This document shows, piece after piece, positions 1-64,000 of a stretch of DNA of 64,000 nt. The DNA comes from Tubulanus polymorphus (taxonomy: Eukaryota; Animalia; Nemertea), in contig NC_134030.1 in NCBI RefSeq assembly GCF_964204645.1, positions 6,552,778-6,616,777 on the forward strand. Reading direction: 5' to 3'. A model generated the notes under the pieces. That model saw only the letters and a program-made list of their open reading frames with translations, did not search any database and had not been told where the DNA came from. A program made the translations under genes and the position numbers. Every line of letters begins with the position of its first letter. Position 1 is the first letter of the stretch.

Positions 1-446
1 TTAACGATATGGCACTGGACGCTGGCATATCACGGCCCGCTAAACATACAAAAACTATGATATCGATAACTCCTGCCATCTATATACGTATAATTCTATC
101 CTCTGGCATGCACATGTGGCGCCTTTTCAATGAAAAATTATTTACGAAGTGTCGAATATCATTCACATCCTAAATGAGGCAGAATAAGTAAAATTTTTCA
201 TAGCTACGATCTTTGTAACCTAATTTTATTACATCATCTTTATTTTTCTGTGTATTTCATATGAATTAACGTGAAAATTTAAACCCGTCGTTGCTGCGAA
301 CGGATCTGAATTTTAGTCAACAAAGGCCAGCGCATTTCTGAATGAGTCACTAGACCCCCACTCTCTGCGCTGACATTCCTTCTTCAGGACATTCATTAAA
401 CTCGCTTTAAATCGTTGGAACGGTCTATTCTGCGTGATATTTCGCC

Positions 447-495
447 ATGGATATTATGTACGCGTGTTTATTTGTATTTCTGTGTATCACTAAAG
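447..495 (+). CDS. Gene 1 exon 1, signal peptide MDIMYACLFVFLCITK
   Basis: cgccATGG Kozak context, hydrophobic peptide, phase-1 donor AG|gtaatt; joins exon 2 in frame (GLLLVDA/QQ). Confidence 0.85.
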
Positions 496-3400
496 GTAAT
501 TATCAGTTTCTGTTGAGAGTCCTCCATTAATTTTTCTTGATGATGTAAATTACTAATGTCTATTTATTAATGGATGAGACCTGTTTTTCTGGGATATTTT
601 GCTTACTATTTTGGGGCACATACCTCATTTATGTCTTAACAGAATGCCAAAAATCGCGGACAACAACTGAATATCCGATATTATTCCAGTTCTGTACCGA
701 TTAGATGGATTGGCAAAAAGACTCATTAAGTCCAGTTGAATGAGAGAGAAAATCCTCCATTTTGTGAAATTTCTTGGATTTGAACATTGTTACCATGCCT
801 ACGCCACCCTGATTTAGTTGTTGAGACCCCACAAGAAAAATAACTTCATTTTGTAGGCATGGTGACAATGTAAAAATTCAAGAAATTTCACAAAATGGAG
901 CATTTTCTCTCTCATTCAACTGGACTTTAGGAGTCTTTTTGCCAATCCATCTAATTGGTACAGAACTGGAAATATATCGGATATTCAGTTGTTGTCCGCG
1001 ATTTTTGGCATTCTGTTAAGACATAAATGAGGTATGTACCCCAAAAAGTAAGCAAAATATCCCAGAAAAACAGGTCTCATCCATTAATAAATAGACATTA
1101 GTACTACGAGTTACGACAGCAAAAAACGTCCCACCGCATTATTAACAATTTCTTGAGTTGAGAGTAACATTGGATTCATTTCGACAAGATAAATGAAGGG
1201 AAGGCCAAAAATTAACGACAACACCCCTCACAACAAAAATAAACGCAGGCTCTCACAAATTCAAATTAATTTTTTCTTATTTAGAAGGGCCTATTTAGAA
1301 ACACCTAGCTATAGGCCTAATTTTAGATAGGTATTCCTGCAATAATAATTTTGTATGATGTACGGTAAATACAAAATAGCGTAAACACATTGTTGCAACT
1401 ACTAAGCCTATGGTATTTATCTACCGTTATCTTTAGCCACACTGATTCCTGCCTCTGAAATTTGAATCTTAAAACTACAACTATCCTGGAATTAACCTAC
1501 ACGATTCTGCGGTTAGGTGTCCAAAATGGTTATGTAACCTTACTATCATCCTAATCCTTAGATTAACACTATAGCCGTGAGGAATCGAAAAGGGACCGAA
1601 ACTGCAGTTTGACCAGTTGGGCGCAGTCATAAGGCCCAGGGTCCATACACAAAGATCGAACTAGCGAAGTGTATTTAATTGCAAATTGTGGCCAATTTTC
1701 ATCACAAATCCCAATTTATCCTGGCGGTGGTAATATGGATCCATAAACTGACCATCAAAACTGGTGCCACGTAGTAGCAGTCTTCTGAGTGAAACTTTCT
1801 TTTCTTTTCAGGGCTTCTGTTAGTAGACGCGCAGCAGTTGACTGCCTCGGTACTAGTTTCTCCGCCGACGCAAATAAAAGGCGACAAAACGACATTGATA
1901 TTGACGTATGAACCAAAGTCGACACTGTCCACAAACATAAATGTTCAAATAAAGAAAGTTATAGTGTCGCCTAATAAGAATGAAATGGAAAACGTGGCAA
2001 CTTTTAAAGGAGCAAGTAATGTGCTGGATTCTAGTCCTAAGTTCAGTCACCTACAGCTTGAATCGGTTGATAGCAATGGCATTAGATTGAAGTTCCAGCC
2101 AACAAACTTTTCAGATTCAGGCTCTTATCAGGCAACATTTGTGCGCATGTCAGATTTTGATACATTCATGGCTGCGTTCAGCATAGATGTTCAAGGTAAA
2201 TGCAACCATACAGAAACCCATTCATTTGTTCATTCTTTTTCCCGTGCTTTCCTCAAATCATTTGAATCGGACTAATTTTGTGTTATTGAATGAACCCTGA
2301 AACAGAGTAGTTCGGTTGACAAATACAAATTCTAGTAGACTCGTGAACACCACTTCATCTTGATAAAGTATAAAATAATTTGTTATCGAGGCTGAAAAGT
2401 ATATTCTTCAATTGAATGTAAAATCCCACCCACAATTGTCGAAAGGCTAGAAGGTTTATTCAAAATACAAGAAATATTTCGGGTGGTTGCTACACATGCT
2501 TCTTCATTCTAAAAATCATTTTACATGCGGATATTATGATCTTACTGATTCATTGTTCAATTGAATCCATAATGATGAGTTGAACTTATATAAATCAGGT
2601 CGATAAAATTATTCACCCTCGTGGAGCTGGCTGCACCATCCATGCTGTCGCAATTAGATCTCTGAAGCTCATAAGATTTGTCTCTGTTTGTTTTTCAGCT
2701 TACCCCGGTAGACCGACGATAACCGTTAACAATCAAGTCGCTACCGAAAACGACAGTAACTTGATGATTACTTGCGTCGGAAACGTCGGTAAAACCGCGA
2801 CAACGGGAACCGTCCGTATGTTCACAAAGATGCAGTTCGAAACCGTGTTCAGGCAGATTCCAAACGGAGACGTGCAGACGCAGAGCGTGTTAAACCCGGA
2901 TGGAACGACAACGATCACCGCTTCAGTTTTCACCGGCGTCGTCACATATCAGATGAATAAGGCGATATATCGCTGTCAAACGGAAAATAGTTTATTAAGC
3001 GCGAACGAGGAACGTTACTCGGCTGACGTGACGCTGAATGTCCAATGTAAGTTTATGTTGGTATTTTTTTCAGGACAGTGTGAATTCCCCTCCTTAAGTG
3101 TACATTTTTGGCTATGTAACCCTTATAAACACGAGTAGAGTTATGAGTACTCGAGTAGCCAATTATTATTTTCTTTTTTGAATTGGGATCTGTGAGCTTT
3201 AAATAATAGGCTCTAATGTTACAGGAATTGCAAAACCCTTTAGAAATAGGGCACGATTTGTACAATTATATAGTAAGAGTACTCCACTAATCCGCCATTG
3301 TCATACCCTGCTACCGCTTCATAGATTGGTATCTCAGTTTGATTTACGTTTCTAATCATGAAAACACAGAATTCACTCATTAGCACTCAGGAATTTCACT

Positions 3401-6400
3401 ATGTAGTGTCAATTACTCCTCAGAAAATTGAGTGCTAATGGGTCAAATCAAACATCTTGGTGAAGTCGGGAATTTCATAAATCCTGTCGTGGTAGTTTTT
3501 TCTAAGTAAGAGTTTTAGTTGGTATCCCGACGACAAACAATAGTCCCAGGGATGCTTTTAAAATCAAGGCCACCCCCTCAAATGGAGACCTTTTTCAGTT
3601 TATCACTTGACGCTTGTAAAGTTATTTGATCGAATTGATGAAATTATTTAAGATGTGTAAATTGATTTTTCTGTTCGCAGATAGAGTACGCGATGTTCGC
3701 ATTACGCCCGTCGATACAAACGTGCCCCGCAATTCGAGGATTGTGTGCGTCGCTTCGGGTAATCCTGAACCGGCCGTCACGTGGGAGCGAATATCCGGAC
3801 CTGTATTCGCAGAGATCGCGCCCGGCGTGCTTCAAATACCGCTGACGGCACTGCCAGGAACGCACGAGTATCGATGTAATGCTAAAAATACGGTTAACGG
3901 CGGAGTGGCGGTCATCAATAAGTCTTACAAATTCAACATCACCGGTAAGTAATAATGATCACCAACAACGCCTCCTGTACGACAATCATGACACTACTGG
4001 CGCGAATGTAAACAGTTTAGTCACTAGATATCACGCCACACATCGCATCCTGATTACATCGAGGCATCTGTTGTTGTTTTTTAATAATACAAATTTACTT
4101 CCATAACATTCAATCTGTCACAAAAACAACCGTCGGACTCATCGAAACAATCATACTCGATAATAGGGGACAGGTTCTTCTGCGATGGTGTAGCTGTCAG
4201 TCCCCTCTTTATGCCTACCCCTCTAAGATAAAATCACAAGATCCAGTGGCTGATTTTGAAGAACTTGTCACAACCCAGAAGGGCAATTTGATGTTCAAAA
4301 ATATGAGGCGCACTACTGAACTGAAATGCCCCTACTTGTTGTTGAAAAAAAAATACGGGAAAAGGGCGCTCCAAAGATCCGATAGACTTGCGCAAATCTC
4401 CCTGGAGACTATAGCCATCCATATAAAGACTTCAGGTCTCTTGTGCGGAAACGCAGGCATTTTTAAAATGGAAATGTATGACAGTCTTTTACCTGAACCT
4501 GCAGGCATATTTTATATAGACATTTTATCGCTACTTGCGGAAAATCACTTCATGAAGTCTTCACCCATAAACAGGTGATTGATACTAGGAACCAAATATG
4601 GAAAAATATTCATATCAAAATGTCCGTCCGTGTGATAAACTGTTAGCTAATTATTATTGGCATTTTGACAGAAATCTGGCCGATATTTCGCGAATAGTAC
4701 GAATAAACGGAAAATTAGGTCATTTTCATCATCCTCGTTAATTATCATCACCGGGGCCTATACCAGCGCGAGTGCGATAATTATGTTGATTATCAATGAT
4801 GATAGGTCACGCATATTTAAGGGTTAAATGTCGCTTAACGAGATAGAGAGAAGATATTATTTATTAGGACAAACGTCGTAATTTCGTGTTAATTGAAATA
4901 TACCGAAATTAGGTAAGGATATAATTATGACTGAATAAACGTCATCATCTTTTATCATAATGTACTTGATGGTGAATCTAATTGATAGAGTTGGGCACTG
5001 TGCCGGCTATAAATCCTAGTCCCCGAATTCGTCTCTGGTTAAAATACCAGGCTGTTGACCTTGTCAGATACAGTAACCCACGCCTTACTCGGACGTGGTC
5101 AACTCTGACAAAAATCAGTTTGACTCTAATGTATTTTCATATCTTTAACTTGGATTTTGTTTATCTCAGACCAATTTTGCTGGTCCCAGTTTATCTCAAG
5201 TAAGGCATTTATTTTCAATCCTAAAGAAAAACTCAATTAGGAAATCTGTTAGTTTCAATCATATAGGTCTGTAGTATTAAGTATTTCATTTTAATGTGAA
5301 TTAATAGTATTTTTATAGTAATTGTCCTTGCTCTTGATGTGACATGTATTAACTGTGCCGTGTACACATACAACTATTCAAGTGAAAACCTGCCTTCATG
5401 CACACCGCTCCCGCGTACAATAGAATTTAGTACCGTTTTTACTGGTGAAAGAATGATTTAAGTACGAACAAAAATTTCGTCTATTGTTTCGCCTCTAGCA
5501 ATAGCAGGGGGGGGTTGCTCTGCTAAAAATACGTTCAGAGCTTGATCAAAATTTTTTTTAGGCGATTGTTTTCAAGTACCGGTACGTCATACGCTCGGGC
5601 AGATTTTAATGCGATATCTCGCGTTGGCGTCGATCAGAGCAATAATACGTTTCTTGTTTGGTATTCAGACTTTTGAATCGGACGTTTTATTGAAAATCGT
5701 TACCTCAGATATTCCGGCAGGTGTTCGAGTGTCTCTGTTCATAAATAATTATCGTATATACAAGTGGGACAATACTACTGTCCATGTGCGCGTCGTCGAA
5801 GTCCACACGTCAAGACAAACTGTTTTAATACCTACTTTATTATCTTATAGACGCTAGATTTGAAATAGTGTTGTCGATAGAGCGAAAACTGAATCGCGAC
5901 TAAAACCAAATTCATCCTTGAAAAATAGTATGCCCCCTGTAAAAATCCTGGTAAAAAAGTGACCACTTTCATAAAGACCTGGGGGACCTTCATTCTAGTC
6001 AAACAACATACTGTATCAGTTCAGAAAAAAGTGTTGTTATTGTAGATATTAAGATAATCTAAGTTCATTACTTCGGGACTGGTTAAATTCATTATATCTC
6101 AACAAGGGAAATGACAAATAGATGTGTTATTTCCTTTTTCAAAGTCAATCCTTGTTCGATTTGTATTCTGGCTGTTATCAGAAATCTGTTAGGCGTAGAG
6201 GGCAACAACTAATAAGAACTGTACTCGTTTATTTATACCAATTAGTCATTACTAGCCAGCAGTCATCACGTCCTTATCACGTCCTGTTCTGTGGTTCGGT
6301 CTTAAAACAAAACACAATTTTTAACTTAGGAGTAGACTTGGAAGTAAGATAACATTGTTGAGATTTTTGATATAGGCCTAATCATCATCCATAACAGGCC

Positions 6401-9400
6401 TCTGTAACCTTAATGTCATCGGGATAAGTCTGACTAATGTATTGTGGGGCGTTGTTCGGTAGTGAGTCATTCATTCATTCATTCATTAAAATGACTCTAG
6501 GACGCTCTGTTTGTGAGTCGTTGTATCGCAGTGCACCTGTGACTGGTTCACTATATTCTCCTCATCTAGTGTGCAGCAGATTAGATTTACTATACGGCTG
6601 TGAAACAAACATCGCAGTGCACCTGTGACTGGTTCACTATATTCTCCTCATCTAGTGTGCAGCAGATTAGATTTACTATACGGCTGTGAAACAAAACCAA
6701 TAGATCTAACTCAAGATAGCGACAAACCTTTTGAATTTTGCTAGGCCCCCTAGGACAGGGTGGACACTTACCTGGATATCCGGGAAAAGTCGAGGATTAA
6801 TCAGGGACTTTGGTAGAAAAAAAGCTATAAGTTAGAAATTTGATGAGATTGCTATATCACACGCAGAATCAAACAGTTTCCGTCTATGTCTTTATTTATA
6901 TGACTGTGTAAATCGATTGGTTCTTAGCAGATCAAGTCAGAGAAAAAGCTACGCCAATAAAGGTCATGCTGTAGGAGTACGTACCTCCTCAATCTTTTAG
7001 AAAGATTTTGGCCTCGTTGATCATTTGTAACTCAAAACCATTGAGGGATATATTTTTTCGTAGCATTCCAGTGAATTAAGTCATGATTTAAAGCAGCATT
7101 GTTTGTAGATTAGGTTTTTTTTTTCGTGCTTAAAGGTTCGACGTAATTTGCTGCGGGCTGATTTACATATAATGTGATTCAACAATGAGTTTGTGAACGG
7201 GAATCAAATTGTAAATATATGCTGATGACCTGTATACATGCACAACTACAGTACATTATCAAAATCAGTTCATTATATTCCCCGCAATAATCTGGAAATA
7301 CTTCACTACTCGGCAAAAGACAGAAGTACTCGGGGTATGGGAAGTTATATGATTTGAACGTTGGTGCCTACTATTTATTAGTGCTTTTGAGTAGTAGAGG
7401 TTATTTCTGAAAATCCTGTATGAATCCCACGAACTATTCTTAATACACACATCTTTAATCTTAATTGTAATATACGGTAACGCATGTCATACTCAAAACA
7501 CATACCGTCATTTACGTCTCTCTCGTATCAATATAGCACAAAAACATTCTAATGTAGAAATCTATCGGCAAAACGATAACAACAGTAGATACTCTCTCAT
7601 TTTAGACAGACACACTGCGTATGATCTTCGTTGCATGTTTTATTATTATTTTTTTTCATGTTCTCTATTATTTTCAGCCTTACCGACCACGATACCACCT
7701 CCAACAAATAATCCAACTACGCCAAAAACAGGTGATGAAAAATACGCGTGCAGTATGGCTGCGATTCGTCCCCGTCATTTCGGGGGTATTTTGATAACGC
7801 CGGATACGACGGAGAACTGCACATAACCTAGCTTCATACACCAAACATAAATCATCATAGGCCTACCTAAATTTGATAAATCTAAAAAAAATGTCATTTT
7901 CTTCTATCTGGTAGTAAAGATCTTGAAGATATTGTATAGGCCTAGTAGAGAAGTTTTTGGTGTATGAAGCATGATTTGTAGGTGTATTTAGTGTTTAGAT
8001 GGGTGTGGAAATGATCTTTTTAGCTGAATAACTTTCACCAGCACGCTTTCATCTTTTAAAGTCTATAACGCTTTACAATCATTAGAACCTCTATATACTC
8101 TATGTCTGCATTGATGTGTTTGTGCTTCTCTATTTCTGATGGTGATTTCGTTCAGAATTATTCTGGATTTTGTAATGTTTATGTATAGGTGATGGTTTAA
8201 TGGACGTATGGACATATACATCATACAACAGGGCCGTACAGATACCCACAACCTCCCGTCCAGGTCCAGTAAGCGTATCTTTCTAGCCGTATTTTTTTCC
8301 GCAAGCTATGTTAACATATTACCAACAAATTATGTCATCGGAATTCTGTGAAGGGTAGAAGAATTATTCTATGTTTTATTGGGCTCACTTTCGGCCACTG
8401 TTCTACGTGGTAATTCTAAACTCTGGACAGGGCATCTTGGTTCGAGATAAGACTCAAATATCCATACGAGAGAACTCTCGCAATAATTCAAAGATGTACG
8501 TGAGGTTCTTGAGGAAAAGAGTATATCATTTGAGTTATGGTTCGGCTAAAGACTATCAGCCATCATCAGGCGTACTCGTATTCATTAACTCAAGAACGTA
8601 ACATCTTTGGCCGATTTATTGTGGGATTTCTCTCATATGTTAACCTTACACGGATATTATCGTGTATCATCTCGACTTATCAAATATCCACGGATAAAAA
8701 ACACCAGCATTTATTCATGACCCAATAAATAGAACTATTTATATAACGGCGGGTATGGAAGAACATTTCGATCTCCCCTCAATCTGGTAGGATCAATGAT
8801 ATGTCAAGTGCGTCGGTTTCCTTCCTTGTTTCGACTCGCCTTTCCGCGTTGCGTTGTGACGACCCATTGAACAGTAATCGTAATCGATATATTCTATTCG
8901 TTTTGCCGGCGACTAATGCTACGAATGGCAATTAAATTCATTTCAGCCTTTTCAACCTCCGCCACTTTTCCATAATGAATACGGCGATATATGCGCGTGT
9001 TAAGCAATCGATTGATGAAAAATTCTCCGATATAGATCAGCCATTCGGAGTTAGAAAGATGATATGGGCCGAGGTGAATAGCATCCGCCCTGCCTTTATT
9101 TCCGCAGCGCCTAGAAACAAACTGCCGGAATTCAGGTGTGCGTATTTCACCACCCATCAAACAACAGCACTCATTAATATAACAGCGTTACAAATAATCA
9201 CTCCTTTTATACAGTACATAATGGTGTTTAGTCTGTCAACGAGAGTTTAATAACTCATTGTAACGAGTGTGTATCTAACATTAGCAGGTTCTCTATGGAA
9301 TTACATCATCGAGAGTGTTGTCTTGGAACAGGTCTTTAAGTTTCCACCCAGTTTGTTTCCTAGCATAGCGCGCTTTATTAGCCTACGAATTAACTGACAT

Positions 9401-12400
9401 AGTCTTGAATCTCTTACAATATTATAATCGCTAGTCTTCGATTTTGTGTAGACATAAGAAATAAGTGAAGATTTGTTCTCGTTATCAAGTAGTAATAGTA
9501 CTTGTCCAATGAACCCGCTCTATATTTTACATGCACTGTCTCTACGCATAGGTTGACAAATGGTTGAGGTATTCATTCAATGCTTGAGTAAACAAACCAA
9601 ACTCGAACACCTCACACATATTTCTCGGTATTGACCGCAGTTCACGGGGAGTTGCTCGCGAACCAGTTTCTCTTATTATACATCCATTGTCGATTTTTTC
9701 GAACACTTTCGATCACAACTTTCCTGTTATTTATGAATAGAAGATGAATGGAAATGTACACGAAAAAGAATCTAACGCATTTGCTAATTTTGGACTCGAG
9801 CTAAAGCTGGATGCTTTCAAAGTTTGATATTGGATTCAGTTGTTTTTTAGTACTAGTAGGGTTTGATATTACTATTAGTATATTCACCGCTGAACTAACC
9901 CTCCTGGCTTCAAAAGCATTCCGAGCACAAATTCTTATGTCATTTAAACAGTAACAAACCTAACAAAGATTTGCCTTAACTGGAAATACTCCACATATAT
10001 ATACATATATCTGTATGTATGTGTGTGTATATGTATATATGTATATATATATATACGTTCTTTTATTACCAGTTACTATATTAGATAATGATTTCGATAA
10101 CCACCACGCACCAAATACTAATAACACGATAAATCTATTGTCTCGCTGGAGAAATCTCTTTAAAATTCATGTTAATACAAATTCATTACTAGTTTATTCC
10201 AGGGGAGCTTTATGCTTAATGAATCAATTGAATCAAAAATAGGCGAATAACAATAATGATCGACATTCTACTAAAGAGTGCATATTCAGTTAGTTATGTA
10301 ATGAAACTGTAGGGGTCGCCACGTCCTGAGCTCGTCGTCGTTCCTAGGTTGGCGAATGTTCTGAATTCTCTGAATGCGTTGCTGTTCAGATATAAAATCT
10401 TGATTTCTTTGACGTCTGATAAAGCTATAGCATTATTGGCGATGAAAGCATTTGTTCTTTAGATATGGTTACTTGAAATAGGCTGTGAATATCTAATTGT
10501 CTGGATTAAATTCCGCATCGTGAAGCCAAAGGATGCGATATCTTCAAACATAGCGTCTTCGTGCCTAATGCATATTTTCTCTTGGCCTATATGTGTCATT
10601 AATTTTCAATTTTAGGCATCAGCTGAAACCATGCTACCGGTATATAAACTTAGGGAACCTTGTCATTTTCAATGACCCAAGATTAAAATCCTTGTATTCT
10701 GACTGAATTTGAATCGTGATGTTTTCTTTGCATTGGCAATTATCTATACTGTTAGGTGATAAGTGAAATCGTGTGATTTCTATATTCTGCGGGTATTTTT
10801 GGTTCCTTCCTCCGCCCAAGTATTCCCGGTATATAAAATATATATTGAATATATGAGATTGTCCTCTCTTCTGCTTACAGGAGGAAGTACTGGAGATGAT
10901 AAAGATGGTATGTATTTATGTACAGCATGCTTACACCCTGATTTCCTTTCCCCGATGACTCGTTTCTTTAAATCTAACACATTTTTTCACGTTCTTTAAT
11001 GAACGAACATTTTATTTGTTGTAAAATACGTTTTTCTAAAAATCATATCTGGACTACTGTCGATTTCGCATTAAATCGTTCCATTTTCATTTGTAAATGA
11101 TTCTCTTCGAAAAAATATTTTCGTGGCAGACATTTTTTGAAACATTAGTAATTAATTCTTCAGTTTCCCCGTTAATGCCAAGAAAAACATCGTAAAAGTG
11201 TTTGGTTTCACTCGTGAGTTGGCTGTATAAATAAGAATGGAATTTATAACTATACGTTCGATATGTATGAAAAATGTCCAGATATGAACGAACCGGATAT
11301 AATTGAAGATATTGACACAGCGGGTGATGATCCCTCATTCACCTCGGCAACTAGTCATTGTTTAATATGATAGTTTTTCTGAATGCCCTCGAAAGATGGC
11401 AGCACATGGATACGAAATTTACTTCTCGCACGGGAGAAGACTTCATTTAAACTATTGATATAGAATATAGATGAATCTGCGTACTGTATATTGAACTGAT
11501 GCTTATTCTACTATTTTCACCGGTCAACTTTCACTGTAGTGTTGATTTTAGTTTGTGGCATGTGCGAACTGTAATCTTCATCTTTGTCGCTAGGTGGTGC
11601 CACGTGTACGTGTGTATGTCGACTGATATGGCCACCAGGTAACACGCACCACACGTCGATTCTCTATTCACTGTTACTCTCTGTCAGTCACGCTATTCAA
11701 AATTCTGATGTCCGATTATTATTATTAACAAGCTATCTTATATACCGTAGAAAATCTTAAACCGCCGATAAATTCAGTCAAGACTGGGCGAGGCCATCGA
11801 TCAGAATTTTGAATTTTTAGTTCGATTCTCTTCTAGATAGTTATTAAATATCTTGAATATTATCTTTTTAGTTTTAGATTAGTATAAAGTGATTTCACGC
11901 ACTTACAGGAAACCTTTGATACTAAATCCTTTATCTAGTACGCTGTGTGTTAGGTGCGAGAGGTCGTCCATCATGTGCTGCCATCTATGTTGTGAATTAT
12001 TCTTTTGCGGCCATATTCTCGCAAAATTACTCCTCCCTTGAGCCTGACGTACTCAGCGCAGGGAAACACGGAAGCAAGAGACAGAAACATGTTTCCGAGC
12101 ATTTCCTCGTGTCGTGTACGTAAACAAGAAACATGATTTAGGGATCGATGTTTCCGAGATCGAACATGTTTGTTTCCATATTTCCCTGTTTCCGTGCCAC
12201 GCCTGGTTGGGCTCGATGCAGCGATTCAGACCCTGGGGCTGGTTGCATAGTCATGGCTTAGACTTAAGACCAGTCTAAGACCAACTAAGTTCTATAGCCA
12301 ATCTAACAGCTTAAGACCAGTCTTAAGATTTAAGACCACTTTTGGACTTAAGTCACAACTGTGCAACTTGCCCCAGGTGACATTGCAAGATTCTGGTATC

Positions 12401-15400
12401 GTATAGTGACAGTCTCATACAGCCATCAGGTTCAAATCTCTGCTGAGAGGATACTTTTTCAATACTATAAGATACATTATGGAATATGTACTCTTTGTTT
12501 TGCACTTCAATACATGTTTGATAATAATAATAATAATACATTGTCCCCCTATCATTCTTGAATCGTACTGACTTCCATTAATTTTGAATTTATAACAGAT
12601 GATGATGCCCGACCTATCATGTATTATCATAATTTCGAAGCTGGTACTGTAAACATTGAAATCTACTCGGGCTATGTTTTCTCTTTATGTTATCTTGTAT
12701 TTTCTATTCAATGCCGAGCTGCGTACGCAAAATGCTACCTATAATACTAAAGTTTATAACGATAGGTAACGAATTGCTGCTACTTTGCATGGATTTCTTT
12801 TATTTCAATTGAAATAATGATGAAGATTCTTGCGAATTTCATTTTATTTAGAATTTCAAGCCACATTTTAGCAGTCTTTCAACTTATTTATTGTTTTTAT
12901 CTGACCATCTTAAAATCAGAAATCTTACCGGTATTTTTTAAAGAATTTCTTTATTTATGATCTTTCACATTTCATGATGCATGATTTCAAAAGAATATTT
13001 TGTTTAAGATAGACTTAAGCCCAACATCCTCTCTAGTTCATTCCGGTAGTTTTATGAATAATTGAATTAGTTTTTCATTGATGTATATATTCATATATGG
13101 TCCTCACGATTTCACACAGTAACTTAAAGGCATTTTGCACAACGGTGTTGTCCGCAACAGGTTTTAGGGGGGCAGCCATCCCTTTCATTTTTACATCTTC
13201 CCCTCTGCAAATCAGCCACCCCTTATAAAATATCTGCTGCCCCTAAGAGAGTAGATGTCAATATTTGATCTATGCTGATAAACTGCTTTGAAATATATGT
13301 GAAAAATAGATGACTAAATGAAAATTTAGCCCTGCTGCTTCAGCAGCCACAATTTTATGATGCAGACCCTTTAAAATTCCAGCATATGGAAAACACGGAA
13401 CATGTGTCCTGAAAAATTGCCTTTATTTTAAGACTTTACGCTGTCTTAGGATTATGAACGTTTTAAATAGCCGCCAGCATTCATTATTTACATCGATTTT
13501 GTTTTGGTTTCTATTTTAGGTACAGTTTTGTACGCTTCAATAGGCGGTGTATTGGGAGGTTTAGTTTTGGTGGCTCTCATTATTCTAATTATATACTTCT
13601 GTTGTATTCGGCGTCGTAAACAGCCCCCGTTTAACGAAGATCAAGAAAAAGGGTAAGAAATCAGTTTGAATTTTTCTATCCTTTCCTGATTTGCCATTCA
13701 ATCATCCAACACAAGCTCACGCTAACAGTCTCTTCATTGGTCTATTAGACCGCCCAAGTTTTCTTGGGCAGATAGGTGACCGCTGGGCGGCCACCTGTCC
13801 GGCCGGTCAAGAAATCTTGAACGGTGTCAACAGGGTTTGTGTAGGCGTGAGCTTCGGCATGAGGCAATCGAACCCTGGTAAGCAAGGATGCATTTAATAG
13901 GCTTCGTATGTATTGTATTCGCTCTATTTCTGTTTATTTGTAGAACCATGGCCAATAATAACGCTCCCGTCGGTAAATATGATATTGATATGGACGAAAA
14001 GCCAGCAACCGATGTAAGTATGAAACGTTGTCACCTGTTTTCTCCCTCCCTAATAATCTTTCCTCCTGACAGGAGTCGGATTGATATCAGAAATATGAAA
14101 TACTAATGTAGAATCGTGGAAGATTTTAACAATCTGTATAAAATCATGGAAAGGTGTGAAAAATTTACGAAAAGTGTCTCATCAAAATAGTTTGATCCCT
14201 TTTTGCAATATACTGTGGTGCTCCGGAATATGCTGTGGGATTTATCCAGCGCAGAAGCTGTGGATAAGTTTGTAAGAAATTTTAAGTTTTCATCCGTACA
14301 GATTGTGATCAGTAACTGCTTGTTTTTGTTAACTACAAATTTCCAAATACCTTGAAGAAATAATGCGAAAAAATCCTGGTATTTTCTTGTGATAAATGAA
14401 AGCCAATTGGAAGCAGTTAAAATAATGTGAAAATTCCAGAGTTCATCAATCTGACTCCTGCTACATGAAAATCACGATTTAAGCATGAAAATCTGATTTA
14501 CCTCTAATCCGTTTATATATACGAACGTATAGAACATCGCTGTAGTTCCCGGTACGGTGCGATTAATATCGAGCAGTCGATTTACGAGCGGCGATTTCAG
14601 CGACCCGGGATTCAGTCATTATCAGTTATCTTCATCGCATCCGGGAGCGGGAGCGGTAGCTGCATCGACCTACGACTCGAACAGCGACGTACATAGCAGT
14701 ACGCACGACTCCAGTACGCAGTATAGCACGCGCGACTTGGTCGACGACGTCGACCCGGAGGATAACGACGATACACCGACGGTCAGTTACACAAACTTAC
14801 CGAATGATCCGTCTCCCGAACCGGAGAATGTTGCGCCAGCAGGTGGAAATGAACGGGACGATGTCGATAACACTACGGATGCCGCTGCTAGCGACGCTGC
14901 TAGTACGAATGATTCCTTCACCGAAACCCCGGACATGGGTCGACGACGCACTTTATTATACAACTATTTAGTGTAAATGTTTACTCATTGGTTTTGCTGC
15001 GGTGTCCGGGAATTTTATCGTCAAGTTTTCAGCAGTTCGCTCTTTTCAGTCGTTCTTTAGTTTTTGTAGCTAGCTTCGCTTATGGACCAGTTATATAATT
15101 TGGTTTAGATGTGAACCTAGCTCAAAAATAGTAAAAAACTTTTCAATGAAAACTGTCTATTGTACTTTATATCATGATTCAGATTCGCTAAATTTCATTC
15201 TTTTTAATTCATTTTCTTCATTTTCATCTTTCTTCGTTTTGTTATTCTTTTTTTGCAGTCTGTTTTTTCAAAAAATTATTTTTTGTTTGCATTGTTTTTT
15301 ATTATTTCTAGGAGCCATTATTGATAACCGAAGTGGTGAACTAAGACTGTGCCTGGCTTGCGTCATTCTATCTATATATCATTGTTTGTATGTTCCATCC

Positions 15401-17098
15401 ATCTCTCAAACATATCCGAGGATTAAATGAAATTGTTTGTTTGCATTCAAAAATCTGCATCCGAGAATGATAGTCGAGCTTGATTTTGCTCAGTTTTCAA
15501 TGCATGATCACTCGATCTCTGACCTCCGTTCAGTTTCACCTGAATCCATCTCTGAATGTATATCTTCTATGCAAGATCTCTGATATAATCTAATACATCT
15601 ATAATCTAGTACATCTTTTTAAGCAGCCATTCTTTGCTGATGCTGCGGCAAAACAAACAGTCTCATTTCTTGTATTGGCTTTCTAGTAACGGCTTCTGTA
15701 GCTATAGGGTATAGGCGCCTGTCAGCTAACATACTTAGTTCATTTCATCTACCCTTGTTAGCGTTTTGAACTTTATGGAATCTTGAGACTCTGCCACAGT
15801 ATAGAGGCCCAGGTGAACAGCTTTTGTATTTAGCTAATAAGAAGTTGTGTTATGCTTTAGTATGTGATATACATGTATAATGAGAATTTTGATTGCCTGA
15901 GTATGTCATTGCGTGGTAATACTGTACAGTCAACCGGTCTACTAGAGCAGTGGTTTCACTGGCGCCATCTAGTTCAGAATTCTGCAAGGGAAGATGAATT
16001 CATAAAGATAATTAACATAAAAACTACCTATCATTTCATCGTTAAAACGAACACAACGCCACATAGATGTAAATCAAGTAACTTAGGTTCAGGTCACATT
16101 AATCCTATAAAGATAACGATATTCATGTATAAATAAGATGTTTTCATCCGGATTTATTGAATTGCTTCGTGCAGTTTATTGTCGTGTGTATTTTTTGCAC
16201 TTTATTTTATAGTTAGTAATTTTCATGAGGCTTCGCGCACTACTAACTTACCGTAAACTCAGAGCGGATCTTTTCGAAACTGAAATCGCGGAGCGATGGC
16301 AGATCATATGAACGTGAAATTTCGGGGCGCATAGCAGCAGCCAAGTTTCAGTTCACCATTTCGCGTGATTACGTTAAAGCTATAATGATGATGATGGATG
16401 AAATAAGATATCTTCACTTTCAGGTTTTGTCTATCATATATAGAGATATGGCGCTTATGTATTTCTTGTGTAGATTTTGAGAATGATAAACGATGTAGTG
16501 CTCGTGGACATCGCTCTCTTCTAAAAGGAAAAAACTGCTCGTCGAATAGTAGATTCCTACCTTTATCGCAGAGGAACCTCGAATCAAACAATATTTGACC
16601 CAAAAAATAAGAAAATTTTATTCATCTTTGATCAGTTGTAAAAACCAATTTACACCATGAATTGAGGTTCCGCTGTATCGGCATGTTGTATATTCATAAA
16701 ACTTGACGATGTACGGTAGATTTCCCCTTACTCCGATTACATTGGGGAAGTAAAATGGTTTTAGTAAAAGCAAATTTCTTCCAAGCACGATCAGCGTAGG
16801 AAGGAATCTACTGTACGGACTATGATGTTACCATCAAAATTTAATCGATCCTTCTAATTTTATCGCAAACTAAAACATAAGGAGCCATTGTTCCATTGTA
16901 GTTGCTATACTACCCTTTCGCGTTGTTTTATCATCACAAGCGTTACGACAAAGTTTTTGTTTCTCATTTCAGCCCAAACATCTAAACGCCGAAAATCTGG
17001 TGTACGCCGATCTGGCGATGGACGACACGCCGCGCAGTCGAAAACCAATACAAGTAATAGACGATCGCGTGGATTACGCCGATATTCGCCGAGTATGA
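447..17098 (+). CDS. Gene 1 (spliced span): type I IgSF receptor/adhesion protein with signal peptide, 3 Ig domains, S/T/P stalk, TM and ITIM-bearing tails
   Basis: Phase-consistent GT-AG chain: 447-495, 1812-2195, 2699-3046, 3681-3944, 7678-7731, 10881-10907, (12599-12643), 13520-13652, 13944-14013, then 14533-14976 or 16973-17098. Confidence 0.9.
553..1101. mobile_element. Foldback MITE with ~250-bp terminal inverted repeats and TA target duplication (Tc1/mariner-type)
   Basis: 553-802 is a near-perfect reverse complement of 853-1101 (CTAATGTC...GACATTAG), with a 50-bp spacer and TA on both sides. Confidence 0.9.
1812..2195 (+). CDS. Gene 1 exon 2, V-set-like Ig domain with no Cys or Trp
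   Basis: ttttcag acceptor, G|gtaaat donor, phase 1-1; IRLKFQPTNFSDSGSYQA matches the Ig E-F strand pattern LxI...DSGxYxC except for the Cys. Confidence 0.85.
2699..3046 (+). CDS. Gene 1 exon 3, Ig domain 2
   Basis: AYPGRPTI...ITCVGNVG...YRCQTEN...LNVQ; tttttcag acceptor, T|gtaagt donor, phase 1-1. Confidence 0.92.
3681..3944 (+). CDS. Gene 1 exon 4, Ig domain 3 (C2/I-set)
   Basis: CVASGNPEPAVTW...YRCNAKN; ttcgcag acceptor, G|gtaagt donor, phase 1-1. Confidence 0.94.
6525..6695. repeat. Perfect tandem duplication, 86-bp unit x2
   Basis: atcgcagtgcacctgtg...gtgaaacaaa at 6525-6610 and again at 6611-6695. Confidence 0.95.
7678..7731 (+). CDS. Gene 1 exon 5, Pro/Thr mucin-like stalk (ALPTTIPPPTNNPTTPKT)
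   Basis: Long pyrimidine tract + cag; 54 nt, phase 1-1; donor gtgatg. Confidence 0.8.
7831..7970. repeat. Small inverted-repeat (MITE-like) element
   Basis: gcttcatacaccaaa (7831-7845) and tttggtgtatgaagc (7956-7970) are a perfect 15-bp inverted repeat. Confidence 0.55.
10881..10907 (+). CDS. Gene 1 27-nt stalk microexon (GGSTGDDKD)
   Basis: ctctcttctgcttacag acceptor, G|gtatgt donor, frame-preserving phase 1-1. Confidence 0.75.
12233..12376. mobile_element. Harbinger-like MITE with internal cttaagaccagtc repeats
   Basis: Ends ctggggctggttgcatagt / actgtgcaacttgccccag with CWG-type flanks. Confidence 0.65.
12599..12643 (+). CDS. Gene 1 candidate 45-nt cassette exon (DDDARPIMYYHNFEA)
   Basis: actgac branch-like site, aacag acceptor, G|gtactg donor (weak), phase 1-1 and open. 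Confidence 0.5.
13520..13652 (+). CDS. Gene 1 transmembrane exon (GTVLYASIGGVLGGLVLVALIILIIYFCCIRRRKQPPFNEDQEK)
   Basis: Hydrophobic helix with GxxxG, then CC and an RRRK stop-transfer; ttttag acceptor, GG|gtaaga donor (phase 1 to 2). Absent from the ORF track. Confidence 0.93.
13944..14013 (+). CDS. Gene 1 juxtamembrane cytoplasmic exon (TMANNNAPVGKYDIDMDEKPATD)
   Basis: tttgtag acceptor, gtaagt donor, phase 2 to 0. Confidence 0.85.
14533..14976 (+). CDS. Gene 1 alternative terminal exon A: long acidic Ser/Asp tail with VSYTNL and LLYNYL, ending YLV*
   Basis: Phase-0 tatag acceptor in frame with a GC-rich 147-codon ORF; pyrimidine tract is poor. Confidence 0.72.
   Translation, partial: NIAVVPGTVRLISSSRFTSGDFSDPGFSHYQLSSSHPGAGAVAASTYDSNSDVHSSTHDSSTQYSTRDLVDDVDPEDNDDTPTVSYTNLPNDPSPEPENVAPAGGNERDDVDNTTDAAASDAASTNDSFTETPDMGRRRTLLYNYLV
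16547..16813. mobile_element. Tc1/pogo-type MITE
   Basis: TIRs tagtagattcctacct / aggaaggaatctactg followed by TA. Confidence 0.55.
16973..17098 (+). CDS. Gene 1 alternative terminal exon B: PKHLNAENLVYADLAMDDTPRSRKPIQVIDDRVDYADIRRV*
   Basis: Strong tttctcatttcag phase-0 acceptor; tandem LVYADL / VDYADI motifs. The track translated a different frame here. Confidence 0.88.
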   Translation, partial: PKHLNAENLVYADLAMDDTPRSRKPIQVIDDRVDYADIRRV

Positions 17099-18462
17099 GT
17101 TTGTTCTGCCTTGCCCCCCGAAAATCCCTGGATAGAAAAAACTATCGACAAGTTTCACTCAGACGCCAGTTCAAACTGTTATCGATGATATACTAATGAC
17201 AGCTACGTGTATATGTGTCTGCAGTCAGTCGCATTTTTTTTTTTTATACGAACAGTTTTTATATTGGAAAAGAACGAATACGCGGAGAAAGGAACGGGTC
17301 ACGCCCTGAGAATGATTCAGCGATGCGTAGATCGAGATCAGCGAGATGCGAATGAAAGACGTCTGATGAATGGACCGACACCGAACGGGTTCAGAAATCG
17401 ACACGTTTGTTTTAAAACTTAAACTTCCGCCATGCGAAAGTCATAAATCATTCTGTGCTATGCATGTTTAAGATATAAGTAGTATAGTGTATATGAATTG
17501 AACGACAGCCGAATCGTTTATTAACACTCTCTCGGCTGTCTGTCCGGTTCTATTTTTTATAACCGGTAAAAAACAAACAACATTTCGTCCACTAATTCCA
17601 CAGTTGAAGAATAAATGGTTTAATTATTTTTGAGAAAATTTGACACATTCCTAAATGTTCTTTGACCTCTGATGAATTATATTTTTAACAGGTTTGTCTT
17701 GATTTTGATAAATCCGTTGTCGCGACATTTCGATGTTGACCGACACAATTTTAGCAATAATTACTAGGAATTCATCGTTTTGATAATCTGACTGTGACAT
17801 CGATTCTAGATCATTCATTTGTCCCTTAAACGTGGACACTAAATATAAATATTTGTAGTTGCAGACATATTAACGATGCTACTCCAACATGTCTTCATTC
17901 GTCATTGATTTTATACTGACTGCTGAAGTTAGGTATATGTTTTTAACAAAATAAAACTCGATAATATGATAGTTACTCAAATTTTCAATATGATGTCAAT
18001 TCAATAGCTATGTTTGTATATATGACTGATGCTTCTAGTATGAACTGATAATTTGAGGAGAATGATTTTGAGAATACATTCCGTTGCCATCATGTGCCTA
18101 CAATTGTGCAGGTAGATTTTGTTACTGATTCTGCTCCAACCCCGGGACAACCCTTGTCACGAGTAGTCCTTATTTCATAGCTATTCGATATTAAACGGTA
18201 ATCACATTCAATTCAGTAAAACAGATTTGCAGTGAAATTCAATTTTATGAAAAAAAATATGAAATAGCGTTCATTTATTGGCGCAGTCTTCCTAAACACT
18301 CAAAACATGAATTCTTGTCGTAGAAGAAAAGAAAACTACTTTAAACTCACTCATTTCATTTCATTGACATCTGTATAAAGTGAAAACTGTAAATACTAAC
18401 TATATTTTGTATAAAATCAGTATTATTTTGTTTATGGTCATGTTTACTGTATATTATAATGA

Positions 18463-18504
<42 letters not shown>
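18463..18504. repeat. (TAT)n microsatellite in the gene 1 3' region
   Basis: Uninterrupted tat repeats. Confidence 0.95.
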
Positions 18505-19605
18505 CATTTCTAATAGGATTTATACATAGCATGGTGATTTAGGTATTTTGTATACTCTCAATATTCTCCCTTCAAATGATTTTATACGAAAACATTTTAT
18601 GATACTACGTTATAATGTTGCCATCTTCGACTAACTGTTCCATCCATATAGAGCATGTCTGTGGTGATATACACGAATGATGTCCTGTCATATTTTAGCG
18701 ATCGCTTGACAAATTTTTTTACGCCAATTCCAATACGTGTAGTACATCTTTCCTAAACAGTCCAAGTAGTATATTTTTAGAAAGCAATTTTGCTTATCCC
18801 GGCCAATTGAGGATATTCAAGCACTGTGGTAGTTCTGAATTTGGAAGTTCAAGTTATTGGTATGCTGGTAATTTGTACGATATGATATTTTGGAAACCTC
18901 GACAGCCTGCATCGGGCATTTCAAATTTCTTTTCAACACTGCTTCGAAATGCTGCCCTACTCAAGCTATCATTGGCTCCGCACGCTTGATGACGAAAATA
19001 AGAATATGACAATCAGAATTCTAAATAACCGATGGTTAACATACAACTTAGTATGAAGGGTATATACTTGGTATCGATAGAATACAAGAATGAATCTATG
19101 TAGAATAATAATCTCTGTGAATAATAATCCATCCATCCACACCTCACTTATCTGTCCATGTATTGTATGTCTTTCTGCGTTTACTATAAATTCTATCCGT
19201 ATTTAATACATGTTGATATTCCATTGTTGTATATTTTTACATCCGTTCAGTTCAAATATTCACTAGGATAGGCAAGTACAAGTACAGTTGTTCTACCTCC
19301 TTGAAATATGCGAATTTCTCTAGAAAAATTTATACGTACAAGAACACTCATGTACCATATATAATCTAATTAAGTAGATATTTCCCCAATTTCATTGCTC
19401 TTTTGAAATTGGCGCATCGGTATCAAGTTATGGTTAGAAATCCTGGATATTTTCGATCAGACACAGTTTTAATATTCTTTTAATTGGTGTAGTTACGCTA
19501 GTGTATTTTTGGCACCGCTTCTTTGTGTTTTAGACTGTACTTTCATACTCGCATTATTTATTGTAAAAACTTGTAATGTAGCTTAAATATTGTAAAGAAT
19601 TGTGG

Positions 19606-19611
19606 AATAAA
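19606..19611 (+). terminator. Candidate polyadenylation signal for the gene 1 long 3' UTR
   Basis: AATAAA after TGTA-rich sequence and followed by a T-rich stretch. Confidence 0.4.
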
Positions 19612-19968
19612 CCATGTTTTAATTATTCATAAGAATTGTATTTTCTCATATCACTTTTGAAGGTTTCACTGTTGTTCAATCATTGGGAGACTTGAAGCTT
19701 CATGGAGGCTGTGGTGCAGTCTGGAGCTAAGACGGAGAGCCGACATGACGCTATATATGATTATGAATATGGCGACTTCTGAGTTGGAACGAAACAACTG
19801 GAGGCCCTTATCGCTTCCGGAAATACATAAACCCCTAGAAGATGGATATATTTGAAATATATTCACAATCCTTCTTGACTAATAGAAATTATATTCATTA
19901 GTTTGTAGCATACAAAGAATAAATCAAGATCACTTTGATAAACTACACACACACACACGCCACATGGC

Positions 19969-20191
19969 CTTCGAATAGGTGTAATCTACAAGAAAAGTGG
20001 ACAGGGCATGGTTCGCCGATCTCTGAAAAAAAGTTATGCAAGACCTTTTGAAATGAATGATTTAAGTGGAAAAGAAAATGCGTGTTCAAATTACCTCTCT
20101 GTAAAGGAACGCCTTCAACTTAAATCTCACATAATGTTAAGAATCCAGTTTCCTTTTGCTTTGTGATGATCAAGCAACGTCCCATAGCCAA
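19969..20191 (-). pseudogene. Fragment of a third FTLD-PAN gene (3' end of exon 3, intron, start of exon 4)
   Basis: Translates LAMGRCLIITKQKETGFLTLCEI*VEGVPLQR with TAA at 20120-20122; aligns to 23950-24330 including intron sequence. Confidence 0.85.
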
Positions 20192-21117
20192 ACATATTTC
20201 TCGTTATAATTATTGCTAGTATTTTATGAATCAAATATGGTGGCTAATTCGGGCCATGTAAGAAACATTATTCGTGCAATACGCCATGCAAGAACAAAAT
20301 TATCGCGCGGAACCGAAACTATGTACGTTGAACGAGTTACTTTCGAAACGGAGGCAAAAATTAAGGTTTTGAGCGGCACACAAAACGAAACGCTTTTTCA
20401 CATGGCTTATTGCACGAAATACCATTTTTACTTAGCCCGAATCAGCCATCATAATCTAAGAACAGTGCATTTAATGAAATATGATATAGATTTACATATT
20501 GTTCAGATGTTGGAAAATGAATAAATTCTGACCTGAGACACTGTAGAATAGTGCGAATGCGACATTAGATATTCGACACATCGTGGCAAACATAATCCAT
20601 CCCGTCGACTCGTCAATTCGTATACGTACAACGCGAAGATTCGTATAATTTCGAAATTCGATCAATGAATGAATAAATGTGACGTTTCGTTGGAAACGTA
20701 AGTTAAAGCTTTTACTAAAGAATTTTCCATTTATGTGTCTACGTGATAAAAACAACCGTGTATATGCCGTTATACAATTTACGCCATAAGTATCATTAAA
20801 CAATACAGTTAAATTCCTTCGTAAAGAATCCACTGGGACCAACAGGAAACATGGCGTTATGATAAATTTGCCGTTACAAAGAATGGTAATTTATATTGAA
20901 TTTTAGTTGTTCTCTGAAAAATGTTGGCGTTAAGCGAGCAATGGTATTGATGCATTATAATGGACTTTGACCGTGAAATCATATGTAAAGACTCCTAAAG
21001 ACTTTCATTTTCTTTTATTGACGAAATAGTTAGATATTCCCAAGAATTAATAGTAAATACATAATGAATAATGACAGAAATAATGATCATACAACATAAA
21101 GTATAAAACTTCGATGT

Positions 21118-21297
21118 CTTTACGGCTGACCAATATAGATTCCATTCCCATGCACTGGTTTAACTTTTTTTGTAAAGAAACTGCATAATGATTGATGCTA
21201 GACTTCTAGATCTAGATGAGTTCTACAATTCATGGTACAACGAAATAGGGAAATGATGATAAAATTTCGAGTTTTCGTCACATCACTGTTGACTTTC
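21118..21297 (-). pseudogene. Decayed tandem copy of the PAN exon
   Basis: Colinear matches to 21330-21543 (agaaactgcataat, gataaaatttcgagttttcgtcac, gactttc) with deletions. Confidence 0.75.
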
Positions 21298-21329
21298 ATA
21301 CGCATATCAATACTATGGATTCATCATCT

Positions 21330-22457
21330 TCACGGATAACAAGTATAGTCAATTTGGCTAACAAAGACTCCACTCGTGCTTTGCTTTGGTTCCTCTGATT
21401 TTTGATAGAAACTGCATAATTTTGATGCTCCATTGAATGAAACTGCGGAGCAAGTTCTGAAGTTCATAGTACATTCATTAGCACAGCGGAATAGTGAAGA
21501 AGTGATAAAACTTCGGGTTTTCGCCACACCACCACTGACTTTCTGCGAGTAGGTGTAACCTATGTGAAAATACGGTAAACCTTATACCTCAGTTTTAGGC
21601 AAATATTTTCTGATTTCGATACTTGTATGCTTCTGCTGTGGGATCGTCCAATCTCAGAGAGAAGCCGGGTATAGGGTGCGAACGGAAGGTGAACTCTGCG
21701 ATCGACTAACGATAGTTTAACAGGAGCATACAACGTACGTAATTTTACCTCTCTGAAAATGCAAAGCGACCTCAACTTTGACCTCACATAATGATAAATG
21801 TCCTGTTGATTTTGGCTTCGTGATGATCAAGTAACGTCCCGTGGCATAGGAACAAACAAACCTCTTCGTTTGACCATTTCGAAAAGGATTTGGTTCGTAG
21901 TAGCAAAGGTCTCCACGTGGTACTGGTGGTGCCGAATGATTCGATAGTATGATACTAAATTTCTTCAATCGGTAACCTGTAATCAATTCAAATGCCTAAC
22001 TATCGAAACTCCCGGTTTTGGACAAAACATAACTAACATAACTTTTTCTTTGAAATATATCTTACCGCAACAATCGAGCCTGCTGCTTATGGACACAGAT
22101 TTGATCGTGCGAGCAATTCCTAGATCTATCTGCCACCAGGGATCCGTTTCGGGTGTGACACATGCGCATGTTCTTGGATTTTTATCAAATGCCAATTCAG
22201 CTGCTCCTAAATAGCGAGTAGGTCCATATCGTTTACTGAGTGATGCTGATTTACCAATCAAATCGATGAAATAGCGTTCACATTCGATGACTATATTGAT
22301 AAGATATGAGCAGTACATAGATATGTAATCTTATGTATAAACAACATGATATTATCATTTTCACTTAAAATAATGATTATTGTTTCGTTATGATAATTGA
22401 TTTCTAACCTGGTAAAATGGAGACAAGACAAAACACGACACCGACTATCCGAGACAT
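21330..22457 (-). CDS. Gene 2: secreted F-type lectin (fucolectin/FTP) domain + PAN/Apple domain protein
   Basis: Exons 22457-22409 (signal MSRIVGVVFCLVSILP), 22290-22066, 21976-21749, 21559-21330, all phase 1. Motifs: AFDKN, PWWQIDLG, RLDCCGYR, GRYL, LSLCEV, and PAN CxxxC..C..FN...C. Confidence 0.93.
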
Positions 22458-23736
22458 TACTCCACACGTAATATGAAGCGACTAGATACCATTATGAAGA
22501 AACAAACAAACGGTTTTGTTTCCGTTTCATTTCATTCAAAATATTTTGACAGTTAAACGATATCGAATTGTGCTAGATATTTCAACACGCAGGATGCAAC
22601 CGTTTTGAAAGCAACCTGTTATGAGGAGGGCAACCCTTGTAGATACTTTACATACTCAGACGTGCAGGAGATTAAAACCAATCATATGTAAATTTGAAAG
22701 ATTGAAAAAGAAATTGAAATGTGCTCTCACTAGGGACCACCGTCAGATGTGAGGAAATACGCAGCTAAACTAGAACTAGAACTAGAACTCAAATAACAAC
22801 GAAATCTTAGAATTAACTACTGCTGTTCCAGTGGAACACGCGGAAAGTTCTGTCCTTCTGATCACCAAACAACAATGTCTCTTTATCGTTGAACGAATCG
22901 CGAATCGCGAATCACGAATCATAGCCGCAGAGTCATCTTTCAGCTTATCATAATGACGAGACATTAAAATCCGATCAACATTTAACTACTGTGATATAAG
23001 ACTGGAAAAATCTATTTGGAACACTAATGTACAAAACGAGTATTACAATTGATGAAAACCTGGTGTCGCAGTTATTACGCATCTCAACAATCCATGTACT
23101 CAAAGAAATTAATCCGTTTCAAATCCTTGATAGATTAGACAATCAATTATAACAGTGATATAACAATCGCATGATATTCCTCTATTAGGAAAATCGAAGA
23201 AAAACCGGGAGAGCCGTGTGGCGACCCCTGGTGCTGATTCAAGATCCAGAACTCTCTCGCACTCCGCTCATCTACAGGATGTCACATACCTAACATTCAT
23301 GGAAATCCAAGTAGCACTCATAAAGAGGGTAAAATGTAGTCCCGATACAGTCAATGATAAGCACGTGTAAATAATACAGCTATAACGTAAATTTTGTAAT
23401 TGCGTCACAAAAGTAACTATTGGTTGAATCTGGTTACGTTAGATTATATAATTCATAAATGAAGTGTATAAGTTTGCAATATAGTGCTTTATCTAAAAAG
23501 GATAATCATCTTGTTCTGCAAAGCAGCATTGATTACAATTATCAAATTAAAAAAATTCGACAGTAACACACAAAAAGAGAACGGAAAATTCCCACCCCTA
23601 GACTATATGAGCAAGATACAACCCCTAAAATACAGCCTAAATACGGCAGCAAAGAACGGTTAGTTATATTCATTAGCTCAACAAAATTGTGTAGGAGTGA
23701 TAAAACATCGAGTATGATACCATGGATACTTCATTT

Positions 23737-25013
23737 TCACGGATAACCAATATAGTCAATTTGCCTGACAAAGACTCCGTTCATATTCGGATTTGGTTTC
23801 TTTGATTTTTCAAAGAAACCGCATAATTTTGATGCTTGATTGAATGAAACCGCGTGACAAGTTCTGTAGTCTCTGCTGCATGCATCTGTGCAGTGAAATA
23901 GTGAAGGACTGATAAAACTTTGAGTTTTCGCCACACCACTGCTGACTTTCTTCGAATAGGTATAATCTACAAGACGAGAAGACAGAATATGGTTCGCTAT
24001 CTCCGGAAAATTATGGACACTTTAAAGACCTTTTAACATGAATAATATTTGGTAGAAGAAATAATTTTGTGAATGAACATGTAATCAAGATGATGCGTTG
24101 ATTGTAAATCAGCCGTCGCGAGGAGAAATTTGGACGAAAAGACTATCCATTTTTGAGTCTCAACATGATTTCCAAGTTGTGAATATTCGAAAAGCTTTGA
24201 ATCTTTTTTACGCATGTGTTCTAATTACCTCTGATCTGTAAAGGTGCACTTTCAACTTTGATCTCACATAATGATAAATCCGAAGTTTCTTTTGGCTTCG
24301 TGATGATCAAGTAACGTCCCATAGCCAAAGAACAATCCAATTTCCTAGTTTCGGCATTTTTAAATGGATTTGTTTCGTAATAGCAAAGGTCTCCGTTTGG
24401 AATTGGTGGCGCTGGATAGTCCGTCAGAATTACACTTAATTCCCTCAATCGGTCTCCTGTAAGTAGTTAAAATTTCAAATATAGGCTACGTAGTATATGT
24501 AGCGATATTAAAAAAGCGATTAATCTTTGGATGGAATAAGACAATCTAAAATATTTCTTACCACAACAATCGAACCTGCTCGTTATGGACACTGATGCAA
24601 CCCTATATGCAATTCCTAAATCTATCTGCCACCAGGGATCCGTAGTGCTAGAGGAGTAGGCGCATGTTCTTGGATTGTTATCAAATGCCCATTCGGCTTC
24701 CCCCAGAAAGTCATTGATTTTTCGCATTTTGCTGAGTGATGACGATTTACCAATCAAATCGATGTATTGAACGCATTCAATGACTGTATTGGTCAAGGAC
24801 GAATAAAATATCAAAAACATATTTTCCGTTAAAATTACCGATGATATTTCATGAATTATATTTGGTTGATATATTATCATCTTATTCGCAAATAACTAAA
24901 CGTGGTATTTTCATTTTCACTTGAAATAGATTAATTTTTTCCAATGTTAAAATTAATTTCTAACCTGTTAAAATGTAGACATAACAAATCACAGCACCGA
25001 CTATCCGAGACAT
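23737..25013 (-). CDS. Gene 3: tandem paralog, F-type lectin domain + PAN/Apple domain protein
   Basis: Exons 25013-24965 (MSRIVGAVICYVYILT), 24783-24562, 24456-24229, 23966-23737; same intron positions as gene 2; RFDCCGDR, LSLCEI. Confidence 0.93.
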
Positions 25014-25589
25014 TGTTCGGCAATATGAAGCCGATTGCGCTAGATATTTCGACACGCCAGGATGCATTTTGAAAGCAGCCCGTTTTGAACAACTCTTGCG
25101 AATACTTTACAATTACGTATATACGTAGGCAATAGCAGTCGTCTTTCAAGAGTGCTTGAATAAAAAACATTTAACGTGTGTATCCTTACTCGCACTCTCG
25201 AATTCAACCGGATGAGACACACAATTCAAACCTTTCGAGCAAATCTATCATTGAAGTAGCAGAGTATAGTCACACTCTGACGTGGAGAATAGATAGATAA
25301 TAAGATAAAAACCCCAAAATGTACAAATTAAAAGAATTTTAAAATCGAGAATCTATTTAGTCAAAAACACGTGAAAATGATTTGTTTTTCCACGTATATG
25401 AAAACAAAATTAGTAAGACTTTGGAAAAAACAATCATTCTAAACCACACAGTTGGGTCTGCTTGAATTGCTCGTTACTCGGATATTAGCATCAATTTCAG
25501 TTTTTCTCCGTATCATTCCCTTCTTTACTTGCTAACCGCTAATCTGTTCGGCCCTGTGTATTTACCCCTCGTTTAAAGGTTATTCCCTC

Positions 25590-25631
25590 ACACCTGACGT
25601 TGATCTCTAATGAGACTTCGAAACGTCGTGT
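25590..25631 (+). ncRNA. Degenerate Penelope-type minimal type I hammerhead ribozyme
   Basis: acac-CTGACGT-t-gatctc taat gagacttc-GAAACGTC-gtgt. Stem I acac/gtgt, GUC cleavage triplet, A9 replaced by T, AATAAA at 25653. Confidence 0.55.
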
Positions 25632-26737
25632 CTTATGATTTTAGATTTGATAAATAAAATTCGTTTTTATTCTGTTAAATTCTTTTCGAACGCGCTCTCT
25701 GACTAATTAGGCACGGGCCAAATCGTCTCCGTGTGATCGCGGCTATTGAATCCTTGCTTGCCAGGGTTTGATTGCCCCCGCCGAAGCTTACACCAATGCC
25801 TGATTTAAGTTCCTAGTGACCAATAAGTGCCAAACAGGTCATAAACAGGAGCTTCCATTGTTCGAACCCATTTCATTGGTCCAGGTAATTGTTATAGATT
25901 TAGTGACGACATCATATGTAAACCCTTGAAAATATTGGCAATACCGCTCTGAGATTACCAGTGATGCGGACGCAATGGATGAGTCAGGCAACCTCTGCTG
26001 AAACAGTGACGCCACGAAAAACACCAGAGAAATACTATAAAGGACATATTCAACATATCAAGAACTAATTTTTATTATAAGCACCGAGTACTAACAAATA
26101 TAGGTGTATTCCATAAAAAAGCATCTGTTTTCATATGTACATGCATCATAATGTTAAAAATTCATAGCGTAGAAATGTCATGTGCTTCGAAACAGGCGGC
26201 CCAACTTCACCGCATGGCATTTTACATTCAGTATCATCTTATCTAACATCTCTACACTCACCCCTCAAACTAAAACATCATTTCAAAACCATTCACTTCA
26301 AATAAAACAGATTGAAACAAGTGTTATTTACAATATGGAAATCTCTGTTGTTTCGACAAGTCGTGAGCGTCCAAGAAAAGATATAGACGAAAAAAACAAT
26401 ATTCGTTGATAAGATACATCCAGATATATATACATTGTATCATATTTCATGAAGATCACGAAGAGGCACGAAGACCCGCATGCGTGGGACATCTTTCCTT
26501 ATTAATATGTATGAATCGCATGCAAATATTTTTGGAATGGTGAAAAGTTTCTCGAATAGTGAAAAAAGGTTTAAATTTCATCTAAGCAGATGAAACCGGA
26601 CAGATTATCACAGGGTCAACAAGCTGAAACCCGAATTTATTTTGACCAACATCATCGTTGTTATTTGAAACATATATCAATATCACATGAAAAGTTATAT
26701 CGAATAGATTCGTTGTTTTTAACGGATAGGGTGTATT

Positions 26738-28510
26738 CTATAGGATCAGTGTGATCGGTGTCTCGGTTGTCGCCCCTGACGACATATCACGCATATGCAT
26801 CTGTGAGTGGATATCTTCGTGTCGGCGATGGGTCGACCTGTAGTTGAACGGAGGATGCCCGCCGCCAGGAATCCCGACGTGCGGTATTTCAGACCTGTAC
26901 TGGTTATAACCGGGGTGAAACATATCTCCACCAGTCGCCCACGGGTTGAAATTAACGTGTCTGAATTCGTGGTCGGCCGGTTTCGTCGTGCGAGAGTCCC
27001 ACGTATCACCGTGTACGTTACTGGTTAAAAGATCACTATCCACGGAGCTCAGTGTGCTGATGGACGGCCTTCGTTGACTTTTGAATTTGGATGCGTTTGT
27101 CATTTCTTTCATGAGATTGGGTACAAATTTGGCTTGGGTGTTCGGATTTGGCATTGATATTTCTGGTTTGGGTTCGTTGCGGTGGACAATGCCCGGTTTC
27201 TGAGATGTGGTAGGTGGTGGGTTTCGGGGTTTAGTAGCTGGAGGGTTATGGATGATGGGCTGTTTTCTCGGTTTTGGTTTTGGAGGTGGTGCTGACTGAG
27301 GTTTAGATTCGTTTGTACTCATTAATCGTTCTAACGTAGTGTTAAAACTTGTGTCAAATCTGGGTATTCTTCTGGATTGTTTCCCACCGTTAGTCCCTCC
27401 TAGTCCTGATGGATTGACAGGCTCCGCAAAGTGTTGAGCCCCCATCGGAAACTGACCGGCCGCTGCGGCAGCTGCTGCGGCATACTGCGGAGCAAACCGA
27501 GATGGACCAGGCATCGCATACGGTCCAGCGGGCATATATCCCCCAAACGGTGACTGCATAAATCCAGCCATAGGAGCGAATTGTGCATTGAGCGGTGGTC
27601 GGCGTATCGACTCGTCGTAATCCTGATGTCGGGTAAACCCGGGCAATTCCGGTGAATCCCGATTAATCTCTTCAATGTCATCTTCCCCGTCTGCGTCATC
27701 TTCGGTATCGGGGTTATAGGCGGCGTTATAGGAAATACCCCGAGTTCTGGCGTTCCATTCAGCCACGTGTTCGTGTAGCATTGCTTCGTTGAACATTTTC
27801 TTATATTCGGTGTAGTTAGCGTACCCAGGTGGTACCGGGCCAGGAACCATGCCCGGGTACCAGCTCATCATCTGACTCATCATTGCCGGATTCAACCGTT
27901 GCCCGAACATATTGAACGGATCGGTCGGGGTAAAGAATCTATAATCGATATTCGGAAAAGGCATGAAATTTCTGAAATCTCGAGGATCCATTACGACCCC
28001 TTGGTTGTGAGTGTTGCCTTCATCCAGTTCGCGCTCGATTGCATCGTAATCCGTGTCCAACAGATTCCCGTATTCGTCGTGGGCGTGTGAATCCTGCGAA
28101 TCTTGAGAATCCTGCTGATTCAACTGTCCCCCTTCACCGAGGAACCAATTCCCGTTACCCTGTTCTGACGGGTATAGAGTCTGATCGCGACGGGTCAAGT
28201 GGTGATCCAGCACCTCTGACGCTAACTGTTGTTGCCTCTCTTTCGCCGCCTGTTTTCTCACCGAATCCGATTTCACGATCGGTTTCTTGCCCTTTTTATT
28301 CTTGTCTTTCTTGTCCGATTGTCGTTTTCTGTCCGATTTGCGGATGTGGGTGTTTCGTTGTAACGTCGTGCCTTCGTATGGCTTAAAAGTGCTCATATCG
28401 GGTCGTCCTGTACAGCAGGGTAGGGTACACTGATGTCCAGCGGGATCGTGGGCAAAAACGCTTCCATCGTCACCGTAATACACGTCATGGCCGCCACCGT
28501 GCTTCCCTCT
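26738..28510 (-). CDS. Large terminal coding exon (~590 aa), low-complexity Pro/Met/Tyr/Gly-rich, probably disordered; alternative echinoid tail or separate gene
   Basis: 1.77-kb GC-rich open frame after a ttttgattttcag phase-0 acceptor; ends ETPITLIL*; minus-strand AATAAA at 26071-26076. The track's Met at 28588 lies inside a MITE. Confidence 0.85.
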   Translation of the reverse strand, partial: RGKHGGGHDVYYGDDGSVFAHDPAGHQCTLPCCTGRPDMSTFKPYEGTTLQRNTHIRKSDRKRQSDKKDKNKKGKKPIVKSDSVRKQAAKERQQQLASEVLDHHLTRRDQTLYPSEQGNGNWFLGEGGQLNQQDSQDSQDSHAHDEYGNLLDTDYDAIERELDEGNTHNQGVVMDPRDFRNFMPFPNIDYRFFTPTDPFNMFGQRLNPAMMSQMMSWYPGMVPGPVPPGYANYTEYKKMFNEAMLHEHVAEWNARTRGISYNAAYNPDTEDDADGEDDIEEINRDSPELPGFTRHQDYDESIRRPPLNAQFAPMAGFMQSPFGGYMPAGPYAMPGPSRFAPQYAAAAAAAAGQFPMGAQHFAEPVNPSGLGGTNGGKQSRRIPRFDTSFNTTLERLMSTNESKPQSAPPPKPKPRKQPIIHNPPATKPRNPPPTTSQKPGIVHRNEPKPEISMPNPNTQAKFVPNLMKEMTNASKFKSQRRPSISTLSSVDSDLLTSNVHGDTWDSRTTKPADHEFRHVNFNPWATGGDMFHPGYNQYRSEIPHVGIPGGGHPPFNYRSTHRRHEDIHSQMHMRDMSSGATTETPITLIL

Positions 28511-28562
28511 CTGAAAATCAAAATATAAATCTATGAATTCTATGCACACTTGAAATATGATA

Positions 28563-28702
28563 CAGTGAACCTCGCCGAACTGAGACATGACAACAACGAA
28601 ATCATTTTCTGATTTTCCTTAACGTATTTTTCAATAGGATTTACGCTTCACTTGGACCAATTGTGTCGGTCCCAGTTTGTCCGAGCTAGGCGAGGTATAC
28701 TG
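28563..28702. mobile_element. pogo/Tigger-like MITE with TA target duplication; relatives at about 5071-5207 and 53074-53215
   Basis: TA-CAGTGAACCTCGCC...GGCGAGGTATACTG-TA; the three copies share a gaccaatt..ggtccc core. Confidence 0.75.
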
Positions 28703-28940
28703 TATTTCTTTATCTTCAAAGCGCCTCGGATGAATATTATCTTTTCACTTGCTGCGTAATTCGGATCAATCGTTTTTAGCAATTGGATTTCGAAAATTAG
28801 TTTCTTTTCTCTACTAGGAAGAGTATATATTTCGAGTAATATTAGTTTTATGTCATTAAAAGATGTCTAGAAATACAAAATTCATTACCTGGTTGAGAAC
28901 AGGCATATTATCACAAATAGAACATCGAACGAAGAAGAAC

Positions 28941-29146
28941 AAAAAGAACTTCTGTCCTAGCCCTAGCCGGGATTCGAACAGGGTCGACCGTACCGGTTCG
29001 ATTCGCGGCAGACTCAATGTCATGTTAGAGTCCCTACTAGCGACGACGCGATCACTTACACTTGGTTCGAATCCCGTCAGATATTTGTGGAAACGAACAA
29101 CAGCAGTCTGAGCACATCACAGTAACACTGAGCCACATATAGAAGC
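28941..29146 (-). ncRNA. Structured Pol III-like element: tRNA-derived inverted-B-box repeat or vault-RNA-like gene
   Basis: A-box-like TGGCTCAGTGTTACT (29135-29121), B-box GTTCGAATCCC (28979-28969), T5 at 28945-28941, and a 12-bp perfect inverted repeat 28968-28979 / 29065-29076. Confidence 0.4.
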
Positions 29147-29529
29147 AACATTTAATTAAAAAACATCGAAAGACTAATCAAGAAAAATCAACACGAAACA
29201 ATAATAATTCTTAAACAATGTTCATTTCTTTTATTATTATTACAAACCAAAATGAACTGTTTATAAAAATACAAGTCGAACAAACATCATACACAGTCTT
29301 TATACAAACGAGTTGTTGCACAATAAAACAAACAATATACATTTCAAATATATATCTTTATATACATATATATAAATTATATCATATTCCACATTTTACA
29401 CATAAACACGTACTGATATTAGACATCATAAATAACTACCTTATTAGTTACGTCCTGGATGGAAATTCTGATGATCATTTACAAAAAAACTCCAGCATTT
29501 TACAGGAAGGATGATAGGGAGACAAGATA

Positions 29530-29685
29530 GGGGTCATTCATTTATTACATTAGGAGAGGGGGAGGGGTCAGTGCAATTGCGTACTGTAATGCTTCATGTA
29601 TACGAACAAATGGCCGATTTTGCGTACAGAGGGGGAGGGGTTGACAAATTCAAATTTTATGCATACGTAATGAATGGATGATCCC
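29530..29685. mobile_element. Harbinger-like MITE
   Basis: TIRs gggtcattcatttattac / gtaatgaatggatgatccc. Confidence 0.65.
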
Positions 29686-32455
29686 ATACAAGATTTGGTC
29701 AATATTGGTAGTAAAAAGTTAGCATCATAATCCTGGACCGCAGATTGGTCAGGTCCCAGTAGACTAACTGTGATGTAAGCCGCGATCACACACAGCGACA
29801 AGTTGGCCCAGGTCAAATTGGCACGGATCAGACCCAAGTCTAATTAAGCCCGTGCCTAGAGATCTTGAGCCAAACAGGTACAGGCCATTTGGCATCCATG
29901 TGAACAGTTGTTCCGAACAAAATTTGGCCCAGGCCAAAAATGCTCATGTAATTGGGGCTAATAAATGTATCGATAGTGCTGATGAGACATTTAGTCATCA
30001 ACAAATAATCACTAGTTTTTCATTATATTCTTTGGTATTAAATGGACCACAATGCACAATGGATTGCACCAAAACCGTAAATATGAATTCCGAATAAATG
30101 AATGGCGCTCTTATCATAGTCATAAAATCCATTTAAAAATTCAAAGAAAAACCATTGAATATAATATGAATCATAAAAAGGCAACTCTAAAAGAAAGATT
30201 TCAACTAGAAATACTAATAAATTGAAAGAATTGTAAATCTGAATTTGAAAAAAATAGTAATGGAAAAAATCTTTTTCCAAGTTAAAAACGTAGAATTTAG
30301 AACATTAAATTTTAAAATTCTGAACTAACTTTAAACCAAGCTGAATTTTGTGACACCGTGTGTTTATTCAAATAGGAAAAATAATATCGTATGTAGCAGG
30401 TTACATGAATTTCAGTTAAAATACATGTTTTGTATATAAAACTGTAATAAATCTAGTCCCTATTCAAATAGCACCATGCGTCAAAACGTATATAAAATAA
30501 TCTATTTATATTTACATTGTTTACATTATACCTATAGTTACATTTGACTATTTACATATTTATTTTTCTTGGGAGTGAAAAGATGAAAAGACTTGAAAAT
30601 CATCCCATATACGTACAAATATATCTTCAGACCAGGAAAGAGATTTGGATTTTAAAACCCAAGACCCTGTTCAATAGTTGTGAGTAAAATTTGACTGCTG
30701 ATTAAAATATTTAAAATCCAAACACAAGGGTCGAACTCTAACAACACTCAAACTAAGTTTTAAAACAGTACCCAGTCCCAGTGATTCGTGAACTTCGTTC
30801 ATTTCAAGTAAGAGCTGAACTAAAATTGTGGAGCTGGCACCAACATGCAGAGTAAAATAATTGAAGAAAAACTATTTCTTGGTATTGGAAGCTCCAGTTG
30901 ATATTGTAGATGACTGAATGAATGTATATATACAAATGAAGATGCGTACTTAGAAATTACATATTCACGCCAAACCATCTAAACCTATATCTATCATTGG
31001 TTACATTTTACAAAATCATACTATTCATCAATTTGATATGCATACTATGTTATAAATGCTTGTAAGGAAATAATCCTTTTTTCTCCTTAGCTGCTTATCT
31101 ATTATCTATAAGCCTAAACTAAACCCCCCAAACTAACACTATGGCATAATCTAACCCTTAAAACTGATATGTGTGAAATCATAACTTACATACGAAACAG
31201 TCCCATGATTTCAGAAACATTTAGCGTGGACGGTTTTGGAGATGAAGTTGATAATGAATTTGTTCTCGGGGGCAGATTGTGAAGGAAGAATTCTAAACAG
31301 CATTTGCCAGTGATTGCATGAATTCAATTTGATTTACTGAATACCATTGAATCTGTTGCCAAAGTTTTATATATAAATTCATGAACAATTTGTAACTATT
31401 TACTAACTATTTGCCATCGTTTACTGACCATAAAATCCTTTTAATCTTAGTTCTTCAACTAAATACTATACAAAATCATACATCATAAATATCCATTCAT
31501 TTGGTTCTTACACACAAATTGCACAATCTACCGTATATCTGATCATGATCGTGTAATCAGTTAGTACTTCTGTCTTTATACGGCATCGACAGTATCCTGG
31601 CAGATTTGAGTCCGATCAGCAGTCCACACGTTATTACCAACATGTCGCCATTCGTAGGTATATCGTAACTAGAAGATTTCTACGGGTACTTCTAAGCGAT
31701 AAAGAATGTTCCACAAAGCGACAGATTGTTTTGAACAGTTTGCGAGATGTTCGCCTGATTTTAGCAGCGTTTTACAACAAATGAACAAGAACTATTCATG
31801 CAACAAGTCTCACGTCTCGCTATGACCAAATTAGGCAGAGATGAATCCAGCAGCTTCCCAAAGGTTTAAATCATTTGAGGTTTTCATAACGCCTCATTTG
31901 ATTGACGCAACTTAATCAATCTAGTCCTGAGTTCAGCCAATTTTTTGTTTATCTCGAAGTAGACGCGCAAGTAGATCACAGTGTTTTCAGCACCATGAGA
32001 TACATCATAAATACCTATAATAGGTATCTGAAGGTTTACAGTAGTTATTTTGGCACATATTTGTACCCGGTCTCAATACACATACGATCTGTACTGTTTC
32101 TGAACTGTTTCTTTACACAGTTCTGTGATATATTTCAAACGTTACACACGAACGGATTTCGAAATCGCTCTTAGCTAAATTCTAAGCGATCCTTTTCGAT
32201 GTCAAAGTTCACACTTATCGTTTGATTTAGTCTCTAATCTCATATATTCAGTACTACCGGGAGCCGGTACATGAGCGCGCGACGGTATCGCCACCAGATT
32301 TGGTCAGCAGCTCGAGAGAGAGAGAGATAGAGAGAACATTTCGGTCATCATCACGACGGAAACACAGAGCATGCAACGATGACGACAAGAGAACCGTATG
32401 TGATTACATTGAGAGAGAGAGTTTGTGCGACAATTGAATATGACGACGACGGTCG

Positions 32456-32571
32456 CTACACGACCACTTCGTATATGACCTTTTTCGGTTTCGTCGGATC
32501 CGGAGTCGAATAGCCGCTCTCGTTAAAACTGCGCGAATCATCTCCACGTATTTCACCGTTAGAATCAACAG
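32456..32571 (-). CDS. ed: Gene 4 terminal exon (TVDSNGEIRGDDSRSFNESGYSTPDPTKPKKVIYEVVV*)
   Basis: tatttacag acceptor, phase 1; PDZ-binding EVVV end. Not in the ORF track. Confidence 0.9.
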
Positions 32572-35500
32572 CTGTAAATATACAAATAGAAACAGCTTAC
32601 ATTAGTAACTGAGTTTCATGAAAAAAAAAAAAAATACCGCACTTCGCGTTTAATGAGGTTCGAACCATGCATGTTTAGTTAGAAGCAAACGGTTTAAGCT
32701 AAATCTGATCCGTAACCCTCGCCCCAGGATGGTTCAACGCAAAGAAGCTATTTGAAAGAGTTCAAACAAAGATACCCGGAACTAATACAATACAAAAAAC
32801 ACAACAAACAGGTCGAAACAGAATTCAGTTGATTCAAACAAGAAAAGATAAACCGAATAGAGGTAAATTTCAACTAAAATCAGAAATAATTCTGAGACGA
32901 TTATTGAAATATGGAAATATCAAAGATTATTAAGCAGTAGCACAACACAGCAGTTCTATATATTCTGTACTTACTGTTATATTTTCCATTACGAAATGTG
33001 TCTGTAAAAGTGCGAAAGTGCAGAAAACATGAGTTAGAATCATAGTGCGACAGTTAGAAAGTTTACATAATTATTAGCTGGCTGAATAAACGGCGCGAGA
33101 GTTATCTGATTAACTTATTAGAATAGTAGACAGACTAGATGGTACGATAGTCTGTCTAGTTAGAACACACACAAACTGGTCGTTTTTATTGAACATCCAC
33201 AAATCAGTTGTCTCAATACATCAATGTTTGCAGTAGAGAATAGTAGCAAATAGCCAAATATCTATATAATAGTAAGTTTATCTCTGAAATTCTGATATGA
33301 GACTGACAGTGATTGCGTGGACTCAGTGAGGAGGTCGGGGAAGGGGGTTAAATTATTGCTGGTGTGTTGAGAAATGTGTTGTATATGGTACAACCATGAC
33401 TCACTGTCACCAATATCTTCTACATCTGTAAACATCAACATCATTCATACAAGTCCACGAGAAATATAAAATCAACCACCCCAGGGGGAGGGGGCTATGA
33501 TAATTCTGGAGAAGCTCTGACTGTCAAAACTCAGAAACAAATATGCAATTTCGGATAGAGACGTCTGTTAATAACTTAGTAAATGAAAAATCTTAGTAGG
33601 ATCATAGACAAACCATAGCGAACTATAGTATGTCTCTGAATATGAATTATTCTGAAGTATTCTTTGAACACATAAACTTTTTGTTAATACGCGATCAAAC
33701 TGTTTCAAACAATTAGTTGTGAGAAGATCTATACGATAATACTTACTGAATAGATACGGATCGTCTAATTTCATCACGTTGTCTAATTCATGTTCGTACG
33801 GTATTGAACCGTTAGGATAACCATTCATATGCCCATAACTACCATCTAAATACAAGTAAACAGAAATATGTTAGCAATTCAGTGAATATTCGAAAACACA
33901 AAACCATTTTAAATTCTATATCTGAGGTTGGCCAAACTAATGCTGGTTTCCAGTATTGGGTAAAACGCTTACGGTGGGTTCATAAGGGACACCAAAACAG
34001 AAAATAAAACGAATTCTACCAATCAAATAAACAACAGGGTCAATCCCTATTTTAAGATCAAAAACGCTTAATGATCTAAAACAATGACGATGTACAACTG
34101 CGAAGACACTACATCGAAAGCTGAATGAAGCGTTGCCTTTGCCTTATGGTGGTGCGCGTTTAATCCAACCCATAAGCTTACAGTGATATTGTTATGCCAC
34201 TCACCAAATACCCGGTACTTTCACGGGCATTAATTATATTTGATAATGATTTCGAAAGATTATTTTCAATCGATCTAAAAGAATCTATCTCTACGAGATG
34301 TAAGTAAAGTAATATAGAATAGAAATAGACAGATAGGAAGATAAAGTAATCAAGATAGATGATAAACAATTGACAAATATAGATTAGATAGAGATTATCA
34401 TAGACTTAAAGTCAATTATTTCAGATAAAAAGAGACAGACCAAATTTGATTGAATCATTAATTTAGGAGCACATGGACTAGGAAGCTTCAAGCAGTGTGA
34501 TCATTTGCTGTGCATAAGCTGCACAATAGAGTGATCGTAAGCAAAATAATGACCCGTCTCCACAATGAGTGAGGTTACAGAGACATCTTACTTTAATTCT
34601 TGAATTTCGATTGAGAAGGGGGTGGGGAACTGCGCATACAGTCTGCTATAGAAGACCAGAGCCCCGGGACTACTGACAGACTGCAGAAGGCGCCTGTATA
34701 AAGTATTGATTATGGTAACGGTGTACTCACATCCATTCATGTGCATATGATGATGATTTGGTTGTTGATTGTGGTGGTGGTGGTGGTTAGTGTGAAATAC
34801 AGTGGGATAATTCATACCACTACTGTCTATAGTATCTAAACCAGGATTATCTAAACCCTGAGGCTTGTTGAAACGCTTACTGCCATTTTGTAAAGGCACC
34901 GGCTTCGGACGTTGACTGAAACAGAAAAACGAAAGCGATTTAGAAATTTTCACACCGTCTTTTCTCCATAATTTCCAATTATCATTTTCTAATCGATACT
35001 TACTGCGCCGCTTCCGGATATTCTTTCTCCGGCTTTTTCCGTCTGCAGCAAACGACGATGAGAATGATGACGAGGATGATGACGACGAGCGCGCCGACTC
35101 CGGCGACGATGTAGATCGTTTGCGTCGACACAAGCGGAGGAGGTTCAACTACAATATATAGAAAACAGTCTGTCATATTACAGATAGAGAGATATAGAGC
35201 GTTGATTGTAATAATTGTGCCCAAGAGCCATATGAGGAAAATCTGCCTCAACTAGGGTAGGGGTACAATGAACCAACTACAAATGACAAAAGTTCTGAAG
35301 ACATAAATTCCAGTAAATATTCACAGCAGCCAGTTTCATAGACCGGTATCAACTTTCAGCCACAGGCTTACTCAATTGAAAATGAATTGAGTTAGTCCGT
35401 GAGTTAAAGTTAATACCTTTACAAGTCTGTAAAACTGGTCCCTGGTTTTTGATAAAAAATGCCTTCAGCATAAAAATTACCACAAATAAACCCACAACTT

Positions 35501-38500
35501 TGTGGCCAAAAACAGGCTCCAGTATATGGTAGTAAAAAACACTCTTAAAAAATATTAAAACTAAAAACTTAACAGGCTCCTTTACTATTCACTTTATCTT
35601 GCACATCTAAGGTTAGCTACGAGATCTTAAACCCGCCATTTAATAGTTCTTCGATAACAATTTTCGCTCAGACAAAGGGCCTAACCTATTGTCAATAAGA
35701 TAACGCTTATTTTACGCAAATCCACACAATATTCAGACAAAGGCTAGTTAAGCATTTAACCCTGTAATCGACCAGGAGTTAAGTGTAAACTTATGTTTTC
35801 CTTCTAACGCCACGGGTTGAAAGAAAGTTAGTTATTTTTTCACCATAGTGTTATCAGAATTCTACAAGAAGTGTTGAACTGGCGATGAAACTCATTACAG
35901 AGAACCTGTTACAGCTTCCGAAACAGCTGCAGTTTATTCTCAATTCTGCTTCCATCAATTTTCCCTTTATTCAGGTCCATTCATCCGTAACTAACATTAT
36001 TACTAGGCAGTGAACCCGAACAAAACACTGAACAAAACAGACCCAAATAATGTTTGCATAAGAAACATAAATAATAAGATTCTAATGAAAAATTACTCTG
36101 AGATGCGCGATAATAATTTTCAAACTGCTAGGAATGTTCCTACGTGGTGGTATTCTCATACAAAAAAAAAAACTCAGAAAGGAAGGTAGGAGAGGTAGTT
36201 ATAAAGATTTATATGTTTGTATGGGTTAAACAGGTGATACAACATAAAACAAACCTTACCTGTATCAGGTAAAGTACGTATAGTGCTTGTACTAATAGGA
36301 TACTTCTATCAAAAAATACTTCAACATCTCAACTAACAAAATACCTTGCTTTATTCTTATAGTTACATTTCTTAATATTTGATAGGTATACATGTATACA
36401 TTTCACCAACTACCAGAGATTTTACTGATAATCCACAATAAAACACCAAGTCAAAATTTGTTTGTATTGTCAATACCAACAAGGCATCTGAGTTAGGAAA
36501 CCTGGACGAGAAGATGGACCTTTGACAACAATCAGAGATCTCTTTGACACACCAGACTACCTGTTATCCCTTATATTAGTAGTTTTCACCAAAGAATTAG
36601 AGTAATTTAATACATAGTAGCTTAATTGAAAATGAACCAGAAATTATTCTGATTTTGAGAGTATGTTCATATTTTTGGGAGAAGTTGAGGTCTCGAAAGG
36701 AGTAGAAACTACTCTCAAATAATAATCGCAGTAAGCTTCGACCGAGGCACTTCTACTTACGAGTCAATATCGAACATCTATCCATGGTCTCTATACAACA
36801 ACAGATCAGTGAGAGAATCCTGACCACATAGAGAGGGAAAGATACATCAAACAAATATCACTTTCTTTACATATATATGTATATATAGATCTTACGATAT
36901 GTTCGTCTATTATCGTGGCTACTCTAGCTATTGTCCGGGCAGCCGGGCATTGTCTGGGGCACGTGTGATAAAATCCTGTACACGCGTCCGCGGATATATA
37001 TCTCGCCTATATATTCGATTATGACTAATTCATGAACGACTGCACCCGGTCGGTCGGCTACAAACCTGACACGATCCCATCATTAATAATTAATCAAAGA
37101 ACCCCTGCTCAATGTGATCTGGTTAAGTAGATGAATGAACTATATAATATAGACGATTTAGTAAATACTAACATTTTAGTTCAACGTCGAACAAATACAG
37201 GGGCAGATCTAGGGAATTTGGAAGGCTTATGTCCAGAAGAAATGAAAGGGCATGAAATGGCATTTCTTGGATAAAGCAGCCTCAGTCAAAGGCCTAGGGT
37301 TTTGTATGGTTGCAGCCCACGGTTTTAGATATTTTCGTTTAATACACGAGAGGTTGCAATTTCTGAGAGAATGAGTGTCAAATTTACAGGTTTTGATATT
37401 CTTTGTCTCGATGAAAAGGGCTACCTCAATGGGTAAGGCAGGGGTTGGGACCCCCGAGAACACCTCCTAAATCCGCCCCTGAAATAAAATCACTATAAAT
37501 CATGACAAAATATAGTAAGAATTGCAGCTCAAAGACGATAGAATTTTGAAATGAAGTTTTCTAGTTTAGAACAATGTCCCCACAACATTCTGAATTAAGG
37601 AAATGGAGCAAAGCATTGATTTCTATGTTAAGTCAATTTGTCAAATATTTAACTATCTTAAGAATTCATAAGAAGTAAACTCCACGAAATTGTCATAGAA
37701 ACTCAAGTTGAAGTATATGATACTGTTTGTTTGAATTGTTTAATGTTAGGGGTAAATAATTCATGTAAATTTATTCAACGTGTTCATAATGTTGACTTTT
37801 AAACCACCAGTCGCAATGATATCCCAGCTATCCCCGCGCGGTGACAACAGAAAACAACGTTCTGAGAGCCACCCACTCCATGACATTTCCGAAATCGAAT
37901 ACTTAAAAACAAAAATCATAATTCTGCATCAACAACAACACACAATCCCGCCGCAATGATTCCATACAACTACGTCTGATATAGATCTGGATAATGTACA
38001 AAAAAGATGTATTCAGCATTTGTAGGATTTTCTTGCTAGAGTTATTGAAGATTGGTACCAGCATATTTCTAGTTGAACGTGAAAAAAAATTCACTAGCAC
38101 AATACTCGGGGTCATTCGTTTCATGTCATGAGGGAAAATAATGATAATTGCAAATAGGTTTTTCATAATTTGCCACACGCTTTTGTTGAGTGCCTTTGTT
38201 CAAGCGGGTGAAGGGAAAAAGGAACCAATTCTGGTTTGCGCTTTTCTACCCGCAGAAATATCGACGTCATATCAAAATGGCCTACTTCAAACTGATATTT
38301 GATATTCACGTACAAGGCTTTCTAATCAAAGCAGATGTTTTTGCGTATAGACTTCTGGTTCAGGGGGTGGATGAGGATGATGGAGAAAGCAGGATTTCTG
38401 TCTCTCTAGAATCTGAAGAATGTTCTAGATATAACCGACTGAATCTTAGAGAGGCATAAATAGCGCCGAGCGAAAACTGCGCTGAAAGTACAAACCAGAA

Positions 38501-41500
38501 GATCTACAACAAAATGAAGCTGAAATCAGGTCAGATGACCTTTCATTTCTGAAAGCTTTGTCAGAATGTCTTCTAATTTGATAACATGTTTTTAGAAATT
38601 TTCATATCGAAAGGTTGCATATCTTGAGGGTATCATTTTTTTTTCTCGGGACATTTTCCCAGTAAGAGCATTCTCTAGTTTCTATTTTCTTTACATCGTT
38701 GAACCTTAAGCGATTCAATTCCATAATGTAATATTACGTTTCAGATAATTTTGCATTTCACGCGAGAAGGATATTGAACAAACTATGTTTGATATAAAAA
38801 CACCAAAGAAATTTAACATTTCATACTGAGATCAGCACAAACACATTTTGATCACGAATATTTCTATGCACTCCAATATATTAATCATACTCCAGAATTG
38901 GTTGTTGAACTGAGATGGATTCTGTTTTGAAGTGAGTAAATCATTCACCTATCGATTGAGACCGATTAGCGATGGCGTACCCAGTAGCCTATATCGTATT
39001 TATTCCGGAGAGTAAGTTACATGCTCGGTAATCTTGTATCTCTTTTCGAATAACATCGCGTTTCATCTTCTGTAAACGCAGCACATGTAACTAAATACAT
39101 CGGAGTTTCTGAGTAGAGTGCTTTTACTTTGAGATCGAACCGAAGAGTCAGAAAGATGACTTAAAATTGATACAAAAATTTCTCGCTTCGGTAAAAGAAA
39201 GTACCAAAATCACTCCCATTTCTAGACAAAAAAAAAAACAAAAAAGCATCTTCTCTTTTTATCATGAAAACAACGCTTTGACTACCTCTTGATACCCGGT
39301 CCATCTTGCATCCGAATAATTGGGCCAATAAAGTTAAACGAGGAATAAAAATAGCCGAGACTGAACAATAGTAATTACAGAAAATGAGTCAGATGTTACT
39401 CAATAATAGAGATCGAGATCTTAAAATGTAGCATATTGTGAAAAATTCACATTACGATTGAATGAAGAATTCTGAAAATGGTGCGCGAGAAGATGAATTG
39501 GAATCGTCACGGAATAACGAGATGGAAGAATGAATTATTTAAAACTCTCTCAGACATCATCTCCTTTTATCAACGGTCGCTCGATATATACTGTATAGAT
39601 GAATAGATATAGATATCTATTGGATTTAGTTTGAATTAATGATGAAACTCTGTTAAACGATGTGGCTGCAGGATACAATACATCCATCATGAAGTATCAG
39701 ATAAGCGTGTTCAGCTCAGTGCTAAAACAATGGAGCAATGCTCCAAAATGCTTCAGAGGAGGTGGACAATATTTGTTTCAATTTGCTCCACGAGATTACA
39801 CTTGGACTGGCCAGAATATCTTCAAATTCTAAGCCCAAAATGACATGTCATATGAGAACAGTCAATAATGAACTAATAAGACAGTGGACACGTTATAATT
39901 GATGTGGACACAACGTGCTCAGAGGGGTAGAAACTGGCACAGAACAAAACCAGCTGACAGGAAACCGGCCTAAATTATGGGTGTAGACATGTCGGTTCTG
40001 GGGGGTAGAATAGAAGAAGAATAGAAGAGTATATATTGAACCCTTCAGGGGACCAAATAGATACTCTTTTGGCAGTTGTAATTACGTGAACCTACGGACA
40101 GAAGGTAGCTACGTCTATTCAGGAGGATATGTAGAAACCTCCCTCGGTTATTATGGATGGAAGGATGAAACGTGTTGACACTGAATCTGAATAATGGAGC
40201 AACAGATTTGATGAATTAGGATTTTATTTAACTATAGACAACAAGCGGCCCTCAATAGGTATGAAGCAGCTGACAGAGGAACTACCCTGACTGACCAATA
40301 CAACTACTCATCAGTTTAGACAAATACTCATAGCGTTTCATAGTAAACTGAACGTTATCATCATTCATATTTATAGAACATATGAGTGAGATAACTGAAG
40401 TATTTATTCCGTAAATATATAAACACTAGGAATGAATTGTTCTCGAAAGCTGCCCCAGTTAAATCATAATAATTCGATAATATAACGTAAACATGGACTT
40501 TCAAATGCAAATATAGGCATCTTTGTCCGTTTGAAAATATGAAATTCATAAAATTTGCCATCAAAATGATAATAATTTTCGACAATATTGCAGGATATAT
40601 TGAACTATAGGGAATTGGTTAAGATTCTGGATTCGAGTGTTTGTTTGAAAGGTTTATTGCCCCCCAGTAATACTTCAGGGGTGAAACACTAAAACAACTT
40701 CACAAATCACTGTTATTTTACTAGACATAAAGGACGGTGGTTTTTCTACGCTACCATGAAATGTATGTTGACGATTCTTCTTCAGTGAACAATGAAAATT
40801 TGAGCGAACGTGAAATTGATATCATAAAGGAAGCTTTTAGACAGGGCTATTAGACCCACGCTGAATAAAAACCATAACACGGGTTGAATAATACCCATTG
40901 GCTTGAGGCCTTTGCCTTCAGCTATTCTATGAAAATGAAGATCAAAAGTTTTCCTTTTTCATCCTTTATTCCATGACTAAATCATTCTCTTATTGCTGGG
41001 TGAGGATTTACCGTTGAATATCAAACTGTCTTCAGATTCCAGTTCCACAGTTAGAAATCTGAGGCTGGATATGAAGTAAAAAAAAAAACCTGGACTGTCT
41101 TTTCCAACCAGTAATGGACGACACGTCGGGCATCCACCATAAAACGTGGGAGAAATTAATTCTATAAATCCTAATTCAAGACAAACAATTTCCGCGTGTT
41201 GAATACAATTACACTTTCTTCCTAGAAGTACATTACAAGGTTTAGTGAATACAAATTGAATCCTGTCGAGATTATGTGAACTCCCGGTCGTACATAGACG
41301 GTTTGTCACCGGCACAAACAAAAACTAACTGTGAAATGGAACGTTTTAATTGCGATAAACCTCATTTACCGTAGGGTAGAACTCAGCAGAATTTATTAAA
41401 TGCAGTCTTACGAATTCTCGGTAAAATGCACACAAAGATTTGAGTTGGAAGTATGAAGAAATTCTTGCGTCGCTTGTGTTTCGTGTTGAAATATTTAAAT

Positions 41501-44500
41501 ACTTTCTAATGCGACCAGAGGTTTCTTTGATGTTCGAAAACTTGTCGTGTTAAAAGCATAACTCCAAGGATCGTATACTTTTGTAACTGGCGAATACCGC
41601 AGAAATCACTCAGGTTCAATCGAAACCACTTGAGGATGAGAAATAGACCAGCTCACGCTAATAGCTGTAACATGAATCCCAGAAACTCGAAAAAACGGCA
41701 TTTTAAATCTTGATAAAATCACGATAAATCTCTGAGAGATCAAGAGTAGAGAAAGCGCGAGGAGTGGAGAGAGATATGCGTCTGCAGAATGTGAGTCAAT
41801 TTTTTAACCGATCGATTCGGAACTGAAATCCAGAGCAGATACAGTAGAAAAAAACACTTTGACATTAACGATTTATGTTTATGAGACAAATCCGATCCAG
41901 AATTCTCATCTCGCGTAAGAGCCCACACTGATTGACCACCGATAACAACCCACCACGTCTAGAATTTCACTCGAAAAAATAATATGAACCAAGATATATT
42001 TCGATTACAAATTAGCGTACCACAAAAAATATCTTATTAATACACGATACAAATGGAAAATTGAACAAACTCATGATTCGAGACCTATTGATGATAATTA
42101 CCCACATTAATTTGTTAAATACCTCGCAGTTACTGAGATAAAGTCTTACCATCAATCATGATGAAATTCTTCTCAAGTCGAATTGAATCTCATTAGATTA
42201 TCCACAATTAACTGTTTTAAGACTATCGGACGTCTTTAGTTGCGCTGGTGGCCGACGCAATCGTAAAACTAACCCACTCTCCCTTTCACCTGGCGTAATA
42301 CCGGAATAATCCACTACAGGTGTCGAGGGGTGTGAAGCGTACGCAGGGATTCCCACACTACTCGAGGAAACGCAAATTACTATCCGTTAATTACGCGATA
42401 ATCTACTGAGAAAATAATTATCCAATCTTCGAATTAATTCTCGGCCACGGGAAATTATTCGTAATTCCTGACACTGGAAAAACTGTGGAAATCTACGTAA
42501 TCATAATAAATTCAGCTAACAAAACAATTACCGGGTAACCTAATTGAATGTAATTAATTAGATATATGACTGACAAGACAATTAGTCAGTAATTAGTCAG
42601 TAGCAGTAGAGTGTTTTAGTTCTCTTCTCAAAAGAAGCGCTGCTGTCAATATTTTAACCTTGATCTTAGTGTCTCATGTCAAATTATCAACCAATCGGAA
42701 CAAACTTACGAAGGGAACTATCGAGGATTCCTCAGACAGTCAATGTCAGATCTCATTTTCTGATGCCGTCAAAACGGTTACAAATCTTTATATATATGTT
42801 GATACCTAGTATGCGTTATTGAAGGGGTACTGTGTGAGTCGATGTGCAATACACCATCGATATTGGTGTTTCAAAATAACAATTGAAAATGTAAATATTG
42901 ACATTTGTTATTAATTTATTATTTATTGAATTTAATGACTCATATCTTCTATTCACCGAATCTTCATGTTTTATATCAAAGCGTACTTACAAGTTTGTAT
43001 TCCTGTCTTATTTTTTCGATTCATCAATAAATATTGAAATAAAAAATGATTAATATCTGGGCAGCAAATTTCAAGCCAAGACATCCTAATCAATAAAAGG
43101 TATATAGCGCAATGAGCAGTAAATGAAATATTCACCCCAGCGTTCATAACCAGGGAGATGGGAGAGTATGTAATACGTAACAGTTATTAATAATTCAGTT
43201 ATTCAATAATTCAATATCGTCTGAAGCTGCTTTGACCAGTTCATACCAGTAGTTTTATTGAGGCTGGATTTACAAAATCAACTCGACGGAAACCTCTTCA
43301 TATCTATAGCCGAAATTCCTTTTGAAGTTTTCTATAATGAAGTCCTCATTGCCTAATTCAATATGATAATCTTTGACACTATTAAAGTGTGAGGACCTCT
43401 TACTGTTTATGAGAATGACACCTCTCTCTCTCATTCTCTTTGATGGAGCTCGAATCAAGATTATCTCAGTATGAAACCAAACGATTGATTTCGAGAAAAT
43501 AATCCTTCTATCTGAGCTGAACAGAACTACAACATACAAGATTAAAAAGGCAAAAATTACCGGTAAAACCGAATCTCTTTTACCAGTAATAGATTTCCTA
43601 CTTCAGGTGCATACTAGGACAAATCCTTTAGAAGTTGAAATGAATTTTGTGCTTCCTGATATTTCTGACGATAGGAAAAGTTAATGGAAGGAAAAGTGAC
43701 AAAAATAGAAACCAGATTGAGAATCAATGATCGTACAACAAAACATCTCAAAATCTGCATCATTTTACAGTTAATTTTAGATGAATGAATTTATTTGCAA
43801 AAAATAAATATATCAAGATATCAGCGAACCGGATAAATATGTAGAGGATTAATGTTTGTGATGGTTGGTTGTTTGGTTGGTATACGTGGCCGGGCGGTTG
43901 GTAGGTATATATTGATTTTAGTAGTCCATTATGTTAAGTACACCGCGCGCCGCGCAACATTCGTCTGAGATATATATATATATATATATACACAAACAGA
44001 CAGACGAACGGAAACTGAAAGGCACGTGAAAGTGGAGACAAAATACAAGACAAATAGTTCGCTATATTTTTCGAGTGCTCAAGTAGTGTGAAAACTGATA
44101 CATAAGTGCGCCACACGTTTACGGCGTGCTTCGTTAATTGCTACTTTTTACGTAAAATAATCGGTAAAAGATACATATATATATATATATATATTATGCA
44201 TGATGCAGTCGTTGTCGGAGCGGAGGCTGGTGTAGAGAGGATGCAGAGTCTCTTCAGCTGGTGGAACAGACAATCGGTTAGATATACACGTGTCTGAGCG
44301 TTCAGAAAGCGAGGAGAGAAGACCATGCAAGACGATCGCGCCAATGGCTGCAATCATCGACTGATATTTGAGATTAGTTTATTTCGTTGTGTCCGGATGC
44401 GGATAATAATAAGATTTTTATGAGGTGGCAATAAAAACTCAGCTGCTGAGGTGATGTTTAATAGAGACAGCGCTGATCGGCGAGAGACGCTTTAACCTGT

Positions 44501-47500
44501 CCATCGCAGTAAGTACTAACCTCTCCCTGTCCTAGCCGTAGTTCTCAGTGGATACACCGCGGTCGAATTATCTTTAAAACAGCAATTGAACAATTCAATT
44601 TCAACCAATCGAAACTTCCAAAACATGGCAAATTCATTTTCAAAACGTTCTTTCTTTCTTGTTCCGCAATATGAATTTACTGATTTTTATCATTGATTGT
44701 AAGCCCAACCTTTTCCATGGACGTTAAATGGAAAATTTAAAAGTACGGGTAACTAACTGTCTTTGTTTCACCTACGCAAACTAAAGATTAGGTAAGATCT
44801 TTTTTCGCTGATGGTTATTTCGATTCACTTGTTAGGAATGTTTTAACATGTGGAAGCTACTAAACTGTTATCAGTGAACACGATATTTCAATATTAGTAA
44901 ATACAAGCCACATGTCAAACACGACGCGATTGGCCATCCCCTGCCAAGCATTTTCATCTCGGGAAATGTAAAAGCAAGATTTAATCGAAAATGAATGAAA
45001 GTCCAAGATATGATTTTTTTAGATCTTATGAAAAGCAAGCCGAAACCATCCAAAATCGATGCAAAATTCGAATAGGAGAAAACCTTGTTTTCACGGAACC
45101 TAAAAGGATTAGAATAATGGACCTCTTTTGTTATTCAAAACTATACTTTTTCACACAATTTCTTAGTATTGTAGCTAATCAAAAGTCATACGGGAATGAA
45201 AAATACCTACATGACTTTCATAAGTTTTCAGGTCCTTAATAAACATTACATTTAGCTAATATTCATGACTTTCTCTCTCATTTCATAGATGGTGATATTT
45301 ACACAACACTAATCCACAGGTCTATATTACACGGTTGTTTGTATAAACCGAGGGCATAAACCAACGCCATACATTTACAAGTCTTTCACAAATATACGCC
45401 CCCCATTTCAAACCCTAAGAGCGCCCAACAATTCCTTAAGTGTCTTTTTGTATCCGGAGATCAAACATATCTGCGGAGGATATAATGCCAAAAACAACAT
45501 TATTTCATGCCACTCCTAAAACAACAAACGGACTGGCGTATTCTTGAATTCTTTTTAACAATTGATCAGTAAGGCTTACTATTGGACCCCGGAGTAACAA
45601 GTTAATATTTGATCATTTTAACTTTTAAAGAGTCAAACTCAACTCATATGGACATGTCTCTAGATACTGAAACTAATGAAATATTCATAACTCTAAAGAC
45701 AACTGTAATATACACAGCTACAGTCATCAATTAGTTACTCAAGATTGACAACAGTTTGCATGTGTCAGTAAGCACTATTACCAGGTTTCAACACTGGCTC
45801 TGTCAAACTGTTGATGATCCAAACTATATGAGCAATTAAGCTATGGCAGGTTTTTGAAGAAGGATGCATTCATAATCTAATGAGCAACGACATGGAAACT
45901 TAATCAAGAATTACAGATTGCATCGCGTTAAAGGATATAGAGATGGAACCAAATTTTGTGAAAATGTTTCTAGCATTGAATAATGGATGACGGAGTGGCG
46001 GGGGGGGGGGGATGTACAAAAAGTATTAATGAGATTAATGACTATGTTAGTGTAAAGACGATGATGAGCGAATTAAAGACCGGGCACATTGTCGATCAGT
46101 CAGGGGTCTGACTAACTACTGATTATAGGATATATTCAATATGAATCGATCGGTTGTTTATCTGCATTCAACCAGGAAATAATTCCATCTCTTTATTCGA
46201 TATATTCATTGATGTTGCGAATTCTCATCTGATGATGATGATATGTGATGTGAGCTCAGATATTTAGGAGTTCTACGATATAGGCAATGTATAATGTATA
46301 ATGTATATATCGGGAAAATAGAAATGGACCAGCTTTCTGAACAACGCGTGTAACCGAATACAGTGAAGTGTGTAGAATACCTGTTTTATATGTTAATTAC
46401 CAGTCGCGGCTCAAATTACGGAAACTAATCAAATTGAAACAACTCTCCGCGCGACAAATTATTCATGAAATTTCAACATTGTTTGTACCCTTTTCAGTGG
46501 AAATGAACTCAACCTCGATAACTGTTCGGCAATAACTGCTACGTGAAGATGATCATGTCATTCGGAAAGTGGACTCTGAAAGACGTTCTATTCCCGAGAA
46601 TGTTGGACTTTATAGGAATAATCATTAGATCAGGTAAGATTGAAATATATTGATACATTGAAAATTCCACAATTGAAACATTCTAAATCTATCAAAATAT
46701 TCATACTGTCAGTAAATAAACTTGAAATAAAATAAACTTGTCTCAATTGTGGAAGCTTTAAAGGAATCACAGTCGTAGGGACCCTGTATTGTATGTGTAT
46801 AACTCGAAATGGTATTTATTCACTCACCTCGTTCGGCTTCAACCTTTTCACCACACATCTTTCTCAACCTCGATGGCGGCAAACAAAAAGATATATTTAT
46901 CTGTTTAATGTCTTCGTTTTCGATTTTCACCGAACCGCCTTCGGTCGACGCGCACTGTTCAATGACTTTCCAGTTTTCATTGTCAGTCGTTGCTTCGATC
47001 TGGACGCAATATTGTCCGGCAATACTTTTAAATTTCAACAGGCTCTCGGCGACGATATACCGCACATCTTCTGGCGTCGGCAAAACCACAGCTGGAACAA
47101 AAGTGACAAAATACATTATTGGTACTTTGAAAAAACTCTTCACAGGGTGGTCATCTTCTGTCAATTTACAAATTCCAAGTTTTCCCTGATTTTTTCATGT
47201 TGAATAAATCCAAGGAATTTTTTTGGTTTAAAATGTAACAATTCATTCGTTTTCTATGAATCATGTATCGATAAAGAAACACGCGGGCAATCACATATCC
47301 AAATTCCCTAAGTTTTCCCTCAGATTTTTGCTAAATTTGTCAAATTCCCTGTTTTTTTACCACAATTTTTCTGATTCCCTGAGGTTTCCAGATCTTCCAG
47401 GTTTTCCAGGTCAGTGGCTACGCTGTCTGAAACTATATAACTACTTTTTCATTGATCAGAATTATCACCTCAAACTTACTTTTTAAGTTAACGTCGACAT

Positions 47501-50500
47501 TCTTCGATTTGGCACCGAGCATGTTCACCGCTCTGCACGTGTATTGACCTAAATGTTGTTTGTCCGTTATTTTCAAACTAAGTTTCGAAAGAACGGAATA
47601 TTCCCCAGTTGTATCCGTCGTTTGGATATTCACATTAGCACCGTTCGACGCAATCGGTCCTTGCGGTCCGCTCCATTCGATAGTTGGTTTGGGTAAACCT
47701 TTCCCGTGACATTCGATCGTCACTGTTTCATTGACGAAAGCGCTGTATTGAGTCTCCTTTACGAACGCCTCAGCTTCGTCTGTAAAATACATTATAGTTG
47801 AAACCAGATATTTCTAATGATCATTACGTTTATGCAAAATATCTCAATATTCCGTTGAACTTTCTACCATAGGTGCCTGGTGCAAACATTTTGTGACCCC
47901 AGTATCCTAGGAACGGTAAAGAAAGGTTTTTTTTGAATGGTACCTAGGATACTTGGATAAAAAAACCTATTGCGCCAGGTCTCTCAAAGCGGACTACCTG
48001 ATATCTGTAGTAGTTTTTACCAACAAATGAGAGTAATTTGACATAATAAATAGTAGTTTAATTGATATTCAACTAGAAATTATTCTCATTTTGAGAGTGC
48101 TTTGATATTAGATACTACTTGATTTAGAAACTACTCTTAAACAGTTATCGTAGTCAGGTCTCGGTCCTTGTGTTTTCTACAATAATAGACTTACACTGCA
48201 CTCGAACTAGGATGGATTTCTTTTCGATACCAGTTTTTACCGGTTGTCCGGACGGTTTCAGAGAATTCGACGCAATGCACGTGTACTCGCCGGAGTCCGC
48301 TCTTGTCACCTTCTCTTTGAACAACGTGACGCCGTTGACGCCTGAATTCGGATCGCCGCGTTTCTCCCAGCGAACCAGAGCCGATGGATTTGCGCTCTCT
48401 ATTCGACATGGTACCTTCAACTCGTTCGTTTCATTCAGTAGTAACTCCGGCCCGGACGGAAAATTTTGAATCGTGGGTTTATCTGAAATTTACACCAAAA
48501 TTACTAAACCTGTGAATATCTTTATTCAGAGATGGCTATCAAATAGGCTTTAAGATCTGGAAACGATATTCAACCTCAGTAACCAAATTTCGACAAGCAG
48601 GTACATTTTAGATATTGTGAAAAATGGCTGAATTCCTACATGTTCACACTTTCATCCACCGGATACTTACACTGAACTTCAACCTTAATCGTAGCTTCTG
48701 TTGTACCAATTTGATTAGAGGCTGTACATGAGAATTCGCTACTGTTTGTTCTCAGATATGTCGGCGAATACTGCAAATTCACTTCCGTAGCTGAAAAATC
48801 AAGCGATATCATTCACGATGAAACAACTGAAAAGCAATCAAAGCATACCCAGTCCACCATGGCAGGGTTTGTACTTCAGCGGTCTCAGGGCATCCTCCCT
48901 CAGCGGGGATTCAAACCTGATATCGCTAGACTCATCCACGGCACAAACCCATACCACACTAGACCCGGTGCGCAGGTACATGCGCAGGTTAACCGCACGA
49001 AAACATATAGCTGCGCGCTCGGTGCGGCAGGGATTTGTACCGAGGCAATCTCAAGTTCGAATCCCTGCCTGAAGCGTTACTTCCAACTGTCTACTTACGC
49101 TGAATAACACCTTGTTTTTTCCAGACAACATTTCCAATTATTCCTGGGTTAGCGGCAATATTACATAATAGCGTGGACGGTTGATTTTCCACCACAACTA
49201 AAGGATTATACACTTTTTTTGTACTTTCTAAAAGTATCGAAACTCGAGGCTTATCTGAAAATATCAAAACAAGAATTACCTTAATCAATTCGAGAGCTAT
49301 GCAGGGCAATAGCGAACAGACCAATTTTCGCTTTACGTCAATTGTTTCCCACGATTAACCCTATTGGATTGTTCATTTACCCTCACGTGGCGGGACGCCC
49401 TTGGGTGTATTGCCCGCATATTGTGAGCAGCCAGCAAGACTCAAACCTACTTGTCACCCAGCAATGAAGGCAACAGCATCTCACCTTTTCTTCGCTGAGC
49501 TACTGAGGCCGCTTACAGTAAGCAGAGGTGCTGCCTCTACATGGTCATTAGTGGGACTACTAACATTGCAGATGAGGCACCATCTGATGGGCAAAATAAA
49601 AACTACATAAGTTGAAGATGTGCTGCCACCTTATGGGCAATAGTAAAACTACTACTACTTAAGTTGATCATCTAATGGGTGATTATGATATCATTAACAT
49701 GAAACGCGCTATCACAGCGTGTTCAACACAGGAAACTACCTAAGGAGCTGTCATATAGGCCTATTTGAAATGTACTGAATCATATACTTACATTGAACAC
49801 TGATCAATTTAGCTGTTTCTAAAGTTAACAGTTGATTAAATACTTTGCAGGTATAGTTCGTTTTATCGTCCTCGTAGGAAACTGTTTTTGTGGCTGTAGC
49901 AGTAGTCGTCTCCCCTACTGTATTGACAGTTGTCTGCAGCGGTCCGGACCGATTGTAAATCTCGATAGTTGGGGTCGGGTTCCCGCCCGTTGAACTGCAG
50001 GTAAATGTCACCGTGTTACCTTCCGTGATAGCGCCTGAACCGGCGTTAAAAACTGGTGGCCCCGGAGGTACTGAAATAGAAAAAACACATCAGTACACAT
50101 GAAAGACATTTAAACAGCAAAAGATGGATGATTACATCATATCATATCACAATCATATCATATGTTAATGGTATATCAACAGATTGCTTGTATAAAATTT
50201 TTGAGTCATGCGGTAGATGAAATATAAGTTCCTGACAGCTATCGTTATAATAGAATATTGGACCTGGGAATCTATTCAAAGGTCTTTTAAAACCTTATTT
50301 GATTGCTTAAATTGAATTTTTTATCATGGTTACAAATAATTGCCTAACAACTATATGGTGTTTAAGATTGCCTCAGACCAGGAAGTGTTTTATAGCAGCC
50401 ATAAAACATTACGATTTATAAATTCAATCAGTTAATGGATAGATTTATCTCAATTATAACAGTCATGGTCAATGTTTCATTGTCATGAAGTATCTCTTAT

Positions 50501-53500
50501 ATCATATATAAAGGTGTTTGTAAAACCCAAGGGGCAAAATCCCATCCACTAGGCAACTGTAGACCTTCAATAACAATAATTATAAACTTTATTGTCAAAG
50601 AAATATTTCTTTTATGACAAATTATCATGATACATACCCCAGTAAATATTATAGGCCATATAGATGACGGAGGACAAAGCATTAAAATACTAGAAATAAT
50701 AACTAATTGACAGGAGGGAAATTGAAACTATAAATTGACGGACTAAAGCTTTAAAATTCTGACCATTAGGAGAAACAAGTGGAGAGCATTGCATGGATTC
50801 TTCAGAAAACGTAGAGGTTTATAAATTTTTGGGTTGTTCAAAGCACTTTGTGGGACTTGTCTCATTCCTTTGTACAGGGGGCTAATTAACAGAACATGAT
50901 ATTAATTTTCAACAACATTTAGATCATAGTCATTATAACTCAATAATCCAATAGAAATTTATTCATAAATGCTGTGATATTTATTTTTAGAGCATGAATA
51001 TGATATGTCTCTGAAATCAGGCCTCAACTGGCTTTTTCATATCCACAAAAGTAATCCTTATAATAATAACAAATACATATATAGACCTTATACAAAAATC
51101 AATTAGATTAATTGCAGGATCAGATAAACTCAAGTGCTCAATTCCATAAAATCATAAATTAGCATTTTAAACCAATAGGGTCTGATAAGTGACACAAAGG
51201 GTTAAGCCTACATAAATCTCTCCCTGATATAATAATCCCTATCAGGATTAACTAAATCCCTATATTTCCTACTTTCAAACCAGGACCCTGCACTTGCTGA
51301 AACAAGATCAAAAATAACATATGACACAATGTAATTACCTACAGATTATACAATATGTAAACCAATATATTGAACGATAATCCAAGCCACTGATTTCACA
51401 GTCATGGCTCTTATTCAAACAAGTGGCTATAAACACTTATCTAATCTGATCTTATAAATGCTGGGTTTTCTTAGGGATTAACTCTATTTTAAAGCTGCTC
51501 CTTCAGGGCACACAATTTCAAACATGTCAGATATCTTGTTTTCGGGATACATTTCCAAAATCCAGGGCACATTTTCCCGCTGATAATTCGAATGATTTTC
51601 TATTCAGGCAGATGTAAACTGCGAACGTTTCGAAATTAGTATTGGGATTAGTTAAACTAGTCGTTCACAGATGGCACCACCCGCTAGTGCTGTACGATTC
51701 GCCAACTTTCTGAAAGGATTGTTACTAATTAAATGTCATAAATCGTGTCACACTTTTGTGCGTAGTTATATTCAATATTTGAATGTGATCAGATTTTATG
51801 ACCTATAAAAGACGAGAAGGTATTTACTCAAGTACTGAGCAGTATCGCTGCTGCCTAATGCAGTAGTTTAAGCAGTATATATATACATATTTTTCATAAA
51901 GCGTGTACCTTGTATAATTATTTTTCATACCGCATAGAAAAGATTTCTACACAATTGATTCGCGTGTATGTAAGACTGATCTAAAGAATAAATAAACGTA
52001 TTATTTCAAAATCTTACACAAGATTTCTGATGAATTAAAGTGCGTAGAAAGTCGTAGAAAACACCTGGGTATATCAATATCATATCGAGATCAAAAGAAG
52101 TCCCTGATTACGGAGAAAGGAAATCGTCTATATAACTTTTCACCGGTGACTTAAACAACTTCTTATATCAGTAATAGAAATGTTTAATATCTCTTCCTTT
52201 AACATCCTTTTATTGGATTGAAAGACGTTTTTAACATTTAATGGATCTAATTCCTCCATTGATATATTTCTCTGTTTGGGCAAATCTACAACACGCGAAT
52301 ATGGCAATGTTTTTTTTATTTTAATTCTTTGTTTACTTGTCAATCGATCATAAATGTCTATAGGGTCAAACAATGAACCATGTAAAAAATATCAGATGGG
52401 GAAAATATTGTTTGGAGAAAACTTCTTAGATATGTTGGGGCTGGAGAATATGTTATATACATATGTAAATTTTATGAAAAATATTCAAGTAGAAAAGTGA
52501 GCCCCATTAGCTGACGGTTTAGCCTTGTTTCGTATTGGATTAGTTCATGAATACACCAACCAGGCAACTGAATACCGTGCGCTTGAATACAAGATCTCCC
52601 GTGGTACTGCGAGAAACCATTGAAAACCCGATTCATATAACAAATCACACTACAGGAATCGCACCACAAAAACAAGTGTCACCGCAGTACAAAATACGTC
52701 AGAAATTACCAAGACCTAAACATATGTCCGCTTAATAGATTATCAGATCGAATTCCTTCGCGATCATATTCAATTACTGATACGCCATTTTTTTATCGAA
52801 TAAAGAGTTTGATTTCATAACATTATCATATACTATCGGACTTTGCAATTACGGCTAAATAGAATGCAATGAGTATCGCGGAGATAGATTTATCATTTTT
52901 ATTACATGACGCATAAAGAGTAGCTATACGTATGCGCTATCATTCGCTGCGATTTTTTTTTTGTTTTCTTAATAAACTACACAACAGTTACAAAGAAAAC
53001 ATATCACGTTTTATCCCCAGTAATATTATGTAACTATAGAGTAAGTTAGGCTAAACTCCCAGCAGTTTTTATACAGTCTAAATCGCATTTTACTCGGAAT
53101 TTGGACGAAAATGAAATCTCGAATTTTTGCGATACCCTAACTTATCTTTCCTATCATCAACTCGGACCAATTTTTTTGGTCCCGGTTATTCTGAATAAGG
53201 CGAGGAGGTTTGCTATAATGGCGGCATCTTAGCCTGTTATACTAGTCATCTATTGGATTATAGAAAATAAATGGCTGTTGAAACTAAAATTAAGAGGGTG
53301 TCGCATTTTGATATTTGCGTGTTTGGGCGCGGTAAATGCTCACCATGGTAACCGATTTACGAACTCCGCGCACTTTTAAGAATTAACGCTATATATGATA
53401 TCCCGTAACCATAGTTACCTGGATGAGTTCAGATGAAAGGCTGAATTCGTCCGATCAGTTCGATCATTTCAAATATTTGTTATTATATTACATTATTTGT

Positions 53501-56500
53501 TATTAGATATTCAGACTGGTCACCTGTTAATCTCGAAATTTCAACCTATAGAGTTATATAGGCTACTAGTTTATAATCTTTTATAAGATTATATTTCAAT
53601 TAGTCTGCAAGCAGTTTCAGAAAACTGAAAACCCGAAGAGCCGCGATGGCTCAAGCATTTTTGGCCAAATTTGACTCTGGTCTGATTTGCACCAATTTGA
53701 CATAGGCAAAATCATCTTCATCGCATCGCAGCTTAGATTTGAAAATAACCAACCTAACCAACAACAGTGGGACTGGATCCAGTTCCATAGTTTGGAGTTA
53801 AGATTTGACTCGGACTTAAAACATTCATAATGAACTAACTCTAACTCACAACTGTGGAACCGGATCTTGGGTGTCTTGCGTTCGCCAACTGAACCAACTA
53901 ACAAAAAACACTTACCTAATACAGTTAAAACAGCCGATCCGGTCACTCCACCGAATATCTCACATATATAAGTACCGGCGTGCGACTTCTGCGCGAACTT
54001 GATCGTCAAACTGAACGTCCCGATTTTGTAATGAGTCGGATCTCGATTGCTAGTGACGACATTCTGACCGTTGATGACGGCGATCGTGTCTTCGCCTTTC
54101 CTCCAGAAAACCTGCTCCGACCCTCGACCGCTCACCTCGCACGGTATCGTCACGTTTTCGTTCAGCGGCACGCTGGCGTCAGCGGGTTTACTGATCCACG
54201 TAATCGCTGCATCCGTAAATCCTTAAACGAGAAAAAAATAGAAAAAATATGTTCAGAGATCAATACCGAATATACCGGACAAATCATCTTAATAGGTTAC
54301 GTAACAATGAGGAATCCATGCCAACAGTTATCCCACTAGATGGCGTGCATATCCACGCTGCAAAACCTTGGACCCAGTTCCACAGTTGTGAGTTAGAGTT
54401 AACTCTGAGTTAAAGTTAGTTCATTTTCGATGAGTTAACGTGGAGTTAAATCTTAACTCAGAACTGTGGAACTGGACCCTGTATAGTGCTTTCAGTAATA
54501 AGTTGAAATTTGTTCATTTACATTTCATTGAAATATGAAAGAAATTCTTAAATCAACATTGATACCAACACTACATCTTTATAACATTTCCGTACTAAAT
54601 CAACCCATCATAATCGAGTTCATATTTGTTGAATTTCATCCGATTTCAAGCAGCTCACATCATCAATTAGGCAAGTTGTGTCTGATAAAACCTAGATTTG
54701 ATTGACATTATCAACGTGACTTTTGTTCATCAGTAGAATTATCAGAAGAAATTATGAATCAATCTTTATTTAATCAAAGAAAAACAACATCATTGTCAGG
54801 ATATATGAACCTGGCGGATCCTCACATGCCACAAAAATGGTGGACATATCTCTCAAATCTAACAGGTGTAGTAAAACGATGATTACACCAGCTGATCAGT
54901 TAGTCATTGTAGATTTAAGTGCCTTTTTCAATATCACAGTCGACATTAAAGTTGCAAAAGGCTGATAATTGAAATATCAGTGTAGACAATACCCAGCGGG
55001 CGGCAGATGTCATGAACGGACTTCTCCCTGTTAAACTGATGACGTGTTATGATGTAATATGATTAGATGTCACCCCCACCCTGTCTATTATAGAATATGT
55101 AACACCCTGATCACTATCTATTCAACTTGGAGTACTCCAAGATTTAACCGAGATTTCTCGAAACTAGCCAACAACTGATTTTTTCTAGTACTACGCAGAA
55201 ATACCTGTGCTAAACGAACGCGAGGTCTTGGCTGCTAAAACAGAAAACAATAAGGGCTATTTCTAGCAGGAAAAAATATCAATTCTGTGAACTATTTGAC
55301 TGAGTTAAACTGTGGAACCTGACATACAATAGCTAGCTTTCACATCGCCTGGGTCCAGGTTGTCAAAATACGTAACACAAGTCCTACAGGTGATGACTAT
55401 TTTCAGTCAAGTTGATTTCGAGAGCTCTTGCGTCAACTGGGCTTCGACATTTCATGCCATAAACGCGCAACACGTATACAGTTTTTGAAAATGGCTCATA
55501 GAATTGAGTTGAAACGTTAAGCTACAAGATAGTTTTTTCTTTTTATTGTGGGTTTTATCTACTATTGATATTGGACAGCCACTTGTCTATGGAAACCAAC
55601 GCAACACGTATGATCGCGTAGACTAGAAATATTAATCCATATAAAGTGGTAATTTGATCAGTTGTACGGAGTACTGCATGTACACGCAACATGGCCCCAC
55701 TGGGATACTATATACCTGAACGCTCGACGCGCAGAGGCTTACAAAAAAGAAAAATAGAACTCCCGTTTATTTGATTCACTGATGAAGGGTACTTCATATA
55801 CAATTCATCAATGACAAGCCATATAGAATGAATAAATTATCACCTTTAATACGATGGACCAGGCATATGTACACGACTATAGCGATGTCTATATCATCAT
55901 ATACCAATTTTTGAAGAAGGAGCTTAGAAATTCAGATAGCATGTCACTTTCATCCCCCGAGTTTATTAATACTGGTCTCTGTGGAACCTGCACGCGTATT
56001 CGCTGATGCGTGCACACTCTCGATAATCATTATAACAAAACCTGTATCCATAGAAATCACGAACTCGTCTACTGCCGGGGCTGGCTGGGGAGGAGGCTGT
56101 TGATATCAATATTCAATAATTCTCCTCTATACTGAACCATAACAACGTGATGCAGTCAATGTATTAAACGATCAGAGCTCATAATACACTGGTTGAAATT
56201 ATTGAATTACACTACAAAACTACAAACTCCTTAAATGTCGACGCCGCCTATTGAGGTAAATTCTTAAGATGGCAATAACTTTGTCAAAAATGAAAGTCAA
56301 ATGCAGGGTCTTGTATGTGATTTTGTTTCAAAATTGGAATCTTTGGTCATGGCCATTTCCACAACCAATTACATGTAGTCTAGATTATGTTATTCTACAG
56401 CTCATAACTTCCTCCACTAGTGTGATGTAATGGAGCTTTTTTTTGGTAAATTAAACAAAAGATTTTTGCAGAACCAACACTGCTTGAACTTCATCAGTCC

Positions 56501-59500
56501 AAGTTATAAGGCCGTTTATGCAGCTATTTTATAGCTAATTAGATTTATTTCGTGACGTCTCGTATCTCGAAGGAATGTTATTGTAACATTTCATATACAT
56601 TCTATCACTCATCATTTAGGTTGTATCATCATACCATAATACAATATCACATTTCGATTACCATCATCTAATTTTTGTAATACTAGAAAAAAATCTATAG
56701 CTCACTTCACCATAAACCAATTCCGATCTTTTCTATCTAGAAATACACTCGAAAATAGTATCGAAAATAGAAACATTTTATCGGGAAACAACTGGCAAAC
56801 AGGATTATCGAACAACTGCCGAGATGCCAAAACTTAACCCAAAACCGAAGCCAAACAGCTGGAATGTAGGGTCCATAGTTGACCACGCGGAACAGATGTT
56901 CGGCTTATTTCTCATTATCTCTAATTTCGTTTTATTTATAGGCAGCTGATGATGATGAAGTAGCTACAAAAAAGTCCGCATTTCAAGAATTCTGTTCTCT
57001 AAAAGAGTGACAGAGACAGCTGATAGCCGATAAAGCAGCCAGCAGCAGCCAGCAGCCTATATTTCACCTGGTATGCTATGTTTTCTCTTGATTCAAAATA
57101 CACCGCGCACACGCCTCAACACACATACAACACGAGAATATAAGAGTTTTTTAATAGTCTGTATACAAAATATGACAAAACAGGAGAATTATTATCGAAA
57201 ATGATATTCCTATAAATTCATTCATAGTGACGGCGCAAGGTGCGACTGGCTGTTTACTAAATATGACAAATATAATTATGTAGTCTAGTAATTTTTGCTT
57301 CGTTTTGACACATGAGAAAATGTGTCATATCTTGATAAAGTTCCTAGAATATTCAGCATACCTAAATAATCGAATGAAGTTTAACCGCAAAATCCCCGAG
57401 GAAACTCCATCAGCCCATGTCACCCTGCACGAGTCAATTAGGTCTATTCGAACCAGGTGCGAAAGTCATGATTTTTATTAAAATCTTCTTGAATCCGATC
57501 GTTACAATCATAAAATTGTAAACGCCCTGTGAAAATATGACTCATCGGATATTAGTGTGGATGTTGAGACATATCCATGGTCACCGGAACGTAAAGCCAT
57601 CCACCTCCACTGCTAACACCAGGCAGCTGTTTATATTGTATTTGATACAGTGACTCGCTGTGTTATAATGGATTTGAGGCAGATCTGAAAATCATGACCT
57701 TCATAATTCATAAAAGTGAGGTACAATTATCGATCGGTAAACAATGCGAGTATAGAATAGATTTTCCGGCATTCTTTGAATGTTTAAACATTCGCTAATT
57801 CTCCAAATACGAAACGATTGTCTACATCGTATTAATGAAATACATATGCGCGACGTAGAAAAGAAAAATATTCATAGAATCGAAGTCAATATTATTCTAA
57901 ATATCATTAACTGAGAGATATTGGATATGTAACACGGGCGGGAACAGCGTGTGAAGTACAGTCATATTTAAACATACGGTAACAATCATATATAGTTATG
58001 TATTGACAATAGATCAACAGATGTCTAAACCCTTGCATCCCTGGGAAAACAGTTTTCACGCTGGTCGGTTTAAATCTTCGTGTCATCAGCTTTTGACGGA
58101 TTGTTTTTTGCCACATCTGAACTCAATTTAGTTTATGCCACTTTTTTGCTAGAGCAGTTTCCAACTCGTTGATTCATTTCATTTGAATAAAGATGTTTAC
58201 TTTCGTAAACAATTTTTCATTGTTTTTCACATGTTATCAGTACCAGTGAAGAGGGTGGAGTCATTTGTTGCTCAGTACGCGCCTGCAGTCATCCCTATTA
58301 CGTTATGCCTGCAGAAACAACCAATTACGCCAGTCTTTCATACGAACCGCACATAAACAAACCAGTTACATCGGATTCATTTTCCCTGAATTATTTCTGG
58401 ACTGATAAATACTGCACTATGTAGTAATACAAAGTGACAACTAGATAATCAAACCATATATATCTTTCTACATGTATATACATAACAGCTTTCATGGGTT
58501 TTCTGCCGACAGCTTTTCTATTGCGCTTTATTTAAAAGAAATTAGGAATTTTCATTGTAAAAATACTTAACCTAAATAGGATTTAACACATTTATATATT
58601 TTTGATGAATAATGCACAGACATGACTGTACAGGCCGTGCTGTGTAGGGGGTGTGCGCGGGGAATGAATAGGATTGTTATTAAAACTAATATATGACTGA
58701 GATTGGAATGTTTTCGAGTATTCTGCGGTTCCAATTGAACTTTAATGAAAGTCGCGCGAAGCAGAACTTTTCAATGATTATGATAATTACTGGAGCAAAA
58801 CGACTTCGACAATGAGTTTAGTCTTACTAATTTTCAGATAATGATTCTTTTATTCTATAGCGTTGTAGTTGCCGGTATTCGAATAAAAAGCCAACACTAA
58901 CGAACTGAAGTCACGCTCAGTATTGATAGAAATTACAGTGTAAAAATACTGCCATTCTATTAGCAGTATAAGTACACATGTTTAATGCTATGCAAGCAAG
59001 CTTTTTGAACTTGATTTGAACCAAAAAAGTGTCTCTCCTTTGTAAAAATGTGGTTTACATGTGACTAAATCTGGATTTAGATCCACTCAGGACTCATCCA
59101 TCAAAGGCCTCTTCAAACAAATAGGCTTGAAAGATTTTGGAATCGGTGCAAGACCCAGCATGGCGGATCATGGTCCCACTTCTATTAGCGGAAGGATTGA
59201 GAAATGATAGTAGGATATTTTGAATGATAGCAAGTTAAATGAAATGTATGATTACATACGGTGCTGTATAACCTGCCACAGTGGAAAAATATTTTCTTTG
59301 ATCAAATTCTTCGGAATTCAATTTTTGCAATGACGTTAATATCGACGCGCAAGAAAGAAATCATATTTAAAGGCGATATCATGTCAATATTATTGCCTGT
59401 ACAGTTTCACCTGGGGCTGAATATTTACACAAAAAATGTAAAACCTTGATCGAATAGAATAAACTGAAGTCCTTGTATATAAAGTGTAAAACCAGTAGTC

Positions 59501-62103
59501 CTAGATGTTCTAGAGCCTGGGGGGTAACATACCCCTACTGCGCCGGGTAACTGAGCTACTTAACAGTTAAAGCTATAGGCAGAATACGATTGTCTCATAG
59601 AACAAATTCAAAATGTTTTTTTATACGTATGAATAAGATTCCTCGAAACCAGTTCACCATAAATAATAAACCCGGCCCCAGCCACCCCGCGATAGAATTA
59701 AAGCCCTTTTCATTTTGATCGATTGTTTCATAAGAAAAGCAATAAAATGTAGCCAATAATTCGGTTGAAAATTATTCTATTTAGGACGTGTTTTTCAGCT
59801 CTCGAGGTGTCCGGCTTTGTTTTTTCTTCAGATTAAATACAATCCGGCCTTGTACCTCAAATATTGAATAGTCATATCGAATTTCTACTAATCCACAATT
59901 TCAAATTACGTTTCCTATAATTGATTTCCTCTAGGCCTTAATCACTTGTAGGGAAATTCATCAAACAAATTACCTAATGAAGAGCTTCTGCAAACAGTTT
60001 AACGGGATATGTTCATACCTCCAATTCTCAGTGAAGTCTGGCCCCACAAATTGACAGTTTACTTCAAGGCATTGAATGTATTATTAGGCCAGTCGTTGGT
60101 GTTGTCTCAAGTCAAATATACAACTGATAAAGCTCTTAGTTCTAAACTAAACATCCCCAAATCTATATTCATGTATCGTATTTCAACACACGTCTAAATA
60201 TGGAGACATCCACAAAAATAATCAACCTAATGAACTAAAATACTATGGAACAAGGTAACCGTAGTATAGGCTAAAAGGGGCTACCTTTCGATCAGGGAAA
60301 TAAACTTTTGGAAATATGAATTTATTCCATACACTGAATAATTCAGCTAATTTAATGAATTTGTCATTAGCAAATCGAACCCCCATGCATTCCGTGCCGA
60401 TTCCAACTCATTCATAAAACTCACTGAACATTATAATAAAGTTAACAATCGACTATAAACTCTCAGGTAGTTGACCACCTAGGGATGTGCGGGAATGCTA
60501 GGGGCAACACGCGTTCTATCATAACAATCGTGCAGCTATAGGACAGTGGGGTTTATGGTCAGGAGCAAGTCAGTCACCTTTCATAAAACAGCCTAGTTAA
60601 ACGTGTAGAAGGACTAGTCTATCTCAAGTGAATAAGGTCTATCCAACTTGAGTTAATCTTACTCCAACAAGATTCCAACAGGCCCATACAATGTTATTTG
60701 GTTAAAATTACTTGAACATAAATTGTTTGACAATATTGCTTTTACATCAGCATAGTGTTTAACGAAATGAAGCGAAATTTGTTGAGAATCCGATATCTAC
60801 AGAATAACGAAAACGAAACGTCGAATTTATTGTCTGAGTTTCAACTATCCAGATGTGAAGAATCAGTCCAACGTGATGAGAAGAGCAATAGAAAATGATT
60901 GACGTAAACATAATGCTTTCAACTGTTTACAAATGTTTTTACAGAATGGAAACATTTTCAAGAGAAACCTATTCGCCGCGATCTGATTTATACCAAGATC
61001 TGATTTCTACACTGGCTCCTTAAAGACTTCTTCATTTTTTACTCAATAAACGCCTTATCGTTACATTAACTCTCAAGAGAGTTATGTTTTACGATATAAC
61101 CATCTCGGTATTTTTCATCATGTCATGATACCAGTTTCAAACAGGTCAAATCTGATCAGACGCGTTGAATACAGTAGAAGGGGGTTAAGCCCCAAAAACT
61201 GACTCCTGCTGGTAATTCGTGATCTACAAATAACCCAGCCCCTTTCACTCCACCCAAACGGAACAAAACAGTTATTAGGAAGGTTCATAATTAAGGGATA
61301 ATGGGTGTAATGTTTATATGGTGACACTGACCATCACTTCAGGAGGTGTCATCATAGTCAACATAATGAACATATTAACAGTTAATCAACCACTAGTAAG
61401 TTGTTTGTGAGTAAATATCCATTGTTGTCTAACTGAATAGGAATAAAAACAAGGCACCTCCTAATGAGATGAGTGCTTAATTTAGGGCTTAATTATAAAC
61501 AATCAGGGGGTTGTGTTGAAACATGTGTGAATCTTAGTCCAGTTAATTAACGGATTAGTGCATCAGATCAGTTAGGGCAAACAAGATTTTGTTTGTATCA
61601 AATAAATATCATGTTGTCTAGCAGCATATCAAAACAGAAGTCATTCTTTCATTGGTAAATCTTTCATAACAAACATGTTTTTTTTTCAAAAGGCTTCAAT
61701 CTCAATCGATTTTTACATTCAGAGGTTTTGTTTTTTCTCACCGTCTTAAATCACAAAAACAAGCTAGAAAAATATTAGAGATAAGTCTAAGCTGACTATG
61801 ATAAAATGAACTTCGATATTCCACGGAGCAGTGTCTGAAATACTTAACTACCTTTTCGTAAAGCTAGATGGAGGGAGGGGGTAATCGAAGATATCCTATT
61901 TATTGGACCTTTTAGATTTGATGTCACAAACTTGTTGTTAGATTAACTGTACTTAGTGAAAGTATGAAATGCTGATTACTTAATGATATCACGAACTTAC
62001 CAATATTGTTAAATAAACACGCCGAAATTAGCACCAAAACGGAAATAATCCGGTGTGAACACTTGTTGGCAATGTGACAGGTCTCGAACTCCATTTTTTT
62101 CAT
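32456..62103 (-). CDS. ed: Gene 4 (spliced span): echinoid-like immunoglobulin cell adhesion molecule
   Basis: Exons 62103-62001, 54221-53916, 50070-49792, 49254-49099, 48790-48671, 48482-48195, 47779-47480, 47091-46828, 35148-35004, 34915-34731, 33845-33747, (33425-33405), 33001-32975, 32571-32456, all phase-consistent. C-terminal SGYSTP..KKVIYEVVV resembles the Echinoid SGYSTP..RRVIREIIV PDZ tail (recalled, not searched). Confidence 0.85.
32975..33001 (-). CDS. ed: Gene 4 27-nt microexon (NTFRNGKYN)
   Basis: ctaac branch point, pyrimidine tract with TGC, ttttacag acceptor, gtaagt donor. Confidence 0.78.
33405..33425 (-). CDS. ed: Gene 4 candidate 21-nt microexon (NVEDIGD)
   Basis: tgtttacag acceptor, gtgagt donor, frame-preserving. 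Confidence 0.6.
33747..33845 (-). CDS. ed: Gene 4 cytoplasmic exon, Tyr-rich (GSYGHMNGYPNGSIPYEHELDNVMKLDDPYLF)
   Basis: tatttag acceptor, gtaagt donor, 99 nt, phase 1-1. Confidence 0.87.
34731..34915 (-). CDS. ed: Gene 4 cytoplasmic exon, His-rich
   Basis: QRPKPVP..GLDNPGLD..HHHHH; phase 2 to 1; extra same-phase donors after 34881 and 34818. Confidence 0.8.
35004..35148 (-). CDS. ed: Gene 4 transmembrane exon
   Basis: IYIVAGVGALVVIILVIILIVVCCRRKK; phase 1 to 2, gtaagt donor. Confidence 0.93.
37198..37481. mobile_element. Non-autonomous DNA transposon
   Basis: TIRs caggggcagatctag / ctaaatccgcccctg, with aaata on both flanks. Confidence 0.7.
40700..40900 (+). mobile_element. Penelope-like GIY-YIG endonuclease relic
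   Basis: Frameshifted MKILSERE..IKEAF../RAIRPTLNK resembles the KIL..E..IKEA.I...P.LN C-terminal motif. Confidence 0.35.
46828..47091 (-). CDS. ed: Gene 4 membrane-proximal Cys-containing FN3-like exon
   Basis: LPTPEDV..YCVQIE..W..C..INISFCL..CGEKVEAE; ttttgttccag acceptor, gtgagt donor. Confidence 0.88.
47143..47425. mobile_element. MITE with ttccctg subrepeats, filling the Ig5-FN3 intron
   Basis: Ends cagggtggtca / tggctacgctg; repeated aaattccc and ttccagg motifs. Confidence 0.6.
47480..47779 (-). CDS. ed: Gene 4 Ig5 exon (I-set)
   Basis: IECHGKGLPKPTIEW..GQYTCRAVNMLG; phase 1-1. Confidence 0.94.
48195..48482 (-). CDS. ed: Gene 4 Ig4 exon
   Basis: VPCRIESANP..VRW..DSGEYTCIASNSLKPSG; phase 1-1. 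Confidence 0.94.
48671..48790 (-). CDS. ed: Gene 4 Ig3 C-terminal half exon (PTEVNLQYSPTYLRTNSSEFSCTASNQIGTTEATIKVEVQ)
   Basis: tttttcag acceptor, gtaagt donor, 120 nt; supplies the F-strand Cys. Not in the ORF track. Confidence 0.9.
48838..49075. mobile_element. tRNA-derived repeat with two divergent B-boxes in the intron that splits Ig3
   Basis: tcagcggggattcaaac (about 48900-48916) is inverted relative to gttcgaatccctgcctga (49055-49072). Confidence 0.55.
49099..49254 (-). CDS. ed: Gene 4 Ig3 N-terminal half exon
   Basis: YKPRV..NPLVV..LLCNIAANP..VVWKK; C|gtaagt donor. Confidence 0.9.
49380..49660 (+). mobile_element. SINE-like element with an (ACT)n tail
   Basis: GC-richer block with a core-like tgtcacccagcaatgaa and a 3' aaaactactactact. 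Confidence 0.4.
49792..50070 (-). CDS. ed: Gene 4 Ig2 exon
   Basis: VPPGPP...FTCSSTGGNPTP...DDKTNYTCKVFN; phase 1-1. Confidence 0.93.
53773..53869. mobile_element. Palindromic MITE, ccagttccacag/ctgtggaactgg family, copy 1
   Basis: Self-complementary ends; matches the reverse complement of 54368-54481. Confidence 0.75.
53916..54221 (-). CDS. ed: Gene 4 Ig1 exon
   Basis: IPCEV..VFWRK..LTI..HAGTYICEI; phase 1-1. Confidence 0.93.
54368..54481. mobile_element. Palindromic MITE, same family, copy 2, inverted relative to copy 1
   Basis: ccagttccacagtt...aactgtggaactgg; decayed relatives near 30770-30840 and 35328-35444. Confidence 0.78.
55480..55523 (+). ncRNA. Penelope-type minimal hammerhead ribozyme with a U3-A8 core variant
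   Basis: agttt-TTGAAAA-t-ggctca tagaat tgagtt-GAAACGTT-aagct; stems I and II pair with G-U. Confidence 0.5.
62001..62103 (-). CDS. ed: Gene 4 exon 1, signal peptide (MKKMEFETCHIANKCSHRIISVLVLISACLFNNI)
   Basis: Hydrophobic core, G|gtaagt phase-1 donor, joins GFTDA/AITW. Confidence 0.8.
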
Positions 62104-62269
62104 CGTCGTCGCCGCGTTTTAGTTGACATAAATAAATCCGTTGTCGCTTAACGCCGTTATATCGTTAAAATACTGACTTAGCTCATCATCACGATGAATT
62201 CATCTATCGCCTGGTTTCCTATATTTCAGATGACAGTTCGGATGAAGAGGCGAAACGCCACGGCTTTCA

Positions 62270-63100
62270 ACTTAGTAGCGACTGATACACACGTCAAATC
62301 TATAAGAGCCGCACAACACAACTGTCACCCGATAACACGACCGCCGCTTTAAGAAGTAGTTCCACGGATCCTATCATATTCCGACCACAGCTGGCTATTC
62401 TGCCTTGTTTCAAAATAAATGACCACTTAAGAACCTAATTACAATTGTTTTGTTAATTGTTCATGCGTCTGGACAGAGTGCTCTTAGAAGACTTGATTCA
62501 CGCTTCGCCGGCTGGCGCATATATACTCATCCGGTTCTGCGACTATTTCGCCGCCTATCAAATTTTAAGTGAACTAACGGCTCTTGAGAGAAATAGCAAT
62601 TTGTAGTAAATCAAATTTGCATTAATGGTTCCAAATTTCAAATACCCTTCATTAACTCTAGCTTAGCACCGAAATTTAACACTGCCTTTCCATTCGGGAT
62701 GATGATGATGACGACGAACCAAACGCGGACTCGAGCCCACCCATAATTTAATGTTTCAGAATAAATTACGGGTTCGAACCCAATCGTTCATATCACACGG
62801 GCGCATGGTATTTCGCGCGCCAATACACACGTGGGCTTATAGGATACGGTACGTATTTCCCGGGCCTAATTCATAATCGCGTAAAATCTTGTTGCCTGTA
62901 GATTTGTTCTACGTGATAATTCACTTCAAATGTCATTTGAAATACACAAACGTTCGATGGTATGATCGTTTATTTGTCAAGTTAAAAAAACGAAGAAATA
63001 GCAAATTTAACCCCACGGCCACAACGCCAACGGAGTTCGTTGATGGCACGCCAGTTACAAGCGTCACACAGGCTGCGTGCGCATTGACGTGAATAATTTC
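62270..63100. promoter_or_regulatory. CpG-richer divergent promoter region between gene 4 and the zinc-finger gene
   Basis: Minus-strand Inr TCAGT 62285-62281, CRE half-sites (62291-62296, 63085-63090), E2F-like TTTCGCGCGCCAA 62811-62823. Confidence 0.45.
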
Positions 63101-63831
63101 CAGACAATAAAATGATCCCCTTTCTGATTCTTATGTAAATTTGGAGAATTACTTAGTGTTTAGTTAATAGATTTTAAAGTGGTTACAAAATTACTTGCTT
63201 GATAATTAATAGACTTAAAAATAAATAATAGATACGTAGTAGTAGACCTAAAATTAATCTGGTAACCAAAGGCAAAGCTAAATTACTTGTAGAATTCAAT
63301 ATTATGGATTTTTTTTCAAAGAAACATGGGTGGGACGGGTGAAAATGGAAAAAAAAATGAAAAAACTAGAAAAATTTTCTACTAAACTTAGACCTAAGCG
63401 AGTTCAGGGAGCGTTACCGGACCCCTGGCAAGCGAGGAAGGTAAAGAAATGGAAGGGGTCCTGGGGAAAAATATGAATAAAAAATAAAAATTTGATGAAA
63501 GGGAAAGTGTTGAATTTAATTCAAATAATGAAAACTAATTTTGCCTATCAACCAAGAATTAAGATGGAAAAAAATTCTTTTTAAATTTATTTTTGTTGAA
63601 AAAAATTATAAAAGGTCTTATGAAATCACCAAGCAGAAAAGTATCAATGAAGAGATTTTCCTTTGTGTTTGGTTGATTACCAAGTGCTGGATCTCTATTC
63701 CCAAGTAGCTAATTCAAAAAATAAGGCATGATGAGTTAATTCAAATTGCATCAATAATGAAAAATTGCGAAAAAGGTTTTTTGATATCCTTTGGTGGAAT
63801 AATTGTGAAAATATTTCTTTTTCCAGTTGAA

Positions 63832-64000
63832 ATGTCTGATACAACCGAGGCTGAGATTGATGTGTGCAATATTGGTCCTGATGACAGCAGTTCGTTAGTC
63901 GACACACCTGCTCCGCTTAAAACACGATTTGTTCTACCTGAAAATGTCCCAGTTCTCAAATGTCCACATTGCCCGTATCAAGATCGATTACCATATAGTT
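63832..64000 (+). CDS. N-terminus of a C2H2 zinc-finger protein, truncated by the window end
   Basis: tttctttttccag acceptor ending 63826, gaaATG, open frame MSDTTEAEIDV...LKCPHCPYQDRLPYS running to the edge. Confidence 0.75.
   Translation, partial: MSDTTEAEIDVCNIGPDDSSSLVDTPAPLKTRFVLPENVPVLKCPHCPYQDRLPYS

Follow-up and report, generated by a model that had tools for sequence, protein, structure and literature searches.

Organization of LOC141906898 and its predicted product

The window analysed here is a stretch of 64,000 nucleotides (G000:C6:6552778-6616777) within the 268-Mb assembly of the ribbon worm Tubulanus polymorphus (Nemertea). It contains LOC141906898, a gene that is already in the RefSeq annotation under the name "uncharacterized protein", and for which the reading as an ITIM receptor is conventional. 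Inspection of the sequence revealed 9-10 coding exons, all on the forward strand, and the positions given below are those of the window. Exon 1 (447-495), which is found in the sequence and in the RefSeq isoforms X1-X3, supplies the start codon and the beginning of the signal peptide (MDIMYACLFVFLCITK, followed by a phase-1 split codon). Exon 2 (1812-2195) encodes Ig-like domain 1, which is V-like (DSGSYQATF) and has no cysteine pair. Ig domain 2, with the pair Cys170-Cys237, is encoded by exon 3 (2699-3046), and Ig domain 3, of the I-set/Ig_3 type with the pair Cys283-Cys326, by exon 4 (3681-3944). The stalk is encoded by two small exons of phase 1-1, namely a Pro/Thr cassette exon (7678-7731, ALPTTIPPPTNNPTTPKT) that is included in X1 and X2 and skipped in X3, and a mini-exon of 27 nt (10881-10907, GSTGDDKD) that is included in X1 and X3 and skipped in X2. 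The Ig and stalk exons are all of phase 1, as is usual among Ig genes.

The membrane-proximal part of the gene begins with the TM exon (13520-13652), which encodes the transmembrane helix (residues 366-396 of X2) and an RRRK stop-transfer signal. Exon 7 (13944-14013) is preceded by ttgtag, encodes the cytoplasmic segment TMANNNAPVGKYDIDMDEKPATD and ends at a phase-0 donor, GAT/gtaagt. The terminal coding exon, termed exon B (16973-17098), begins at 16973 after a strong acceptor (gtttttgtttctcatttcag) and comprises 41 codons followed by a TGA at 17096-17098. It forms the C-terminus, or tail B, of 3/3 RefSeq isoforms. A pattern scan placed the first AATAAA on the 3' side of this stop codon at 17610-17615; as a candidate poly(A) signal, it would give exon B a 3' UTR of about 0.5 kb. 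The last intron, between exon 7 and exon B, contains an unannotated 147-codon frame (14533-14976), which we term ORF A and whose product we call tail A.

Exon joining was used solely for comparison with the three RefSeq isoforms X1, X2 and X3 (XP_074652462, XP_074652463 and XP_074652464; 484, 475 and 466 aa, respectively), which are pipeline models. The exon coordinates translate to all three of them residue for residue. The isoforms differ only at 7678-7731 and 10881-10907, the two extracellular stalk exons, and all of them end in exon B; therefore the documented alternative splicing changes the stalk and not the tail, and the extracellular stalk varies in length by 9 or 18 residues.

In silico analysis supports the assignment of the predicted product as a type I membrane receptor with an Ig-like ectodomain and a short Pro/Thr stalk. 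Its layout consists of a signal peptide, three Ig-like domains, two of which have the canonical Cys pair, one transmembrane helix and a cytoplasmic part of 79 residues. Searching Pfam yielded no match for Ig-like domain 1, whereas Ig domain 3 matched Ig_3 (4e-5) and I-set (2e-3), both under the gathering score. The best PDB sequence matches of Ig domain 3 are the I-set domains of PTPRS, contactin and IgLON. In Pfam, the transmembrane exon weakly resembled TM_ErbB1, a transmembrane-juxtamembrane segment. The single-sequence AF2 model of the ectodomain has a mean pLDDT of 43, with Ig domain 3 alone being confident.

Tail A, tail B and the Ig domain 3 exon each match this locus only in the 268-Mb genome, indicating a single-copy gene. 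A weak Ig match at 18.28 Mb of contig C7 (40% identity) was considered as a paralogue and rejected, as it is part of a giant perlecan-like gene that also encodes laminin-EGF and many Ig repeats. Against 1.84 billion representatives, an exhaustive HMMER search with the exon of Ig-like domain 1 gave one true match, the 475-aa protein of the LOC141906898 cluster; the sole outside match was a 1674-aa Ig-repeat protein, aligned around the DSGSY motif. No orthologue emerged from that search, nor from word searches that used the whole protein or the tail as query. The whole-protein search (E<=0.001, proteins of 261-831 aa) returned only the gene's own tail-B cluster, and the search with the cytoplasmic tail alone (E<=10, proteins of 261-831 aa) returned nothing beyond the gene itself. 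Judged by these searches, LOC141906898 is a gene without detectable relatives elsewhere.

Tandem tyrosine motifs of tail B

The 79-residue cytoplasmic part of X2 contains three tyrosines. Y423 (KYDID) matches no motif, and Y445 and Y469, with 24 residues between them, both match S/I/V/LxYxxI/V/L, the sequence given as the ITIM consensus (PMC11085718, PMC9546547). The first motif, LVYADL (Tyr445), is encoded at 16997-17014 and the second, VDYADI (Tyr469), at 17069-17086, the latter being followed by RRV-COOH. Both tyrosines of exon B (2/2) are thus ITIM-like, and residue shuffles gave P=0.002 for at least two such motifs. Engagement of tandem SH2 domains calls for two such motifs separated by about 20-30 residues. 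The two tyrosines of the tandem motifs lie 22 residues apart in PZR, 23 in PECAM-1 and 25 in PD-1, and the spacing of 24 in tail B falls inside this range of 22-25. Taken as a prediction, the recorded tail of LOC141906898 is supported in silico as a textbook tandem ITIM.

The genome also encodes a tandem-SH2 tyrosine phosphatase that, by its domain order and sequence matches, is a clear SHP2 orthologue. Its SH2, SH2 and PTP exons lie in order on the minus strand of contig C7 at 4.119-4.125 Mb, and one exon of this gene gave matches to human PTPN11 (1e-42) and PTPN6 (2e-29). A second, more diverged SHP-type gene (match 2e-14) is located at 19.10 Mb of the same contig.

Similar to PZR/MPZL1, the predicted protein is a type I Ig receptor with a short tail that has two ITIMs at its end, separated by about 22-24 residues. 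The ITIM peptides of PZR are VIYAQL and VVYADIRKN, the C-terminal one reading ESVVYADIRKN (PMC11085718). Comparison of the tail B end VDYADIRRV-COOH with VVYADIRKN-COOH of PZR reveals a common YADIR core and a similar distance from the C-terminus. However, the ectodomains differ, with one P0-like V-set domain in PZR as opposed to three Ig-like domains plus a spliced stalk in LOC141906898. LOC141906898 is not assigned to the PZR/MPZL1 family: its ectodomain is not a single V-set, and no homology to PZR was detected with the tail at E<=10 over a protein length range that includes that of PZR. Given no detectable homology and a different ectodomain, convergence on a site that docks the tandem SH2 domains of SHP2 is the best reading of the likeness between tail B and the PZR end.

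A multi-Ig ectodomain, one transmembrane helix and paired ITIM/ITSM tyrosines that recruit SHP1/SHP2 are likewise found in PECAM-1, SIRP-alpha and CEACAM1, but no homology between these receptors and LOC141906898 was found. CEACAM1 alters its tail by splicing, which turns its ITIMs on or off. Splicing in CEACAM1 affects the ITIMs, whereas the documented splicing of LOC141906898 affects the stalk only.

Among invertebrates, the Alr proteins of Hydractinia are IgSF receptors with ITAM/ITIM tails, some of which have alternative cytoplasmic tails (PMC9546547). Like the predicted Tubulanus receptor, they combine V-like domains of an unusual kind with tails that match the ITIM consensus, and are encoded in a genome with SHP homologues. 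However, Alr is a large, polymorphic and clustered family, and LOC141906898 is a singleton with no sequence relationship to it. The self-recognition role once suggested for this locus found no support here, since the gene is single-copy and not a polymorphic family, and nothing is gained for that role from gene number or clustering.

Based on the motifs, the spacing and the phosphatase gene, we propose that LOC141906898 is probably a single-copy Ig receptor whose tandem-ITIM tail B docks SHP2, with ORF A not serving as a co-equal tail. Upon engagement of the ectodomain, a Src-type kinase would phosphorylate Tyr445 of LVYADL and Tyr469 of VDYADI. The doubly phosphorylated tail B would then bind both SH2 domains of the worm SHP2 orthologue, and this bidentate binding would relieve the autoinhibition of SHP2 and activate the phosphatase. 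PZR/MPZL1, PECAM-1 and SIRP-alpha work by such docking of SHP2 to a doubly phosphorylated tail.

Vertebrate immune and adhesion receptors provide well-described examples of ITIM-type signalling; beyond vertebrates, to our knowledge, it is known mostly from motif spotting. With a single-copy receptor, a PZR-like tandem ITIM and a conserved SHP2 orthologue alongside, LOC141906898 offers a clean spiralian test case for the question of whether unrelated Ig receptors have repeatedly acquired an old bilaterian module for bidentate SHP2 docking.

An unannotated reading frame between exon 7 and exon B

ORF A opens directly after tatAG at 14533 and closes with a TAA at 14974-14976. The encoded peptide is acidic and Ser/Thr-rich with a net charge of -18, and it contains VSYTNL (14782-14799) and LLYNYL (14953-14970), whose tyrosines are 57 residues apart, and terminates in YLV. 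Several properties distinguish ORF A from its surroundings. The GC content is 0.53 compared to 0.34-0.36 in the flanking intron, and there is no in-frame stop codon, compared to 4-9 in the five other frames; dinucleotide shuffles leave the frame open in 0.34% of cases. Three-base periodicity is present at p=2e-5, as in true exons, compared to p=0.4-0.65 in the intron controls, and the CpG o/e of 1.69 is also like that of true exons. By these measures ORF A is more than a chance frame in an AT-rich intron, and its signature is that of a sequence coding now or recently. Both its DNA and its peptide are unique in the genome of Tubulanus polymorphus. An origin as a repeat or transposon was rejected because the DNA is unique, and an origin of the two tails by exon duplication was rejected because A and B share no similarity.

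The preliminary description had read this frame as one of two interchangeable terminal exons. In that reading, the donor at 14013 would join either terminal exon A, with intronic polyadenylation, or exon B, giving two receptor forms that differ in the spacing of their ITIM pairs, with A alone ending in a PDZ-type sequence. The positions, motifs, frames and spacings on which it was built (24 residues between the tyrosines of B and 57 between those of A) were all confirmed in the sequence, and in silico analysis supports the core proposal of an Ig receptor with an ITIM tail in the case of tail B. The interchangeability of two tails is not supported so far. That the donor "can join either" exon was not an observation, as the only junction recorded from 14013 in the RefSeq proteins (XP_074652462-64) is 14013-16973; 3/3 RefSeq isoforms end in tail B, and no recorded protein carries tail A.

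The two-tail idea retains some weight because exon A looks like coding sequence. Its GC content, periodicity and CpG are exon-like over a single open frame, and this coding appearance was upheld together with the phase-0 AG, which fits the donor at 14013 and is the first AG past a CTAAT branch-point-like site. Two or more ITIM-like motifs occur in ORF A with a residue-shuffle P of 0.019, and there is precedent for alternative cytoplasmic tails among the IgSF receptors of invertebrates, for example Alr1 and Alr6 of Hydractinia (PMC9546547). However, the acceptor of ORF A has a poor pyrimidine tract, and the motif fits just 2/6 of its tyrosines. The pattern scan found no AATAAA beyond the ORF A stop, the sole candidate being an ATTAAA at 15422, 446 nt downstream.

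The isoforms argue against two tails as well, and no annotated or assembled product with tail A came to light. A word search with tail A against proteins of 81-257 aa gave no match, and an Atlas feature search gave no usable match. Nearly all query words of the full protein would recur in a tail-A isoform, whose length would be about 572-590 aa, and no such isoform was returned by the full-protein search of 261-831 aa. No tail-A isoform or fragment was found in these collections, an absence that concerns proteins, so that a minor or stage-specific tail-A transcript would escape notice. Weighing both sides, we regard the model of two alternative terminal tails as unlikely.

Rather than a second tail of equal rank, ORF A is most likely an exon that is used seldom or under certain conditions, or one that was retired recently. 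The data on ORF A agree with an in-frame cassette or a retired exon as well as they do with the terminal tail of the preliminary description. Whether as a terminal exon or as a cassette, a live and regulated alternative tail seems doubtful, though it deserves some weight. All the intrinsic marks of a live coding exon in ORF A fit badly with the label "unused".

If ORF A were live, the receptor could switch between a compact, PZR-like tail for SHP2 docking and an acidic tail of 147 residues. In the latter, VSYTNL agrees with the ITIM consensus as well as with that of Grb2 (YxN), and class II PDZ domains would be potential partners of the YLV end. The two-tail idea, if true, would thus add regulated tail switching to the receptor, a splicing of the CEACAM1 kind that would have arisen independently in a ribbon worm.

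A possible sorting role and a possible in-frame cassette

The tyrosine motifs of tail B also permit a different function. YxxPhi is a sorting-signal motif that is bound in its unphosphorylated state by clathrin adaptors (AP-2 and relatives), and YADL and YADI of tail B both match it. The two motifs might accordingly not be phosphatase docking sites and might instead control how an adhesion molecule is endocytosed or delivered in a polarised manner, and the fact that Ig domain 3 is nearest to neural adhesion molecules is consistent with such a role. However, both motifs carry an aliphatic residue at position -2, which is needed by ITIMs and not by YxxPhi, and both the 24-residue pairing and the PZR-like YADIR-x-x-COOH end are typical of SHP2 docking sites. 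We consider sorting in place of docking quite improbable; the two roles can coexist in tail B, and SHP2 docking by the tandem ITIM stays the preferred reading.

Highly improbable, finally, is the use of ORF A as an in-frame cassette, spliced from 14013 to 14533 and then on to 16973 so that a long acidic insert precedes the tandem-ITIM end: the coding signature of ORF A would suit it, both candidate donors (TTA/GTGTAA at 14970/14971, giving 146 residues, and ACG/GTCAGT at 14781/14782, giving 83 residues) are of phase 0 as exon B needs, and the frame closes two codons past the GT at 14971 with the stop within that donor-like hexamer, but both donors are weak compared to MAG/GTRAGT, in-phase GT is common, with eleven within ORF A, and a protein with such an insert is not among the records in the search of 261-831 aa proteins.

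Two minor features were noted around the last intron. The search of Rfam with the region of 13-18 kb yielded just two sub-threshold snoRNA-like matches, and a GC-rich patch in the preceding intron is a dispersed repeat.

Phosphatase genes encoding tandem SH2 domains

Two SH2-SH2-PTP genes were found on a contig of the T. polymorphus assembly (C7) other than that of the window. The first, at 4117000-4126999 on the minus strand, is a close orthologue of SHP2, the proposed partner of the LOC141906898 receptor tail, and shares with it even the C-terminal motif YTNIKYS. The second, at 19097500-19107499 on the plus strand, is a diverged SHP-type paralogue. The same contig also carries a giant gene at 18272000-18301999, with laminin-EGF-like exons plus more than 20 Ig exons, which by eye resembles perlecan or hemicentin.

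Introns flanking exon 7 of LOC141906898

A transcript that kept intron 7 would stay open for 30 more codons (14014-14103, plus strand), up to a stop at 14104-14106, and would encode a truncated tail without any ITIM.

The preceding intron, between the transmembrane exon and exon 7, contains a GC-rich patch (13690-13890, plus strand; GC 0.53) with internal inverted repeats. This patch is a dispersed repeat with at least 50 partial copies of 71-88% identity spread over many contigs, frequently arranged as head-to-head pairs, and it looks like a MITE. An overlapping snR13-like Rfam match is sub-threshold: it reaches 28 bits, below the gathering cutoff of 47.

Neighboring genes in the window

Just downstream of LOC141906898, at 21333-24021 on the minus strand, lie exons in which Pfam detects a pair of PAN/Apple domains (1e-6 and 2e-7) together with an F5/8 type C/galactose-binding-like domain (6e-8). 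This combination suggests a secreted lectin-like gene.

A second IgSF receptor gene at 34591-54222, on the strand opposite to LOC141906898 (minus) and with no evident kinship to it, possesses exons for V-set, CD80-like C2-set, Ig_3 and I-set domains (Pfam 1e-8 to 1e-11) and a transmembrane exon at about 35003-35251. A 626-codon open frame (26741-28618, minus strand; GC 0.50), matching no Pfam family and lacking any ITIM-like motif, has a Pro/Gly/Ala-rich translation that looks disordered. This frame may be a long cytoplasmic exon of the adjoining IgSF gene or a separate gene.
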